Positions 1 through 55,313 of a stretch of 55,313 nucleotides of DNA are shown one piece after another. Positions within the stretch are counted from its first letter, which is position 1; the number at the start of each line of letters is the position of its first letter. A model generated the notes under the pieces. It saw nothing but the letters and a program-made list of their open reading frames with translations, did no database searches and was not told the origin of the DNA. The position numbers were made by a program, and so were the translations under genes. Source of the DNA: Chloroflexota bacterium. Lineage in GTDB: Bacteria; Chloroflexota; Dehalococcoidia; Dehalococcoidales; JAZDNC01. The stretch covers positions 1 through 55,313 of the forward strand of contig JAZDNC010000037.1 of NCBI GenBank assembly GCA_043800335.1, in the 5' to 3' direction.

Positions 1-301
1 CCATCATTATATTTAAAGGTCAGCCTGAAGTCAACACCTTGCTTATCTGGTTTTGGGGATACAATCCATCTGAAAGTGCAATAGTCTCGGCCCATACGAG
101 CACCGCTGTGCCTTCTCCAAATCCGCTGGATGGGCTATCGTTTATATGGGTAATCATCCAGCCAGTTCTTAATAGTTGCCTTAGATACGCCCATGATGAT
201 ACTTATTGTTGTCAATCAGCGAAATGGGACACTTTTTAAATCGAACACTTTGGCATGCTCAAGCGGCATTAACAAGCTCTCTAATCTGTCAGGAACATAA
301 A

Positions 302-337
302 AACATCCCCTGAGCCAACCAGAACTCAGGGGATGTT
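302..337 (-). terminator. Rho-independent terminator downstream of the 388..1089 gene
   Basis: 13-bp perfect inverted repeat AACATCCCCTGAG/CTCAGGGGATGTT with an adjacent A-run (U-tract on the minus strand). Confidence 0.75.
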
Positions 338-387
338 CAATTCACGAGCTACTTGCCTCCGGTTTACTGTCCATCCTACTGACCCAC

Positions 388-1089
388 CTACATTATCTGG
401 ACACCCGCTGGCAACTCGAACATGCTGTCCGGGATATCGCTAAAGTCGTAGTCTTTGAACTCGGAGATTGTTTTGCCCTCGGTTGTGGTTTGTTCCACCT
501 TGACGGGCAAACCACGGTCCTGCGAAATCCACATTTTTGACACGTTGCCTTCGAAATTGTATTCGAGGATGTAGCAGACGACACCGTTTATAGATTCAGT
601 ACCGAGATTCTTCGGATTATAGTCCGCGATAGAGCTTACCTCTTGCGTCGCTGGTTTCGAGGCTTGGTCGACGCTCGTTTTCACAGCAATGTTTTGCGAT
701 GGAATGTACGTGTACATAGTCTGGGCATCTAAGTCGACAAGACCAATGGCAGCAATGCCCTGAAAGCTCATTTCCATCCTCATCTTGTTTTTCTTGACCC
801 AGGTCACTGTACTTATTGCCGGAACGCCGGGCTGGGTTATCACTAAAGTGTACTTCAAGCTGGTTACGTTTTGTGCCCGGCCCAGGATTTCGCTCAGTGT
901 ATCACCGGATTTGGTTTGGGTTGGCTCAGGCGTAACCGGGGTACTTGGTCTTGGTGTCGCTACTGGTGATGTCTTCTCCGGTGACGGCCCCGCAGTCGGC
1001 GTTATTGTTTTACCTCCGCCACAGCCAGCGAGCAGGGTTATTGTAACTAGAACCGCCACTAACGCCCCTACAATTCGGCTTCTTCTCAT
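388..1089 (-). CDS. Lipoprotein with Pro/Thr linker and LolA-like/DUF4412-type beta domain
   Basis: Lipobox LLAGC, PT-rich linker, C-terminal pattern KMWIS..RGLPVK...DIPDSMFELP; ATG at 1089 with GGAG upstream. Confidence 0.75.
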   Translation of the reverse strand: MRRSRIVGALVAVLVTITLLAGCGGGKTITPTAGPSPEKTSPVATPRPSTPVTPEPTQTKSGDTLSEILGRAQNVTSLKYTLVITQPGVPAISTVTWVKKNKMRMEMSFQGIAAIGLVDLDAQTMYTYIPSQNIAVKTSVDQASKPATQEVSSIADYNPKNLGTESINGVVCYILEYNFEGNVSKMWISQDRGLPVKVEQTTTEGKTISEFKDYDFSDIPDSMFELPAGVQIM

Positions 1090-1327
1090 CAATAGGCTCC
1101 TTTCTACTTCAGTCTTTTAAAACGTTAAGGTTCGAATCTTACACATGCCATCGTGTGAACAGGAACGTAAGGGAATGAGAGAACGAATGTCGGCAGGAGA
1201 CTGATGAGCGAGAAAAACAGAGGAGCTTTTTGAAGAATCCAGTCTGTCTTTTCATATGTCTTCTTATCACCCAGCTTATATCACAAGGCCGTTGGCTCGA
1301 ATCCAAGCCACTTATTCTATACTTAAA

Positions 1328-1358
1328 AGCCCCTAAGGTGACCAAGAACTCAGGGGCT
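1328..1358 (-). terminator. Probable terminator of the Gly-rich protein gene; paralogous to 302..337
   Basis: AGCCCCT...AGGGGCT stem with adjacent AAAA. Confidence 0.55.
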
Positions 1359-1373
1359 CATTCAATTCACGAG

Positions 1374-2273
1374 CTACTTGCCACCACCGCCTCCGCCGCC
1401 ACCTCCACCACCACCACCACCGCCACCAGGCCCTCCTCCACCTCCACCCCCACCGGGGCCTGCTCCACCACCAGGACCTGTTCCACCTCCGGAAGGCACT
1501 CCACCTTTGCCACCAGGACCTGTTCCTCCACCAGGACCTGTTCCACCTCCGGAAGACACTCCACCTTTGCCACCAGGACCTGTTCCTCCACCAGAACCTG
1601 TTCCTCCACTAGGACCCGTTCCAGTCTTATCAGGCGGCTGTGTTCCTGTCTTGTCAGGTTGCGTCCCAGTCTTACCAGTCGGTGTCTTGGTCTTTCCCGA
1701 TACATCGGTCGAGATATGGGTCGGTCCCGGGGTTACGGTCTGGGGCGTTGGCATTTCAGGCTCACCAGACCCTCCACCGTCGTCAGACGGTGTTCCAGCA
1801 TCATCGGGCGTCGGCGTTTTGGTCTTGACGGGCGTCGGCGCTTCAGCCCCATCTTGGGGTAGTCCCTCTTCTTTACCAGTCGAAGGAGCCTTAGCCTTGA
1901 TAGAAATCTTATAGAAGCTCGGCACCCGGCTTCGTCCGGTAACTTTTAGATTCACCGTTCCGTCCTCGGACTTTTCCCATACCCCCGGGGACAACTCGTC
2001 GCCTTGACTGACACTGCTCAGGTCGAGTCCCAGGCTGGTAAATCCGCTCAGTGCCGAGACCAGATACGTCTCGCCATCGGTTTCCTTGATGTTCATTGAG
2101 CCTTCGGACTTTTGTAGCCACGCCCCCTGGGTGGCTGACCAGTCGCCAGAAGAGTAGCCGGGCGGCGCCCACCCATCCAGGCTTAATTGCCAGCCGTCAG
2201 CGGCAGAAACTGGCGAGGCAAGCAAAAAGACCACAACGGCTCCGGTTAACAGGGCTATAAGAATCTTTTTCAC
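1374..2273 (-). CDS. Secreted low-complexity Gly/Pro/Thr-rich protein
   Basis: Signal peptide MKKILIALLTG...VSA, small Trp-containing N-domain, GGGTGP repeats and poly-Gly tail. Confidence 0.7.
   Translation of the reverse strand: MKKILIALLTGAVVVFLLASPVSAADGWQLSLDGWAPPGYSSGDWSATQGAWLQKSEGSMNIKETDGETYLVSALSGFTSLGLDLSSVSQGDELSPGVWEKSEDGTVNLKVTGRSRVPSFYKISIKAKAPSTGKEEGLPQDGAEAPTPVKTKTPTPDDAGTPSDDGGGSGEPEMPTPQTVTPGPTHISTDVSGKTKTPTGKTGTQPDKTGTQPPDKTGTGPSGGTGSGGGTGPGGKGGVSSGGGTGPGGGTGPGGKGGVPSGGGTGPGGGAGPGGGGGGGGPGGGGGGGGGGGGGGGGK
1468..1610. repeat. Coding tandem repeat with 60-bp period inside the Gly-rich gene
   Basis: Lines 1501 and 1561 begin identically (CCACCTTTGCCACCAGGACCTGTTCCTCCACCAG); encodes GGGTGPGGKGGVxSGGGTGP. 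Confidence 0.85.
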
Positions 2274-2300
2274 AGTTGCCCCCTGTTTAAAGTTTCACCA

Positions 2301-2771
2301 TCACATGTTCCATATCGCGCTGAGCAAAGCCCGCCCGGCAGCGCCCAGCGTATTGTAGACCGCCGTCGCCAGGTCGTTGAACTGGGCGGTCTGCTCGGTC
2401 GTCCACGTTGCCTTGTCTTCCGGCAACCCGGCGATATAATCTCTCAGTGGTTTTTCAGTAGTAAGGTAATTCTCCCAGGCGGTGCTGAGGTCGCCATCCG
2501 CGATAAACTCAACCACACCCCCAAACTCGGTATTGAAGGTATCGGCATCAGCAAACGAGTAATTATCGAAGCCATAAAACTGGTCATACCACATGTGATA
2601 AGCAGAGAAAGCCACGACGCGTCTTTCCAGCGCGGCGATGCGACCCTGGGCGTCGGCGAGGTCGCTCTGGAGCTTAGCGTAGTCTTCTTTTGATACCCCG
2701 CCGGAACACCCGCTGAGCACGGCGATTCCCAGCAGGATAACCGATAGTGTGACAACCAACGTTTTCTTCAT
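2301..2771 (-). CDS. Hypothetical lipoprotein with short coiled coil
   Basis: Lipobox VLSGC, then YAKLQSDLADAQGRIAALE; purine-rich RBS. Confidence 0.75.
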   Translation of the reverse strand: MKKTLVVTLSVILLGIAVLSGCSGGVSKEDYAKLQSDLADAQGRIAALERRVVAFSAYHMWYDQFYGFDNYSFADADTFNTEFGGVVEFIADGDLSTAWENYLTTEKPLRDYIAGLPEDKATWTTEQTAQFNDLATAVYNTLGAAGRALLSAIWNM

Positions 2772-2803
2772 ACTTTCCCTCTTTCTAGCTCGCTGGTTTC
2801 TAT

Positions 2804-2948
2804 AATAAAAAGGGCAGCAACTTCGCCAGTACCTGGCAATTCTGCTGCCCTCGGTTCATCTACCATCCCCATCGAATCACTTTGGGAGACTATCTCAGAG
2901 AGGTCTCATGCCAAGCACTAACCTACACCCTGATTTGTCAATTGTCAA
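2804..2948 (-). promoter_or_regulatory. Sigma70-like promoter followed by a structured leader ending in a terminator hairpin
   Basis: TTGACA(2948-2943)-17-TAGGTT(2925-2920); hairpin AGGGCAGCA...TGCTGCCCT followed by TTTTATT (2851-2804) before the ATG at 2771. Confidence 0.55.
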
Positions 2949-3030
2949 TAGGAAAATAGCCCTTATCGCTCTTAGTTGGTGTAACGAGCGAGTCCGTAAT
3001 CCCAGCTGTGTGATAATCCGAGAGACTAAT

Positions 3031-3894
3031 CTAGGTTAACTCTGTGCCGCTTGCTACCAGTTCCCGGTACGCCTGCCTGAGCTTCCGGGTAATCGTCCCT
3101 GGTCTGCCGGAGCCAATCATTTTCCCGTCCAATTCGCTCAGAGGCATAACCTCTATTAACGAGCTGGTGAGAAAAGCCTCCTCCGCCTGAAGTAGTTCCT
3201 CCAGCCGTATGTCCTGTTCAACCGCTTTAATACCCATCCTGCCCGCCAACTCCAGGACTATCTCCCTCGTAATTCCGGGAAGTATTCCGCTTTGAGTCCC
3301 CGGCGTCCTCAGTGTGCCTCTGGTAACGAGGAAGGCATTGCTCATGCTGGCTTCGGCAAGTAGCCCTGCCTCATTGAGACAGATGGCTTCACCCGCCCCG
3401 GCGGCTCTTGCCTGCTCTCTAGCCAGGATGCTCTCCAGATAATTGGCTGACTTAAGAGCAGAGAGAAGCGACCGTTGGTTACGGCGGACTGACGAGACTA
3501 TAGCCCCGAGCCCCTTTTCGTAGACTGGCTCGGGGTAAGGCTGGTAGGCTCCCGCCACAACCAAGACGGTGGGACTCTTACATGAAGCAGGGTCGGGTGC
3601 CATCCCGCCCTCGCCGATAGACACGGTAATACGAATGCGTGCCTCGCTGAGCCGGTTAGCCCGGAGCGTATCCATTACGGCGCTCTTCAGGTCTAATCCC
3701 CCGATTTTGATGCTCAGGAGCTCCGCGGAACGGGCGAGCCGGGCAAGGTGTCTATCCAGACCGAAAACCCTGCCCCCATAGGCGCGCATCGTCTCGAAGA
3801 GGGCGTAGCCGTAGAGAAAGCCGTAGTCCATGACGGAGATACTGGCCTGGCTACGGGGTAACATGACGCCGTTGAGATAGACTATTTCATCCAT
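3031..3894 (-). CDS. pabC: Class IV PLP aminotransferase, probable 4-amino-4-deoxychorismate lyase
   Basis: GFLYGYALFETMR, KSANY, EASMSN, ILPGITR motifs; third gene after pabB-pabA. Confidence 0.75.
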   Translation of the reverse strand: MDEIVYLNGVMLPRSQASISVMDYGFLYGYALFETMRAYGGRVFGLDRHLARLARSAELLSIKIGGLDLKSAVMDTLRANRLSEARIRITVSIGEGGMAPDPASCKSPTVLVVAGAYQPYPEPVYEKGLGAIVSSVRRNQRSLLSALKSANYLESILAREQARAAGAGEAICLNEAGLLAEASMSNAFLVTRGTLRTPGTQSGILPGITREIVLELAGRMGIKAVEQDIRLEELLQAEEAFLTSSLIEVMPLSELDGKMIGSGRPGTITRKLRQAYRELVASGTELT

Positions 3895-4477
3895 TCTCAT
3901 CCCACCTCGGCCGGGAAAAGCTGAGGAAATTCCGGAGCAAATCGTGCCCCGTTCCGGTCATGATTGATTCGGGATGAAACTGCACCCCTTCAACCACATA
4001 CTCTCTGTGCCGGATGCCCATCACCACACCGTCAACCGTTTGGGCAGTGAGTTCCAGCTCGGGTGGTAGGGCGTCTTTCCTCACCATCAGAGAGTGGTAG
4101 CGCCCGGCTTCAAAGGGGCTCGCCAGACCCCGGTAGACTGTTCTGCCATCGTGATAGACGAGGGAGCTTTTGCCGTGGGTAGGCAGTGGCGCACGGACGA
4201 CCTCGCCGCCGTAGACATAGCCGATGCACTCGTGCCCGAGGCACACCCCCAGGATTGGGACTTTCCCGGCAAAGTAGCGGATAGCTTCGTTAGAGATACC
4301 CGCTTCAAGCGGGGTACAGGGTCCCGGGGAGATGATGATGTGGGATGGGCGCATCTGCTCAATCTCGCTCAGGGTAATATGGTCGTTACGGTAGACCGCC
4401 GGCTCCCAGCCCAGCTCGCCCAGATATTGAGCCAGGTTGTAGACAAAGGAATCGTAGTTATCGATGATAATAACCAT
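3887..4477 (-). CDS. pabA: Aminodeoxychorismate/anthranilate synthase component II (glutamine amidotransferase)
   Basis: IDNYDSF, ISPGP, GVCLGH, RYHSL, GVQFHPES. Confidence 0.9.
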   Translation of the reverse strand: MVIIIDNYDSFVYNLAQYLGELGWEPAVYRNDHITLSEIEQMRPSHIIISPGPCTPLEAGISNEAIRYFAGKVPILGVCLGHECIGYVYGGEVVRAPLPTHGKSSLVYHDGRTVYRGLASPFEAGRYHSLMVRKDALPPELELTAQTVDGVVMGIRHREYVVEGVQFHPESIMTGTGHDLLRNFLSFSRPRWDENG

Positions 4478-4478
4478 A

Positions 4479-5921
4479 CTACCCTACCGAGGTTAGCCCC
4501 AGACTGAGGGCGGCGATGAGTGCCTTGGCCTTGTCCAGTGTCTCCTGGTACTCGGCTTCCGGCTCGGAGTCGTAGACCACAGCGCCGCCCACCTGGAAGT
4601 AGGCTTTCTTGCCCTTGACGAGAAAGGTGCGTATGGCGATATTCAGGTCAATGTCCCCGTTGAAACCCAGATAGCCGATACTGCCGGTGTACACGCTCCT
4701 GCGGGTCGGCTCCAGCTCATCGATAATCTCCATTGCCCTGACCTTGGGTGCCCCGGTGATGGAGCCACCGGGAAAAGTCGCCTTGAGCAAGTCAATGGCG
4801 TTCTTGCCTTCTCTGAGCTTGCCCATCACGGTAGAGGTGAGGTGGAAGACGGTAGGATACGTTTCAAGTATCGCAAGCTCAGTCACCTTAACCGAACCGA
4901 ACTGTGAGACCCGCCCCAAATCGTTTCTCTCCAGGTCTACAATCATGATGTTCTCCGCCCGGTCTTTGGGACTGCCAAGAATCTCCCGGACAAGGGCTTC
5001 ATCCTCTTGCGGTGTCCCTCCCCGCGGGCGGGTGCCCTTGATGGGTCTGGTCTCGACCAGGTCGCCACGAAGGCGGAGAAACCGCTCCGGCGAGGCGCTC
5101 ACCACCTGAACTTCAGGAAAACCGAGATAGCAGGCGAAGGGCGCGGGATTAATCTTACGTAGTCGCCGGTAAAGCTCATAGGGGGTAATGGCAAGCTCCG
5201 CCTCGAAGCGCTGGGAGATATTTACCTCGAAGATGTCACCAGCAATGATATACTCCCGTGCCTTCCGGACGGTATCAAGGTACTCCTTGTGGGTGAAGTT
5301 CCCTTTGAGACCGTCCGTCGCCACAGGAGAAGTCGCCGGTGCAGTTGATGTCTCTTCCTCGGGCACGAAATCGGCTAACCTATCCTTAGCTTCTCCAAGA
5401 CGACTTTTTGCTCTCTTGAGCCTTTGGCTTTCATCGGTCTCCGGGAAGCCCGTGGAGACGAGATAGGCCTTAGCCTCAAGGTTGTCAAAGGCGAGAACCA
5501 AGTCATAGAAGCCAAAGTAGGACTCGGGTAGCCCAAGGTCATCAACCGCCTTCTCCGGCAACTGCTCAATGAAGTGAGCGAGGTCGTAGCTGAGATAGCC
5601 TACCGCCCCACCGCCAAAAGGCACCGGCAGAGGACCTGAGTCCAAGCGATAGGTCTCAAGAAGACGACCAAGTTCGTCAAAGGGATTGCCGTCTAAGTGG
5701 CGCTGTCTTCCTTCCTCGTTGATGGTAATTTGAGGGCCGCGGCTGCTGAACACCAGAAAGGGACTGCTACCCATGAAAGAATAGCGTCCCAGCTTATGGG
5801 GGTCCATACCGCTGTCAAGGAAGAAACTGTAAGGCTCCTCCCGGAACATCTCAAACGCTGCCGGTGGTGATAGACGGGTGTCTATCTCCTCGACAAGGGG
5901 ATAGAGAGGCAACCGACTCAT
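4479..5921 (-). CDS. pabB: Aminodeoxychorismate synthase component I
   Basis: SPERF, PIKGTRPR, ENIMIVDLERNDL, FPGGSITGAPK. Confidence 0.9.
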   Translation of the reverse strand: MSRLPLYPLVEEIDTRLSPPAAFEMFREEPYSFFLDSGMDPHKLGRYSFMGSSPFLVFSSRGPQITINEEGRQRHLDGNPFDELGRLLETYRLDSGPLPVPFGGGAVGYLSYDLAHFIEQLPEKAVDDLGLPESYFGFYDLVLAFDNLEAKAYLVSTGFPETDESQRLKRAKSRLGEAKDRLADFVPEEETSTAPATSPVATDGLKGNFTHKEYLDTVRKAREYIIAGDIFEVNISQRFEAELAITPYELYRRLRKINPAPFACYLGFPEVQVVSASPERFLRLRGDLVETRPIKGTRPRGGTPQEDEALVREILGSPKDRAENIMIVDLERNDLGRVSQFGSVKVTELAILETYPTVFHLTSTVMGKLREGKNAIDLLKATFPGGSITGAPKVRAMEIIDELEPTRRSVYTGSIGYLGFNGDIDLNIAIRTFLVKGKKAYFQVGGAVVYDSEPEAEYQETLDKAKALIAALSLGLTSVG

Positions 5922-5953
5922 ACGACAGAATACCCTGCATTCAGCATGGTGGC

Positions 5954-5982
5954 ATGATACCGCAGCAGAGAAATCACGTCAA
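5954..5982 (-). promoter_or_regulatory. Sigma70-like promoter of the pab operon
   Basis: TTGACG-17-TATCAT on the minus strand. Confidence 0.55.
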
Positions 5983-6138
5983 TTCAGGGAGGAGCGATTC
6001 CATATTATCCACCTTGTATTCCCGCCTTCCTCGTGGCTCTTTTCTCACATACCCCTTCCCAAATGCCCTTTTAGGTGATAGAATGAAAGCCAGAATAAGA
6101 TTAAGTCCCGGTAAAACCGATTCGCAAGGGAGACCAGT

Positions 6139-6378
6139 ATGAAGAAACATCTTGTCTGGTATCTCGTAGGTCTGGTGGTGCTGACACTGATCGTGGCTGC
6201 CTGCGGTGGCGGGACGTCAACATCTACCGTATCGGCGTCGGCAATCTCGCATCCCACCGCCGGCTTTGAGGATTGCCTCAAGTGCCATGCTACCGGCACC
6301 AGCGGTGCCACTGCCGTGCCCGCCAACCACTCAAGCTACACGAACAGCATGTGCACCAACTGCCACAAGCCCAAATAG
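6139..6378 (+). CDS. Small dihaem c-type cytochrome lipoprotein
   Basis: Lipobox IVAAC; two CxxCH motifs (CLKCH, CTNCH); GGAG RBS. Confidence 0.85.
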   Translation: MKKHLVWYLVGLVVLTLIVAACGGGTSTSTVSASAISHPTAGFEDCLKCHATGTSGATAVPANHSSYTNSMCTNCHKPK

Positions 6379-6461
6379 CCCGCGCGGCTTTCCCCCGCAA
6401 ATGGTGAACTCCCGGCATAAGCTGGGCCTGTGCCGACGAGCAACGCGACCTAACCCCGCAT

Positions 6462-6581
6462 ATGGTTAGCCTTCGGCGTGGTTCCACTGAGTCACTCGTT
6501 CCGATTAGTCGTCAGAGTGAACCACGAAGTGAGACCTCGGCGTGAGCTCGGTCGAACGCTCAGTCGAACGCTTGTCGAACA
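6462..6581. repeat. Nested palindromic repeat (TGAGC..GTCGAA family), copy A
   Basis: Near-identical to 47441..47533 apart from a 27-nt insert at 6496..6522. Confidence 0.85.
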
Positions 6582-6677
6582 TGTTCCCTCTTTTTAGCAG
6601 TCCGCCTTGACAATAAATAATTTGAAATAAAATCCAGCGTGCGCTAAAATTAGGGCGGTTGTGAAGGAGGCAAAGAG

Positions 6678-6881
6678 ATGCCGCGTTTGGGTCCGTGGGA
6701 AATTGCGCTCATCCTCCTCATCGTGCTCATCGTCTTTGGTGTGGGTAAACTGCCCCAGGTGGGTAGCGCACTGGGTAAAGGGCTAAGAGAGTTCAACAAA
6801 GCCAGGTCGGGTGAGGACGAGGAGAAGGAAAAATCTAAGTCAGCCAAGCCAGAAAAGGACAAGGAGAAGAAGGAGAGCTAG
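6678..6881 (+). CDS. tatA: Twin-arginine translocase TatA/E subunit
   Basis: [36 protein letters not shown]; AAGGAGG RBS. Confidence 0.93.
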
Positions 6882-7675
6882 GGCTTTCGCCCCACCTCTC
6901 TCACCTTCTCGACTATCCCGGGCAGAATCTCACCGGTTTTCCCCTGAATTATGTAGTCGGAAATCCCTCCGTAGGTCAGTGGCGTCGGCTCGGCATTCAC
7001 CTCAATGATAACCACCCCCTTTTTCCCTCTGGCGGTCCGGGGCAGGTCAGCGAAGGGATAGACCACCGCCGAGGTGCCACAGATTAGCATCAAATCGGAT
7101 TTTAAAGCCTCTTCGTGGCTTTTCTGAGCGACATCCCGCGGGATTGGCTCGCCAAAGGCGACCCCGTCGGACTTGACCACCCCACCGCACTCGGGACAGC
7201 GCGGCGGTAGCTTACCCTCAGCCTTAAGTCTGGTCAGGTCAAATCTCTCCGGTTTGAAGCGGGCGAGGCAGGTAGCACATCTCAACTTAAAGGCGTTCCC
7301 GTGGTATTCAAGGAGGCTTTTTGTCCCTGCCTTCTCGTGGAGACCGTCAACATTCTGGGTGATGACGCATTTCAGAATCCCCATCCTCTCTAGCTCAGCC
7401 AGGGCGTGATGACCGGCGTTAGGCAAGACCTTGCTCAGGTCGCCGAGAAAGCCGATGCCGGAAAGCCTCTCCTCCCACCAGCCCTTGGGGTCGCTAAGGA
7501 AGCGCTCGTAGCTCCGGTAGGCTCTTCGCTCCGCATCGGGATTTTTCGTCCAGATGCCAGAGGGTCCTCGGAAATCGGGGATGCCTGACTCCGTGGTGAT
7601 GCCAGCGCCGGTGAGGGCGATGGCGTAGTGCGAGTTAACCAGGTCTCTCGCCGCTCTCGAAATAAGCTCCTCCAT
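6878..7675 (-). CDS. cobB: NAD-dependent protein deacylase (sirtuin)
   Basis: [25 protein letters not shown], two CxxC, GTSAVVYP. Confidence 0.9.
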
Positions 7676-7695
7676 GGCTCTACCTCAGATTCAAT

Positions 7696-8481
7696 CTATT
7701 TAGCGTGGGTTTTCACAAATGTCTCAATCGTGCCGAAGTAAAGCTCTCCCGCCATCATAATATCATTGTGCCCGACTCCGGGAATAACCAGAAGATGTTT
7801 GGTAACTGCTCCCGAAGCCTGATAAAGCTCCCGTCCTTCCTCAAGCGGGACAAGCTCATCCAACTCGCCGTGGATGATAAGAGTCGGACTGGTTACCTTC
7901 CTGATTTTTACCTTGTTCAGATAGGGATTCGCCTCGGTGAAGGCGGTTTCGTCCATGCTGAGTCTAGACATGAGGCGACGGAAATTGGTGGCAGAACCGC
8001 TCTCAACAATCAGCCCCGAGATTTCGTGCCCGTGACTCACGGCAACCTCAATGGCAGACATACTGCCCAGCGAGTGTCCCATGACAAAGAGACTCCCCCT
8101 GAATCCCTCCTTCGCCATTATCTCCTTGAAGTCACTGAAGATATGGGGAGCGTCAGCCAGCATATTTGAGACCGTCGGCTTGCCGGAGCTTGCCCCGTAG
8201 CCACGGTAGTCGGCGACAAAGAGATTGATGCTCATCTGGTTATAGAGAGGGGCGATAGACTCATATCCAGAAGCGGTCTCACCGTTGCCGTGGAAGAAGA
8301 GAATGGTCGGAGCGTCCTTAGCCACTGTCCAGAACTCACAGCCAATCTCAACACCCTCGGCTACCGGAATCAAGTAGTCCGGCTCGGGAGACGGGAAGAA
8401 GCTGTCGGCAAAAAAGGGCGAGTAGACGAGGGGGAAGATAACCTCAAGAGCCTCCGGCTCATCTAAAAAGGATAAGTCCAC
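7696..8481 (-). CDS. Alpha/beta hydrolase
   Basis: FFHGNGE, DYRGYG, GHSLG, HGELDE, HND; GTG start at 8481 with GGAGAG RBS. Confidence 0.85.
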   Translation of the reverse strand: MDLSFLDEPEALEVIFPLVYSPFFADSFFPSPEPDYLIPVAEGVEIGCEFWTVAKDAPTILFFHGNGETASGYESIAPLYNQMSINLFVADYRGYGASSGKPTVSNMLADAPHIFSDFKEIMAKEGFRGSLFVMGHSLGSMSAIEVAVSHGHEISGLIVESGSATNFRRLMSRLSMDETAFTEANPYLNKVKIRKVTSPTLIIHGELDELVPLEEGRELYQASGAVTKHLLVIPGVGHNDIMMAGELYFGTIETFVKTHAK

Positions 8482-8563
8482 TGTTTGACTCTCCAAAGGC
8501 TTGCGATTTCCCAGACAAATAATAGCCAAGTCGCCGTGATTTCTCAAATGGTTAAAGCTCTCT

Positions 8564-8751
8564 GTCATTGCGAGTCCCGATGAAATCGGGACGTGGCAAT
8601 CTCAACCGATATGTCATTCCCGCACAAGCGGGAATCTAAGGCTTGGAACAAACTCAGATGATTGCCGTTCTTTTAGACTCACGGGTCAAGCCCGACAATG
8701 ACAAAGTGGTAATGGATGAGATTGCCACGTCGCTTCGCTCCTCGCAATGAC
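8564..8751. repeat. Cluster of GTCAT-tagged short palindromic repeats (REP-like), including an ATTCCC-N8-GGGAAT unit
   Basis: GTCATTGCGAG...CGTGGCAATCTC (8564-8603), GTCATTCCCGCACAAGCGGGAATCT (8613-8637), inverted unit at 8718-8751. Confidence 0.85.
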
Positions 8752-8851
8752 GTCTAGGTTATTTCCGGCAATGACGCCAATCATAAACGAGTGGACTCTT
8801 GTAAGAAACTGTTTGACAATTCCTTTTTGTTCGGTTAATGTCTTGGACATT

Positions 8852-9808
8852 ATGAAGGTTCTGGTCATGGGCGCCGGGGCAATCGGTAGTGTCTTCGGCG
8901 GGCTTCTCGCCAAAGCCGGGAGCGAGGTGAGTCTCGTCGGCAGGGGGCGCTATATGAGCGCTGTCGAAAGAAATGGGCTCATGCTCAGCGGCATCTTCGG
9001 CGAACACCACGTTACCAATCTCAAGACCTTTACCAAGGTGAGCCAGATTAAGGACAGGGACTTTGACCTTATCCTGATTACCACCAAAGCCTTTGACACC
9101 GAAGAAGCGGTTAAGGAAGTCCTCCCTCTCGTCGGAGTCAAGACCCTCGTCATCTCCCTGCAGAACGGTCTGGGCAATTTAGAAGCTATCGCCCGCCTCG
9201 CAGGAGAGGAACATGCCGTGGGCGGAAGGGTCATCTTCGGGGTTGAAATGCCCGAGGTGGGTCACGCGAAGGTCACTGTCTTCGGCGATAAGGTACTGCT
9301 GGGCAGCCCATCAGGCAAGATTCCCTTAGAGCGTATCGCTGAGGTAGCCCGGCTTTTCACGGAAGCCGGTATCCCCACCGAGGCAACGACAGAAATTAAC
9401 CACTACCTCTGGGGGAAAATCCTCTATAACTCCTGCCTCAACGCCCTCTCAGCAATTCTCGGCTCAAACTACGGCGTGCTGGGGAAAATCCCCGAGACCA
9501 GAGAGATTATGGCAGAGGTCGTTAGCGAGATATTCGCCGTGGCTAAAGGCGAGGGAGTAAAATTGGGCTTCGCGAACCCCGCGGATTACCTTTCGCTTTT
9601 TTACAGCCGGCTCCTGCCCGCTACCGCCGCTCACCACTCCTCCATGCTTCAGGACGTGAGGCAGGGCAGAAAAACCGAGATTGACGCCATGAACGGCATA
9701 ATCGTTAAGCTGGGTGAAAAGCATGGCATTGAAACCCCGGTGAACCGCCTCCTAACCCGGCTTGTCCACGCCAGGGAAAAGCTGCCAGCCAACCCGCCCC
9801 AAGGTTAG
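8852..9808 (+). CDS. panE: 2-dehydropantoate 2-reductase
   Basis: MKVLVMGAGAIG, TTKAFD, SLQNGLG, WGK..N...N, SSMLQD..GRKTEID..NG. Confidence 0.9.
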   Translation: MKVLVMGAGAIGSVFGGLLAKAGSEVSLVGRGRYMSAVERNGLMLSGIFGEHHVTNLKTFTKVSQIKDRDFDLILITTKAFDTEEAVKEVLPLVGVKTLVISLQNGLGNLEAIARLAGEEHAVGGRVIFGVEMPEVGHAKVTVFGDKVLLGSPSGKIPLERIAEVARLFTEAGIPTEATTEINHYLWGKILYNSCLNALSAILGSNYGVLGKIPETREIMAEVVSEIFAVAKGEGVKLGFANPADYLSLFYSRLLPATAAHHSSMLQDVRQGRKTEIDAMNGIIVKLGEKHGIETPVNRLLTRLVHAREKLPANPPQG

Positions 9809-9810
9809 AG

Positions 9811-10962
9811 CTAGGGAACCGGGGTTATCCCCAGTCCGCTCATGATTGCCAGCATGACCGCCGCCGCCATGACCGAACCAATCTGACCGCCGGTGTTAGC
9901 CCCTATGGCATGCCAGAGAAGAAAGTTCCTGGGGTTTGCCTTCTGTCCCTCACGCTGTACCACCCGGGCAGACATGGGAAACGCCGAGGTGCCGGCGGCA
10001 CCGAGGAGCGGATTTATCTTGCCACCGGTGATTAAGTACATGAGCTTACCCAGAAGCACCCCGGTTACAGTGTCCAGGGCAATGGCGATAAGTCCGAGCA
10101 CAAAGACCAGAATCGTCTGCCACCTGAGGAAGTCCCCTGCCAGCATGGAGGCGCCGATAGTGAGCCCCAGAAAGAGGGTGACCAGATTGACGAGCGCCCC
10201 CTCGGAGACAGAGACCAGCCGACCCACTACCCCTGACTCCTTGAGGAAATTCCCCAGCATGAGCATCCCCATGAGAGGCGCCCCCATCGGGGCGATGAGA
10301 ATGGTAAGGATACCCGTGACCAGCGGGAAGAGAAGCTTCACCTTGGGGGAGACCTTCTTTTCACCGGCAGGCATCGGGGTCATACGCTCTTTTTTCGTGG
10401 TGAGAATTCTCATGATGGGGGGCTGGATGATGGGCACCAGTGACATGTAGCCATAGGCGGCGATGGAGACCGCCGGCAGAAGCTCCCGGGCGTATTTGGC
10501 GGTGACATAGATGGCGGTAGGCCCGTCGCAGGCACCGATGATGGCGACGGAGACCGCCTGGGTCCGGGAGAAGCCGAGCATAAGCGCCAGAAACAGGGTA
10601 AGAAAGATGCCGAACTGCCCGGCGGCGCCGAAGATGAGCACCATCGGATTACCCAGCATGGGGCCAAAGTCAATCATGGCGCCAAGCCCAATGAAAAGCA
10701 GGCAGGGGAAAAGCTCGGTCAGGATGCCCGCCTTATAGAGCAGGTTGATTATCCCGCCCTCGTCCCCGGCGGCGAGTCCAGCCAGAGGCAGGTTCCCCAG
10801 AATGATACCAAAGCCGATGGGCAGAAGGAGTACCGGCTCAATCTTCTTCGCCACACCAAGGTAAAGGAGGAGACAGCCCATCAGAATCATGAGTGCCGTC
10901 TGCCAGCTAAGATTGGCAAAGCCCTGTCCCAGGCTTTCGAGAGCTTTAATCCAGACTGACAA
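9811..10962 (-). CDS. oadB: Na+-translocating decarboxylase subunit beta
   Basis: EPVLLLPIGFG, IIGACDGPTAIY, AAYGYMSLVPIIQPP, SAFPMSARV. Confidence 0.9.
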   Translation of the reverse strand: MSVWIKALESLGQGFANLSWQTALMILMGCLLLYLGVAKKIEPVLLLPIGFGIILGNLPLAGLAAGDEGGIINLLYKAGILTELFPCLLFIGLGAMIDFGPMLGNPMVLIFGAAGQFGIFLTLFLALMLGFSRTQAVSVAIIGACDGPTAIYVTAKYARELLPAVSIAAYGYMSLVPIIQPPIMRILTTKKERMTPMPAGEKKVSPKVKLLFPLVTGILTILIAPMGAPLMGMLMLGNFLKESGVVGRLVSVSEGALVNLVTLFLGLTIGASMLAGDFLRWQTILVFVLGLIAIALDTVTGVLLGKLMYLITGGKINPLLGAAGTSAFPMSARVVQREGQKANPRNFLLWHAIGANTGGQIGSVMAAAVMLAIMSGLGITPVP

Positions 10963-10979
10963 GAAAGCCTCCTCTGAGG

Positions 10980-11123
10980 TTAATCTTGCTTTTTCTCCTT
11001 GGTTTCCTGGTAGGGGAAAAGCCTGACCAGAAGCCGGATGACCAGCGTCAGCAGAAAGAGGGTTAGGAAGGTGACCCCCATCCCCATTACGGTCATGGTG
11101 AGACCAAAAGCCGCATCGGTCAA
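10980..11123 (-). CDS. oadG: Na+-decarboxylase gamma/OadG-type single-TM subunit
   Basis: GLTMTVMGMGVTFLTLFLL motif; TTG start at 11123 with AAGGAGG RBS; directly upstream of oadB. Confidence 0.75.
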   Translation of the reverse strand: MTDAAFGLTMTVMGMGVTFLTLFLLTLVIRLLVRLFPYQETKEKKQD

Positions 11124-11220
11124 ACCAATCCTCCTTGAACTGACTTGACCAAGATTATAGCATGTCGGCAATAGTGAGAGCATTGCTCGCCTGAGTTGTG
11201 TCATTGCCAAACCCCTCTCC

Positions 11221-11252
11221 GTCATTGCGAGGAACGAAGTGACGTGGCAATC
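11221..11252. repeat. GTCATTGCGAG...GTGGCAATC palindromic repeat
   Basis: Same termini as the units at 8564, 8718 and 16219. Confidence 0.8.
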
Positions 11253-11344
11253 CGCACCTCTTCTCAGTGCGATAAAGCAAGAGTCAACGATACTAACGTC
11301 GAAGGACAAGCCTCCTGTTCCGGTAAGTCACGACCAAAGGACTC

Positions 11345-12079
11345 TTATACCTGAAAATCGGGGGCGACCGGCATCTGCCTTTTATGCTCACTCCGCGCAT
11401 GAAGCGATTCAATCCTCTGCTTCACGGTATCCGTCGCCCTGCCGGTCAGGATAAAGCGGTCAAGCTCTTCGTAGCTCACGCCAAGCTCGCCCTCACCGGT
11501 CTGCCCCGGCCAGAGCCCCGGTGTCGGCGGCTTATCCACAATCACCTTGGGGATGCCCAGATGAGTCCCCAGCTCTCTCACCTGGCTCTTGACCAGATTC
11601 GCCAGAGGCACGATGTCAACCCCGCCGTCGCCGAACTTGGTGAAGTAGCCGGCGGTAATCTCACTCCGGTCACCGGTGCCGGCAACAAGGTATTTAAGCT
11701 CATTAGCGAAGTAGTAGAGGGTAGTCATCCTGAGCCTCGGCTTCAGATTAGCCATGGCAATCTGGTTCACCTTGGCATCGTCACTTAATTTCGGCAAAAC
11801 CTTGAGAAAGGCATTAAAAACACCATCCAGAGCAACTCTTCTTGACGGAATGGCGAACTTATCAATCACCATGCGGGCGTAGACCTCGTCATCGGGATGG
11901 CTCTCAATGGGCATAATCAGCCCGAGGATTCTGTCATTAAGCGCCATCTTACACAAGACCGCCATGACCGATGAGTCAATACCCCCGCTCATGCCGAAGA
12001 CGAGCCCATCGGCGCCGGCGGCGGTAACCCTGTCTCTAATCCAGGATACCAGCTTCGCGGTAAGCTCTGCACAGTCCAT
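11345..12079 (-). CDS. nadE: NH3-dependent NAD+ synthetase
   Basis: GMSGGIDS, NLKPRLRM, GYFTKFGDG, KPPTPGLWPGQT, SEHKR. Confidence 0.93.
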   Translation of the reverse strand: MDCAELTAKLVSWIRDRVTAAGADGLVFGMSGGIDSSVMAVLCKMALNDRILGLIMPIESHPDDEVYARMVIDKFAIPSRRVALDGVFNAFLKVLPKLSDDAKVNQIAMANLKPRLRMTTLYYFANELKYLVAGTGDRSEITAGYFTKFGDGGVDIVPLANLVKSQVRELGTHLGIPKVIVDKPPTPGLWPGQTGEGELGVSYEELDRFILTGRATDTVKQRIESLHARSEHKRQMPVAPDFQV

Positions 12080-12168
12080 CTGAGTCCCTCGCTATCTAAA
12101 AAACTTGCCAGAGATTATAATTAAAAGATATTACGAGAGTGTTACAACCCTGTCAGTCTCAATCAGTC

Positions 12169-13713
12169 ATGAGTATTGCCGATATTATACTCAAAAACGC
12201 CAACGTTATCACCATGAACCCCCTTAAACCCCGAGCGAGTACGGTCGCGACGGGAGAGGGAAGGATTCTTTTTGTTGGCAATGATTCGGGAGCATCCGAT
12301 TTCAGGGGCGCCAAGACCAGTGTCATTGACCTGAGTGGAAAGACTGTCCTGCCCGGCTTCAACGACGCCCACTGCCACCTCTTCTCTTTCATCCGAAAGC
12401 TGATGAGCCTCGATGTAAGCCCGGAGAAGGTCAAGTCAATCGTCGAGGTCAAAGCGCTAATCAGACGCGAGGCTGAATCAACCCCCCGTGGTCGCTGGAT
12501 TTCGGCGACTGACTTCAGCGACTTTTACGTCAACGAGAAACGTTATCCCACCCGCCGCGAGCTGGATGAGGTTTCCCCTGACCACCCGGTGGTCGTAGCC
12601 CACACCGGGCTTCATGTCTGCGTCCTGAACTCACTGGCGTTTCGACTCGCCGGTATCGGGAAAAACACCCCGGCACCCCCCGGCGCTCTCATTGAACGGG
12701 ATGCAACCGGCGAACCGACCGGGGTGCTCCACGAGATGCTGGGCTACATTAGGGAAAAAGTGATACCACCTCTGAGCGAAAACGAAATAGAAAGGGGCAT
12801 GTCCTTAGCCAGCGCACACTTCCTTGCCCTGGGCATAACCTCAGTCCAGGATGCCACGGTTGTCAATGACCCGGCCAGATGGCAGATATTAAACAGCGTC
12901 AAGGATAAAGGAATTTTTGTCCCGCGTCTCTTCATGATGTTCGGCTATGAGCATATCGGCTCATTTAGGGAGATGAGACTTACCTATGGCAGTGGTGACG
13001 AAGGACTCAGGCTGGGGGGAGTCAAGATAATCCTGACCGAGAGCACGGGCACTCTCTACCCGGAACCGGGCGAGTTGGACCAGATGGTCACAACTGCGCT
13101 TGAAGCGGATTTCCCAGTCGCCCTCCACGCCGCACAGCGCGAGTGCGTCAGCGCCGCCATCACCGCCCTGGAGCACGCCCGTGAAAAGTCCCCCGATTTC
13201 AAGCCCCGGCAGAGGATTGAGCACCTTACCGTCTGCCCACCGGACCTCCTTGAGCGTCTAAAAAAACTGAAACCGGTGGTCGCCATCCAGCCCGGCTTCA
13301 TCTACCATAGCGGGGACAGGTACCTGTCCAGGACACCCGAAGCAGATAAGCCCTATCTTTTTCGCTTCAAGTCCTTAATAGACGGCGATATTACCCTAGC
13401 GGCAAGCTCCGATACCCCGGTCAGTCCTGCCGACCCCGGGCTGGTGCTCTACGGGGCACTGACTCGCAAGACCCGAACCGGTGAGGATATTCTTCCGATT
13501 GAGAAAGTCAGCACCGCTGAGGCGCTCAGGATGTACACAGTGAACGCCGCTTATGCCTCCGGCGAGGAGGAAATCAAGGGCACTATCGCACCGGGCAGGC
13601 TGGCAGACATGGTGGTACTAAATCACAATCCGTTTGACGCATCTCCGGAAGAGATAAAAGCCCTTAAAGTAGATATGACCATCGCCGGTGGGAAAGTGGT
13701 CTGGGGAGGATGA
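12169..13713 (+). CDS. Amidohydrolase family 3 (YtcJ-like) metal-dependent hydrolase
   Basis: PGFNDAHCH, RIEH, SSDTP, GTIAPGRLADMVVL. Confidence 0.85.
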   Translation: MSIADIILKNANVITMNPLKPRASTVATGEGRILFVGNDSGASDFRGAKTSVIDLSGKTVLPGFNDAHCHLFSFIRKLMSLDVSPEKVKSIVEVKALIRREAESTPRGRWISATDFSDFYVNEKRYPTRRELDEVSPDHPVVVAHTGLHVCVLNSLAFRLAGIGKNTPAPPGALIERDATGEPTGVLHEMLGYIREKVIPPLSENEIERGMSLASAHFLALGITSVQDATVVNDPARWQILNSVKDKGIFVPRLFMMFGYEHIGSFREMRLTYGSGDEGLRLGGVKIILTESTGTLYPEPGELDQMVTTALEADFPVALHAAQRECVSAAITALEHAREKSPDFKPRQRIEHLTVCPPDLLERLKKLKPVVAIQPGFIYHSGDRYLSRTPEADKPYLFRFKSLIDGDITLAASSDTPVSPADPGLVLYGALTRKTRTGEDILPIEKVSTAEALRMYTVNAAYASGEEEIKGTIAPGRLADMVVLNHNPFDASPEEIKALKVDMTIAGGKVVWGG

Positions 13714-13717
13714 GAGC

Positions 13718-14365
13718 TTGTCCCGGTCGTATCGTTTCAGCCGTTGGCTCATCGGGAGACTCGTTTCCTTCATCAGGCTTGAGGTCAAGGGCAGAGAGAA
13801 CATACCGAAAGAGGGCGCTCTCATTGTGGTCTGCAATCACCTGAGCCTCGCCGACCCGCCCCTCCTCGCCCATGTGATTGACCGCAGGACGGTGTTTCTG
13901 GCAAAGGAAGAGCTTTTCCGCTATGGCCCCCTGGCCTACTTAGTGAGGGGCTTCGGCACCATACCGGTAAAAAAGGGCAGGATAAACCTGGATGCTTTCC
14001 GCATGGCGGAGGCGGTGCTTACTGAGGGTCTGGCTCTAGCCATCTTCCCCGAGGGAATGCGGAGCAAGAGCGACGGTCTCAGAAAGGCTTTCTCAGGGGT
14101 TGCCCTCGTCGCCCGAAGAAGCGGCGCCCCGGTGCTCCCGGTGGGTATTTCCGGCAGTGAACGAATAAAAGGGCTGGGCTGGCTCGTCAGCCGACCCGTG
14201 GTAAACGTCAGTGTCGGGAAGGTCTTTTACCCCGCATCAACTCCGGTCAAGCCAGACCGAAATACATTTGAAGAGGCGACGGATGATATAATGGGGCACA
14301 TTGCGGCGCTACTTCCCGCGACTTATCGCGGCGTCTATGCCGAAAGGGTAAAAGATGACACTTAA
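13718..14365 (+). CDS. plsC: 1-acyl-sn-glycerol-3-phosphate acyltransferase
   Basis: NHLSLAD, AKEELF, IFPEG; TTG start after GGAGG. Confidence 0.88.
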   Translation: MSRSYRFSRWLIGRLVSFIRLEVKGRENIPKEGALIVVCNHLSLADPPLLAHVIDRRTVFLAKEELFRYGPLAYLVRGFGTIPVKKGRINLDAFRMAEAVLTEGLALAIFPEGMRSKSDGLRKAFSGVALVARRSGAPVLPVGISGSERIKGLGWLVSRPVVNVSVGKVFYPASTPVKPDRNTFEEATDDIMGHIAALLPATYRGVYAERVKDDT

Positions 14366-15206
14366 GATTGAAAGAGCCACCGGCATCGGTTTCTGTTTCG
14401 GGGTGAGAAGGGCTATTGAGTTCCTCGTTGAAGCCGCCGCCACCCACGGCAGGGTGGAGACCCTGGGAGCACCGGTGCACAACCAGCCGGTGCTCAGGCG
14501 ACTTGCCGAGCGTGGAGTAGTGGTTGTTGAAAGCTTGGAAGAAGTCAGGGGAGATTGGGTTGCCATCGGCGCTCACGGGGTAAGCCCAGAGGTTGAAGCC
14601 AAGATGAAAACCAATCACCTGAACGTCATTGACACCACCTGTCCCTTCGTCCACCGCGCCCAGCTAGCTGCGGCAAGGCTTGCCGAAGCCAGCTTTTTCA
14701 CCGTAATCTACGGTGAAGCCGAACATCCCGAGGTCAGGGGAGTCCTGGGTTGGGCTAAGGGAAAGGGGCTGGCGACACTGGATGAGAAGTCACTAAGCCA
14801 GCTTACTGAGCTACCGCGCCGGCTGGGAGTCCTCTCCCAGACGACCCAAATACCGGGAGAGTTCAATCGCTTCGTCAAAAATCTAATAGATTTCGCTCTG
14901 GTCAAAGACGCCGAGCTACGCATCATTGATACTATCTGCCATGACATCCGTGAGCGGCAAGAGTCGGCGTTAAGGCTGGCGGAGAAAGTAGATTTGATGC
15001 TGGTTATCGGTGGGCACACCAGCGCCAACAGCCACCATATCGCGGAGCTGTGCGCCAAGGTCACCAGAACCCACCTGATTGAATCCGCTGCGGAAATTCA
15101 GCCCGGCTGGCTCAAGGGGAAGCCAAACATCGGTCTAACCTCAGGGGCGTCCACCGACGAGACAGCGATAGATGAGGTAGAGCAGAAGTTAAAGGAACTG
15201 TCTTGA
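14355..15206 (+). CDS. ispH: 4-hydroxy-3-methylbut-2-enyl diphosphate reductase
   Basis: GFCFGVRRA, VHN, AHG, DTTCPFV, SQTT, DTIC, SGAST. Confidence 0.93.
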   Translation: MTLKIERATGIGFCFGVRRAIEFLVEAAATHGRVETLGAPVHNQPVLRRLAERGVVVVESLEEVRGDWVAIGAHGVSPEVEAKMKTNHLNVIDTTCPFVHRAQLAAARLAEASFFTVIYGEAEHPEVRGVLGWAKGKGLATLDEKSLSQLTELPRRLGVLSQTTQIPGEFNRFVKNLIDFALVKDAELRIIDTICHDIRERQESALRLAEKVDLMLVIGGHTSANSHHIAELCAKVTRTHLIESAAEIQPGWLKGKPNIGLTSGASTDETAIDEVEQKLKELS

Positions 15207-15208
15207 AG

Positions 15209-15448
15209 CTAGATGGCGCTGAGCGCCAGACAGGTCACGGTCCGGGAGATACCAGGGACGGGGTGAATCCGGCTGGTTACCACCTCGCCGATGTCGTTGA
15301 GGGTCTCCCCTTCAATCACAGCGATCACGTCGTAGGGACCGGTGACGGCATCTACGGACTTCACCCCGGGCAACTGTTTAAGAGTGCCCACGACATCCTT
15401 GGTCTTCCCGACCACGGTCTCAATCAGCACAAAAGCCTTGTCTGCCAT
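15209..15448 (-). CDS. Lrp/AsnC ligand-binding domain protein
   Basis: KAFVLI, VTGPYDVIA, GISRTVT pattern, about 80 aa. Confidence 0.85.
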   Translation of the reverse strand: MADKAFVLIETVVGKTKDVVGTLKQLPGVKSVDAVTGPYDVIAVIEGETLNDIGEVVTSRIHPVPGISRTVTCLALSAI

Positions 15449-15526
15449 CACCCACCCTCCTTTATCAAGTTAAGCGATAAATCTATCATAACCCAAGCCC
15501 CATCATCGGTCAAGGAGAGCCGAGAA

Positions 15527-16207
15527 GTGACAGAACCGGCAACTAAAGAGAGACTGGAATTGATCTACACCAACCTCCTGAATCACTACGGACCCCAGCA
15601 CTGGTGGCCTGGGGAGGAGAGCTTTGAGGTCATGGTCGGCGCCGTCCTGACCCAGTCCTGCAACTGGGGCAACGTGGTGAAGGCGATTAATAATCTCAAG
15701 AAATCTGACGCCCTCTCACCGCAAGCCTTAAGACAGATAGGGCTTGAAGAACTCAGCCGTCTAATCCGCCCCTCGGGCTACCACAACGCCAAGGCGCTGA
15801 AGCTGAAAACACTGGCGGCGTGGCTGGGGGAACGCTGCCATGACAATATAGAAAGACTCGCCAATTACGACACAGAAGAGCTACGGCGGATGCTCTTAGC
15901 TATCTACGGCATCGGGGAAGAGACCGCCGACTCCATACTCCTCTACGCTCTGGGTAAGCCCGTCTTTGTCATTGACACCTACACCCGCCGTATCCTTAAC
16001 CGCCTCGGCATTAAGTTCAAGGGCGACCGCTACCGGGACTATCAGGCGCTTTTTATGGCAAAACTGCCGCACGACACGCGGCTATTCAACGAGTACCACG
16101 CCCTGCTGGTTCGTCTGGGTAAAGATGTCTGCCGGAAGGAGCCCGCCTGCCCGAAGTGCTGTCTTGCCGCTCAGTGTAACCGCAACCGGCTCGCCGGCGC
16201 AAAGTAA
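15527..16207 (+). CDS. Endonuclease III-like HhH-GPD glycosylase
   Basis: YGPQHWWP, GAVLTQ, GIGEETADSILLYA, FNEYHAL, Cx6Cx2Cx5C; GTG start after AAGGAG. Confidence 0.88.
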   Translation: MTEPATKERLELIYTNLLNHYGPQHWWPGEESFEVMVGAVLTQSCNWGNVVKAINNLKKSDALSPQALRQIGLEELSRLIRPSGYHNAKALKLKTLAAWLGERCHDNIERLANYDTEELRRMLLAIYGIGEETADSILLYALGKPVFVIDTYTRRILNRLGIKFKGDRYRDYQALFMAKLPHDTRLFNEYHALLVRLGKDVCRKEPACPKCCLAAQCNRNRLAGAK

Positions 16208-16218
16208 ATCAAGGGCGC

Positions 16219-16276
16219 GTCATTGCGAGGAGCCCTCACGCTTCGCTCGGGGTAAACTCCGCGACGTGGCAATCTC
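16219..16276. repeat. GTCATTGCGAG-family palindromic repeat with internal insert
   Basis: 54/58 identical to the reverse complement of 30219..30276. Confidence 0.85.
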
Positions 16277-16406
16277 ATCCATTTGTCGGGACACTCAGTA
16301 GCTCGCAATCATGATTCCGACCAACCGGAACTTTTTGTATTGCGTTACGCTAACGCCTGAGCTACACTTAAGACGGCTAAGGTAACATCCAGGCAGGCAA
16401 GGTCTC

Positions 16407-17786
16407 ATGCAGTCTCGCCCTGTGGTAAGACCGTGGCGGGTTCCACTTCCGGCAGCAGCCAGGCCGAAAACTGTCGGAGCTTCACCTTTGGTACTCATCT
16501 ACGGCTTCGCCGCCGTAATCGCCGCGGGCACCATACTCCTCATGCTCCCGGTATCAAGCCGGACGGGTGAGCCCACTCCACCCGTAAACGCCCTTTTTAC
16601 CGCCACCTCGGCGGTCTGCGTTACCGGTCTGGTCGTGGTCGATACCGGAAGCTACTGGAGCCCTTTCGGTCAGACTGTTCTTCTGATACTATTCCAGGTT
16701 GGTGGCTTCGGTTTTATGACCAGCGCCAGCATTATCTTCATGGCAATGGGCAGACGGATTGGACTACGCGAGCGACTTTTCATCGGGCAGTCGATGGGAA
16801 CGCAGAGCCCGGGCGGTATGGTCAGGCTCGTCAGAGAGTCCGCCAAGTTCACACTGATGGCTGAGGGGGCAGGCACTATCTTTCTCTTCTTGCGATTTCT
16901 GATTGGAGGTGTGTCTTTTGGCTTAGCCCTGTGGCGGGCTCTATTCCACGCCGTCTCGGCTTTTACTAATTGCGGCATGGACATTCTGGGGGACTTTAAA
17001 AGTCTCGCTGACTATCAGAAAGACCCCGTTGTCCTTCTCACCATAGCCGTGTTGTTTATCCTGGGGGGCATCGGCTACATCGTCGTGGCCGACGTGTTTA
17101 CCAAGAGGAGTTTCGGCAAACTTTTAACCGATAGCAAGATAGTGCTGGTGACCACGGCGTCACTACTCATCTTCGGCACGATATTTATCCTCTGGAGCGA
17201 GTCCTCTAACACCCTCGGGGTATTTTCCCTGCCACAAAAACTCCTCATCTCCTTTTTCCAGTCGGCGACCCCGAGAAGCGCAGGTTTCACCGCCATTGAC
17301 ATCGGTAAGATGCGGGAGGCTTCTCTGTTCCTTGTCATGTTCCTCATGTTTATTGGCGGGGCTTCGGGTTCTACCGCGGGCGGGGTCAAGGTGAGTACAC
17401 TTGGTGTGCTCATCGCCGCCGCCCTGAACTCAGCCCGGGGCAGAGAAGGCCCAGTAGCCTTCGGCAGACAGATTCCCCCGGCGAATGTGTACCGAGCCTT
17501 AGCCCTGGTTATTTTCTGCCTGGGGCTTGTCTCAGTTGTGGTGCCGGTACTGTCGCTGACCGAGGGCTTCGGATTTGTCAGCCTGCTTTTTGAGGCATTC
17601 TCGGCTCTGAGCACGGTCGGCTTGACCACGGGCATAACCCCCGGTCTGTCGGTGGCAGGCAGGCTGGTGGTCGCGCTATCTATGTTCGTTGGCCGTCTGG
17701 GTCCCCTTGTTTTCATATCAGTCATCACGGGACGCCAGCAACCGATAATCTATCACTACCCCAAGGACAACATCAGGCTCGGCTAG
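16407..17786 (+). CDS. trkH: Trk/Ktr K+ uptake membrane subunit (TrkH/KtrB)
   Basis: FTATSAVCVTGL, SAFTNCG, PRSAGF, GSTAGGVK, SALSTVGL, MFVGRLGP. Confidence 0.9.
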   Translation: MQSRPVVRPWRVPLPAAARPKTVGASPLVLIYGFAAVIAAGTILLMLPVSSRTGEPTPPVNALFTATSAVCVTGLVVVDTGSYWSPFGQTVLLILFQVGGFGFMTSASIIFMAMGRRIGLRERLFIGQSMGTQSPGGMVRLVRESAKFTLMAEGAGTIFLFLRFLIGGVSFGLALWRALFHAVSAFTNCGMDILGDFKSLADYQKDPVVLLTIAVLFILGGIGYIVVADVFTKRSFGKLLTDSKIVLVTTASLLIFGTIFILWSESSNTLGVFSLPQKLLISFFQSATPRSAGFTAIDIGKMREASLFLVMFLMFIGGASGSTAGGVKVSTLGVLIAAALNSARGREGPVAFGRQIPPANVYRALALVIFCLGLVSVVVPVLSLTEGFGFVSLLFEAFSALSTVGLTTGITPGLSVAGRLVVALSMFVGRLGPLVFISVITGRQQPIIYHYPKDNIRLG

Positions 17787-17795
17787 GAGGCGGAA

Positions 17796-18479
17796 ATGAA
17801 GAAAAAACAGGTTGCGGTCATCGGACTAGGACGGCTGGGGGACAGCGTGGCGACTACCCTCTTTGACCTGGGACACGACGTGCTGGCGCTTGACATCGAC
17901 GAGGATGCGGTGCAGAACATCGCCTCACGGGTGACCCACGCCGTTCAGGCAGACGCCACCAACGAGAGAACCCTGAGAGAGCTGGGTATCGGGAACTTTG
18001 ACATCGTCATCGTCACCACGCCAGCGGTCGAAAACAGTCTGCTCGCCACCATCCTGCTCAAGAAGCTGGGGGTGAGTTACATCATCGCCCGGGCTGACAG
18101 CGAGCTACACGGGAGCATCCTGGAGAAAATCGGGGCGGACAAGGTCATCTACCCGGAGCGTGAGATGGGGACAATGATTGCTCACGTGCTGAACATCGCC
18201 GCCGACGCCATAGACTTCATCCCGGTGGCTCCCGGCTACGGCGTGGTCAAGATGACAGCCCCGCCCTACTTTGTGGGGGAGAGTTTCTCGGCTCTCGGTT
18301 TTGGCCCCAAGGGCGAGTGGGGGGTAGCCGTATTGCTCCTGGAACGCGGTAAGGAGGTCATCATCGCCCCGCCGGACAGCGAGGTGGTGAAGGTGGAAGA
18401 TGTCCTCATCGTCGCCGGGAGTGATGAGAAGCTCGAGGCACTCCTTACCCAGGCGCAGAAAGCCAGAACCAAGCAGTAG
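17796..18479 (+). CDS. trkA: Trk/Ktr K+ uptake RCK subunit (TrkA/KtrA)
   Basis: VIGLGRLG, QADAT, IGADKVIYPEREMG. Confidence 0.9.
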   Translation: MKKKQVAVIGLGRLGDSVATTLFDLGHDVLALDIDEDAVQNIASRVTHAVQADATNERTLRELGIGNFDIVIVTTPAVENSLLATILLKKLGVSYIIARADSELHGSILEKIGADKVIYPEREMGTMIAHVLNIAADAIDFIPVAPGYGVVKMTAPPYFVGESFSALGFGPKGEWGVAVLLLERGKEVIIAPPDSEVVKVEDVLIVAGSDEKLEALLTQAQKARTKQ

Positions 18480-18542
18480 TTGAGACAAACCTCTCATCAT
18501 GATAATATTAAGGTGATTGTTCTTGGTTGATAGAGGTGACCC

Positions 18543-18830
18543 ATGCCGACATACGATTACAGATGTGAGCCGTGTCATCTAACCTTTGAAATAAAGCGAA
18601 GCATGAAAGACAGCTCCGAGGTGGTCTGCCCCAAGTGTAAACGCCCGGCAAAGCAGGTCTTCGGCAGGGCTAACATAATGGTCAAGGGCGGTGAGTTCTC
18701 TTCGGGAGAGAAGCGAGAGTGGTGGCAGCGCCCGGGCATGGACGAGTGTTTTGCCGATGCGGCGTCCGCGGCGAAAGAGGTAATCAAGGAGCATCCCGAG
18801 GTCTTGCGGCCTCCCGAATCTCAACCCTAG
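18543..18830 (+). CDS. FmdB-family zinc-ribbon protein
   Basis: MPTYDYRCxxC...CPKC. Confidence 0.85.
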   Translation: MPTYDYRCEPCHLTFEIKRSMKDSSEVVCPKCKRPAKQVFGRANIMVKGGEFSSGEKREWWQRPGMDECFADAASAAKEVIKEHPEVLRPPESQP

Positions 18831-18879
18831 TTGCTTGCGCCGTTTCCGCTTTTACCCTAGAATAGAGTCCGTTCCGAGA

Positions 18880-18954
18880 GGCGACGTAGCCAAGTGGCAA
18901 GGCAGGGGTCTGCAAAACCCCCATTCAGCGGTCCGAATCCGCTCGTCGCCTCCA
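18880..18954 (+). tRNA. tRNA-Cys(GCA)
   Basis: GGCGACG/CGTCGCC acceptor stem, GGGGT-CTGCAAA-ACCCC anticodon arm, encoded CCA; atypical T-loop TCCGAAT. Confidence 0.9.
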
Positions 18955-19053
18955 TCTTACTTCCCCGTTGAATGAGTGCCAACGCTTGATTTTTATTCTT
19001 AGCGCGCTATAATACTTGACCTACCTAGCCTTAATTGCTAAAGTAAAACTGAC

Positions 19054-19126
19054 GCCCGAGTAGCGCAATGGTAGCGCAACCGACTTGTAATCGGTAGGCT
19101 AGTGGGTTCGACTCCCCTCTCGGGCT
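19054..19126 (+). tRNA. tRNA-Thr(TGT)
   Basis: GCCCGAG/CTCGGGC stem, ACCGA-CTTGTAA-TCGGT, GGTTCGACT; CCA not encoded. Confidence 0.93.
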
Positions 19127-19139
19127 GGTTTTTGAGTCT

Positions 19140-19227
19140 GGAGAGGTGCCGGAGCGGTTAATCGGAGCAGACTGTAAATCTGCCGCCCTGACGGGCTTCG
19201 TGGGTTCGAATCCTACCCTCTCCACCA
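19140..19227 (+). tRNA. tRNA-Tyr(GTA)
   Basis: GGAGAGG/CCTCTCC stem, GCAGA-CTGTAAA-TCTGC, long variable arm, TTCGAAT, CCA. Confidence 0.95.
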
Positions 19228-19292
19228 GTGCTTGCAAAAATTAGCAGAAATTAGCTGGGCTGATTATATAAGGTTCACATCCAACCCAGCCT

Positions 19293-20588
19293 CTAAGCCT
19301 CAAAAGCTACCCCATCAGCTTTAATCTCTGTCCTGTCAGATAACTCACAGAAGATATCAGGATGCAGAGTATGGATAGGTACTAACTTTTGCATATCAAG
19401 CTCTTTAGTAACACGTTTAATGTCATCAACTGATGCATGACCGCTGGTGTGAAGCGCCTCCAGTGAAAAACCTCTCTTCTCCAGAGCCCTTTCAAAGATT
19501 TGTTGATATTCATTGTCGCGGTAGCCCCGCCACATCGAATAAAGGAAAACGCCGTCATGCAGTCCGCACCTTTCAATATCCATGCGCATGGATGGGCGAC
19601 ACGCCATAATAGTACTATCCTGTACCTTATTCAGTTGTTCGCGCGAGATATGATATTCTGAAAAACGCCGTGCGTACTCCTCTCCAATCTGGTTAAAAAT
19701 CTTTTGCGTTAATCGGTATGGGAAAAACACCTTTATCTTGGGATATTCCTGCGATGGGTAGGGCAGGTTGTTTCCAAGTTGCCGCAGTTCATACATAACG
19801 TTAGCCGTATAGATATCGACAACAAATGTCCGCTTCAGCCGCAGAGCCGCTCTGTAAAAGCCTACCAGACGGTCTATATTCTGGCTTGAGCATTGGAAAA
19901 GTAGAGGAATGTTCAATCCTTTCATTCGTGCAACGACCGCGTCTTCAAGCTCTTTTTCAGTCATTATCTTTTCGTCAAGTCGCCCGAGTATCGACCCCTC
20001 GATTAGAAGAATATTGGGTTGTTTCTTTGCCGTTTCTAAAAAGCGGTCAAGACACACAGCCTTTCGACCATGTCCACGGAAATCACCGGAGTAGGTTACA
20101 GTTTTGTCTTCCGAGTTGATTTCAAAGGCTGCTGCGTCAAAAGCAGAGTGGTCCATCAGATAAGGTTTTATTTTAATATCGCCAATTTGGAAAGACTGGT
20201 ACATTTGAAATTTTCTAATTTCCACATCGAAACTATCGCAAATTTTGAAAAGCTGAGATACTTGAATGAGTCTCTCGGTTCCGGCAGACATATAAACGGG
20301 TATCATGGAGTTGATATATTTTAAAAGCCCGTAATGGTCGATATGCGCATGTGAGATCAGCACGGCATCGAAGTCTGGTTTATCCCAGGCATATAAGCCG
20401 ACAATTTTAGGCAGCACGCCAAGTGCAAGAAGCTCTGAGTAAGATAGCTTAGCAATACCATCATCAATCGGCTCGTTGTTCAGAAACAGAGGGTATCCAG
20501 CATCAATCAAAACACGAGTTGCTTTTGTTTTGATCTCAATTAGAGTTCCGCCAATCTCTCTGGTGCCGCGATAAATGGTAATTTGCAT
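19293..20588 (-). CDS. Metallo-beta-lactamase fold, RNase J-like beta-CASP nuclease
   Basis: GTREIGGT, SHAHIDH, DHSAFD, YSGDFR, HTSGHA, PIHT motifs. Confidence 0.85.
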   Translation of the reverse strand: MQITIYRGTREIGGTLIEIKTKATRVLIDAGYPLFLNNEPIDDGIAKLSYSELLALGVLPKIVGLYAWDKPDFDAVLISHAHIDHYGLLKYINSMIPVYMSAGTERLIQVSQLFKICDSFDVEIRKFQMYQSFQIGDIKIKPYLMDHSAFDAAAFEINSEDKTVTYSGDFRGHGRKAVCLDRFLETAKKQPNILLIEGSILGRLDEKIMTEKELEDAVVARMKGLNIPLLFQCSSQNIDRLVGFYRAALRLKRTFVVDIYTANVMYELRQLGNNLPYPSQEYPKIKVFFPYRLTQKIFNQIGEEYARRFSEYHISREQLNKVQDSTIMACRPSMRMDIERCGLHDGVFLYSMWRGYRDNEYQQIFERALEKRGFSLEALHTSGHASVDDIKRVTKELDMQKLVPIHTLHPDIFCELSDRTEIKADGVAFEA

Positions 20589-20594
20589 AAAGAT

Positions 20595-21593
20595 TTATCT
20601 TATTTCAATGCCCGGAATACTCGTGCTTAAAAATTTGAGTTTGTTATTTTCCTCTTTAAAATAGAGGTAGTGAAGCACGATAGTATCTCTATCAACAGGC
20701 AGAGCCAATCCGCCGAAGGAATAATCATTGTTATTATTAGGGGGCATCACACATGCCGCATACAGCACTAGTTGGTTCGGTATCTCTCCACTGAAACCAA
20801 ATAGCTTCCACCATAGCTTTCCAGAATCGCTGCGTAGCAGTTCGCGGATAAACGTTGTATAAGCCACTGCCTGTTTCACTGTATCTTTGGGTGGTTCTGT
20901 ACTTTTGTTAACATCCTTCAATTCCATAATACACAGGTGTGTTGCTCTGCCTCTTCCTACCCTTGTCAAGATATCTATATGGCCATAACCGATTTCCACT
21001 TTTTTATGGTTACTTGCTTTGATGTTTGTGGGCATGGGGAAACGGACATTTTTAATCGGTGTTACTGGTTGTACATTCAGCAGCGCCTTGTCCTTGCTTT
21101 CCGTTTTGAAAAACTCCGTCAAAATCAGACTTTCTAGGCGATGTTCATCATTACTGCGGTTGCCCTCGCGACGACCTTTTCTTTTATTGAAATAGTTACG
21201 AAATTCCGTTGCCTCGTCGCCGCGCCAGTCAACGTTTGAAAGACGTAAGTTACAACCAAAATTGTCCAGATTGCTTTTGTCATAAGATTTAGACTTGGTA
21301 TATTTGGTGCTTAGCTTGTGATTCCCATCCTTGTTTCCTGTAAGCTTGGCAACTGCTTGTCCCATATACCGCAAATCAAAGCCTATCGATTTTGGGGCAT
21401 TTTTCGCCGAAGTTGTAGTTACATAGACATATAGCGGAGACCATTCACGGAAGCTACTGCGGATGCTCTCAATTAGCTTTTTATTGCTGCAAATATCAGT
21501 CGCAAAGCCAGCCCAACGAGTTTGCCACTCTGTATTTTCCCTCAAGAGCTTTTGTGTGTTCTCAATAATAGCCATAAATTCACTATTGTCCAA
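20595..21593 (-). CDS. Hypothetical protein with PD-(D/E)xK nuclease signature
   Basis: EHRLE ... GHIDIL ... IMELKD ... KQAVAY (E/D/ExK/QxxxY); TTG start with AAGGAGAG RBS. Confidence 0.7.
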   Translation of the reverse strand: MDNSEFMAIIENTQKLLRENTEWQTRWAGFATDICSNKKLIESIRSSFREWSPLYVYVTTTSAKNAPKSIGFDLRYMGQAVAKLTGNKDGNHKLSTKYTKSKSYDKSNLDNFGCNLRLSNVDWRGDEATEFRNYFNKRKGRREGNRSNDEHRLESLILTEFFKTESKDKALLNVQPVTPIKNVRFPMPTNIKASNHKKVEIGYGHIDILTRVGRGRATHLCIMELKDVNKSTEPPKDTVKQAVAYTTFIRELLRSDSGKLWWKLFGFSGEIPNQLVLYAACVMPPNNNNDYSFGGLALPVDRDTIVLHYLYFKEENNKLKFLSTSIPGIEIR

Positions 21594-21680
21594 AGTCTCT
21601 CCTTAACAGCTGCCTTCTTAAAAAATAGTATAACTCGAAATAAGTGAGATCAACAAGAGTCTCCCCGCCAAATATCTTTC

Positions 21681-21806
21681 TTGACAAGAACACACATTAG
21701 ACTTATTCTATAAATATCTGGTTCCCGTATTTAAGGTTGTTCAGTGGAGCGTCGTTTCCTGTGAGCAGGGGCGAAGCTTGACTTTTCGTGTTCGTTAACC
21801 TAAAAT
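21681..21806 (+). promoter_or_regulatory. Two tandem sigma70-like promoters for tRNA-Thr-tuf
   Basis: TTGACA-17-TATTCT from 21681; TTGACT-17-TAAAAT from 21778. Confidence 0.6.
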
Positions 21807-21819
21807 TGGTCGTTAATTT

Positions 21820-21892
21820 GCCCACATAGCTCAGTCGGTAGAGCACGTTCTTGGTAAGAACGGGGTCATCAGTTCGAATCTGATTGTGGGCT
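21820..21892 (+). tRNA. tRNA-Thr(GGT)
   Basis: GCCCACA/TGTGGGC stem, CGTTC-TTGGTAA-GAACG, TTCGAAT. Confidence 0.93.
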
Positions 21893-21912
21893 CATGAGAT
21901 AAGGGGGTTATA

Positions 21913-23118
<1,206 letters not shown>

Positions 23119-23120
23119 CC

Positions 23121-23288
23121 GTGGCAAAAAAGGGCGAAAACAGGGTCGTCATCTACCTTGCCTGTGATGGGTGCAAGGAGAGGACCTATGCTACCACCAA
23201 GAACAAGAAGAACGACAGCCAGCGTCTTGAGCTGAAGAAGTACTGCCCGCGCTGTCACGAGCATCGGCTCTATCGGGAGGTAAGGTAG
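23121..23288 (+). CDS. rpmG: 50S ribosomal protein L33 (Zn-binding type)
   Basis: Manual translation [55 protein letters not shown]; below the ORF-track cutoff. Confidence 0.95.
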
Positions 23289-23300
23289 TCCCGTCAGTCT

Positions 23301-23510
23301 ATGAGCGAGACAGTTGCCAAGAGGGTCAAGGGACGGTTCCGGTTCCTCAGGGAGGTTGTAGCCGAGTTAAAAAAGGTGACCTGGCTCAGCCGGAGTGAGG
23401 TGGTGCATCTCACCGCCATGGTACTGGCAACCACCCTTCTGGTAGGGTTTATCCTCTGGGCGATTGACCAGGGCTTCAGTATGTTAATCCGTCTTTTCAT
23501 CGGCGGTTAG
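23301..23510 (+). CDS. secE: Preprotein translocase subunit SecE
   Basis: FLREVVAELKKVTW plus one TM helix; position before nusG. Confidence 0.93.
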   Translation: MSETVAKRVKGRFRFLREVVAELKKVTWLSRSEVVHLTAMVLATTLLVGFILWAIDQGFSMLIRLFIGG

Positions 23511-23534
23511 AATTTTTAGGGGGAAGTTGTTTTT

Positions 23535-24080
23535 ATGGAGTCGGCGACAGCAGAAAAGGAAAAAAGCTGGTACGTCATTCATACCTACGCCGGGTATGAG
23601 GAGCGGGTTAAGAAGAACCTGGAACAGCGCATCAAGTCCATGGACACCAGGGGCGAAATTGCTGAGGTGGTCATACCCACCGAGGAGCAGATTGAGGTCA
23701 AGAACGGCCAGCGCCACACCGTGGTCAAGAAGATACTGCCCAGCTATGTCCTGGTGAAGATGAAACTGAGCGACCAGAGTTGGAACATCGTCCGCAACAC
23801 CTCCGGGGTCACCGGCTTTGTCGGCAGCGGCGCCAAGCCCAGCCCTCTGCCGGAGACCGAGGTCAACCGGATTTTGAAACAGATGTCGGCGGAGGCGCCG
23901 GTATACAAGGTCGGCTTCCGCAAGGGACAGAGCGTGAGAGTGATTGACGGGCCATTCCTTGATTTCATGGGTATCGTGGATGATATTAATCTGGAGAAGG
24001 GCAGGGTCAAGGTTCTGCTCACCCTGTTCGGGCGGGAGACACCGGTAGGACTTGACTTCCTCCAGGTGGAAAAACTCTAG
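23535..24080 (+). CDS. nusG: Transcription termination/antitermination factor NusG
   Basis: WYVIHTYAGYE, VTGFVG, KOW VIDGPF, FGRETPV. Confidence 0.97.
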   Translation: MESATAEKEKSWYVIHTYAGYEERVKKNLEQRIKSMDTRGEIAEVVIPTEEQIEVKNGQRHTVVKKILPSYVLVKMKLSDQSWNIVRNTSGVTGFVGSGAKPSPLPETEVNRILKQMSAEAPVYKVGFRKGQSVRVIDGPFLDFMGIVDDINLEKGRVKVLLTLFGRETPVGLDFLQVEKL

Positions 24081-24089
24081 GAGACTTAT

Positions 24090-24515
24090 ATGCCGAAGAA
24101 AGTTAAAGCGGTCATAAAACTGCAGATTGAAGCCGCCAAGGCGAGCCCGGCCCCACCGGTGGGGCCGGCTCTGGGGCAGCAGGGCATCAATATCATGGCT
24201 TTCTGCAAGGATTACAATGAGAGAACCAAGAGCTCAGCCGGCTCAGTGGTGCCAGTGGAAATCACCGTCTACGAAGACCGTTCTTTCAGCTTCGTCACCA
24301 AGACGCCGCCTACCACCGACCTGCTCAAGAAGGCAGCCGGCATAGAGAAGGGCTCTCAGACGGCGGGGAAGATGGAGGTGGGTAAGATTTCCCACGCCAA
24401 GCTCAGTGAGATAGCCCAGATAAAGATGAAGGACCTGAACGCCCTGAACCTTGAGGGGGCGGAAAAGATTGTCGCCGGCACGGCAAAGAGTATGGGGATT
24501 AAGGTAGAAGACTAA
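24090..24515 (+). CDS. rplK: 50S ribosomal protein L11
   Basis: [24 protein letters not shown]. Confidence 0.97.
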
Positions 24516-24516
24516 A

Positions 24517-25230
24517 ATGGCAGAGAGAGGCAAAAAGTATCAGGAAGCGGTAAAGCTTCTGGAAAAAGCAAAAGCCTATTTACCCGAGGAGGCGGTGGCT
24601 TTAGCCAAGAAGATGGGCTACACCAAGTTTGATGAAACGGTAAACCTGTCACTGCGCATGGGGGTTGACCCGCGCGCCGCCAACCAGCAGGTGAGGGGTG
24701 TGGCGCTTCTCCCCAATGGGCTGGGCAAGCAGGTAAGGGTACTTGTCTTTGTCCAAGGGGAGGGAGAGAAGCTCGCCCAGGAGGCTGGCGCCGACCACGT
24801 CGGTAGTGACGAGCTGATTAAGAAGGTCGAGGGTGGCTGGCTGGACTTCGAGGTCGCCATGGCTACCCCGGACATGATGGGCAGGGTCGGCCGCCTGGGT
24901 AGAGTCCTGGGACGGCGCGGGCTCATGCCCAATCCCAAGGCTGGTACCGTGGTGCAACAGTCCGACCTACCCCGGGCGATTGCCGATGCCCGTAAGGGGA
25001 GAGTAGAGTTCAAGCTGAACCGCTCTGCCATCATTCACGTGCCGGTGGGTAAGCTCAGCTTTGATGAAAAGAAGCTCGCCGAAAACGTGGTAGCGGTCAT
25101 TGACGCGATAAACCGGGCCAAGCCCTCGGGCGCCAAGGGGCAGTACTTTAAGAGCGCCTATCTCTCGAGTACCATGGGGCCCGGCATCAAACTTGACCTC
25201 AGGTCGGTGCTCTCAACCAAGGCGGCTTAG
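24517..25230 (+). CDS. rplA: 50S ribosomal protein L1
   Basis: [24 protein letters not shown]. Confidence 0.97.
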
Positions 25231-25235
25231 GCTTT

Positions 25236-25342
25236 TTCTTCCCAAGACAGTAGGCGCCGGTTGCCGGCTTAATTTAGTGCCTGCCGAGGAAGGTTAAAAC
25301 AGGAGTTCCTGTGTCCTCGTGCTGTGGCACGAGGACTTTTTT
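25236..25342 (+). promoter_or_regulatory. L10 leader (ribosomal protein autoregulatory RNA)
   Basis: AAGACAGTAGG...TTAAT...CCTGCCGAGG core followed by hairpin GTCCTCGTGC/GCACGAGGAC-TTTTTT, upstream of rplJ. Confidence 0.8.
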
Positions 25343-25361
25343 ATGGAAGGAGGTGATAAGG

Positions 25362-25901
25362 ATGCCCACGGAAAGAAAGACCAATATCGTAGCCGAGCTC
25401 AAAGAGACTCTGGCGAAGAGCAGTTCCGGTGTCATCGCCGACTACCGGGGCATGGCGACCCCTGAGCTCACCAACCTCAGGGGCAAGCTCCGGACGGCGG
25501 GCTGTGAACTCAGGGTGGTGAAAAACACCCTGGTGGCGATGGCGGCAAAGGAGTCAGGCAAGGACAGCCTCGCCAGTATCTTTGCCGGACCCTCGGCGAT
25601 TGCCTTCGGTTACGCCGACGCCGCCGCTCCGGCAAAGGTTATGACCGATTATGTGAGGAGCACCAGAGACACCCAGCTCAAGATTAAGGGCGGCTTTCTG
25701 GGCGATAAGCCAATCACCACCGCCCAGGTCACGACACTGGCAGTCCTGCCGCCGCGTCCGGTGCTCCTATCCATGGTGGCGGGTGGCATCAAGGCACCGA
25801 TTGCCAGCCTGGTAAGCCATCTCATGGTGCCACTCGCCGGGCTCAGCGGGCTTCTTGAAGCCAGAAGAAAGCAACTTGAGACTGGTAGCGCAACTAAGTA
25901 A
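25362..25901 (+). CDS. rplJ: 50S ribosomal protein L10
   Basis: DYRGM, LRVVKNTL; ATG at 25362 after GGAGGTGA. Confidence 0.95.
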   Translation: MPTERKTNIVAELKETLAKSSSGVIADYRGMATPELTNLRGKLRTAGCELRVVKNTLVAMAAKESGKDSLASIFAGPSAIAFGYADAAAPAKVMTDYVRSTRDTQLKIKGGFLGDKPITTAQVTTLAVLPPRPVLLSMVAGGIKAPIASLVSHLMVPLAGLSGLLEARRKQLETGSATK

Positions 25902-25927
25902 CATTACAAAGACAAGGAGTGTGAAAA

Positions 25928-26314
25928 ATGGCAGATATTAACGAGCTAATCAAGACAATTAAGGGCATGACCGTCCTGGAGCTGGCAGAGCTAATCAAGG
26001 CAATGGAAACCGAGTTCGGCGTCACCGCCGCCGTAGCCGCGCCGGCAGCGTCCCAGATGCCTGCGGCAGCCGCGGCACCGACCGCAGCGCCCGAGGAAGA
26101 GAAGACCGAGTTCACCGTTGTCCTCAAAGAGATTGGCGCCAACAAGATAAACGTAATCAAGGCGGTGCGTGAGCTGACCGGTCTCGGGCTGAAGGAGTCC
26201 AAGGACCTGGTGGAAGGAGCGCCCAAGCCGGTTAAAGAGAAGGTCGGCAAAGAGGAAGCCAATGCCGCCCGGGACAAACTGGTTGCCGCTGGCGCAACTG
26301 CCGAGATTGCCTAG
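25928..26314 (+). CDS. rplL: 50S ribosomal protein L7/L12
   Basis: [34 protein letters not shown]. Confidence 0.97.
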
Positions 26315-26441
26315 GCGCTAACGCTGACTCAAAAGAGCCCGCCGCCTCCGATGACTCTAGAATTCTCTCTTTTTCGGTTGAAAAAGAGGACTTAGTGGCG
26401 TATATTATTTCCCGAGAGGAACTGCCACTGGGGGCGGGCTG

Positions 26442-26699
26442 ATGCCACAGATAGAATGGTTTGCAACCCTTCTGGTTCTGGGACTGGGCTTTATCCTCCT
26501 CGGAGTGAATCTGGTTGTCCGGGGAAGGAAGGACGAGGGTTATTACTTTTCCTCGCTATCAAAACGCCCCGACGTACGGAAGTATCTGGAGAAGCGTTCG
26601 CTTCCGACATTCATCTCGCTCAGGGTCGGAGGCAGAGTCTGTATCGCTATCGGGGTGGCTCTCCTCGTCCTCTCCGTCGTCCTCTGGGCGCGCCGATAG
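26442..26699 (+). CDS. Small two-TM hypothetical membrane protein
   Basis: Two hydrophobic helices; upstream TTGAAA-17-TATATT. Confidence 0.65.
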   Translation: MPQIEWFATLLVLGLGFILLGVNLVVRGRKDEGYYFSSLSKRPDVRKYLEKRSLPTFISLRVGGRVCIAIGVALLVLSVVLWARR

Positions 26700-26859
26700 C
26701 CGTGTCCCTGGCTAAAAACAATGTCCGGCAAACTGAATTGAATAGCAGAAGGAGAAGGGAAAAACCTTCTCCTTATCCAATCTAGCTTATGCTATAATAA
26801 AAACAGTTATTTCGTGTTAAACTTGGCTCGTCCTTGGCGTAAGATAGTAAGGAGGTCGG

Positions 26860-27318
26860 ATGTACAACAGGATACTGGTGCCCCTGGATGGCTCTAAATT
26901 GGCGGAGAGCAGTCTGGAGCATGTGAAAGCGATTGCCACCGGGTGCCAGGTTGCCGAGGTAATTCTGCTGGCGGTGGTTTCAGGCTATAGACCGGGTGCA
27001 GGCTTCTCCTGGGGTGGAGTTGAATCGGAAAAACAGATGGCAGGGATGGCGGAGAAGGCTCAAGCGAAGGCTCGTAGCTATCTAGACAGCGTCGGCGCAA
27101 AACTGGCTGAGAAAGGCATGGTGGTTCGTACCTGCGTCATGATTGGCTCTCCGGCGGAGACCATACTGAATTATGTCAAAGACAACAACATTGATTTGAT
27201 TGTTATAGCTACCCACGGGCGTTCCGGTCTATCACGCTGGGCACTGGGTAGCGTGGCGGAGAAAGTCCTAACCGCTTCCCCGGTGCCGGTATTTATCGTC
27301 AGCCCCAAGAAACGCTAA
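26860..27318 (+). CDS. Universal stress protein (UspA family)
   Basis: ILVPLDGS, DLIVIATHGRSG..RWALGSVAEKV. Confidence 0.92.
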   Translation: MYNRILVPLDGSKLAESSLEHVKAIATGCQVAEVILLAVVSGYRPGAGFSWGGVESEKQMAGMAEKAQAKARSYLDSVGAKLAEKGMVVRTCVMIGSPAETILNYVKDNNIDLIVIATHGRSGLSRWALGSVAEKVLTASPVPVFIVSPKKR

Positions 27319-27331
27319 CCGAGGAGGGTGG

Positions 27332-27829
27332 ATGTACCGCAAGATACTGGTGCCCATGGACGGCTCAGAAACCGCCGAGTCTGCGTTAAGCCACGTCAGG
27401 GCGATGAGCAAGGCAAGCCCACCCCCCGAGATTGTGCTGCTCAGCGTGGTCGAACCCAAGGACTGGGGCAGTCGCTACAAGTGGGGTGACAAGTCCGCGA
27501 GCGACCGTCTTACCGAGGAACTGAAGAGGTGGGAGGCGGAGGAAAACGAGAGATGGCTCACCGAAGCTGGTGAGTACCTGACCGAGATGGCAAACCTCCT
27601 GGCGCAGGACGGCATCACCGTAAAGACTGCCATAGTCCAGGGCACGCCCGCCGAAGCCATACTTGACTACGCCCGGGAGAACAGGGTAGACCTGATTATC
27701 ATGGCGACTCACGGTCGCTCCGGCACCGCTCGCTGGGCGCTGGGCAGTGTCACCGATAAGATAATGCGCGCCGGCGAGGTGCCGGTCCTGGTAGTGACGG
27801 CGGAAAGCCGCCGCAAAGGACAGGCTTAA
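27332..27829 (+). CDS. Universal stress protein (UspA family), tandem paralog
   Basis: ILVPMDGS, DLIIMATHGRSG..RWALGSVTDKI. Confidence 0.92.
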   Translation: MYRKILVPMDGSETAESALSHVRAMSKASPPPEIVLLSVVEPKDWGSRYKWGDKSASDRLTEELKRWEAEENERWLTEAGEYLTEMANLLAQDGITVKTAIVQGTPAEAILDYARENRVDLIIMATHGRSGTARWALGSVTDKIMRAGEVPVLVVTAESRRKGQA

Positions 27830-27836
27830 AGTCAGT

Positions 27837-28604
27837 CTATTTCTTCAATACAAACCAGACCCGGTGGTCATTTTCCTCTGGCGCGCGGAAACTTGCTAAG
27901 TCGCCCATCGCTGTAACTTCCGTAAACCCGGCTTCGAGAAAAGAGTGCCTTATCTCATGCAGAGTGTACCCCCGCTCTTTATGCTCCTCATCGCTACGAC
28001 GCCAAGTATTACCGCGGCGCATGAACCCAGTAATTCGCCAGGTGGCGATGTTCTTATCAAAGTCGTAGGTAGGACGGTTAATCAGAAGCGAATCGGCAGT
28101 ATCAAGCTGGAGGAGAACAGGCGCCTCGCCGAAGGTAATCCCGGCATCGTAGTAAGCCAGAAGCCCCGGGATGGTTGCCATATCGAAGATGAAATAACCC
28201 CCCGGGCGTAGCGCCTGCCAGACCCCGGCAAAGGTCTTCGCCAGGTCTTCCGTTTCGATGAGGTAGTTGAGGCTGTCGAACCAGCAGGTCGCTACATCGA
28301 ACTCACTGTGGAATTCCAGACAGCGCATATCCTTACAGACAAAGTTCATCTTGAGTTTCTCTTCGAGTGCTCTTTTCCGGGCAAGATAAAGCATTCTCCG
28401 GGAGTTATCAACGCCCGTCAGTTTATATCCCAGTCTCGCCATAGCCACGGCGAAAGTCCCATCGCCACTGGCAAGGTCGAGAATTGTCTTGGGGGAGATA
28501 CCGAACTTTCTCAGAATACCGGGAAAAAGTGATGCCATTCTCCGGCTGTGTTCCGCCCATATCCCCCTGACGTAGAAATCGGCGAAACCTTCGTAGATAG
28601 GCAT
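27837..28604 (-). CDS. Class I SAM-dependent methyltransferase
   Basis: ILDLASGDG, GVD, DMR, FDSLNY, LRPGGYFIFD. Confidence 0.88.
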   Translation of the reverse strand: MPIYEGFADFYVRGIWAEHSRRMASLFPGILRKFGISPKTILDLASGDGTFAVAMARLGYKLTGVDNSRRMLYLARKRALEEKLKMNFVCKDMRCLEFHSEFDVATCWFDSLNYLIETEDLAKTFAGVWQALRPGGYFIFDMATIPGLLAYYDAGITFGEAPVLLQLDTADSLLINRPTYDFDKNIATWRITGFMRRGNTWRRSDEEHKERGYTLHEIRHSFLEAGFTEVTAMGDLASFRAPEENDHRVWFVLKK

Positions 28605-28613
28605 ACTCTGACT

Positions 28614-30134
28614 TTAGCCGGTACTCCGGGGGCGGTACTGGAGGGCTTCCGCCACGTGGCTTGCCCTGATGAGCTCGCTCGATTCGAGGTCGGCGATGGT
28701 GCGGGCGAGCTTCAGGATGCGGTGGAAGGCGCGGGCGGAGAGATAAAGCTGTTTCATGGCGGCTTTAAGGAGGCTCTGGGCGGGCGCTTCGGTCTGGCAG
28801 AACTTTCTCACCTCGGCGGGAGTCATCTCGGCGTTGGTGAGTAGCCTCGTTCCTTTGAAACGCTCCTGCTGGATAAGGCGCGCCGCCGCCACTCTCGCTC
28901 TCACCTTCTCCGACCTTTCACCCAGCCGGTCATCGGCAAGCTTCTCATAGTCAACGTGGGGCACGTCAACAAAGATGTCAATGCGGTCAAGAAGAGGTCC
29001 GGAGAGCCTCTTCTGGTAGCGGGTAATTGAGCTCGGGGTGCAGGTGCAGGGCTTAAAGGGGTCGCCGTAGTAACCGCAGGGGCAGGGATTTTGGGCACCC
29101 ACCAGCATGAAGTTGGCGGGGAAAGTCGCCCTGCCCTGGGCGCGGCTGATGGTGATGACCTTGTCCTCAAGAGGCTGGCGGAGCACCTCAAGCACCGAGC
29201 TGCCAAACTCGGGTAGCTCATCCAGAAAAAGGACGCCGCGGTGGCTCAGGCTTATTTCTCCGGGCTTGGGGAAATGTCCACCTCCAACCAGCCCGGCGTG
29301 GGAGATGGTGTAGTGGGGTGAGCGGAAGGGGCGCTCCCTGACCAGAGGCGTCTCCGGTGGCAGTAGCCCGCTCACGCTGTAAATCTTGGTGACCTCGATG
29401 GCTTCCTCGTTGGTCATCCGGGGCATGATTGAGGGCAAGGCGCGGGCGAGAAGGGTTTTACCGCTACCCGGGGGCCCCGTCATAATTACGTTGTGCGCCC
29501 CGGCGGCGGCGACCTCAAGAGCCCTTTTCACATGCTCCTGTCCCTTAATCTCGGCGAGGTCTGTTGTCTGAAACACCGGAACGCTGTACTCTTCCACCCC
29601 ATTACCTTTACACTCCGGCGCCGGGATTTCCTCCCGGAGGTAGCTTGTAAGCTCGGTTAATGAGGTGAAGGGGAGTATCTTCGTTCCCTCGACCAGAGAG
29701 GCTTCCCGGGCATCGGCTATCGGGACGATGGTCTTGCTTATTCCCTGTTTATGGGCTACCGCCACCATGGGCAGGATGCCGGTGGTATGGCGCAGGGTTC
29801 CATCCAGGGAAAGCTCCCCCAGGAAGATGGTATCGGAGACATCGGCGGTAACCTGCTCCGAGCTCAGGAGGATACCCACAGCGATGGGGAGGTCATAGGC
29901 GGGCCCTGCCTTTTTCAGGTCAGCCGGAGCCAGGTTCACAATGATGCGCCGGAGAGGAAAGATGCTACCGGAATTCCGGATTGCCGCACGGACTCTTTCT
30001 CTGGCTTCCTGAACGGCGGTATCGGGCAGCCCGACGACGATAAAAGTGGGTAAGCCGGGCGAGATGTCAACCTCCACCTCGACGACGGCGCCCTCCAGCC
30101 CGATGACGGCACAGCTCCTGACCTTGGCGAGCAT
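28614..30134 (-). CDS. comM: YifB/ComM Mg-chelatase-like AAA+ ATPase
   Basis: VGLPDTAVQEARER, GPPGSGKT, RSPHYT, HRGVLFLDE, NPCPCG. Confidence 0.9.
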   Translation of the reverse strand: MLAKVRSCAVIGLEGAVVEVEVDISPGLPTFIVVGLPDTAVQEARERVRAAIRNSGSIFPLRRIIVNLAPADLKKAGPAYDLPIAVGILLSSEQVTADVSDTIFLGELSLDGTLRHTTGILPMVAVAHKQGISKTIVPIADAREASLVEGTKILPFTSLTELTSYLREEIPAPECKGNGVEEYSVPVFQTTDLAEIKGQEHVKRALEVAAAGAHNVIMTGPPGSGKTLLARALPSIMPRMTNEEAIEVTKIYSVSGLLPPETPLVRERPFRSPHYTISHAGLVGGGHFPKPGEISLSHRGVLFLDELPEFGSSVLEVLRQPLEDKVITISRAQGRATFPANFMLVGAQNPCPCGYYGDPFKPCTCTPSSITRYQKRLSGPLLDRIDIFVDVPHVDYEKLADDRLGERSEKVRARVAAARLIQQERFKGTRLLTNAEMTPAEVRKFCQTEAPAQSLLKAAMKQLYLSARAFHRILKLARTIADLESSELIRASHVAEALQYRPRSTG

Positions 30135-30166
30135 TTGCCCAATATGTTACTTCGCGTGAACCTGAG

Positions 30167-30277
30167 TGTCAATGCGGGGACTTTGCGCTCCATCGCAAGC
30201 GAGGAGTCTTCAATTCAGGAGATTGCCAAGTCGCAGAGTTTACCCTGAGCGAAGCGTGAGGGCTCCTCGCATTGACA
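30167..30277. repeat. Inverted pair of GTCA(T/A)TGCG palindromic repeats
   Basis: TGTCAATGCG...CGCATTGACA ends; 30219..30276 matches 16219..16276. Confidence 0.8.
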
Positions 30278-30364
30278 CAGACACGACACTCGCCAAGACG
30301 AACGGCCAGACCGAACACTGCTGTGCTATAATTTTTCGGCAACTGAATTCCCCGGAGTCTGTTC

Positions 30365-31081
30365 ATGCATCTGAAAAGAGTCGTTCTTCATCCTGAGAAA
30401 TTCCCGACGGGGGACTGCTACCCTTTTAATCTAGAAATCTTCCAGAAGACCGGGGCAATTGACTTCGCCACACCGGTGACACTCTTCGCCGGAGAAAACG
30501 GCACCGGCAAGTCAACCCTGCTCCGGGCTATCTGCCGGCGTGCCGGCATTCACATCTGGGAGGATGTGCGCACCCGCTATCAGGCTAACCCCTATGAGGA
30601 AGCTCTCTTCAACTTCATTGAGCTGGAGTGGGAGGCGGACGCCGTCCCGGGCTCGTTCTTCTCATCACAAATCTTCCAGGACTATGTCCGCTTTCTGGAC
30701 GAGGTCGCCGCCGCCGACCCCGGCATCCTCAAGTACTTCGGCGGCAGTTCTCTCATGACCAAGTCCCACGGGCAGTCCCTCATCGCCTACTTCACCGCCC
30801 GCTACAAAATTAAAGGGCTCTACCTGATGGATGAGCCGGAGACAGCCCTCTCGCCCAAGAGCCAGCTGGGACTGCTCAGGGTGCTTAAAGAGATGAGCGA
30901 GCTCGGTCACGCCCAGTTCATCATCGCCAGCCACTCGCCGATTCTCCTCGCCTGCCCGGGCGCCCGGCTCTACAGCTTCGATGAGGCGCCGGTGAAGCCT
31001 GTAGTTTATGAGGAGACGGAGTACTATCAGGTCTACCGTAACTTCCTGAGCAACCGTGGGAAATACCTGAGCCAGCTCTAA
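30365..31081 (+). CDS. Stand-alone ABC/AAA-type ATPase (COG3910-like)
   Basis: GENGTGKST, SHGQS, LYLMDEPETALSP, IASHSP. Confidence 0.85.
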   Translation: MHLKRVVLHPEKFPTGDCYPFNLEIFQKTGAIDFATPVTLFAGENGTGKSTLLRAICRRAGIHIWEDVRTRYQANPYEEALFNFIELEWEADAVPGSFFSSQIFQDYVRFLDEVAAADPGILKYFGGSSLMTKSHGQSLIAYFTARYKIKGLYLMDEPETALSPKSQLGLLRVLKEMSELGHAQFIIASHSPILLACPGARLYSFDEAPVKPVVYEETEYYQVYRNFLSNRGKYLSQL

Positions 31082-31100
31082 AAACTGATTGCGGGTTCTT

Positions 31101-31267
31101 CACCCTTCGACAGGCTCAGGGTGAGCGGGCTAGTAACAGAGCGAGATTTGATAACCGCTCGTGGTTCGACAGGCTCACCACGAGACCTCCCGCTTATGGC
31201 GACGTCCCTCACCCTCCGACAAGCTCAGTGAGTCAGGTTTGTCATTGCGAGCCAAGCGAAGCAATTC
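31101..31267. repeat. Cluster of TTCGACAGGCTCA and GTCATTGCGAG palindromic repeats
   Basis: CACCCTTCGACAGGCTCAGGGTGAGCGG is identical to 47349..47376; CTCGTGGTTCGACAGGCTCACCACGAG; GTCATTGCGAGCCAAGCGAAGCAAT. Confidence 0.85.
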
Positions 31268-31313
31268 GTAATCTTGTCAGTGTGATAAATCAAGTGAAAA
31301 TAATACCAATGTT

Positions 31314-32180
31314 TTACCAGCTGATGCCCGGTTTTCTTTCCCCCATGACGGCTACAAGAAGAAGTCCGGGCCCAGTGTGCGCCCCGATGACGGGGGTAGC
31401 CCCGGAGCGGTAGATGGGTCGGTTGGGGAAGACGCTTCCCAGACGTCTTGCCAGCCTATCGGCGTCACTGCTATCGCCGCTGTGCTCCACTGCCAGAGCC
31501 TCGACTTCCTGGAAGCTCAGGACAAAATTATAAATGTGTTCTATCGCCTGGGTGCGGGAGTAGGTTCTGGTCACCGGCTCAACAACCCCATCTTTAAGGG
31601 TGATGATAGGGTTAACCTTGAGTATTGAACCCAGAAACGCCTGTGCCTTGCCGATACGCCCCCCGCGCTGAAGGTATTCAAGAGTGCTCAGGGTCGCCCT
31701 GAAGTGAACTCTGGGTATAGTCTCTTTGACTACTTTTACCGCCTCATCAAGACTGGCACCAGCCTTAGCCACCTGAGCCGCCTTCACGACCACAAAGCCT
31801 TCCGCCAGGGCTGCTACCTGAGAATCAACCACCACCACCCGGCACGGCTTCTTCATCAGTCCGATGCTCTGTAAGGCGACGCTATAGGTGCCGCTCAGGC
31901 GGGAGCTCAGAGTGATGACCAGAATCTCATCGGCTTCCCCGGCGAGCCTGTCGTAGGTCTCGGCAAAAGCTACTGGCGGCGGCACCGAGGTCACCGGTAA
32001 GACTCTACTGTTCATAAGCTTCTGGTAAAACTCGCTTACGCTGAGGTCAACCGCATCCCGGTAGACCTCATCTCCGAAACGGACAAGGAGAGGGATGGTG
32101 GTAATTCCCAGCTCCTTGAGCACCTCAGGGGGCAGGTCGGCAACACTGTCGCAGACAATCCTGAGTGTCACCCTGAACAC
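31314..32180 (-). CDS. DegV family fatty-acid-binding protein
   Basis: IVCDSVADL, TS.PP, LSSRLSGT, LEYLQRGGRIG, HTGPG. Confidence 0.9.
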   Translation of the reverse strand: MFRVTLRIVCDSVADLPPEVLKELGITTIPLLVRFGDEVYRDAVDLSVSEFYQKLMNSRVLPVTSVPPPVAFAETYDRLAGEADEILVITLSSRLSGTYSVALQSIGLMKKPCRVVVVDSQVAALAEGFVVVKAAQVAKAGASLDEAVKVVKETIPRVHFRATLSTLEYLQRGGRIGKAQAFLGSILKVNPIITLKDGVVEPVTRTYSRTQAIEHIYNFVLSFQEVEALAVEHSGDSSDADRLARRLGSVFPNRPIYRSGATPVIGAHTGPGLLLVAVMGERKPGISW

Positions 32181-32189
32181 CCCCGGCTC

Positions 32190-33113
32190 TTACGTATTGC
32201 GCTTGGAACACACGGCGGGGCAGCGCTTGCAGTTACTATCGCAGGGTTCGGCGTGAATGGTCACGTTAGCCCCGCGCAGCTTGTCTTTTATCTCCCCCTC
32301 AATATGGTCACAGATGCGGTGTGCCTCCTCAAGGCTGATTTGTTTATCCATGACCAGATGAAGGTCGATGTAGCGCTCGCTGCCGGAGCGCCGGCTGCGT
32401 AGCTCATGGAAACCGGCGACCTCGTGGTTATGAATCTTGAGAGTCTCCCTGACGATAGCTTCTTGCTCAGGGGAGAGCCTGGCGTCAATAAGCCCGGCAA
32501 GTGAGCGGGCGAGCACCCTGAGCGCTATCACAAAGATATATAAAGCCACGCCGATGGCGATTATGGCGTCAATGTAATTCAGGTTGGTTAGCCGCACCAA
32601 AAGTAGCCCCAGGAGCACGGCTACTGCCGAATAGACGTCAGCGGCGATGTTGTGGGCGTTAGCCTCGATGAGCAGAGAATCGGTAGAATGCGCAACCCTC
32701 AGCAGGTGGCGGGACAGGACGATGCTCACGACTATTGAGAGGAGCATCACCCCGATGCCGGCTTCCACCAGCTTCACCACCACACCCGCCATAATCCGCT
32801 CCACCGCCGAGACGATGATAAGCACACTGGCGACCATTATCAGTGCACCTTGAACCAAGCTACCCATGTCCTCAACCTTGCCGTGCCCGTAGGGATGGTT
32901 CTCATCGGCTGGCTTGGTGGCGATACGCACCGTGGCAAAGGTAACGATACCGGCGCAGAGGTCGAGCAGGCTGTCGGTGGTCTGAGCCATAATGCTTATA
33001 CTGCGGGTAAACCAGCTAACCGCCATCTTGAAGAGGATTAGTCCGATAACCACCCCAATCAGCAGTCTGGCGGCAAGAATTTTCTGGGCAGCTATAGTTT
33101 TTGATGAAAGCAT
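32190..33113 (-). CDS. Cation diffusion facilitator (FieF-like)
   Basis: DSLLD, KPADENHPYGHGKVE, HNIAAD, C-terminal IHAEP plus CxxC tail. Confidence 0.9.
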   Translation of the reverse strand: MLSSKTIAAQKILAARLLIGVVIGLILFKMAVSWFTRSISIMAQTTDSLLDLCAGIVTFATVRIATKPADENHPYGHGKVEDMGSLVQGALIMVASVLIIVSAVERIMAGVVVKLVEAGIGVMLLSIVVSIVLSRHLLRVAHSTDSLLIEANAHNIAADVYSAVAVLLGLLLVRLTNLNYIDAIIAIGVALYIFVIALRVLARSLAGLIDARLSPEQEAIVRETLKIHNHEVAGFHELRSRRSGSERYIDLHLVMDKQISLEEAHRICDHIEGEIKDKLRGANVTIHAEPCDSNCKRCPAVCSKRNT

Positions 33114-33182
33114 ACTCTAAGTTCTATCTCCGTGATAGGAATCAAATATAAACTTTAGCGCAATACGGTCCGCAAAGCAAAT

Positions 33183-33210
33183 CGGGCAGGGGGGGTAACT
33201 CCCCTGCCCG
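33183..33210 (-). terminator. Terminator hairpin after the CoA-transferase genes
   Basis: CGGGCAGGGG...CCCCTGCCCG inverted repeat. Confidence 0.55.
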
Positions 33211-33255
33211 TGTGACTCGATTTCCTAGATGAAGACTCGGAGGGGACTGAATTTA

Positions 33256-34473
33256 CTAGATTACACCTACCTTCTTGAGCTTGGTCAGGTCTGCCTTGGA
33301 GTAGCCCATGAGCTCGGCGTAGACCTTCTCGTTGTCCTGCCCCAAAAGCGGGGCGTTCGTCACCTCAACCGGCGACTTTTCCAGAATGGCGCCGTAACCC
33401 AGGGTCTTGTACTTCCCTCTCACCGGGTGCGTCAGCTCAACCACTTTTTTACGGAAGTTTACATGGGGGTCGTTCATCGCCTGGGTGCTGGTGTAGGTGA
33501 CGCCCGTGGAGACACCGGCGGCGGCGAGGGTGGTGAAAGCTTCATAGCCGGTCTTCTGGGAGGTCCATTCCGAAATCATCTTATCGACAATGTCCTTGTG
33601 TTTTCCCCTTACCCTCGGGTCGGCGAACCTGGGGTCGCCGATAAGCTCGGGGTGACCAATGACCTTGAGCAGGGTCTCCCACTGGTGCTGGGCGCCGAAC
33701 ATGAAGACGATGTAGACATCGTTATCCTTGGTGGGATAGATGTTGGACGGCGCGGTAGCCCCACCGCCGACACCCACCCGCCGCATCGGCTGACCCAGAA
33801 ACATCTGGTCTTCTTCCATCGTCATCAGCGTGTAGGGGGCACGACCGACGTTAATCACCGTGTCAATCATCGTTGCCTCGACGAACTGCCCCTTGCCCAT
33901 CCTCTCCCTCTGGTGGACTGCCATCATGATGGCGGAGAAGAGATTTACCCCGGCGCCTGTCTCCCCGATGTCAGGCGCGGGCTTGACCGGGGGCTTGTCG
34001 GGCCAGCCGGTGAAGGGGAAGTCCCCGGACATCGCCTGAGCGGTGGCGTCGGTAGCGGGGTAGTTGGCGTAGGGTCCGTAGGAGCCGTAGCCCGACGCCC
34101 TGGCATAGATTAGAGCAGGGTTAACCTCCTTAAGCACCTCATAACTCAGCCCCCACCTCTCCATCGTCCCCGGTTCGAAGTTTTCCACCAGCACGTCAGT
34201 CTTCTTTACCATCTCCTTGAGGATTGCCCTGCCCCTTAGCTTCTCCAGGTCAAGGGTGATGCTCTTCTTGTTCTGGTTAAAGTAAATGAAATAGAAAGAG
34301 TCTACACCCGGTTCCAGCGGCACCGTAGAGAAGTGCCGTGCTGGGTCGCCGGATCCCGGCGGTTCAATCTTGATAACATCCGCCCCGAGAAAAGCCATTA
34401 TCAGGGTGCAGGCGGGTCCCGCCTCCCACTGAGTCAGGTCTAACACTCTTAGGTCTTCAAGAGCCTTTCCCAT
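33256..34473 (-). CDS. Family III CoA-transferase (CaiB/BaiF/Frc)
   Basis: LRVLDLTQWEAGP, LGADVIKIEPP, NKKSITLDL, APLLGQDN. Confidence 0.9.
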   Translation of the reverse strand: MGKALEDLRVLDLTQWEAGPACTLIMAFLGADVIKIEPPGSGDPARHFSTVPLEPGVDSFYFIYFNQNKKSITLDLEKLRGRAILKEMVKKTDVLVENFEPGTMERWGLSYEVLKEVNPALIYARASGYGSYGPYANYPATDATAQAMSGDFPFTGWPDKPPVKPAPDIGETGAGVNLFSAIMMAVHQRERMGKGQFVEATMIDTVINVGRAPYTLMTMEEDQMFLGQPMRRVGVGGGATAPSNIYPTKDNDVYIVFMFGAQHQWETLLKVIGHPELIGDPRFADPRVRGKHKDIVDKMISEWTSQKTGYEAFTTLAAAGVSTGVTYTSTQAMNDPHVNFRKKVVELTHPVRGKYKTLGYGAILEKSPVEVTNAPLLGQDNEKVYAELMGYSKADLTKLKKVGVI

Positions 34474-34493
34474 CTAATTCTCACTTTCTCTCT

Positions 34494-35708
34494 TTAGATT
34501 ACGCCCTCAGCCTTGAGCTTGTTCAGGTCGTAGTGGGTATAGCCCAGGTACCTGCCGTATATCTCGGAGTTGTGCTCACCCAAGAGCGGCCCGTTCTCGT
34601 AATCAATCTTGTTGTCCGAGAGTCTCTGGACACAGCCGTTGGTCTTGTAGCGACCACGGTGGGGGTGGTCAAGCTCTAACACCATCCCCCGCTGGATGTA
34701 GTGGGGGTCACTCATCATCAGGGTGGTGTTCAGGGTGATACCGACGGGCACCCCGGCTTTAGCCAGCTTGTGGAAGGCATCGTAAGCTCCCTGCTTTTTC
34801 GTCCAGTCCTCAATCATCTTGTCTATCTCAGCGACACACTGCCAGCGGGCGTTGGCATCCTTGTACCTGGGGTCGCCGATGAGGTCATCCCTGCCGATTA
34901 CACGGAGGAGTCCGTCCCACTGCTTCTGCTCTCGGGCGACTATCATCAGGTAGCTGTCCTTGTCCACCTCCCCGGTCTTGTAGATGTTGTAAGGCGCAAC
35001 GCCGGGCAGGATGTTGCCGGAGCGGGGTATAGGCGCACCCTGGAAGAGGGGGTCTCTCTCCGCCTGACGCAGGGCGTAGTTAGCCCGGTTGTAGTTCATG
35101 GAGCACTCCATCATGGATACCTCAACGTACTGTCCCTCGCCGGTGATGCTGCGCTGGTGGAGGGCAGCCAGTATCGCCCCGGTAGAGAACATCCCGGAGC
35201 CGGTATCGCCGATGGACATGCCCGAGGAAACCGGCGGTTTATCCGGGTAGCCGGTCTGGCTGTAGGAGGAACCCGCCGCCTGGGCGACGCCGTCCATGCA
35301 GAAGAATTTCTCATAGGGGCCTGCCCCAAAGCCCTTGACCGTGCTCACAATCAACCGGGGGTTGATTTTCTTCAAGGCTTCATAGCCCAGACCGAGCCTG
35401 TCCATCGTCCCCGGTCCCAGGTTGTCGTGGACGACATCAACCTTTTTCGCCATCTCCTTGAAGACTTCAACTGCCTTGGGATGCTTGAGATTAAGGGTAA
35501 TGCTCTTCTTGTTCATGGTGAGACAGATGTGGTAGAAGGCATCAACGCCCTCTTTGTAGGTGGGGCGGTTCGTCCTGCCTATCTGCCCCTTATCCGGGGG
35601 TTCCACCATGATTACGGTAGCACCCAGAAAAGCCAGGGGCAGGGTAGCGGTGGTCCCAGCGGCATACTGCTCGCAGGCAAGTACGGTAACATCATCTAAC
35701 GCCTTCAT
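34494..35708 (-). CDS. Family III CoA-transferase (CaiB/BaiF/Frc)
   Basis: NKKSITLNLK, IGDTGSG with the catalytic Asp, PLLGEHN. Confidence 0.9.
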   Translation of the reverse strand: MKALDDVTVLACEQYAAGTTATLPLAFLGATVIMVEPPDKGQIGRTNRPTYKEGVDAFYHICLTMNKKSITLNLKHPKAVEVFKEMAKKVDVVHDNLGPGTMDRLGLGYEALKKINPRLIVSTVKGFGAGPYEKFFCMDGVAQAAGSSYSQTGYPDKPPVSSGMSIGDTGSGMFSTGAILAALHQRSITGEGQYVEVSMMECSMNYNRANYALRQAERDPLFQGAPIPRSGNILPGVAPYNIYKTGEVDKDSYLMIVAREQKQWDGLLRVIGRDDLIGDPRYKDANARWQCVAEIDKMIEDWTKKQGAYDAFHKLAKAGVPVGITLNTTLMMSDPHYIQRGMVLELDHPHRGRYKTNGCVQRLSDNKIDYENGPLLGEHNSEIYGRYLGYTHYDLNKLKAEGVI

Positions 35709-35903
35709 CGTCCCTTCCTTTCAACAATATGATTAAGGTTCAAAACCGGGTTAGATTTCGGTCGGCGCACCTCCTTAGCTACTGCCATGTATTTTTAGCT
35801 GTTTTATACCCATGACACTTTAGGAATTCTGGCGATATTTGTCAAGACACCGAACCCATGGTTTTTGCAATGCGCGGATTCTCTCGCAATGATGGCATTG
35901 AGC

Positions 35904-36611
35904 CTAAAGCCCGAGGAACTTGACCGCCCCGCCGCAGAGGAGGATGGTCAGCCCCGCCAGGGCATGAGAGTACCTCTCCAGCCCCCTGATACTGAAGCGG
36001 GCAAGCCCATAGAAAGAAGCCATGACGATTACCAGCATGGTGCCGATGGTAGCCAGTCCAAAGACGAGGGCGACCAGCGCCACAGCGAGCATATTGTGCC
36101 TCGCCGCCGGGTACATGATGAGGGGAATCAGCGGCTCGCAGGGACCGAAGACGAAGACGATAAAGAGCACCCAGGGGGTCATTGTTCTGGACTCAGAGGT
36201 GTGGACATGGGTATGCTCGCCGGTATGGCGGTGGATGTGGCTATGAAGCTCGCCGTCGTGGACATGGACATGCTTGTGAGGCTTATTGCGCAGTGCCCGG
36301 TGCAGTCCCCAGATGAAGTAGGTGAAGCCGAAGGCGATGAGAAGCCAGACGGCAATCTCCCCGCGGAAGGACTCAATCGCTTCCAGCCTGAAGACGGCGA
36401 TGCCGAGAGCGATGCCGATGAAGCCCAGCACCACCGAGCTGAGGATGTGCCCCAGCCCGCAGAGGAAAGTGATAACGAGGGTTTTAAGCCCGCTCCAGCC
36501 GCGCGCCTTTGCCAGCACGATGAAAGGGACATAGTGGTCGGGCCCCAGGATGGCGTGGGTCAGCCCGATGAAGGCGGCAGTTCCAGCGATAATCAAAACT
36601 TCAGAAGACAT
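35904..36611 (-). CDS. Ni/Co transporter-type membrane protein (NicO/RcnA/UreH-like) with His-rich loop
   Basis: HAILGPDH, GLGH, HKHVHVHDGELHSHIHRH, GPCE. Confidence 0.8.
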   Translation of the reverse strand: MSSEVLIIAGTAAFIGLTHAILGPDHYVPFIVLAKARGWSGLKTLVITFLCGLGHILSSVVLGFIGIALGIAVFRLEAIESFRGEIAVWLLIAFGFTYFIWGLHRALRNKPHKHVHVHDGELHSHIHRHTGEHTHVHTSESRTMTPWVLFIVFVFGPCEPLIPLIMYPAARHNMLAVALVALVFGLATIGTMLVIVMASFYGLARFSIRGLERYSHALAGLTILLCGGAVKFLGL

Positions 36612-36689
36612 AATTAGTAATCCTTTTGAGAGAATGGAAAGTAAGAGAATGATACTGGATTATAAGGTAGGTGTCAATTCAGAAAAAAA

Positions 36690-37475
36690 CTAAGCTGGAG
36701 GGAATGTCACTTGGCGACTACGGCGGCTAAAACAGGCGATGCAAGCACAAGCAGCATCAGTCGACAGGTGCGACAGACCGTGAATCACACCGCTGTCTTG
36801 GTCAAATCTCGGAGCTATGGAATCAAAATCACCAGTAAGCTTAGCGTGATATCTTCCGTAAATTGCATTCGCGCAGAAATCCGCATACTGTAAAAGTCTA
36901 GTATCCTTGGCTGGAGCAAATAAAGGTACATCGCAAACGTTGTGGAGCAAACCCCAGCGAGTGCCCTGTTCACTTAACCGCCGAGCTAAAAGGGCAATGG
37001 TTTTCTGATAACTAGATTCTGCAAGAACGATAAGGCCACGTTGTTCATCTCTACCTTCCGCCGTCATTTGACGGTTTAGGCGACTCAGAAACAAATCGAA
37101 ACGGCTAACTAAGTCTTCGAATGCACGCTCATAAGGGTCTTCTGAGCGCGCATGTGCCAGTCTCTTTTCTATAGCACATCCAAATAAGATACCACGCCGA
37201 TTTCGTAAAATGGAATATATTCTTTCCCTAAGCTCTCTCCTCTTTTCATCGCTTAGGCTATTCCAAGGCTCTTCGACCTTTTCGCCCTCTCTTACTCTAA
37301 GCTTTGTAGCATGAAACAAAATAGGAGCTGTTGTGCCAGGGAAGTACTGCTGTTGTAAGTTGTCGAGCTCCTGACTAAACCAGTAGATTTCCCGTTCAAA
37401 AACAGCGAGCCCAGCTACAACAAAATAGCTGGACTCTGGTGTGGTACCTGATTCATCCAAATATAGAATGTACAC
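36690..37475 (-). CDS. DUF3800 family protein (RNase H-like fold)
   Basis: N-terminal LYLDESG, FHAT, C-terminal LQYADF; AT-richer than flanks; start uncertain (GTG 37475 or 37514). Confidence 0.8.
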   Translation of the reverse strand: MYILYLDESGTTPESSYFVVAGLAVFEREIYWFSQELDNLQQQYFPGTTAPILFHATKLRVREGEKVEEPWNSLSDEKRRELRERIYSILRNRRGILFGCAIEKRLAHARSEDPYERAFEDLVSRFDLFLSRLNRQMTAEGRDEQRGLIVLAESSYQKTIALLARRLSEQGTRWGLLHNVCDVPLFAPAKDTRLLQYADFCANAIYGRYHAKLTGDFDSIAPRFDQDSGVIHGLSHLSTDAACACIACFSRRSRQVTFPPA

Positions 37476-37646
37476 GAATAAACTATACAGCAGTCGGGGG
37501 AGTTTTTGCTCCACGGGCTCAGCTAGCAGCCCTCCCGGACTAAATTTACACTACCATAAACCTAAGACTGTGTCAAGTTGTGGATCTCTTCGTTGGGAAT
37601 CGCACTTTTGTGTATCGCTTAGAGGAAGATAATGACAAGGTTGGTT

Positions 37647-40600
37647 TTAGGATATTGTATTTAGTATCTCCTCCAGTAGTCCCATCCACTCTGCCCCCAG
37701 ACGCCTCCGGGAGTTTATCCTTAGCTCGCTTGCCGTGAATCTGATACCATATTTCAGGAAAGGCTCCAGCTTCTTCGGGTCAAACTTCATCCCTTCGAGA
37801 AGCCTGACCACGATGAACCCCGGCTCACTCACGATTGACTCAATTCCCACAGGGGTCGCAAGTAGCTTTATCTTCACCGCGTAGAGCAGGTTCTTTACCG
37901 CCTGGGGCGGTTTGCCGAAGCGGTCAGTAAGCTCGCTCTCAAAGTCGGCAAGCGCAGAGACCTTGTCCATCCGGGTCAGGCGCTGGTATAAATCAAGCCG
38001 GCTGTCGATATCGGTTACATAGTCCTCGGGGATAGAGACAGTAAAGGGGAGGTCAATTTTGGTCTGGGGTAGTCTCTCGGTCTTCACCGGCTCAACCTTC
38101 TCCCCCGCCCGCTGCATCTTCTCCCTCTCGATGGCGTCAGAGAGCATCTGGCAGTAGAGTTCGTAGCCCACCGCGCTCACAAACCCGCTCTGCTCCGTCC
38201 CCAGGAGCGTGCCCGCCCCCCGTATTTCCAGGTCTTTCATGGCGATGTCAAAACCAGCACCGAGGGCTGAGGCTTCCAGGATGGTGCGCAGACGCTTCGC
38301 GGCGCTTTCCGTCATCTTACCGTCACGCTCAAAGAGAAAGTAGGCATAGGCAAGCTCGCTCCCCCGCCCGACTCTGCCCCGGAGCTGATAGAGCTGGGCC
38401 AAGCCGAATTTGTCGGCACGGTTCACGATTAAGGTGTTGACGCTGGGCATGTCCAGCCCCGACTCGATGATGGTGGTGGCGATGAGGACGTCATATTTAC
38501 GCAGGACAAAGTCCCGCATGACCCGCTCAAGCTCGTCCTCGGGCATCTGCCCGTGGGCGACGGCGAATCTGGCTTCGGGGACGAGGGCTTTCAATTTTGC
38601 GGCAATGGTGGCGATAGACTCCACGCGGTTATGGACGAAGAAGGCCTGCCCCTTGCGTGCCATCTCCCTCAGTATGGCATCCCTGACCAGCCGGTCATCA
38701 TACTCGGCGACGAAGCTCTTGATAGGGAGCCTGTCCTCGGGCGGTGTCTCCATCATGCTGACGTCCCTCACCCCGGTGAGCGACATGTGGAGGGTGCGCG
38801 GGATGGGGGTGGCGCTCAGGGTGAGCACGGCGACCTCTTTGCGGAGCTGTTTTAAGTGCTCCTTGTGCCTCACGCCGAAGCGGTGCTCCTCGTCAATTAC
38901 GACCAGCCCCAAATCCTTAAAAACGACGTCCTTCTGGAGAAGACGGTGCGTCCCGATGACGATGTCAACCGTGCCCTCTTTGAGCCCTTTTATCACCTCG
39001 GACTGCTCTTTTTTGGGGCGGAACCGGCTGAGCGACTCAATTTTAACCGGGAAGGCTTCCAGCCTCTGCCGGAAGGTGAGAAGGTGCTGTTCGGCAAGAA
39101 TGGTTGTCGGTACGAGAACCGTAACCTGCTTACCGTCCATGACCGCCTTGAAGGCAGCCCTCACCGCCACCTCGGTCTTGCCGTAGCCGACATCGCCGCA
39201 GACGAGCCGGTCTACGGGCTTACCCCGCTCCATGTCGGCTTTGACCTCTCTTATCGTGCGGAGCTGGTCGGGGGTCTCAACGTAGGGGAAGGAAGCCTCA
39301 AGCTCCTCCTGCCAGACCCTGTCGCCGGAGAACTGGAAACCCGGGACGACCTCGCGGGTGGCGTAAAGCTCAAGCAGTTCCCTCGCGACCGCCTCGGCCT
39401 CTTTTTTGACTTTCTCCTTGGTGCGGTGCCACTCCTGTGTACCCAGACGGCTCAGGACCGGCGACTCTTCGCCGCCCCCGACATAGCGGGCGACCCGGTC
39501 TATCTGGTCGGTAGGGACGTAGAGCTTGTCACCTGAGGCGTACTGCAGGATGAGGTATTCCCGCGCGCTATCTCCGTTCATCCGGGTTACCCCCAGAAAC
39601 CGGCTGATGCCGTGCTCAATATGCACCACATAGTCCCCGGGCTTGAAGTTGGTGAGGGGCTTGGGCCTGGCGGCGAAATGTCTTCTCACGAAGTGCCCGG
39701 CTTTGACGAAGCCGAAGATTTCGGCATCGGTGAAGAGATAGGTCTCGTTATCCAGTACCCAGCCCGATGCCAGCTGTCCCTGAACCAGGGTGAGCGAGCT
39801 GACCAGCGGAGCCTCCTTGATTTCGGTGAGGGCTGGGGCGATGACATCGGCTTCACCGAAAAGCTCGCTTAATCGTGCCGACTGCTGGCTCACCACGACA
39901 ATACGCTTCTTCTCGCGGATGAGCTGTTTTGCCCGCTGGATAAAAACGGGTAGCTGTCCGGCAAAGGACGGAACAAGGCTGAAGCCAGACTTTATTATCT
40001 CACTATCCCCGGCGACACCGAACTCGGCAAGCTCAAGGCGTTTCATTGAGTTTAGCCCGGCGGCAAGCTCAGCCCAGCCCCGGTACGGCTCAGGGGAGTT
40101 CGGAGGAATTTCGCCCAGCTTTACCTTTTCCGCGAAAATCTCTACCGATTCTTTATCCAGCTTTTCGCCAGTTAGACTGACCAGCGAGGGTTCATCAAGT
40201 ACAACAAGGGTCTTTGGCGCAAGGTAGTCGAGAAGGCTACCCTCGTTAAAAAGCGGGGCATAAAAGGCGAGGTTCTCGGGCGTCTCCCCGTTCAGCATCA
40301 TGGCAATTTCCTCTCGGTAGGACTCTTTGAGGTCGGGACTGACCCCGCTCAGGTCGAGCTTGCCAAAAATTTCCTCCATCTCTGTCCTGTCTTTTTGATA
40401 CGGAGCCAGCACCTCTCTCGCCGGGGAGATAAATACCGAGTCGGCTTCATTCAGGGAGCGCTGGTTCGCCGGGTCAAAGAGGCGGATGCTCTCAATAGTG
40501 TTACCGAAGAACTCAAGTCGCGCCGGAAGTTCACCCGCTGGGGGGAAGATGTCCAGTATCCCGCCGCGGTGGCTCATCTGGCCGGGGGCGGTAACGGTAG

Positions 40601-41105
40601 CGGTCATCTCGTAGCCCAGCTTCTGCCAGCGGCTCAGGAGACTGAAAAGGTCAATTGCTGTATCTGTTTCTACGGTATGGCAGGCTGAGACATAGTCCTG
40701 ATAAGACATCACCTTCTGCCTTAAAGCAGAGACCGAAGTAACGATGAGGAGTGGTTTTGACTCGTTTCCGGCGAGAGCGGCGAGGACACCGAGCCTCTCG
40801 TATTCGCCCAGAGTGTCGGTAGCAAGCCGCTGGTAGGGGGGGCTATCGGGTGGGGGGAAAAGCGTTACTTTATTTGGGCTAAGCCACGAGTTAATCTGCT
40901 CGTGTAGCCTCCGGCTCTCATCCGCCTCGGCGGTAACCAGAAGTAACGGTAACTTCAGTTCCCCGTACAGGGCACTGATTAGATAGGGCTTAGCCCCATT
41001 GAGCACCTCTGCTCGAGCGAGACCATTCTGTGCTTTTACTTCCTTGACTAGCCGGCGGAAGAGGGTAGTGCCCGCGACCAGACCGGTCAGATTCCTTGTG
41101 TCCAA
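37647..41105 (-). CDS. mfd: Transcription-repair coupling factor
   Basis: RGGILDIF, DYVVHIEHG, CGDVGYGKTEVA, DEEH, TLSATPIPRTL, YQLRGRVGR. Confidence 0.96.
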   Translation of the reverse strand: MDTRNLTGLVAGTTLFRRLVKEVKAQNGLARAEVLNGAKPYLISALYGELKLPLLLVTAEADESRRLHEQINSWLSPNKVTLFPPPDSPPYQRLATDTLGEYERLGVLAALAGNESKPLLIVTSVSALRQKVMSYQDYVSACHTVETDTAIDLFSLLSRWQKLGYEMTATVTAPGQMSHRGGILDIFPPAGELPARLEFFGNTIESIRLFDPANQRSLNEADSVFISPAREVLAPYQKDRTEMEEIFGKLDLSGVSPDLKESYREEIAMMLNGETPENLAFYAPLFNEGSLLDYLAPKTLVVLDEPSLVSLTGEKLDKESVEIFAEKVKLGEIPPNSPEPYRGWAELAAGLNSMKRLELAEFGVAGDSEIIKSGFSLVPSFAGQLPVFIQRAKQLIREKKRIVVVSQQSARLSELFGEADVIAPALTEIKEAPLVSSLTLVQGQLASGWVLDNETYLFTDAEIFGFVKAGHFVRRHFAARPKPLTNFKPGDYVVHIEHGISRFLGVTRMNGDSAREYLILQYASGDKLYVPTDQIDRVARYVGGGEESPVLSRLGTQEWHRTKEKVKKEAEAVARELLELYATREVVPGFQFSGDRVWQEELEASFPYVETPDQLRTIREVKADMERGKPVDRLVCGDVGYGKTEVAVRAAFKAVMDGKQVTVLVPTTILAEQHLLTFRQRLEAFPVKIESLSRFRPKKEQSEVIKGLKEGTVDIVIGTHRLLQKDVVFKDLGLVVIDEEHRFGVRHKEHLKQLRKEVAVLTLSATPIPRTLHMSLTGVRDVSMMETPPEDRLPIKSFVAEYDDRLVRDAILREMARKGQAFFVHNRVESIATIAAKLKALVPEARFAVAHGQMPEDELERVMRDFVLRKYDVLIATTIIESGLDMPSVNTLIVNRADKFGLAQLYQLRGRVGRGSELAYAYFLFERDGKMTESAAKRLRTILEASALGAGFDIAMKDLEIRGAGTLLGTEQSGFVSAVGYELYCQMLSDAIEREKMQRAGEKVEPVKTERLPQTKIDLPFTVSIPEDYVTDIDSRLDLYQRLTRMDKVSALADFESELTDRFGKPPQAVKNLLYAVKIKLLATPVGIESIVSEPGFIVVRLLEGMKFDPKKLEPFLKYGIRFTASELRINSRRRLGAEWMGLLEEILNTIS

Positions 41106-41225
41106 GTTTTCTCCAAACACTCAAGGGGCTAGCCATAACGGACTAGCCCATCAAAGCCAATTTTAGCATCTCAGGCTTTCAGCGAGCAACCACCTGCGGT
41201 GAGGTATTGTTCGCTATTAGCCGGT

Positions 41226-41257
41226 GTCATTGTGAGGGCGCTAGCCTGAAGCAGTCC
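41226..41257. repeat. Degenerate GTCATTG-family palindromic repeat
   Basis: GTCATTGTGAGGGCGCTAGCCTGAAGCAGTCC. Confidence 0.55.
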
Positions 41258-41346
41258 GTCTACCCTGTCTGACGATAGCCATCCTTCTCTTTTGTGAACT
41301 CCAGTCTTGTGCTACAATTACCGCTACCAGAGCACGGAGGTTTGTC

Positions 41347-42393
41347 ATGGCTAAGACCAGAGTTGGTATTATCGCCGTCACCGGCTACGCCGGCATGGAA
41401 CTGGCAAGACTGCTTTACCACCACCCCGAGGTAGAACTCACCTCGGTCTCGGGAAGGAGCGCCGCCGGTCAGAAGCTCTCAGATGTCTTTCCCCATCTTC
41501 CCGATAGCGGCCTAACTGTTACCGCCGAGCTTGAGCCAGACAAGGTTGACGTCATCTTCGCCGCCATGCCCCACAAAGAGAGCGCCGAAATCCTGGCGCC
41601 GCTGGCGAGAAAAGGTTTTCGAGTAATTGACCTGAGCGCCGATTTCCGCCTAAAGGACCCGAAGCTATACGAGACATGGTACGGCTTTACCCACCCCGCC
41701 CCCGACCTGCTCAAGGAGGCGGTCTTCGGACTGACCGAGCTTTACAAACCCCAGATTGCCCGGGCGAAGCTTATCGCCAACCCCGGCTGTTACCCGACCT
41801 CGGCAATCCTGGCTCTCGCCCCGGCGCTCAGAGAGGGGCTGATTCAGGGCGACATCATCATTGACTCCAAGTCCGGGGTCTCCGGCGCCGGAAGAGGGCT
41901 GAGCCTGAGCGCACACTTCAGCGAGGTCAACGAGGACGTGTCTGCCTATTCCTTGGGCGGGCACCGGCACCTGCCCGAGATTACCCAGGAGCTTGCCTTG
42001 CTCAACCCGAAACTCCCGCTAAAGGTCACCTTCGTCCCCCACCTCATCCCGATGATTCGGGGTATCCTGACCACGGTCTACGCCCCCCTCGCCCCGGGCA
42101 AGATTGGCGCGGGTAAGGAGGGTAAGAAGGCACTCCTGGAGCTTTATAAGGATTTCTATAAGAACGAGCCATTTGTTCGTGTCCTTGGCACCCCGCCCCA
42201 CACCAAGTACACCTCGGGCAGCAACTACTGTATCATTCACCCCACCGCCGACGAGAGGACGGGGAGGCTCATCGTGGTTAGCGTGCTGGATAATCTGGTC
42301 AAGGGGGCCTCGGGACAGGCAATCCAGAACATGAACGTCATGCTGGGCTATCCCGAGACCATAGCGGTAGATGGTCTGGGGCTTTACCCCTAG
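41347..42393 (+). CDS. argC: N-acetyl-gamma-glutamyl-phosphate reductase
   Basis: TGYAG, IDLSADFRL, IANPGCYPT, SGVSGAG, DNLVKGASGQA. Confidence 0.96.
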   Translation: MAKTRVGIIAVTGYAGMELARLLYHHPEVELTSVSGRSAAGQKLSDVFPHLPDSGLTVTAELEPDKVDVIFAAMPHKESAEILAPLARKGFRVIDLSADFRLKDPKLYETWYGFTHPAPDLLKEAVFGLTELYKPQIARAKLIANPGCYPTSAILALAPALREGLIQGDIIIDSKSGVSGAGRGLSLSAHFSEVNEDVSAYSLGGHRHLPEITQELALLNPKLPLKVTFVPHLIPMIRGILTTVYAPLAPGKIGAGKEGKKALLELYKDFYKNEPFVRVLGTPPHTKYTSGSNYCIIHPTADERTGRLIVVSVLDNLVKGASGQAIQNMNVMLGYPETIAVDGLGLYP

Positions 42394-42450
42394 CTTATCA
42401 TCGAAGCTGAATTCTTCCTTTCTGGCTATGCTTAGATTGAGCTTGGACTC

Positions 42451-43700
42451 ATGAGAAGAGCATCTGACCCAAGGCTTGGCTTCATCGGTTACCTGAAGCT
42501 GACGGTAATGGGCTTTGCCCTCTCCGCCCTGTGGAGCAGTCTCCACGCCATCGTCCTGCCGATGAGGCTCCTTGACCTAGTGGCTGAAACCCGAAAAAAC
42601 AGCTACCTGGGACTGCTCACCTTTAGCGGTCTCGTTGTTGCCATGGTGACCCAGCCCCTTGTCGGGGCGCTGAGCGACCGCACCCGCTTCACCTTCGGCA
42701 GGCGGCGTCCCTATCTTCTCACAGGAACGGTGCTCGCTTTGCTCATCCTGCCCTTTCTGGGTCTCGCCGGGAGCTATTTCGCCCTTTTTCTGAGCTACCT
42801 CTTTCTCCAGTTTGCGACCAACACGGCACAGGCGCCCTACCAGGCTTTCATCCCCGAGCTGGTGCCCTCAGCCGAGCGGGGGCGTGCCTCTGGGGTCAAG
42901 AGCATGCTTGAAATACTGGGCGGGGTCGTCCTTCTCTACCCGGTAGCCCGTCTCATGGATGACTATGCCACAACTCATGAAAGCTCAGGGCTTTTTTTCT
43001 CTCTGGGTATGATGGGGGCGCTCATCTTGATTGCGGGTGTGGTCACGGTTACCCTGATTGAGGAGACACTGCCAGCCGAGAAAATCCATGGCATCCCGGG
43101 CTTAAGAAGCTACCTTAAGACCAGGCTGTGGCGTGACACCGGACTAAGGTATTATCTTCTCTCCCGGCTCCTTTTTTTCTCGCCTTCACCACCATCCAGA
43201 CTTTCGCCCTGTATTTTCTCCGTGATGTGGTCGGGGTGAAAAGTCCGGCAACGGCAACCGCCAGCTTCTCCGCCCCGGCGGTTTTGGGGATGCTACTCAG
43301 TGCCTACCCCGCCGGCGGGCTCTCTGACCGTCTGGGACGCCGACCGGTGGGGGTCTTCTCCGGGCTTCTGGGCGCCGGAGGGGTCTTGCTCATCTTGTTC
43401 TTCAGGGGGAACTACTTCCTGGTTATCACGGCGGCGGGACTTCTGGGCATTGCCTTCGGCACTTTCCTCTCTGCTAACTGGGCTCTTGCCACCGACCTGG
43501 TGAGGAGCGGTGAGGAGGGGAGTTATCTGAGGCTCTGCAACATGGCTAGCGCCGCCGGCTCGGCTTTAGCCCGACCCATCGGGCTTCTGATTGACCTCTT
43601 TAACGGCGTGAGGGCGAACTCAGGCTATCTGGTGATGCTCTCTATCTGCCTGATTTCCCTGCTTCTCAGTTCCTTCCTCTTAGCCAAGCAGCTTAAGTAA
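42451..43700 (+). pseudogene. MFS transporter split by a frameshift in a T7 run (pseudogene, phase variant or sequence error)
   Basis: MFS motif GALSDRT..GRRRPY in ORF 42451..43239 and GGLSDRLGRR in ORF 43227..43700; one extra T at 43172-43178 joins the frames (LLFFLAFTTIQTFALYFLRDVVG). Confidence 0.8.
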
Positions 43701-44273
43701 GGCTTCCCAGCCCCTGGCGCCAGCATAGGCAGCAACGATATAGAGCAGCGTCCGTCCCAGCCAGCAGGCGATGAGGAACTTCCGCAGAGGAAAGCGCAGT
43801 GCACCGGCGGCGATGCCCGCCAGGTCAAAGAAGAAAGGGGCGGCGGAGAAGACGAAGATGATGGGGGAACCCCACTTCCTGACCCAGCCCTCCACCCTTA
43901 AGTAAAGATTCCCTCTATTTTTCGCTAAAAGCTGTCTGCCGCTAGCTCCCGCCAGATAGCCGGATAGCTCCCCGAGGGCGGCGCCGCTGCCGGCGGCGAG
44001 TCCCACCAGGAGAGGCAGGGGCATCAGCGCCCCGAGGGCGGCGACCACGAAGATGTTACCGGCGGGAAGTATGACCGAGGCGTTAAAAAGGAGACTCAGG
44101 AGGAAAGCCCCCAGGTAGCCCAGGTTCTTGAGCGCCTCAAGTCTTTTGGAGTAGCGCCGGGATAGGAAGAAGATGGTCAGGGAAATAGCGATGATTAGTA
44201 AGAGGGTCAAGAGAGGGACAAGGTTCTGCCTGAGCCAGCCCTGCTTTTTCTCCTCGGGAGCTTCGCTTGCCAT
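43680..44273 (-). CDS. DedA/VTT (SNARE-associated) family membrane protein
   Basis: GAALGELSGYLAG, FFDLAGIAAGALR..FL..WLGR. Confidence 0.85.
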   Translation of the reverse strand: MASEAPEEKKQGWLRQNLVPLLTLLLIIAISLTIFFLSRRYSKRLEALKNLGYLGAFLLSLLFNASVILPAGNIFVVAALGALMPLPLLVGLAAGSGAALGELSGYLAGASGRQLLAKNRGNLYLRVEGWVRKWGSPIIFVFSAAPFFFDLAGIAAGALRFPLRKFLIACWLGRTLLYIVAAYAGARGWEALLKLLG

Positions 44274-44459
44274 CTGGGAGAATTATAACACACCGCTACG
44301 GGAACGGATTCGCTATCAACTGAAATTGAGGGAATCTGAGAGACCGTTCAACCATTCGTTTCTCTCGTTCCGAGCAAGATTGGCTAAAACCAACTTGCCT
44401 TGTTTTCTCTTTAGCTTACAGCTATAATATTTCGCATTATGTCTGAGGGAGATTAGGCT

Positions 44460-45377
44460 ATGCCGTCATACGCTTATTTTCAGAAGAAGTTCATGCCCCT
44501 CGCCGATGCCAAGATGGGCATCATGACCAACTCAATCCATTACGGCACGGCGCTCTTCGAGGGTATCCGGGGCAACTGGAACGGCGAGCAGGGGCAGACT
44601 TATCTTTTCCGTGTCGCGGAGCATTACCAGAGGCTGCTCAATGGCTGTAAGGCGCTCAAGATGGACATCCCCTACACCGTTCAGGAGCTCTGCGAGATTA
44701 CCTTGAAACTGGTTAACATGTGTGGTCTGAAGGAGGATGTCTACATCCGCCCGCTGGCTTACAAGTCAACCGAAGCCCTCGGTGTCCGTCTGCACAACCT
44801 TGAAGCCGACTTTCTGGTCTTTCTCATCCCCTGGGGGCGCTACCTTGATGTTGATGCCGCCCGCTGCTGTGTGTCCAGCTGGCGGCGTCCCGACGACAAC
44901 GCTATCCCGCCGCAGTTCAAATTTACCGGTATCTATGTGAACAATGCCTTTGCCAAGACCGAGGCGGTGGACAACGGCTTTGACGAGGCAATCATGCTGA
45001 CCCCGGACGGGCATGTCTCCGAGGGCAGCGGTGAGAACATCTTCCTGGTGATTAACGGAAGGCTGGTGACCCCCTCCCTCTCAAGCAGTATTCTCCCCGG
45101 CATTACCCGGGCGACCACCATGGAGCTGGCGAAGAAGGAGCTGGGTGTTGAAACCGAGGAGAGACTGGTTGACCGGGGCGAACTTTACACCTGCGATGAG
45201 TGTTTCCTGACCGGTACCGCCGCCCACCTCACTCCCGTTGCCGAGATAGACCACCGCAAGGTAGGTAAGGGAGGAGTCGGCCCCGTCACGGCCAAGCTCC
45301 AGAAGCTCTACTTTGACGTCATTAAAGGCAACAATCCGAAGTATGCCCACTGGCTCACGCCAGTCTACAAGAAGTAA
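44460..45377 (+). CDS. ilvE: Branched-chain amino acid aminotransferase
   Basis: HYGTALFEGIR, YIRP, EGSGENIF, ILPGITR, FLTGTAA. Confidence 0.93.
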   Translation: MPSYAYFQKKFMPLADAKMGIMTNSIHYGTALFEGIRGNWNGEQGQTYLFRVAEHYQRLLNGCKALKMDIPYTVQELCEITLKLVNMCGLKEDVYIRPLAYKSTEALGVRLHNLEADFLVFLIPWGRYLDVDAARCCVSSWRRPDDNAIPPQFKFTGIYVNNAFAKTEAVDNGFDEAIMLTPDGHVSEGSGENIFLVINGRLVTPSLSSSILPGITRATTMELAKKELGVETEERLVDRGELYTCDECFLTGTAAHLTPVAEIDHRKVGKGGVGPVTAKLQKLYFDVIKGNNPKYAHWLTPVYKK

Positions 45378-45386
45378 GTCTTAGTG

Positions 45387-45854
45387 TTAAAGTAAGTACC
45401 CTTGCTGAGAGGGACCCTGCTTTGTCTTTGATTGGAGCGCATCTGTCTTAGCTTGAAGCGCTATTATTGGTGGTATCTGGCTCCACGGTCTAATACGGCT
45501 GCCTCTGCTATAAGAGACGCTAATAATTGAGGGTTCGTTATGTGCAGCTTCTCTCCACATTTGGGCATCTCGCAGAATAACTTGCACCATCTGTTGCCAA
45601 TCCCGAGGAGTGGAATTTTTCCACCTTAGCAACACTATGGTTAATCCGTTCTGTGCGAACTGATAGAGATAAGCTTGAGAAGGGATGCCCAAATCCAAGG
45701 TTATCAATATCCGCTTCTGTAGTAAGCCTACCCCCATAACGGAAGGGTCGCCCGTCTCCTTTGTCACTTCCTTAACACGGACAATATCGAACTTGACTGC
45801 CAGAAGTGCTTGCACGACGGGGTCATATACGTTGTGGTCTGCTATAAAGCTCAA
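45387..45854 (-). CDS. DUF5615/PIN-like putative toxin
   Basis: FIADHNV, D..V, RILITLD pattern; 4-bp overlap with the upstream DUF433 gene; AT-rich. Confidence 0.65.
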   Translation of the reverse strand: MSFIADHNVYDPVVQALLAVKFDIVRVKEVTKETGDPSVMGVGLLQKRILITLDLGIPSQAYLYQFAQNGLTIVLLRWKNSTPRDWQQMVQVILRDAQMWREAAHNEPSIISVSYSRGSRIRPWSQIPPIIALQAKTDALQSKTKQGPSQQGYLL

Positions 45855-46483
45855 GCTGCTACTAAAAACTCCTCGTAAGCTACTGCACCTTTAATTTGGG
45901 CATCCGTTAAATCAGGGTAAGCCTGTTTAGGGTCTTGTCCTTGTTTTTCCATTGAACGTATGATTGTGGTAGGGATTCTCGTTCCCTTTACAACAGGGCT
46001 GCCTCCTAACACATCTGGATTTACTTCCACATACCGGAATCTGTTTGGAACTAATTCTTTTTTTAACTCTTCGATTAGCTCTGGGAAGAAAACCACCTCC
46101 ATTTTTTGAGGCCCTTTAGATGCGGCGATGGGATTCCATTCTGGCTTTCCTGGTAATAAGGCAACAATTACATTGGCATCTATACAAATAGTTGCCTTCG
46201 TCCAAGCGTATGGGTCTCCTCCAGACATGATTGAAATGGTGTCAAGTGCTTTCTTGATGACCTTAGTGCGAAACCCTTTATCTCTCAGACGTTTAATCAA
46301 ACGTATGAGTAACAGGTCATAATATGAATAGATGTTCTCAGTTCTCTTCCCAAATTGAATTTGGAAAATCGGATGAACAAGATTGGCTTTCGCCCATGCT
46401 TGAAAATGCTGGGGGCGAATCCTAGCAATTCGTGCAGCAATCTTCGGAGAATAAAGACCTTTGCCTTTGATATTTACTTCCAT
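45851..46483 (-). CDS. MerR-like HTH plus DUF433 putative antitoxin
   Basis: N-terminal YS..IAARIA..YSYYDLL; C-terminal VNPDVLGGSPVVKGTRIP...YPDLTDAQI..AVAYE. Confidence 0.8.
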   Translation of the reverse strand: MEVNIKGKGLYSPKIAARIARIRPQHFQAWAKANLVHPIFQIQFGKRTENIYSYYDLLLIRLIKRLRDKGFRTKVIKKALDTISIMSGGDPYAWTKATICIDANVIVALLPGKPEWNPIAASKGPQKMEVVFFPELIEELKKELVPNRFRYVEVNPDVLGGSPVVKGTRIPTTIIRSMEKQGQDPKQAYPDLTDAQIKGAVAYEEFLVAA

Positions 46484-46574
46484 GCTCCCTCCTTCCCTGC
46501 CCCAAAACTACCCTTAAGTAATATCCAAAATCTACTTGTTGTCAAGGGCATTTCCATAAGAGCCCCCCCATTTT

Positions 46575-47201
46575 TCAGAGCTGTCTGATGACTGCAACCA
46601 GCCGTCCCTGGATTTCAACATTAGCCGGGGCGGTGTATATCGGCTTCATCTGGCTATTGGCGGGCTGAAGCCTCAGGCGACCGCCCTCAAGATAAACCTT
46701 TTTAAGAGTGACCTCTTTTTCCTGCCTGAGCCAGACGGCGGCGGTCTCCCCGTTCTCCACGGTGTTTGCCGTCTGTAAGAGGACGATGTCGCCGTCGTTG
46801 ATAAGCTCATCAATCATCGAGGTGCCCTTTACCCTTAGGGCATAGATGTCCTTTTGTCCCCGAGCCAGGTCATCGGTGACCTCAATGGTGTCAGTGGCAA
46901 CTGTGCTGAACGTGTCCGAATTGGGCACCGGAATTGGCTTACCGGCGGCAATCTCGCCGATGAGAGGCACCAGGTGTTTCACGACACCCCTGTCCAGAAG
47001 TTCGATGCCGCGAGAGACCTCGTGGTGACGGCGTAAATAGCCCATCTTTTCCAGAAGGTTGAGGTTGTAGTTAGCCACCGAGGTCGAGCTAATCTCACAG
47101 CCTTTCACGATGTCCCGGATGCTGGGCGGGAAACCCCACTTCCTCTGAAAACCACGGATGAAATTCAGGATTCTCTCCTGCCGTGCCGAGAGGGCTTTCA
47201 T
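46575..47201 (-). CDS. lexA: SOS repressor LexA
   Basis: GFPPSIRDI, IAAG cleavage site, VKGTSM (Ser), VTLKK (Lys); ATG at 47201. Confidence 0.95.
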   Translation of the reverse strand: MKALSARQERILNFIRGFQRKWGFPPSIRDIVKGCEISSTSVANYNLNLLEKMGYLRRHHEVSRGIELLDRGVVKHLVPLIGEIAAGKPIPVPNSDTFSTVATDTIEVTDDLARGQKDIYALRVKGTSMIDELINDGDIVLLQTANTVENGETAAVWLRQEKEVTLKKVYLEGGRLRLQPANSQMKPIYTAPANVEIQGRLVAVIRQL

Positions 47202-47219
47202 CTTCTTCCCCTGTAGAGC

Positions 47220-47231
47220 GAACATTTGTTC
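47220..47231 (-). promoter_or_regulatory. LexA operator (GAAC-N4-GTTC)
   Basis: GAACATTTGTTC between the TTGACA/TATTCT promoter and the lexA ATG. Confidence 0.85.
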
Positions 47232-47296
47232 TTTTAAGAATAAGCTAAGCGACAGAGTTTTGTCAAGATGATCTTGGCTTGGAGGAGTCGAATTAC

Positions 47297-47534
47297 CATT
47301 GCGAGCGAAAAAGCAATCCGTAACCCCTTCGTCGGACGCCTGAGACCGCACCCTTCGACAGGCTCAGGGTGAGCGGAAAAACCAGAAATCACTCATGGCG
47401 AGTCTGGAAAGCCACTCATTGCGACGCTAAAAATCCGCTCATGGTGAGCCTTCGGCGTGGTTCCACTGAGTCACCACGAAGTGAGACCTCGGCGTGAGCC
47501 CGGTCGAACGCTCAGTCGAACGCTGGTCGAACCA
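47297..47534. repeat. Cluster of palindromic repeats including nested repeat copy B (47441..47533)
   Basis: CATTGCGAGCGAAAAAGCAATCC; CACCCTTCGACAGGCTCAGGGTGAGCGG; nested unit matching 6462..6581. Confidence 0.85.
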
Positions 47535-47677
47535 TTGTAGTAAGGGATATTTTACCTTTGATAGCCCAGGGTCGAACGAAGCCAACTGCCGGCCCGTTAG
47601 CCTAGACAGGTGTATCGTCGGCTACGAACGGCGCATTATTGTCGGCAGATGGGGATAGTGGTATACTACCTGAAGTT

Positions 47678-49150
47678 ATGAACTACGAGACCATCATCGG
47701 GCTGGAAGTCCACGCTCAGCTAAAGACCGAAAGTAAGATGTTCTGCCGCTGCAGCGCAGACTATCAGGATTCCCCACCCAACACCCATGTCTGCCCAATC
47801 TGTCTGGGAATGCCCGGCGTGCTCCCGACCATCAACGAGCAGGCGGTGGAATACACCATGATGACGGCACTCGCCCTTAACTGCTCTATCTCTGCCTTCA
47901 CCAAGTTCGACCGCAAGAACTATCCCTATCCCGACCTGATGAAGGGCTACCAGATTTCCCAGTATGACGCCCCCATCGGCAAGAAGGGTTATCTCGCCAT
48001 TGAGCTTGACGGCGAAAGAAAGGATATCGGTATCACCCGTGTTCATTTGGAAGAGGATGTTGCCAAGCTCATCCACTCCTCATCTCTTGACGAGGAACCG
48101 CACAGCCTGGTTGATGTTAACCGCTCCGGGGTACCGCTGATGGAGATAGTCTCCGAGCCTGACATGCGCTCGCCCAGGGAAGCCCGCGAGTACCTCACCA
48201 AGCTACACAGTATCCTGCAGTACCTCGGTGTCTCCACGGCTAATATGGAGGAAGGTAGCTTCCGCTGTGATGCCAATATCAGCATCCGCCCCGAAGGGAC
48301 TAAAGAGTTCATGTCCAAGGTTGAAGTCAAGAACATGAACAGCTTCCGGGCGGTCTACCGGGCGCTGGAGTACGAAGCCAAGAGACAGAAGCAGGTAGTA
48401 GCCAGTGGCGGCAGGATAGTCCAGGAGACACGGGGCTGGGTCGAGGAAAAGGGGGAAACGGTATCCCAGCGCAGTAAAGAATACGCCCATGACTACCGCT
48501 ATTTCCCCGAGCCGGATTTACCTCCCCTTGTGCCGAGCCAGGAACTTGTTGAGAAGATAAAAACCAGGCTTCCCGAGCTACCGGAAGCCAGGCGTGACCG
48601 CTTTGTCGCTAAGTACGGACTGCCCATCTATGACGCCAGTCTGCTGACGGGTAGCAAAGCCATGGCTGACTACTTCGAGAACTGTCTAAAGACGGATACA
48701 GCTTCCCGCCTGCCCGAAGATAAAAGGGCTAAGGAGCTGAGCAACTGGCTCCTGGGCGAGGTGAGCCGGATTGTCAATGCATCCGAGTGTGAGCTCGTCG
48801 ATTTCGGAAAGAAAGTCAGTCCTGAGAACCTCTGTGAACTAATCCTTTCCTGCGCCGGAACCATCAACACCCTGACCGGCAAGGCAGTGCTTGAGGAGAT
48901 GTTCCAGAGCGGGGAGAGGGCAGAGATTATAATCAAGGCAAAAGGTCTAGCACAGATAAGCCAGGCGAGCGAACTGGAGGGCGTGGTGAGTCAGGTGATT
49001 GACTCAAACCCACAGGCGGTGGGAGACTTCAGGGCGGGTAAAGAGACGGCGCTCAAGTTTCTGGTCGGGCAGGTGATGCGGCTGACCAAGGGTCGCGCCG
49101 ACCCCAGGCTGGCGGGGGAGCTTCTTACCCGAAAACTCAAGGGGGACTAG
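47678..49150 (+). CDS. gatB: Asp/Glu-tRNA amidotransferase subunit B
   Basis: IGLEVHAQL, FDRKNYPYPD, GVPLMEIVSEPD, DYRYFPEPDL. Confidence 0.97.
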   Translation: MNYETIIGLEVHAQLKTESKMFCRCSADYQDSPPNTHVCPICLGMPGVLPTINEQAVEYTMMTALALNCSISAFTKFDRKNYPYPDLMKGYQISQYDAPIGKKGYLAIELDGERKDIGITRVHLEEDVAKLIHSSSLDEEPHSLVDVNRSGVPLMEIVSEPDMRSPREAREYLTKLHSILQYLGVSTANMEEGSFRCDANISIRPEGTKEFMSKVEVKNMNSFRAVYRALEYEAKRQKQVVASGGRIVQETRGWVEEKGETVSQRSKEYAHDYRYFPEPDLPPLVPSQELVEKIKTRLPELPEARRDRFVAKYGLPIYDASLLTGSKAMADYFENCLKTDTASRLPEDKRAKELSNWLLGEVSRIVNASECELVDFGKKVSPENLCELILSCAGTINTLTGKAVLEEMFQSGERAEIIIKAKGLAQISQASELEGVVSQVIDSNPQAVGDFRAGKETALKFLVGQVMRLTKGRADPRLAGELLTRKLKGD

Positions 49151-49160
49151 GAAGGCTGTT

Positions 49161-49379
49161 ATGAGAATCTATCTTGACATCGCGCTCATCATTATCTCCG
49201 TCGTCTTAATCCTGGCTATCTTGCTTCAGGTGCGCGGCGGCGGACTGGGCAGTATCTTCGGCGAGGGAGGGTCGGTCTTCCGCACCCGGCGCGGTATAGA
49301 AAAGACCCTTTTCCGACTCACCATCATTCTGGTAATATTATTTGTTGCCATATCGCTATTTTCGCTCAAAGTTAGCTAG
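49161..49379 (+). CDS. secG: Preprotein translocase subunit SecG
   Basis: ILLQVRGGGLGSIFG...RRGIEKTL.RLT. Confidence 0.92.
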   Translation: MRIYLDIALIIISVVLILAILLQVRGGGLGSIFGEGGSVFRTRRGIEKTLFRLTIILVILFVAISLFSLKVS

Positions 49380-49470
49380 AGCTGTCTAGATTAGCTAGTA
49401 AAGGAGGTGATGCGGTCAAAGCTAGGTAGGTCGAACGGTATCTTATATAAGAATTTAAGGAGGAGTCATC

Positions 49471-51279
49471 ATGGCACAACAACCGGCAGAAAAGTCCGTC
49501 CAAGGCGGTAAGCATGTTGCCGCCGTCCTCAAAGAAGAGGGAGTGGAATACTACTTCGCTATTGCCGGCGGTCACCTTAACCCGCTGATGGTTGGTCTGG
49601 GTATGGCGGGCATCAAACTCGTCCACATGCGCCATGAGCAGGCAGCCGGCTATGCCGCCGACGCCTACGCCCGCTCTTCGGGCAAGGTTGGCATCTGCAT
49701 GGGCACGGCGGGCCCGGGCATGACCAATATGGTGAGCGCCCTGTGTCAGGCGCAGAGTGCCAAGTCGGCAGTCGTCGCCATCATGGGCCAGCACTCCGGC
49801 GCTGAAGACGGCAGGGGTGCCCTTCAGGAAGCCCGCGCCGACCAGATACTCAATAGCTGTACCAAGTGGACACGGCGTGTTGTCAGCCCCACCAGCCTCG
49901 CCTATTTCACCAAGAAAGCCATTCGTGACGCCCTGACCTATCCTCAGGGACCGGTGGTACTCGAAATCCCGGCCGATATATTAAGGCCAAGGACCACGAT
50001 GTCCCAGCAACAGGGCTACGTACCCAATGCCTATCCCAAACCAGCACCACCCCACGGCGACCCGGCAGCGGTGGAGAAGGCAGTGAAAACGCTCCTGGCT
50101 GCCCAGAAACCAATCATCGCCGGCGGTGAAGCCATCTTCTGGTCTCACGCCGAGAAAGAGCTACTGGACTTCGTTGAACTCACCAACATCCCGGTTATCA
50201 CCAGAAGGACTGCACGCGGCGCCGTCCCCGAAGACCATCCCCTTGCCTTCAGCGCCCGCGCTCGCGGCGCCATTCTAAGGAGCTCCGATGTCGCCGTCAT
50301 TGTCGGCTTGAGCCTGGGCTTCCTCGAGGGCTATGGTGCCTGGGCAAAAGGAAGAAAGCTCATCCAGATAACCGAATCAATGGCCGAGGTTGAGACCACG
50401 ACCGTCACCGACACCATCATCCTGGGTAATCCCAAGGCAGTCTTGACCCAGATGATTGACTGTGTCAAGGACATCACCGGTGGTAAGAAGGTACCCCGGA
50501 AGGAAGCCTGGCTCAAAGAGGTCGATGATTTAAAGGCGGCGGAGAAGAAGCGCATGACGGACGAACTGGAGAAGGTCAAGAACAACGTCCCCATGCACCC
50601 CGCCTGGGTTGCCCAGCAGTGCGTTGACGTTCTGGACAAGGACGCCACCGTTATCCTGGACGCCCGCACCCAGAGCGGCTTCATCACCGAGAGATTCGTT
50701 GCCAAGCACTCCGGCGCAGTGCTGGATGCAGGTCTCACCGCCGGCGTCGGGCATGGCATCGGCATGGGCGTCGGCGCTCAGCTCGCCCGCCCGGGCAAGC
50801 AGGTGCTGGTCATCATGGGCGATGGCGGCACCGGGCTTGGTGGCGGCGACGTTGAGACCGCAGTGCGCTCTCAGCTACCCGTTGTCTACCAGATTAACAA
50901 CAACTCGGTCTGGATGACGACCCGCGGTCCCCTGTATTTCGCGGCAATCCCGGTGGTCGGCCACCAGCCCGATTACTCTCCGTGGTTCATGATGCCGACC
51001 CGCTACGACCAGATGTTCGCCGCAGTCGGCGCCTACACCGAGCGAGTAGAAGACCCATCCAAGGTCCGCGCTGCCATGGAAAGGGCGTTCCAGAAGGCTC
51101 ACTCCGAGAAACGCCCCGCCGTAGTCGACACCGTACTTGACAGAACTACCGGCGATGTGGGCACGGGGCGAACAACCTGGGAAATGCACCGCAAGGGCGA
51201 CATGGCTTTCATGGACCCCGAGGACTGCTCTCCTGAAATCAGGGACCTCCTCTTCCCCGAGCTCGCCAAGAAAAAGTAA
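49471..51279 (+). CDS. Thiamine pyrophosphate-dependent enzyme (ALS / oxalyl-CoA decarboxylase / 2-hydroxyacyl-CoA lyase superfamily)
   Basis: MRHEQAAGYAADAY, AGPGMTN, GALQE, GDG(x26)NN TPP motif. Confidence 0.88.
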   Translation: MAQQPAEKSVQGGKHVAAVLKEEGVEYYFAIAGGHLNPLMVGLGMAGIKLVHMRHEQAAGYAADAYARSSGKVGICMGTAGPGMTNMVSALCQAQSAKSAVVAIMGQHSGAEDGRGALQEARADQILNSCTKWTRRVVSPTSLAYFTKKAIRDALTYPQGPVVLEIPADILRPRTTMSQQQGYVPNAYPKPAPPHGDPAAVEKAVKTLLAAQKPIIAGGEAIFWSHAEKELLDFVELTNIPVITRRTARGAVPEDHPLAFSARARGAILRSSDVAVIVGLSLGFLEGYGAWAKGRKLIQITESMAEVETTTVTDTIILGNPKAVLTQMIDCVKDITGGKKVPRKEAWLKEVDDLKAAEKKRMTDELEKVKNNVPMHPAWVAQQCVDVLDKDATVILDARTQSGFITERFVAKHSGAVLDAGLTAGVGHGIGMGVGAQLARPGKQVLVIMGDGGTGLGGGDVETAVRSQLPVVYQINNNSVWMTTRGPLYFAAIPVVGHQPDYSPWFMMPTRYDQMFAAVGAYTERVEDPSKVRAAMERAFQKAHSEKRPAVVDTVLDRTTGDVGTGRTTWEMHRKGDMAFMDPEDCSPEIRDLLFPELAKKK

Positions 51280-51308
51280 ACATCTTATCTGAAAGCCTGA
51301 GATAAATG

Positions 51309-51340
51309 GGATGAGCCGAGACTCCTCGGCTCATCCTGTT
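51309..51340. terminator. Hairpin between the convergent TPP-enzyme and cysS genes
   Basis: GGATGAGCCGAG-ACTC-CTCGGCTCATCC perfect stem. Confidence 0.7.
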
Positions 51341-51395
51341 ATTATACCTATTGGTTAGAGCGTCCTCTTCACTTTTCGGCAACAGGGCGCTCAGG

Positions 51396-52754
51396 CTACT
51401 TCTGTTTCCAGACACTTCCCTTCGGCGTATCCTCAAGAATAATGCCCAGCTCGCCCAGTCGCTTGCGGATGTTGTCGGCAAGCTGGTACTCCTTAGCCTG
51501 ACGTAGCTCGTTACGTAGAGCGATAAGAAGCTCAATAAAGGGCGCTGCTTCGGTAGTCTTCTCTCTCGTCTTAAACGTAAGACCCATCACTCCCGCCAGT
51601 TCTACAAGCATCTCTCTGGCAGAAGTCGTCTTAAATCCTTCATCCCTCAGGCGGTTAATGTCGCGGGTAAGCTCAAAGAGTATCGCCACCCCCTGGGCGG
51701 TATTAAAATCGTCATCCATGACAGTCAAGAATCTCTCGCGATAGACGGCGAGGTCTACATTTGGAGCTTTACCCTCGCCATCCTCGCCGTGAACTGCCTG
51801 GCGCAGTCTTTCGGCACCCCTCTCCGCCGCCTCAAGGGCGTCCTCGGCGTAGGTGAGGGGACTGCGGTAGTGGGAGCTCAGGACGAAGATACGCAGGGCA
51901 TCGGGGCTGTATTTCTTGAGTATGCCGCTGATGGTTATGATATTGCCCAGGGACTTGCTCATTTTCTCACTGCCGAACTGGAGTAAGCCGTTGTGCATCC
52001 AGTAGCGGACAAAGGGCTTTTTGCCGGTGTAACTCTCGGACTGGGCAATCTCATTTTCATGATGGGGGAAGATGAGGTCCTGCCCGCCGCCGTGAATATC
52101 TATCTGCTCACCGAGATAGCGGAGCGACATGGCACTGCATTCAATATGCCAGCCGGGGCGTCCCTTACCCCAGGGACTTTCCCATGACGGCTCGCCGGGT
52201 TTCGCCGCCTTCCAGAGGGCAAAGTCCATCGGGTGCTCTTTCCCTTCCTCCGGCTCGACCCGGGCACCCGCCATCATGGCATCAAGAGTGCGGTGGGAAA
52301 GCCTGCCGTAGTCAGCGACCTTGAGCACCCGGAAGTAAACACTGCCCTGGACGGGGTAGGCATAGCCCTTTTCAATTAGACCCTGGATTACCTCAATAAT
52401 CTTGTTTATCTCCCCAGTGGCGTAGGGATAGACATCGGCGGGGGTGATGTTGAGCGCTGCCATATCTTCAAGGTAGCTCTGGGTAAACCTTTTCGCCAGC
52501 TCTTCAGCGGGGATGCCCAGCTCTCGCGCCCGGTTGATGATTTTGTCATCAATATCGGTGAAGTTCTGGACATATGTTACCCGGTAACCGCGGTACTTAA
52601 GATAGCGACGGATGACATCAAAGATGATGTAGCTCATGGCGTGCCCGATGTGGGCGTGGTCGTAGGGAGTCACCCCGCAGACGTACATCCTGACCTCGCT
52701 ACCCCGGGGTAGAAACTCCTCTTTCTCGCCCGACTCGGTGTTATAGATTTTCAT
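51396..52754 (-). CDS. cysS: Cysteine--tRNA ligase
   Basis: [36 protein letters not shown]. Confidence 0.97.
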
Positions 52755-53386
52755 GGCTTACCTTTCTGGTCAATGAGTTTCTCAAGCGCGGCGATTCTCG
52801 TCTCCAGATTTTCCAGTCTTTCTCCCACCGGGTCAGGCAGGTTTTCTACAGTGTCGGTGTCCGGGTTGCGGATTGCCACCACCCTTCCTGGCACGCCGAC
52901 CACCGTGGCGTCAGGCGGCACCGAGCTGACCACCACCGAGCCCGCACCCACTTTGGAATTATCGCCGATGGTGATAGCGCCGATGAGCTTGGCGCCGGCG
53001 CCGACCACAACATTGTTACCCAGAGTGGGGTGGCGCTTGACTCTCTGCATGCTCGTGCCACCCAGGGTTACCCCCTGGTAGAGAACAACATTGTCCCCGA
53101 TTTCGGCGGTCTCGCCGATGACGACCCCCATCCCGTGGTCGATAAAGAAGCCCTCGCCAATCTTAGCCCCGGGGTGTATCTCGATACCGGTCAGAGAGCG
53201 GCTCAGGTTGGAGATAAGACGGGGCAGCAGCGGAATATGCCAGAGAAGCAGACGGTGGGCGAGGCGGTGGAACTGACGGGCGTGAAAGCCGGGGTAGGCA
53301 AGCCAGACCTCGAGCCTATTCACGGCGGCGGGGTCATTGGCAAGAACCGCTTTGACATCTCTGTTAATACTGCTGATTAGTGACAT
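52751..53386 (-). CDS. cysE: Serine O-acetyltransferase
   Basis: [42 protein letters not shown]. Confidence 0.95.
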
Positions 53387-53405
53387 TTAAATCTCCTTTC
53401 CCGAA

Positions 53406-53507
53406 TTAAGTGAGGTGGCATGCCCCGGTTAGCCCGGGGCGCTTACAGATGCACCGCCAGCCTCGGGGAAAGGAGTCCTCTATCTGCCGGATAGTTTCAG
53501 GGTTCAT
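53406..53507 (-). CDS. Putative 33-aa Cys-containing leader peptide upstream of cysE
   Basis: MNPETIRQIEDSFPRGWRCICKRPGLTGACHLT*; ATG overlaps the ispF stop (ATGA); contains an anti-SD complementary to the cysE RBS. Confidence 0.55.
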   Translation of the reverse strand: MNPETIRQIEDSFPRGWRCICKRPGLTGACHLT

Positions 53508-54004
53508 GGTCGTAAACGCAAGGGTCGCTTCGGGGTATTCTCAATCGAGGCAATGGCATAGACAGCGATTGCCTCCCCTTTCGGCGCAATGCCCAGACCG
53601 TTAGAGCTGTGTGCCTTGATGCTCACCAATGCCACCGGTATGCCAAGTGTCTGAGCCAGAGTCTTTCTTATCTCCCCGGTAAAATCACTAAGTCTCGGTT
53701 CATCCGCTAGAACGGTGGCATCAATGTTATTTATCCGCCACCCACCCGCGAGTAGCTCGGCAACTGTCTTCGACAGCAGGGTGAGGCTTGAGATACCCCG
53801 GTAGGCTTTGTCACCAGCGGGGAAGTGACTGCCAATGTCGCCCAGCGCCGCCGCCCCGAGAAGGGCGTCGATAACGGCATGGGTAAGCACGTCACCGTCA
53901 CTCCAGCCCTCCAGTCCAGACCCAAATGGTATGTCCACCCCACCCAGCATCAGTTTTCTGCCGGCGACCAGGGGATGAATGTCGTAGCCGATGCCGAAGC
54001 GCAT
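53504..54004 (-). CDS. ispF: 2-C-methyl-D-erythritol 2,4-cyclodiphosphate synthase
   Basis: MRFGIGYDIH, SDGDVLTHAVIDALLGA, DIGSHFP. Confidence 0.95.
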   Translation of the reverse strand: MRFGIGYDIHPLVAGRKLMLGGVDIPFGSGLEGWSDGDVLTHAVIDALLGAAALGDIGSHFPAGDKAYRGISSLTLLSKTVAELLAGGWRINNIDATVLADEPRLSDFTGEIRKTLAQTLGIPVALVSIKAHSSNGLGIAPKGEAIAVYAIASIENTPKRPLRLRP

Positions 54005-54005
54005 T

Positions 54006-54698
54006 CTATCTCTTCTCCGAACGCCTCCGGAAAAGGGCTTCCGCCAGAAACAGGTCAAGGGGCGTCGTTATCTTGATGTTATCATAGGCACCGGGATACA
54101 GCTTTACCGGGTAGCCCAATTTTTCCACCAGCGAGGCATCATCGGTGACCTCATCTTTCACCTCGCGGTAAGCTCTCTGGATAAGGTCAAAACGAAAGAC
54201 CTGCGGCGTCTGTACCGCCCAGAGCTCGTGGCGGGGCGGTGTCACCCTGACCAGCATATCGTCCCCGGCGGACTTGATGGTGTCGGTTGCCGGCACGGCG
54301 GCGACCGCCGCTCCCGTTTCCCTAGCAGCATCCAGTCCCTCTCGGATAAGTTCTTGAGTCACCAGCGGGCGGGCCCCGTCATGGATGACCACCCACTCAC
54401 ACTCGGTGAGCTTATTGAGGCCAATCTTAACCGAGTCCTGCCGGCGGCGACCGCCCAGATAAACGCCCTTTACCTTGGCGAAGCTCTGTCCTTTAACCAG
54501 ACTCCGCCCCAAGCTCAGGTTCTTGCGGGCTAGCACGATGACAATCTCATCTATCAGCTCAGAGGAATTAAAGACGTCAATCACCCGGGCTAAGATGAGC
54601 TTACCCGCCAGGGGCACCAGAATCTTGTCTACCCCCTCCATCCGCTGGCTCTCCCCGGCGGCGGCGATAACAGCACCGACTCTGCCTGACCTAATCAT
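54006..54698 (-). CDS. ispD: 2-C-methyl-D-erythritol 4-phosphate cytidylyltransferase
   Basis: AAGESQRM, GGRRRQDSV, IHDGARP, QTPQVF, TDDAS, NIKITT. Confidence 0.95.
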   Translation of the reverse strand: MIRSGRVGAVIAAAGESQRMEGVDKILVPLAGKLILARVIDVFNSSELIDEIVIVLARKNLSLGRSLVKGQSFAKVKGVYLGGRRRQDSVKIGLNKLTECEWVVIHDGARPLVTQELIREGLDAARETGAAVAAVPATDTIKSAGDDMLVRVTPPRHELWAVQTPQVFRFDLIQRAYREVKDEVTDDASLVEKLGYPVKLYPGAYDNIKITTPLDLFLAEALFRRRSEKR

Positions 54699-54869
54699 GT
54701 TCAGACTCCACGCTCACATTATAAAGCAAGAAGGCTACATAATCTAGTTTTAGTGCACAGGACTCCACATATAGGTGAGGGAACTCCCATAATAACAACC
54801 ATGATTCAATAGAACTATTGGAGAGGGCTTGCCTGTAACCTGTATAATGTCCCCGGAGGTAACCGTGCT

Positions 54870-55277
54870 ATGTTTGAGGTCATCTATGCGTCTCTGAGCG
54901 GGAACACGAAGCAGATTGCCGAGGCAATTGCCGGGGAGCTTGGGATAAAAGCTGAGGACGTTAAGACGAAAAAGGAGCTCCAGCCGGAAAGCGCTGTCAT
55001 CCTGGGTTCTTACTGTCACGGGGGACCGAGCCGGGAGCTTTTAAGGTTTATCGAGAAAAACGATTTTAAAGGCAGGAAGGTCTTTCTCTTTGGCACCTCG
55101 GGAACCGGTAAGGGAGATGAGCTTGACGGCATGGAAAAGGCACTTGAAGGTAAGGAGTGCCGCGTTCTGGCTAAATTTTGCTGCCGGGGTCGTTTTCTCT
55201 TTGCCAACCGGGAGCACCCTAATCTGGAAGAGCTGGAGAGCGCCCGCAGGTTTGCCCGGCATGTAGCGCAGGTCTAG
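54870..55277 (+). CDS. Flavodoxin family protein
   Basis: YASLSGNTKQIAEAIA FMN loop, LFGTSG. Confidence 0.85.
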   Translation: MFEVIYASLSGNTKQIAEAIAGELGIKAEDVKTKKELQPESAVILGSYCHGGPSRELLRFIEKNDFKGRKVFLFGTSGTGKGDELDGMEKALEGKECRVLAKFCCRGRFLFANREHPNLEELESARRFARHVAQV

Positions 55278-55313
55278 AGACTTACTCTGACGCCCCCGGG
55301 GGACTTGCCACAC

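Follow-up and report, generated by a model that had tools for sequence, protein, structure and literature searches.

Enzymes of the RNase J/CPSF type combine endonuclease and 5'-3' exonuclease action. The beta-CASP metallo-beta-lactamases (MBL) are recognized by the MBL motifs HxHxDH, H and D together with three beta-CASP motifs, namely A (D or E), B (H) and C (H or V), and a His as the last beta-CASP motif is typical of the RNA-acting members. Among PD-(D/E)xK nucleases, a QxxxY motif after the ExK is a feature of RecB/AddB/Cas4-type enzymes. Shedu (SduA) is a single-gene system in which a variable N-terminal sensor is followed by a C-terminal PD-(D/E)xK domain and no methyltransferase is involved, whereas restriction-modification systems of types I-III contain a cognate methyltransferase in the unit. 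In type IV (modification-dependent) restriction, the target is cleaved only if it contains modified bases. For EF2904 of Enterococcus faecalis (2AZ4), a protein made up of an MBL domain and a beta-CASP domain only, we know of no function or partner.

EF2904 is a structural-genomics entry, and a passage that mentions it gives it no name beyond that of a hypothetical protein (PMC3095777). MBL-fold hydrolases are reported as exchangeable effectors of anti-phage modules of the AVAST/Avs1 type, UG9 and HamMAB (PMC9226505, PMC13069673, PMC12799240, PMC12642450). The Avs1, UG9 and HamMAB modules need a trypsin-like protease partner. Cas14 of type VII CRISPR-Cas is reported to be a beta-CASP nuclease that was recruited as an immune effector (PMC13069675).

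Here we analyze a two-gene cassette from a Chloroflexota bacterium of the order Dehalococcoidales, located in a 55,313-nt stretch of DNA (the window) and encoding a PD-(D/E)xK protein, PAR, and a beta-CASP protein, MBL. The MBL (431 aa) shares the domain content of EF2904 (429 aa), which it matches in two stretches, residues 3-241 and 358-411. The MBL and beta-CASP motifs as well as the RMMBL domain are common to the islet MBL and the RNase J/CPSF-73/INTS11 branch, but the RNase J model extends ~160 residues further at the C terminus than the MBL does and, unlike RNase J, the MBL gene has been moved horizontally and is paired with a PD-(D/E)xK protein. The order of domains in Shedu is like that proposed for PAR, and the structures can be superimposed (SduA 8ps4, Z 6.0, rmsd 3.9, 138 aligned residues; Shedu 8ti8, Z 4.2); however, PAR has no match to the DUF4263/SduA models of Pfam and PADLOC and is usually accompanied by a beta-CASP protein. 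The E...D...ExK core of PAR recurs in NucS/EndoMS, XisH-like proteins, McrC and type IIS endonucleases, but its N-terminal domain is found in none of them. The islet contains neither the protease of the Avs1, UG9 and HamMAB modules, from which its MBL also differs in being of the beta-CASP type, nor the methyltransferase of restriction-modification units. The Cas14 model NF045584, which has a cut-off of 800 bits, aligns with the islet MBL over 25 residues and scores 20.4 bits; beside the islet there was no sign of cas genes or a CRISPR array.

No family of PADLOC-DB v2.0.0 (2023) was matched by PAR or MBL at E<=1, or at E<=0.001 by four further MBL relatives, five further PAR relatives (two longer forms among them) and two fusions of MBL with a partner. 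A literature search found no description of a beta-CASP plus PD-(D/E)xK pair. The initial annotation, made from the sequence alone, had recognized no named system in this pair and, as far as checked in PADLOC-DB v2.0.0 and the literature, it is indeed uncatalogued.

Genomic location and origin of the cassette

The islet, ~2.6 kb of foreign DNA, separates tRNA-Tyr from tRNA-Thr(ggt)/tuf and carries two genes on the minus strand (Table 1). GC content is 0.41-0.46 across 19200-21800 as compared to 0.53-0.61 in both flanks, and the MBL and PAR ORFs are separated by 6 nt (20589-20594). These values bear out the initial description of two antisense genes 6 nt apart in an AT-rich islet after tRNA-Tyr. 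The 2.4 kb of coding sequence comprise these two genes without a third, so that the module holds no methyltransferase, again as initially proposed. Database searches retrieved hundreds to thousands of homologues of both ORFs, PAR alone accounting for ~770 clusters; the two are thus genuine genes rather than reading frames that arose by chance. The cassette of this genome lies outside any defense island and has no regulator or mobility gene.

Table 1. Features of the PAR-MBL cassette and its borders in the window
Feature	Position	Strand	Remarks
tRNA-Tyr(gta)	19140..19227	+	left border of insertion; ARAGORN, Rfam
left junction, 65 nt	19228..19292	.	read from sequence
MBL gene, 431 aa, ATG start	19293..20588	-	ORF list, Pfam
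PAR gene, 332 aa, TTG start	20595..21593	-	ORF list, AlphaFold model
cassette upstream region	21594..21777	-	read from sequence
promoter-like site TTGACT-17-TAAAAT for tRNA-Thr(ggt)/tuf	21778..21806	+	consensus scan; resident DNA
tRNA-Thr(ggt)	21820..21893	+	right flank, then tuf; ARAGORN, Rfam
tuf	21913..23118	+	ORF list

The cassette appears to have been inserted into a spacer of ~60 nt that lay between tRNA-Tyr and the promoter of tRNA-Thr(ggt)/tuf. In ~23 of 30 genomes of the same order the two tRNA blocks are 35-150 nt apart on one contig, and the islet DNA is absent from all 30. In relatives, tRNA-Thr(ggt) comes 54-150 nt after the tRNA-Tyr 3' end. The right border of the insertion is the TTGACT-17-TAAAAT site, a stretch of ~45 nt upstream of tRNA-Thr(ggt) being common to this genome and three order-mates. 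The left junction did not align to the spacers of relatives; it contains a weak inverted repeat, GCTGGG (19254-19259) and CCCAGC (19285-19290), just beyond the MBL stop codon, which was not called by the terminator scan. PAR was found in three of 301 genomes of the order, this one included, and in the other two the MBL gene directly follows PAR. Horizontal acquisition of the cassette, already suggested in the initial annotation, is therefore supported by its low GC content, by its absence from the 30 order-mates and by the rarity of PAR in the order. The same cannot be said of the integration at a tRNA 3' end that was suggested as its mechanism, since no flanking direct repeats of at least 12 nt, integrase, att repeat or transposase were found around the islet. 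The initial comparison with the E. coli slot that holds glyT turned out to be inapplicable, because the relatives carry Thr(tgt)-Tyr-Thr(ggt)-tuf and no tRNA-Gly.

A Shine-Dalgarno-like GGAG (21602-21599) is located 5 nt ahead of the PAR start codon. On the minus strand, positions 21632-21627 read TATACT, the sequence described earlier as a -10 box, which is 33 nt ahead of the same codon; as a promoter, however, it was not listed by the consensus scan, and because the promoter-like sites (6) are no commoner than in shuffled sequence (5.2 +/- 2.6), TATACT is a putative promoter only. Two DNA sequencing runs share only 0.05 of the words of the stretch, and among the listed runs there was no RNA run with it, which is neutral with respect to expression. 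Matches to Rfam were four tRNAs and a sub-threshold sX4 overlapping tRNA-Tyr, which was taken as a chance match (28.7 bits, threshold 70).

The PAR protein

PAR had no match in Pfam, PADLOC, NCBIfam or PHROGs at E<=1, including the Pfam families of the PD-(D/E)xK clan. Its AlphaFold model (pLDDT 91.7, pTM 0.90) consists of an N-terminal domain without a recognized fold (residues 1-146) and a C-terminal half (~147-332) that is, according to the model, a PD-(D/E)xK nuclease domain. E150 is located on helix 149-162, D207 follows strand 200-206, E224 and K226 are at strand 219-225, and Q241 and Y245 are on helix 235-253. This is the layout characteristic of PD-(D/E)xK nucleases, with D...(D/E)xK on core strands and, upstream of it, an acidic residue carried by the first helix. 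E150, D207, E224-L-K226 and Q241xxxY245 are invariant in the PAR alignment A1. In a set of 44 sequences all of these residues are kept in 43-44 of 44, and D207, E224, K226, Q241 and Y245 are conserved in 44/44. The E...D...ExK...QxxxY signature noted initially for the 332-aa protein is thus upheld by both conservation and the modeled fold, and PAR would be catalytically competent, judging from its retained catalytic residues.

The best structural match found by VIA-align was the repair endonuclease NucS (2vld, Z 8.4, rmsd 2.9, 107 aligned residues), followed by XisH-like 2okf (Z 7.3), McrC (Z 6.6) and PaqCI (Z 6.6), with SduA among the further matches; these Z values are middling by VIA-align's own note, and identities are 9-16%. 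Foldseek retrieved nothing from PDB at E<=0.001, its weak rows including AddB, Exo5 and Dna2, and sub-threshold leads from the atlas were REase-ARP/PDDEXK_13 (TM 0.55), NucS_C and SduA_C. When modeled alone, the N-terminal domain (pLDDT 92.4) matched no known modification-reader fold, with a best structural Z of 4.6. No protease domain was found in PAR by Pfam. A search for longer PAR forms retrieved only three; the ~530-aa forms have an N-terminal extension of ~200 aa with only sub-threshold TY-Chap2 matches (E 3e-4 to 6e-3).

The MBL protein

The second protein is a stand-alone, EF2904-like beta-CASP metallo-beta-lactamase without the RNase J C-terminal domain. It matches Lactamase_B_2 (46.3 bits, cut-off 27) and RMMBL (23.4 bits, cut-off 21.6) in Pfam, and the solved chain closest to it by sequence is 2AZ4 (E 1.1e-21). 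Its motifs are H80xH82xD84H85, H147, D169, E197, H380TSGH384 and PIH406. H80, H82, D84, H85, H147, D169, E197, H380 and H406 are invariant in 26/26 sequences of alignment A2, and the ten metal-binding and beta-CASP residues, H384 included, are kept in all of the 31-32 relatives covering them. The initial description of a 431-aa protein with all metal-binding motifs intact is consistent with this conservation. The MBL sequence comes closest to beta-CASP enzymes that act on RNA (INTS11, RNase J and CPSF), and a His forms the last of its beta-CASP motifs.

In the RNase J models the MBL scored 42.4 bits versus 400 (TIGR00649) and 39.8 versus 820 (NF047419), about a tenth of the cut-offs, and the alignment to the model stops at position 386 of 546, the MBL itself ending at residue 431. 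The RNase J of this genome is encoded on another contig (G000:C11:13772-15397) and scored 592.6 bits (cut-off 400) in a search in which the MBL reached 30.5 bits. The MBL is therefore not the vertically inherited RNase J of the genome, a possibility that the initial annotation had named as one that would undermine its reading. An assignment of the MBL as an Apyc1-like cyclic-nucleotide phosphodiesterase was also considered and rejected, as it was indicated only by NCBIfam at E 0.023, had no phage homologues behind it and did not fit the beta-CASP and RMMBL features.

Pairing of PAR and MBL in other genomes

We collected 43 loci with PAR, the record titles of which indicate 9 or more phyla; the near-duplicates L012-L014, L005/L006 and L033/L034 are among them. 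In 27 of the loci the MBL gene either adjoins PAR in the same orientation or is fused to it, one being split by a 1.4-kb insertion, and in 5 more it is located one to three genes away. An adjacent and apparently intact same-strand MBL, in either gene order, is present in 25 of the 43 loci. Fusions in a single ORF occur in opposite orders in L017 (742 aa) and L019 (771 aa), and the 742-aa fusion was recorded from four contigs of several sources. Pairwise identities of PAR correlate with those of MBL (Mantel rho 0.45), a value reached in 0 of 999 permutations. Thus the expectation that the two proteins would be conserved as a pair was borne out, and from the observed adjacency, fusion and co-divergence we infer that PAR and MBL are one functional unit.

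This pairing is not obligatory, as indicated by four loci (L003, L010, L018 and L027) in which PAR has no MBL although it is flanked by 1.3 kb or more of sequence in each direction, and by L009, in which the MBL has shrunk to a 38-aa remnant. In L003, a 617-aa protein encoded upstream of PAR was considered as a candidate MBL and ruled out (hhalign probability 0.7%). More distant MBL relatives, at 34-40% identity, are coupled to other partners, one of which is a PDDEXK_4 nuclease (L067); another partner is found both fused (L063/L066) and separate (L064). By hmmsearch, the partners in L062-L069 have no detectable kinship to PAR, nor do the ~320-aa partners of plasmid-borne MBL relatives.

Genomic neighborhoods and distribution

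The neighbors of PAR include type I and II restriction-modification genes, AbiL, PDC candidates, WYL regulators, IetA-like ATPases and an Hhe/PDC-S37-like helicase-nuclease; the methyltransferases found near some PAR relatives are parts of separate restriction-modification units. At PADLOC E<=1e-20, 33 of 233 neighbor ORFs within 4 kb were matched versus none of 52 window ORFs (Fisher p 0.0013), and at E<=1e-8 the counts were 49/233 versus 3/52 (Fisher p 0.009), the neighbor ORFs coming from a crude ORF caller and the 52 control ORFs, a weak control, from a single housekeeping window. The proximity to defense genes that had been anticipated is supported by this enrichment, the matches being HMM hits and not system calls. 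Strong matches (E<=1e-20) are present within 4 kb in 19 of the 43 PAR loci; the 24 loci that have none are in many cases on short contigs.

PAR had no match on 72,556 plasmids or in 50,697 phage genomes and was found on only one viral contig. Relatives of the MBL were found on 10 plasmids, on one of them adjoining a MobF relaxase.

Proposed function and alternative explanations

In our judgment, these data are best explained if the cassette is a mobile endo-plus-exonuclease module that is probably anti-phage or anti-plasmid, a reading that we favor with restrained confidence and in which defense is assigned by association. PAR and MBL would be two active metal-dependent nucleases that act as one unit. 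The N-terminal domain of PAR may be its target- or signal-sensing part, and its RecB/NucS-like PD-(D/E)xK domain would cut the invading nucleic acid, most likely DNA, first. The MBL, a minimal beta-CASP enzyme of the RNase J/CPSF-73/SNM1 kind, would then degrade it from the new 5' end in a "cut and chew" manner. Such a "chew" step on DNA is uncertain, since the MBL is closest to RNA-acting enzymes and has the His characteristic of them. Hypothetical, too, is the division of roles into a DNase and an RNase put forward in the initial annotation. In the absence of a methyltransferase, self-sparing would depend either on recognition by the PAR N-terminal domain (modified DNA, free ends and a phage product are conceivable targets) or on the control of expression. 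The biological role of such a module would most likely be defense against phages or plasmids. We infer the complex formation, the order of action, the substrate and the defense role alike.

An alternative explanation, unlikely in our estimate, is a DNA-damage or stress-response pair, in which DNA with damage or cross-links would be processed by an endonuclease resembling NucS and a 5'-3' exonuclease resembling SNM1/Artemis. Such a pair would be under a WYL-type switch in some hosts and would spread horizontally like accessory repair genes. This explanation draws on NucS as the best structural match of the PAR nuclease domain and on the WYL/WCX regulators encoded within 4 kb in 5 of the 43 loci (L004, L023, L024, L038 and L041; directly adjacent in L004 and L024), which fit a DNA-damage response too; a protein of the same regulator cluster is encoded further away than 4 kb in L011. 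However, WYL-type regulators such as BrxR and CapW also govern defense systems, and the islet itself is without a regulator. The very patchy distribution and foreign composition of the cassette, as well as neighbors that are restriction-modification, Abi, PDC and mobilization genes and not repair genes, also argue against it. If true, it would make the cassette a mobile repair module, likewise undescribed.

We consider it quite improbable that the pair serves the mobile element rather than the host, its nucleases excluding competing plasmids or elements or causing addiction instead of shielding the host from phage. In L012-L014 the pair lies inside a mobilization gene block, between NikA/MobC-like and relaxase genes and together with Toprim and a large SNF2/methylase protein. 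Recombinases are located near L020 and L022, and the plasmid-borne MBL relatives with the neighboring MobF relaxase point in the same direction, as do insertions in unrelated contexts, which imply mobility. On the other hand, the pair is not accompanied by a conserved small gene resembling an antidote, PAR was absent from the plasmid collection, and the pair in this window stands alone, without a mobility gene. This explanation overlaps with the defense reading, since many defense systems are cargo of mobile elements.

It is very unlikely that the cassette is an inert passenger, i.e. a recent insert that is unexpressed or decaying in this genome. The consensus scan confirmed no promoter and decayed copies exist elsewhere (the L009 remnant and the split L037), but here neither ORF is truncated, none of the catalytic residues is lost, a GGAG is present ahead of PAR and the genes are tightly spaced. 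The least credible explanation, accessory RNA processing or decay by a second RNase J-like ribonuclease and its helper in a housekeeping or regulatory role, can appeal to the sequence affinities and RMMBL domain of the MBL, to relatives labeled "ribonuclease J" in some sources and to the position inside the tRNA/tuf cluster, but conflicts with the full RNase J elsewhere in the genome, the low scores in RNase J models, the antisense orientation of the islet relative to the tRNA operon, its absence from order-mates, a PD-(D/E)xK partner with intact catalytic residues, and the defense islands in which the pair is found elsewhere.

If the cassette is indeed a defense module, its beta-CASP nuclease would join the stand-alone immune effectors beyond type VII CRISPR and the MBL modules gated by a protease, and EF2904-like proteins would gain a function. 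As a very small, methyltransferase-free cassette it would lend itself readily to testing and might find use as a compact pair of nucleases, and the interchangeable partners of a conserved MBL would provide a natural series for understanding how sensing is coupled to degradation. Extending this defense reading, we tentatively suggest, as a possibility short of a probable one, that the EF2904-type minimal beta-CASP protein is the common effector of a large unnamed mobile immune superfamily, in which interchangeable, fast-evolving PD-(D/E)xK "sensor-cutter" partners, adjacent or fused in either order, would complete a methyltransferase-free endo-plus-exonuclease machine against invading nucleic acid. 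The partner families in such a superfamily would be PAR, the PDDEXK_4 protein and several others without a recognizable family, with the present islet as its smallest form.

Organisation and foreign origin of the islet

The stretch between tRNA-Tyr and tRNA-Thr(ggt), which encodes a partner protein (PAR) and a metallo-beta-lactamase of the beta-CASP type (MBL), is foreign to this lineage. The ORF map and the GC profile (0.41-0.46 in the islet versus 0.53-0.61 in both flanks) bear out the AT-rich islet with two antisense genes 6 nt apart described in the initial annotation. Islet DNA (positions 689-3235 of a 4.6-kb query) was unmatched in all 30 genomes of the same order compared at this slot, where the tRNAs and tuf alone were matched, and of the 301 order members sampled, 3 (counting this genome) have PAR; together with the low GC content, these counts uphold the suspected horizontal acquisition. 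In the other two PAR-bearing genomes of the order MBL directly follows PAR at other places.

In approximately 23 of the 30 order-mates a gap of 35-150 nt on a single contig separates the tRNA-Tyr block from that of tRNA-Thr(ggt)/tuf; the gap is wider in three (285, 363 and 1292 nt), and in four the slot falls at contig ends or on separate contigs. Among nine of these loci analysed with ARAGORN, five have the order Thr(tgt)-Tyr-Thr(ggt); the Tyr-to-Thr(ggt) spacer measures 54-150 nt in four of the five and 1.3 kb in the other. A tRNA-Gly is absent from all the slot loci scanned; therefore, the earlier comparison of this slot with the one holding glyT is not applicable. The left border of the islet is within about a dozen bases of the tRNA-Tyr 3' end, the right border keeps a resident promoter-like site (TTGACT-17-TAAAAT) common to relatives, and no direct repeats, integrase or transposase were found with the islet in the window sequence and its ORFs.

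The TATACT box previously proposed is present 33 nt ahead of the start of PAR, with a GGAG at 5 nt; the box is absent from the list of the consensus promoter scan, in which promoter-like sites were not in excess (6 vs 5.2 +/- 2.6 in shuffles). The Rfam scan gave no accepted RNA signals other than tRNAs. A match to the sRNA sX4 at 19131-19267, overlapping tRNA-Tyr, scored 28.7 bits against a gathering threshold of 70 and was taken as chance.

A different 1.3-kb insert occupies the same slot of one order-mate (locus L052, contig G024:C42, 2798-4132). It carries a 221-aa ORF without a Pfam family and a 57-aa ORF with sub-threshold likeness to the phage-integrase N-terminal SAM-like domain (E 0.017), and a 61-aa ORF similar to the latter adjoins tRNA-Thr(ggt) in another genome (L053, G014). 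Insertion into this slot may thus have happened more than once.

Features of the islet and its borders
Feature	Position	Strand
tRNA-Cys, tRNA-Thr(tgt), tRNA-Tyr	18880-19227	+
MBL ORF, 431 aa	19293-20588	-
PAR ORF, 332 aa, TTG start	20595-21593	-
tRNA-Thr(ggt)	21820-21893	+
tuf	21913-23118	+

Two predicted nucleases with intact active sites

The motif strings quoted for both proteins in the initial annotation are all present and conserved in the translations and alignments. PAR has no match at E<=1 in Pfam, PADLOC, NCBIfam or PHROGs. Its AlphaFold model, built with a 24-sequence alignment, is confident (pLDDT 91.7, pTM 0.90); Foldseek gave nothing at E<=0.001, the weak rows being mostly PD-(D/E)xK nucleases. 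In an exhaustive structural search, residues ~147-332 aligned to NucS (Z 8.4, rmsd 2.9, 107 residues), an XisH-like protein (7.3), McrC (6.6), PaqCI (6.6) and SduA of Shedu (6.0), values that are middling by the search tool's own note, and Upx, Can2, Card1 and HamA were also among the matches. These matches agree with the motif geometry of the model, which places E150 on the first helix, D207 at a strand end, E224-x-K226 on the strand after it and Q241xxxY245 on the helix that comes next, as expected of a putative PD-(D/E)xK nuclease. The catalytic residues are kept in 44 of 44 sequences. Modelled alone, the N-terminal 146 residues (pLDDT 92.4) had no convincing match (best Z 4.6).

PAR relatives numbered 231 in a word-indexed search, and its profile, searched exhaustively, matched 773 clusters among 1.84 billion representatives at E<=1e-3, 431 of these at E<=1e-30; ESM Atlas clusters of 977, 62 and 57 members lack a Pfam family. 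Close homologues carry names such as Dehalococcoidia and Dehalogenimonas, which, with the small size of the genome, would fit an organism akin to Dehalococcoidia. Seven loci (L003, L005, L006, L008, L012, L014, L035) have PAR genes of 521-534 aa with ~200 extra N-terminal residues, which gave sub-threshold TY-Chap2 (chaperone-like) matches alone; MBL is present beside some of these long forms and absent from others.

MBL exceeds the Pfam thresholds for Lactamase_B_2 and RMMBL, scores about one tenth of the curated cut-offs of RNase J models, and aligns to them no further than position 386 of 546; what it has is therefore the minimal combination of MBL and beta-CASP, and the C-terminal domain of RNase J is missing. 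The possibility that it is the genome's own RNase J, named earlier as a refutation, is disposed of by the full RNase J on contig C11 of this genome (1.44 Mb, 94 contigs), which scores 592.6 bits (cut-off 400) against 30.5 for MBL. Ten metal-binding and beta-CASP residues are invariant in the alignment, and the catalytic residues are kept in all 31-32 sequences covering them. Relatives number in the thousands; those closest to it all have the length of 431 aa and 60-83% identity, under source names from Dehalococcoidia to Thermoclostridium. Among solved structures, MBL is closest in sequence to EF2904 of Enterococcus faecalis (2AZ4, 429 aa, E 1.1e-21); INTS11, RNase J and archaeal CPSF come next (E 2e-5 to 4e-3). 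In PMC3095777 EF2904 is named as a hypothetical beta-CASP protein.

PAR and MBL as a unit

A scan of one genome per species yielded 43 PAR loci, whose arrangement was read from tblastn matches and ORF maps. Going by record titles, the hosts belong to Bacillota, Chloroflexota, Bacteroidota, Desulfobacterota, Spirochaetota, Actinomycetota, Omnitrophota, Lentisphaerota and Synergistota, with one Burkholderiales bin. The homologues are conserved as a pair, mostly adjacent and intact, fused or nearby. The 742-aa fusion is recorded from four contigs of several sources and is therefore no one-off assembly slip. Pairwise identities of PAR and MBL correlate across 31 paired loci (Spearman 0.45, reached by 0 of 999 matrix permutations), which fits joint inheritance, with the reservation that sequences related to one another are not independent.

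Arrangement of MBL relative to PAR
Arrangement	Loci	Remarks
MBL adjacent, same strand, apparently intact	25	PAR leads in most, MBL in some
Fused in a single ORF, in opposite orders	2	L017, MBL-PAR, 742 aa; L019, PAR-MBL, 771 aa
MBL adjacent but split by 1.4-kb insertion	1	L037
MBL nearby, at a distance of one to three genes	5	L011, L039, L040, L041, L042
MBL a 38-aa remnant	1	L009
MBL absent, 1.3 kb or more of sequence on either side	4	L003, L010, L018, L027
Uninformative, contig cut	6	L008, L020, L030, L031, L032, L036

In L037 (5404-7930) MBL is split into residues 1-114 and 142-430 by what looks like an insertion element with two opposite-strand ORFs of 293 and 103 aa. In L011 (8990-12449) a MunI-like type II restriction enzyme, an MT-A70 methylase and a PDC-S02-like fragment separate PAR from MBL; a second defence unit appears to have inserted inside the pair.

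Defence genes and mobile elements around the pair

A simple greedy caller gave 233 ORFs of 100 aa or more no further than 4 kb from the pair; these and, as a control, the other 52 ORFs of the window were compared with PADLOC. Matches at E<=1e-8 were found for 49 of 233 neighbours and 3 of 52 control ORFs (Fisher p 0.009), the three being generic (methyltransferase, ABC ATPase, helicase), and matches at E<=1e-20 for 33 and none, respectively (p 0.0013), which speaks for enrichment of the homologues near defence genes. With one housekeeping window as the only control and near-duplicates among the loci, these p-values overstate the case, but the direction is clear. At least one match at E<=1e-20 occurs in 19 of 43 PAR loci.

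The matches include type I and II restriction-modification (L011, L018, L023, L027, L045), AbiL (L023), PDC-M09B, PDC-M62A/B, PDC-M68A, PDC-M72A, PDC-S01, PDC-S02, PDC-S05, PDC-S10 and PDC-S26, an Hhe/PDC-S37-like helicase-nuclease (L010), HEC-06-like proteins (L038), a dCTPase-like protein (L034), IetA-like ATPases (L038, L042, more weakly L004) and WYL regulators. The IetA-like AAA+ ATPases recur right beside the pair (L004 3421-5739, L038 9030-12430, L042 1992-3656), accompanied by WYL/WCX regulators in L004 and L038 and lying between PAR and MBL in L042. A PDC-S10-like protein is directly beside the cassette at two unrelated loci, L031 (7543-7971, E 1.4e-41) and L041 (11546-12136, E 1.7e-72), upstream of PAR in one and downstream of MBL in the other.

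Pfam was applied to neighbours 1 to 116 of the 233, and PADLOC alone covered the remainder. The Pfam scan showed the pair flanked in L012-L014 by genes of the NikA/MobC-like and relaxase types; L020 and L022 have recombinases, L025 has NYN domains and an IrrE/HTH regulator, and other loci (e.g. L007, L008, L017, L021) have plain metabolic neighbours. L012-L014 (about 1-11700) are a mobilisable-element backbone with the pair as cargo between the NikA/MobC-like gene and a MobA/VirD2 relaxase; upstream are a ~1640-aa SNF2/methylase protein and a Toprim/DUF3991 protein, and L012 and L014 have the ~530-aa form of PAR. PAR was not found on 72,556 plasmids or 50,697 phage genomes, and was found on one viral contig in the IMG/VR scan.

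Proposed function

We propose, with slightly better than even confidence, that PAR and MBL make up one nuclease machine for restriction of phages or plasmids without a methyltransferase. The N-terminal domain of PAR would select the target, its PD-(D/E)xK domain would cut it, and MBL, probably in complex with PAR, would then degrade from the new end. Histidine in the last beta-CASP motif is typical of RNA-acting members; because MBL has it and is related in sequence to RNA-acting enzymes, the second step, or the whole system, may act on RNA. The data establish that the two genes behave as a unit, that the active sites are intact, that the cassette is mobile and that it keeps company with defence genes; the complex, its substrate, the sequence of steps and the biological role are inferred.

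Among other explanations of two mobile nucleases, a DNA-damage or repair pair is rather unlikely, and a module serving its own mobile element, a reading that touches the relaxase-flanked loci, is less probable still. An inert passenger, set against the conserved active sites, is very improbable, and an accessory RNase marginally more so.

The restriction machine proposed here would be of the kind of nuclease-based defence-island modules, unnamed in the sources consulted. Neither protein nor its distant relatives match PADLOC-DB v2.0.0, and no published defence pair of beta-CASP/MBL and PD-(D/E)xK proteins was found in the literature searched, so for these sources the assertion that the pair matches no named system stands. 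The MBL-fold/beta-CASP defence systems in that literature are Cas14 of type VII CRISPR and the MBL modules of Avs1/UG9/HamMAB, which are protease-gated; other mentions were incidental.

Other partners of the MBL family

An MBL-family gene was found at E<=1e-40 in 10 of 401 sampled genomes of the phylum. Excluding this genome and genome G144, six matches exceed 420 bits (34-40% identity); PAR is absent beside all six (tblastn at E<=1e-3 and a profile search of neighbouring ORFs), and also beside the two weakest matches, proteins of 526-533 aa with 23% identity. A 351-aa PDDEXK_4 nuclease overlaps the MBL stop in L067, the 293-aa partner in L064 shows kinship to the C-terminal half of the MBL fusions of 747-751 aa in L063 and L066, and in L062 and L065 proteins of 292 and 222 aa without a family lie upstream of MBL and a DUF7662 protein downstream. 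These alternative partners were unmatched in PADLOC, save a weak PDC-S26 likeness of the PDDEXK_4 nuclease. Cultured bacteria have relatives with 27-35% identity on 10 of their plasmids; in the Rhizobium phaseoli case one lies between a small ORF and a 320-aa hypothetical protein, adjoining an Eco57I-like methylase, a GIY-YIG nuclease and a MobF relaxase. The wider picture is thus one of a beta-CASP enzyme that is conserved while its partners are interchangeable, PAR being one of them. L062 and L065, from genomes of the same class, look like a three-gene variant without PAR, with MBL at about 1501-2800, DUF7662 matches at E 4e-15 and 8e-17, and unrelated upstream proteins.

Follow-up and report, generated by a model that had tools for sequence, protein, structure and literature searches.

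A predicted cysteine-codon leader attenuator between ispF and cysE in Dehalococcoidales of the phylum Chloroflexota

In the window, a 55,313-nucleotide stretch of Chloroflexota DNA, the gap between ispF and cysE contains a small upstream open reading frame (uORF) with a Cys-X-Cys codon pair, embedded in a hairpin that pairs with the cysE Shine-Dalgarno (SD) sequence. Comparison with relatives establishes the anatomy of this element, its conservation and covariation, its conserved frame and start, and its association with cysE, and the element is likely to be a tRNA-Cys-sensing, ribosome-mediated translational attenuator. The genes lie in the order ispD-ispF-cysE-cysS on the minus strand, with an ispF-cysE gap of 117 nt and the uORF inside it:

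53504..54004, minus strand: ispF, 2-C-methyl-D-erythritol 2,4-cyclodiphosphate synthase (NCBIfam TIGR00151, 162.9 bits, cut-off 116.45), start at 54004 set from the homology match
53406..53507, minus strand: uORF, 33 codons plus stop, MNPETIRQIEDSFPRGWRCICKRPGLTGACHLT* (ORF inspection)
53445..53453, minus strand: sensor codons Cys-Ile-Cys, UGC AUC UGU (conserved Cys-X-Cys in relatives)
52751..53386, minus strand: cysE, serine O-acetyltransferase, the proposed regulated gene (NCBIfam TIGR01172, 234 bits, cut-off 210.65)
51396..52754, minus strand: cysS, cysteine--tRNA ligase (NCBIfam TIGR00435, 536 bits, cut-off 340)
51309..51336, minus strand: terminator-like hairpin with a 12-bp stem, downstream of cysS (consensus scan, pattern match only)

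The ispF TGA (53506-53504) and the uORF ATG (53507-53505) share bases as an ATGA overlap, and the cysE ATG lies at 53386. Given that the cysS start and the cysE stop overlap by 4 nt (ORF coordinates), cysS is probably co-regulated with cysE through translational coupling, and the operon probably ends at the terminator-like hairpin downstream of cysS. Consensus scans found no terminator-like site between ispF and cysE and, in what is a weak test, no promoter-like site on the uORF strand. The same genome also carries cysK (C35:6970-7860), upstream of which no Cys uORF of the cysE-leader kind is present.

An earlier note on this DNA had placed the uORF, its overlapping ATG, three Cys codons, two complementary arms and the cysE ATG, and all of these coordinates proved exact. 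The first two Cys codons form the sensor pair; the third TGC, at 53420-53418, falls within the 3' arm of a helix described below. Cys codons account for 1.06% of the total in this genome (TGC:TGT = 61:39) and, by our own arithmetic, Cys-X-Cys is expected in about 0.35% of random 33-codon frames, so that the arrangement is unlikely to be a chance event; the combination of uORF, Cys codons and hairpin is found again in relatives. The uORF peptide matched no protein family in a family search.

The two arms, CTCCTTTCCCCGA at 53475-53463 and TCGGGAAAGGAG at 53404-53393, form the outer part of a leader hairpin for which RNAfold gives a free energy of -49.7 kcal/mol (z = -2.81), with equally good folds in 0 of 200 shuffles. 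Three helices make up the hairpin, P1 (53475-53466 with 53402-53393, 10 bp, anti-SD with SD), P2 (53464-53455 with 53420-53412, 9 bp, one bulge) and P3 (53440-53434 with 53428-53422), and their parts are:

53466..53475, minus strand: anti-SD, 5' arm of P1, CUCCUUUCCC (RNAfold; P1 covariation in relatives)
53455..53464, minus strand: 5' arm of P2, GAGG-C-UGGCG (RNAfold; P2 covariation in relatives)
53422..53440, minus strand: hairpin P3, GCCCCGG-GCUAA-CCGGGGC, 4-5 nt past the second Cys codon (RNAfold; covariation)
53412..53420, minus strand: 3' arm of P2, UGCCA-CCUC, which includes the third TGC (RNAfold)
53393..53402, minus strand: cysE Shine-Dalgarno region, 3' arm of P1, GGGAAAGGAG (RNAfold)

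The GC hairpin that the earlier note had drawn between the arms is thus reproduced as P3. Its spacing of 9 nt from the anti-SD to the first Cys codon (Cys1) holds for the longer arm that it used, whereas in the predicted fold 12 nt separate the last paired anti-SD base from that codon. Downstream of P3 lies AUGCCACCUC in the window, and purine-rich linkers occupy this position in relatives.

A covariance model found one copy of the element per genome in 35 of 151 Dehalococcoidales genomes, representing 22 of 90 genera; the window's own genome gave a single real match, the only other having E = 0.8. The analysis covers 31 copies, the window and 30 relatives, leaving out the order-level matches in G149, G116, G111 and G082, the G013 duplicate and a reverse-strand match in G064, with G001 (L010) looked at separately. 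In this last genome the module is present, and an insert of about 85 nt precedes the SD. All 31 copies have cysE directly downstream, at 67-76 nt from Cys1 to the cysE start, and 27 also show ispF upstream; the remaining four run into a contig edge. The sequences share kinship and copy counts such as these consequently exaggerate independence.

On the alignments of these copies, both outer helices covary. An unfitted MAFFT alignment shows compensatory changes in 11 of 22 pairs, with 84% of cells paired and no equal among 500 shuffles; a model-fitted alignment raises this to 15 of 22, and shifting pair partners by 1-3 columns cuts pairing to 35-56%. The covarying anti-SD/SD pairing that the earlier note had proposed to look for is borne out by P1, in which 6 of 8 pairs carry compensatory changes among relatives. 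For P2 the figure is 4 of 7 pairs on the MAFFT alignment and 7 of 7 on the model-fitted one, scores that somewhat favour P2 in that they were taken on a structure written by hand from single-sequence folds, because RNAalifold missed this helix: on the first MAFFT alignment it gave P1 and P3 only, and on the model-fitted alignment P3 only. In P3, 94.6% of cells are paired and two pairs covary (model-fitted alignment).

The Cys codons are conserved in a manner of their own. Cys-X-Cys is kept in 31 of 31 copies, while its middle codon may be ATC, GTC, GCC, GTT, ACC, ATT or TCG and varies at all three positions. The third Cys codon of the uORF (53420) is not kept in relatives. The frame that holds the pair is likewise distinctive: between the ispF stop and Cys1 it contains 7 stops in total, against 39 and 97 in the other two frames, and is stop-free in 22 of 27 copies (3 and 1 of 27 in the others); an ATG is present in 22 of 27 (against 2 and 8), and an ATG or GTG open through Cys-X-Cys in 27 of 27 (against 3 and 0). 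All three comparisons that the earlier note had proposed, of the uORF, the Cys codons and the anti-SD/SD pairing, bear it out. In 26 of 27 copies the distance between the uORF start and the ispF stop is 0-21 nt, and four have ATGA, GTGA or TGATG overlaps. Outside Cys-X-Cys and the residues dictated by the helices, the peptide is weakly conserved, with a loose N-terminal likeness among relatives (M-F-x-Y-V-[VI]-x-x-I). Codon-position entropy revealed no excess of third-position variation in the uORF, which speaks against selection acting on the peptide as such; it is hence from frame and start alone that we infer translation of the uORF.

Judged from sequence, a related module of Cys-X-Cys, 5-nt spacer and GC hairpin precedes cysE in other Chloroflexota. 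TGY-NNN-TGY occurs upstream of cysE in 31 of 60 sampled loci (12 of 60 on the reverse strand), and requiring in addition an in-frame start and a stop no more than 3 codons away leaves 10 of 60 (0 of 60 on the reverse strand). Several of these loci have further in-frame Cys codons (CCACTCA*, CCACL*, CRCVC), which brings distant members to 3-4 in all, and distant members use TGT or TGC as the first Cys codon. UGU as the second is nearly invariant across the phylum, and the spacer to the hairpin is constant; hairpin polarity is opposite between two subfamilies (CCCC..GGGG versus GGGG..CCCC). A second model, built of Cys-X-Cys and the hairpin alone with the SD and cysE excluded, matched 14 places in 13 of 151 genomes of the phylum; 12 of these lie upstream of cysE, 3 of the 12 coming from training genomes, and at one further place the module sits immediately between ispF and cysS (MISALRCACP*). 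The remaining match of the 14, a weak one, was set aside as chance. Conceivably, Cys-X-Cys, the 5-nt spacer and the GC hairpin constitute a Chloroflexota sensor of 'hairpin-timed hungry-codon' type, ancient, portable and joined to different outputs, a tentative idea to which we give rather less than even credence. The hairpin would meet the mRNA entrance exactly as the wobble-read UGU enters the A site and, by slowing the ribosome, would give a pair of codons the same sharpness of Cys-tRNA sensing that classical leaders obtain from long runs. The module would have moved between cysE and cysS, much as a riboswitch aptamer is coupled to different expression platforms, its output being SD sequestration in Dehalococcoidales and some other Chloroflexota and something else where models free no SD.

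Cys1 is TGC in 30 of 31 copies and the second codon (Cys2) TGT in 31 of 31, and these fixed wobble bases are not explained by pure amino-acid selection. Together with the free middle codon, the near-invariant UGU and constant hairpin spacer across the phylum, the missing third-position signature and the fact that many residues past Cys-X-Cys merely translate the hairpin, they fit an element acting as RNA only, in which UGC-NNN-UGU, spacer and GC hairpin would bind a small molecule, a protein or, through its GCA anticodon on UGC and in the manner of a minimal T-box, tRNA-Cys itself, and so stabilise or open the SD helix, the open frame being secondary. We nonetheless hold this to be improbable. 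It is the Cys frame alone that stays open and has an in-frame start; distant members gain in-frame Cys codons and interchange TGT and TGC at the first position; and the opposite hairpin polarity of the two subfamilies argues against sequence-specific recognition. Rfam scans found no T-box at 53200-53800 at E <= 10, in keeping with the earlier note's remark that no such motif is visible, and none in ten related Chloroflexota loci at E <= 0.1, while T-boxes before cysE in two Firmicutes control loci were detected at 93.1 and 93.9 bits. At permissive thresholds the window region and the ten loci gave nothing relevant, the best match being sroD on the opposite strand (E = 1.8). At about 95 nt the element is also too small to accommodate a T-box of known architecture.

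Attenuation by a ribosome sensing Cys-tRNA would proceed as follows. The cysE and cysS genes would be translated from an ispD-ispF-cysE-cysS message, in the default state of which a long imperfect P1-P2-P3 hairpin pairs the anti-SD with the cysE SD, so that few 30S subunits would initiate on cysE. Ribosomes ending ispF would reinitiate on the overlapping uORF (ATGA). With ample Cys-tRNA they would pass Cys-X-Cys and terminate, and the hairpin would re-form; with scarce Cys-tRNA a ribosome would halt once Cys1 reaches the A site, its footprint masking the greater part of the anti-SD and all of the P2 5' arm. Because this footprint masks the anti-SD, the SD would remain single-stranded and cysE would be translated, cysS following by way of the 4-nt overlap. 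The outcome would be more cysteine synthesis and more cysteine-tRNA charging when charged tRNA-Cys is short. P3 probably nucleates the fold or, positioned at the mRNA entrance, enhances the pause. Ribosome stalling at the Cys codons and the sign of the response of cysE are inferred, as is this role of P3.

Folding models with a ribosome footprint are consistent with such a release, which the earlier note had proposed, depending on the measure. The median RBS opening energy of the 31 copies falls from 14.7 kcal/mol in the free leader to 7.3 when Cys1 occupies the A site, and is 10.5 at Cys2 and 13.2 eight codons beyond; in the window the values are 14.5, 6.0, 14.6 and 14.6. In these models a ribosome paused at Cys1 would thus halve the cost of opening the cysE RBS, and a pause at Cys2 has little effect. 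The median probability that the SD is unpaired rises from 0.04 to 0.48 with a ribosome at Cys1 (15-nt 5' footprint), whereas in the window it barely shifts (0.20 to 0.22); by this measure release is partial under 12-nt and 15-nt 5' footprints and absent in the window. Opening energy was adopted after unpaired probability, and in the window the effect is seen by opening energy only. For one distant clade (L213-L218) the folding models did not show SD release, which counts against the attenuator reading.

The same models show that a ribosome six codons ahead of Cys1 already lowers the RBS opening energy to 8.3 kcal/mol, as would one anywhere on the anti-SD, and the leader might accordingly be read as a coupling device without cysteine sensing, in which translation of the uORF from ispF unwinds the hairpin and the Cys codons are incidental. 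Nearly all copies have a uORF start that adjoins the ispF stop or shares bases with it, and completed uORF translation may itself feed cysE, since 5 copies place the uORF stop 4-5 nt ahead of the cysE ATG and in L041, the 30th relative, the frame continues into cysE. The homologous uORFs of the other relatives (29 of 30) are 23-48 codons long, with stops 4 to 31 codons past Cys1 among copies; the stop is usually well ahead of the SD (4-17 codons past Cys1 in 21 of 31), and most terminating ribosomes would consequently fall short of it. Coupling, moreover, leaves unexplained why Cys-X-Cys is invariant across 31 copies, why distant copies have extra Cys codons and why the link to cysE and cysS is exclusive, and we regard it as quite improbable. 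That the uORF encodes a functional small protein, such as a CxC metal- or redox-active peptide lying between ispF and cysE by happenstance, is very improbable, given that its conserved start, CxC motif and loosely alike N-terminal part are accompanied by anything from 1 to 28 residues past CxC, C-terminal residues that track the hairpin sequence, no excess of synonymous variation and no family match, and that a peptide function leaves the conserved RNA pairing with the cysE SD unexplained.

The predicted attenuator has relatives in kind. In ermC and cat, stalling of a ribosome on the leader ORF rearranges the hairpin in which the downstream SD is hidden. It is a drug, acting through one particular nascent peptide, and not a hungry codon that brings the stall about, and the leader peptide sequence matters. 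The Chloroflexota peptide is poorly conserved, unlike those leader peptides, and shows no conserved arrest sequence of the ermCL, SecM or TnaC kind. The terminator hairpin and U run of classical trp- or his-type transcription attenuators are likewise absent from the ispF-cysE gap. The Cys T-box of Firmicutes (RF00230) serves the same genes, cysE-cysS, and the same signal, uncharged versus charged tRNA-Cys; it binds the tRNA directly, without need of translation, while the Chloroflexota element has no T-box match. In Bacillus, ispD and ispF lie upstream of cysE-cysS as well.

The closest parallel is mycobacterial. According to Canestrari et al. (2020, bioRxiv 10.1101/834739), who also name ermC and cat translational attenuation and bear out the earlier note's mention of actinobacterial Cys-rich leader ORFs, ribosomes that stall within polycysteine sORFs such as Ms5788A, or Rv2334A before cysK1-cysE, prevent RNA structures from sequestering the RBS downstream. 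On that description, both systems place a short ORF with Cys codons upstream of cysteine genes, and both would act on translation through an RBS-sequestering duplex blocked by a ribosome starved of Cys-tRNA. The mycobacterial sORFs are there leaderless first genes whose C-terminal Cys run itself pairs with the SD region; the Chloroflexota uORF, in contrast, lies between two cistrons, with its start at the ispF stop (its position relative to the 5' end judged from sequence), and has a Cys-X-Cys pair instead of a run, a separate anti-SD about 11 nt upstream and a GC hairpin downstream at a fixed distance of 5 nt. Compared by layout and across different phyla, the two are analogous, not homologous. 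In Rhodobacterales, Brewer et al. (2021, RNA Biol 18:2417, PMC8632094) describe the uORFC-8-2 motif upstream of the cysteine-tRNA gene cysS, as the Chloroflexota element precedes cysE-cysS, and both combine a conserved uORF, two Cys codons in a stem and predicted ribosome stalling. By that account uORFC-8-2 has tandem Cys-Cys at codons 14-15 and acts on transcription through the intrinsic terminator, complete with U run, at its end; the Chloroflexota element has no terminator and sequesters the SD, and both are predictions only. Outside the supplements of these two papers, the literature search returned no description for Chloroflexi or Dehalococcoidia, so that the earlier claim of novelty holds for the phylum and not for the kind, known from mycobacteria and predicted for Rhodobacterales cysS.

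One public metatranscriptome contained 5% of sampled words and only fragments of a relative: at 90% likeness, two short contigs, 90-95% like the window, covering part of cysE and the cysS 5' end.

Chloroflexota are known mostly from metagenomes and hard-to-grow organisms, and comparative data alone here suffice to annotate a conserved 30-codon ORF overlooked by gene callers. If the predicted mechanism is true, the phylum would gain its first described leader ORF that senses an amino acid, and the element would explain how cysE and cysS are tuned there without a T-box. Its layout departs from those already known, being within an operon and fed by ribosomes leaving ispF, with two sensor codons and a hairpin at fixed distance, and it would offer a compact system for studying the minimum number of hungry codons and the contribution of a downstream hairpin. 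More broadly, taken with the mycobacterial and Rhodobacterales cases, it suggests that Cys-codon leaders have arisen repeatedly and represent a general solution.

The element between ispF and cysE is probably a tRNA-Cys-sensing translational attenuator, the interpretation of the earlier note, which was supported in every comparative test run. When Cys-tRNA is scarce, a ribosome would stall at the Cys codons of a short leader ORF (uORF), the stalled ribosome would free the cysE Shine-Dalgarno (SD) sequence, and more serine acetyltransferase would be made, with more Cys-tRNA synthetase following through the 4-nt overlap of the cysE stop with the cysS start (52751-52754 in the window). By way of this overlap cysS is probably translated by coupling to cysE, under shared control. 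That a stall would release the SD and raise both products is suggested by the gene functions and by mycobacterial precedent. The features of the locus and of its predicted RNA fold are as follows.

Locus and leader RNA in the window
54698..54006, minus strand: ispD (NCBIfam match above the curated cut-off)
about 54004..53504, minus strand: ispF (NCBIfam match above the curated cut-off)
ispF-cysE gap, 117 nt, minus strand: holds the uORF
53507..53406, minus strand: uORF, 33 codons, its ATG overlapping the ispF stop as ATGA
53475-53466 with 53402-53393, minus strand: helix P1, 10 bp, taking in the cysE GGAG (RNAfold)
53464-53455 with 53420-53412, minus strand: helix P2 (RNAfold)
53453-53445, minus strand: TGC-ATC-TGT, the Cys-X-Cys of the uORF (codons Cys1 and Cys2)
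53440-53422, minus strand: P3, the apical hairpin (RNAfold)
53420-53418, minus strand: third TGC of the uORF
53386..52751, minus strand: cysE (NCBIfam match above the curated cut-off)
52754..51396, minus strand: cysS (NCBIfam match above the curated cut-off)
51336..51309, minus strand: terminator-like hairpin 3' of cysS

In RNAfold the entire gap forms one long imperfect hairpin, P1-P2-P3 (dG -49.7 kcal/mol, z = -2.81), as stable as which none of 200 shuffles proved; with the coordinates agreeing as well, this confirms the original observation of a uORF, Cys codons, anti-SD/SD pairing and an apical hairpin. Two details require amendment. The anti-SD had been said to end 9 nt before the first Cys codon, but its paired part ends 12 nt before in RNAfold; and of the three Cys codons reported, all present in the window, the third is not conserved in relatives.

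The strongest new result is the conservation of the uORF's frame and start. Between the ispF stop and Cys1, the Cys frame holds 7 stops, all before the uORF start, against 39 and 97 in the other frames (n = 27); it is free of stops over this whole stretch in 22/27 copies (3/27 and 1/27 in the others), has an in-frame ATG in 22/27 (2/27 and 8/27), and can be read from an ATG or GTG through Cys-X-Cys without a stop in all 27 (3/27 and 0/27). Start and Cys1 are 15-21 codons apart in 30/30 evaluable copies (24 ATG, 6 GTG), and the distance between start and ispF stop is 0-21 nt in 26/27, with ATGA, GTGA or TGATG overlaps in four. Cys-X-Cys is invariant around a middle codon that may be ATC, GTC, GCC, GTT, ACC, ATT or TCG; Cys1 is TGC in 30/31 copies and Cys2 TGT in 31/31, against a genome-wide TGC:TGT of 2155:1365. 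The peptide varies from 23 to 48 residues, and comparison of codon positions among the copies revealed no third-position excess of variation. Judged from these counts, the peptide is not under selection, while the frame, the start and two Cys codons of exact spelling are. The sole synonymous change at either Cys codon seen in the order separates two near-identical loci, L002 and L039, on two contigs of one MAG (G021), with TGT and TGC, respectively, at Cys1. In many relatives (element alignment A3, e.g. L036, L039, L040) the anti-SD, the 5' arm of P1, encodes Cys-Phe-Pro (UGC-UUU-CCC) when read in the uORF frame, which puts a third Cys codon 6-7 codons ahead of Cys-X-Cys; the window has UCC at this place.

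Across relatives, the uORF, its Cys codons and a covarying anti-SD:SD pairing are conserved, as the copies and alignments attest. A CysE search over 41 related genomes yielded 16 loci whose CysE shares 67-82% identity with that of the window; the element lies upstream of cysE in 13. The covariance model trained on 13 copies (R1) finds one match in the window's own genome, the only other having E = 0.8; it matches 35/151 genomes sampled from the order (22/90 genera) and, in a class-level sample of 151 genomes mostly from other orders, the window's own genome only. The element is absent from L011, L014 and L016 (CysE 71-78% identical), where ispF and cysE are 4 nt apart, overlap or have 50 nt between them; some lineages of the order have therefore lost it or never acquired it. 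One locus (L073, on a contig of G367; CysE 71% identical to the window's) is titled a Sphingomonadaceae MAG while the collection places its genome in the window's phylum; probably the label is wrong or the contig misbinned. Among 31 copies from 30 genomes analyzed in detail, all immediately precede cysE, with 67-76 nt from Cys1 to the cysE start, and ispF lies upstream in 27, the remaining four reaching a contig edge. With a plain MAFFT alignment and a structure written by hand from single-sequence folds, 84% of cells are paired and 11/22 pairs changed on both sides, which 0/500 shuffles match; pairing drops to 35-56% when partners are slid by 1-3 columns. A 32-row alignment fitted to the model, and thereby biased towards structure, has 15/22 covarying pairs (P1 6/8, P2 7/7) and a P3 of nearly invariant sequence. 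RNAalifold unaided recovered P1 and P3, or P3 only, and did not find P2.

How a paused ribosome might act on this structure was modelled by forcing unpaired all bases within 15 nt of the first P-site base on either side and computing the energy cost of opening the cysE ribosome-binding site (-18 to +5).

Modelled opening energy of the cysE ribosome-binding site, kcal/mol (median of 31 copies; window)
Free RNA: 14.7; 14.5
Six codons before Cys1, on the anti-SD: 8.3; 4.9
Cys1 in A site: 7.3; 6.0
Cys2 in A site: 10.5; 14.6
Eight codons after Cys1: 13.2; 14.6

These energies suggest that a waiting ribosome would block anti-SD pairing up to about Cys1 and no further, and the P1-Cys1 distance of 11 nt conserved in the alignment agrees with this. 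By a cruder measure, the SD's unpaired probability, the median rises from 0.04 to 0.48; the window's does not shift (0.20 to 0.22) because weak local pairings take the place of P1. With Cys2 in the A site, the first P3 pair is some 12 nt from the first P-site base, which is near the ribosome's mRNA entrance, and P3 may prolong the pause or may merely nucleate refolding.

Beyond the order, at distant Chloroflexota cysE loci in the public collection, a uORF with an ATG start likewise has a Cys cluster at or close to its end (CCACTCA*, CCACL*, CAC, CRCVC, CVC, CAC), and a GC hairpin and then an SD come after it. Among 60 cysE upstream regions, drawn from the 221/401 genomes with a CysE match (a tally that counts two unpublished genomes, G476 and G328, on which no other result depends), TGY-NNN-TGY occurs in 31 on the coding strand against 12 on the reverse; when an in-frame start and a stop no more than three codons on are also required, the counts are 10 against none. 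Fifteen such sequences align readily (alignment A4): after UGY-NNN-UGU and 5 nt of spacer, the last three of which are often the stop UAG, comes a hairpin GGGGYGYC...GRCRCCCC in which 5/8 pairs covary. This module upstream of cysE is phylum-wide, as noted among loci L143-L202 and L206-L219 of other Chloroflexota; the Dehalococcoidales type also has a 5-nt spacer, with opposite hairpin polarity, CCCC first (CCCC..GGGG). A model of this module alone (R2), holding neither SD nor cysE, matches 14 places in 13/151 phylum genomes. Twelve precede cysE by 83-170 nt (three of these are in training genomes), and one lies between ispF and cysS (L217 1488-1566, genome G391; cysE is on another contig), with a uORF, MISALRCACP*, starting at the ispF stop. 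The module thus tracks cysteine genes rather than a particular SD. A weak match (E = 0.0019) inside a repeat of a polyketide-synthase-like ORF was dismissed as chance.

Not every copy need work alike. The uORF stop falls 4 to 31 codons after Cys1, and in five copies 4-5 nt before the cysE ATG, so that ribosomes completing the uORF pass over the SD and could begin anew at cysE. In L041 (genome G061) no stop closes the uORF, which continues in frame into cysE; ribosomes past Cys-X-Cys would there yield an N-terminally extended CysE. In one distant genus (L213-L216, L218; family f119) the module stands 144-161 nt before cysE with a second GC hairpin between, the footprint models give no SD release, and the output platform may be a different one, such as termination. 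The variable stop, the five copies with a stop close to the cysE ATG, and the distant genus count against a uniform mechanism. The main rival explanation, an RNA-level element that binds a ligand or tRNA, would account for the fixed wobble bases of the Cys codons and the fixed spacer length; we regard it as improbable beside attenuation by a stalled ribosome.

Scans of the window region and of ten related loci gave no match to any Rfam family, while the same tool, run as a control on two Firmicutes loci whose CysE is similar, detects T-boxes in front of cysE, in keeping with the contrast to Firmicutes drawn previously. The actinobacterial parallel also holds: as Canestrari et al. (2020, 10.1101/834739) showed, the leaderless polycysteine sORFs of mycobacteria, among them Rv2334A upstream of cysK1-cysE, are cysteine-responsive attenuators in which stalled ribosomes prevent structures that sequester the downstream ribosome-binding site. 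The present element would work in the same manner but stands outside the family, being not leaderless, having a pair rather than a run of Cys codons, and keeping its anti-SD apart from these codons and a hairpin at a fixed distance. For Rhodobacterales, Brewer et al. (2021, PMC8632094) predicted that cysS is preceded by a terminator and a uORF in which two Cys codons stand in tandem. No such element in Chloroflexi or Dehalococcoidia turned up in the literature searched, which took in 10.1101/834739 and PMC8632094 without their supplements. The principle is not new; what the element offers is a regulatory design of unusual layout, intercistronic and with two sensor codons, in a phylum that has been little studied.
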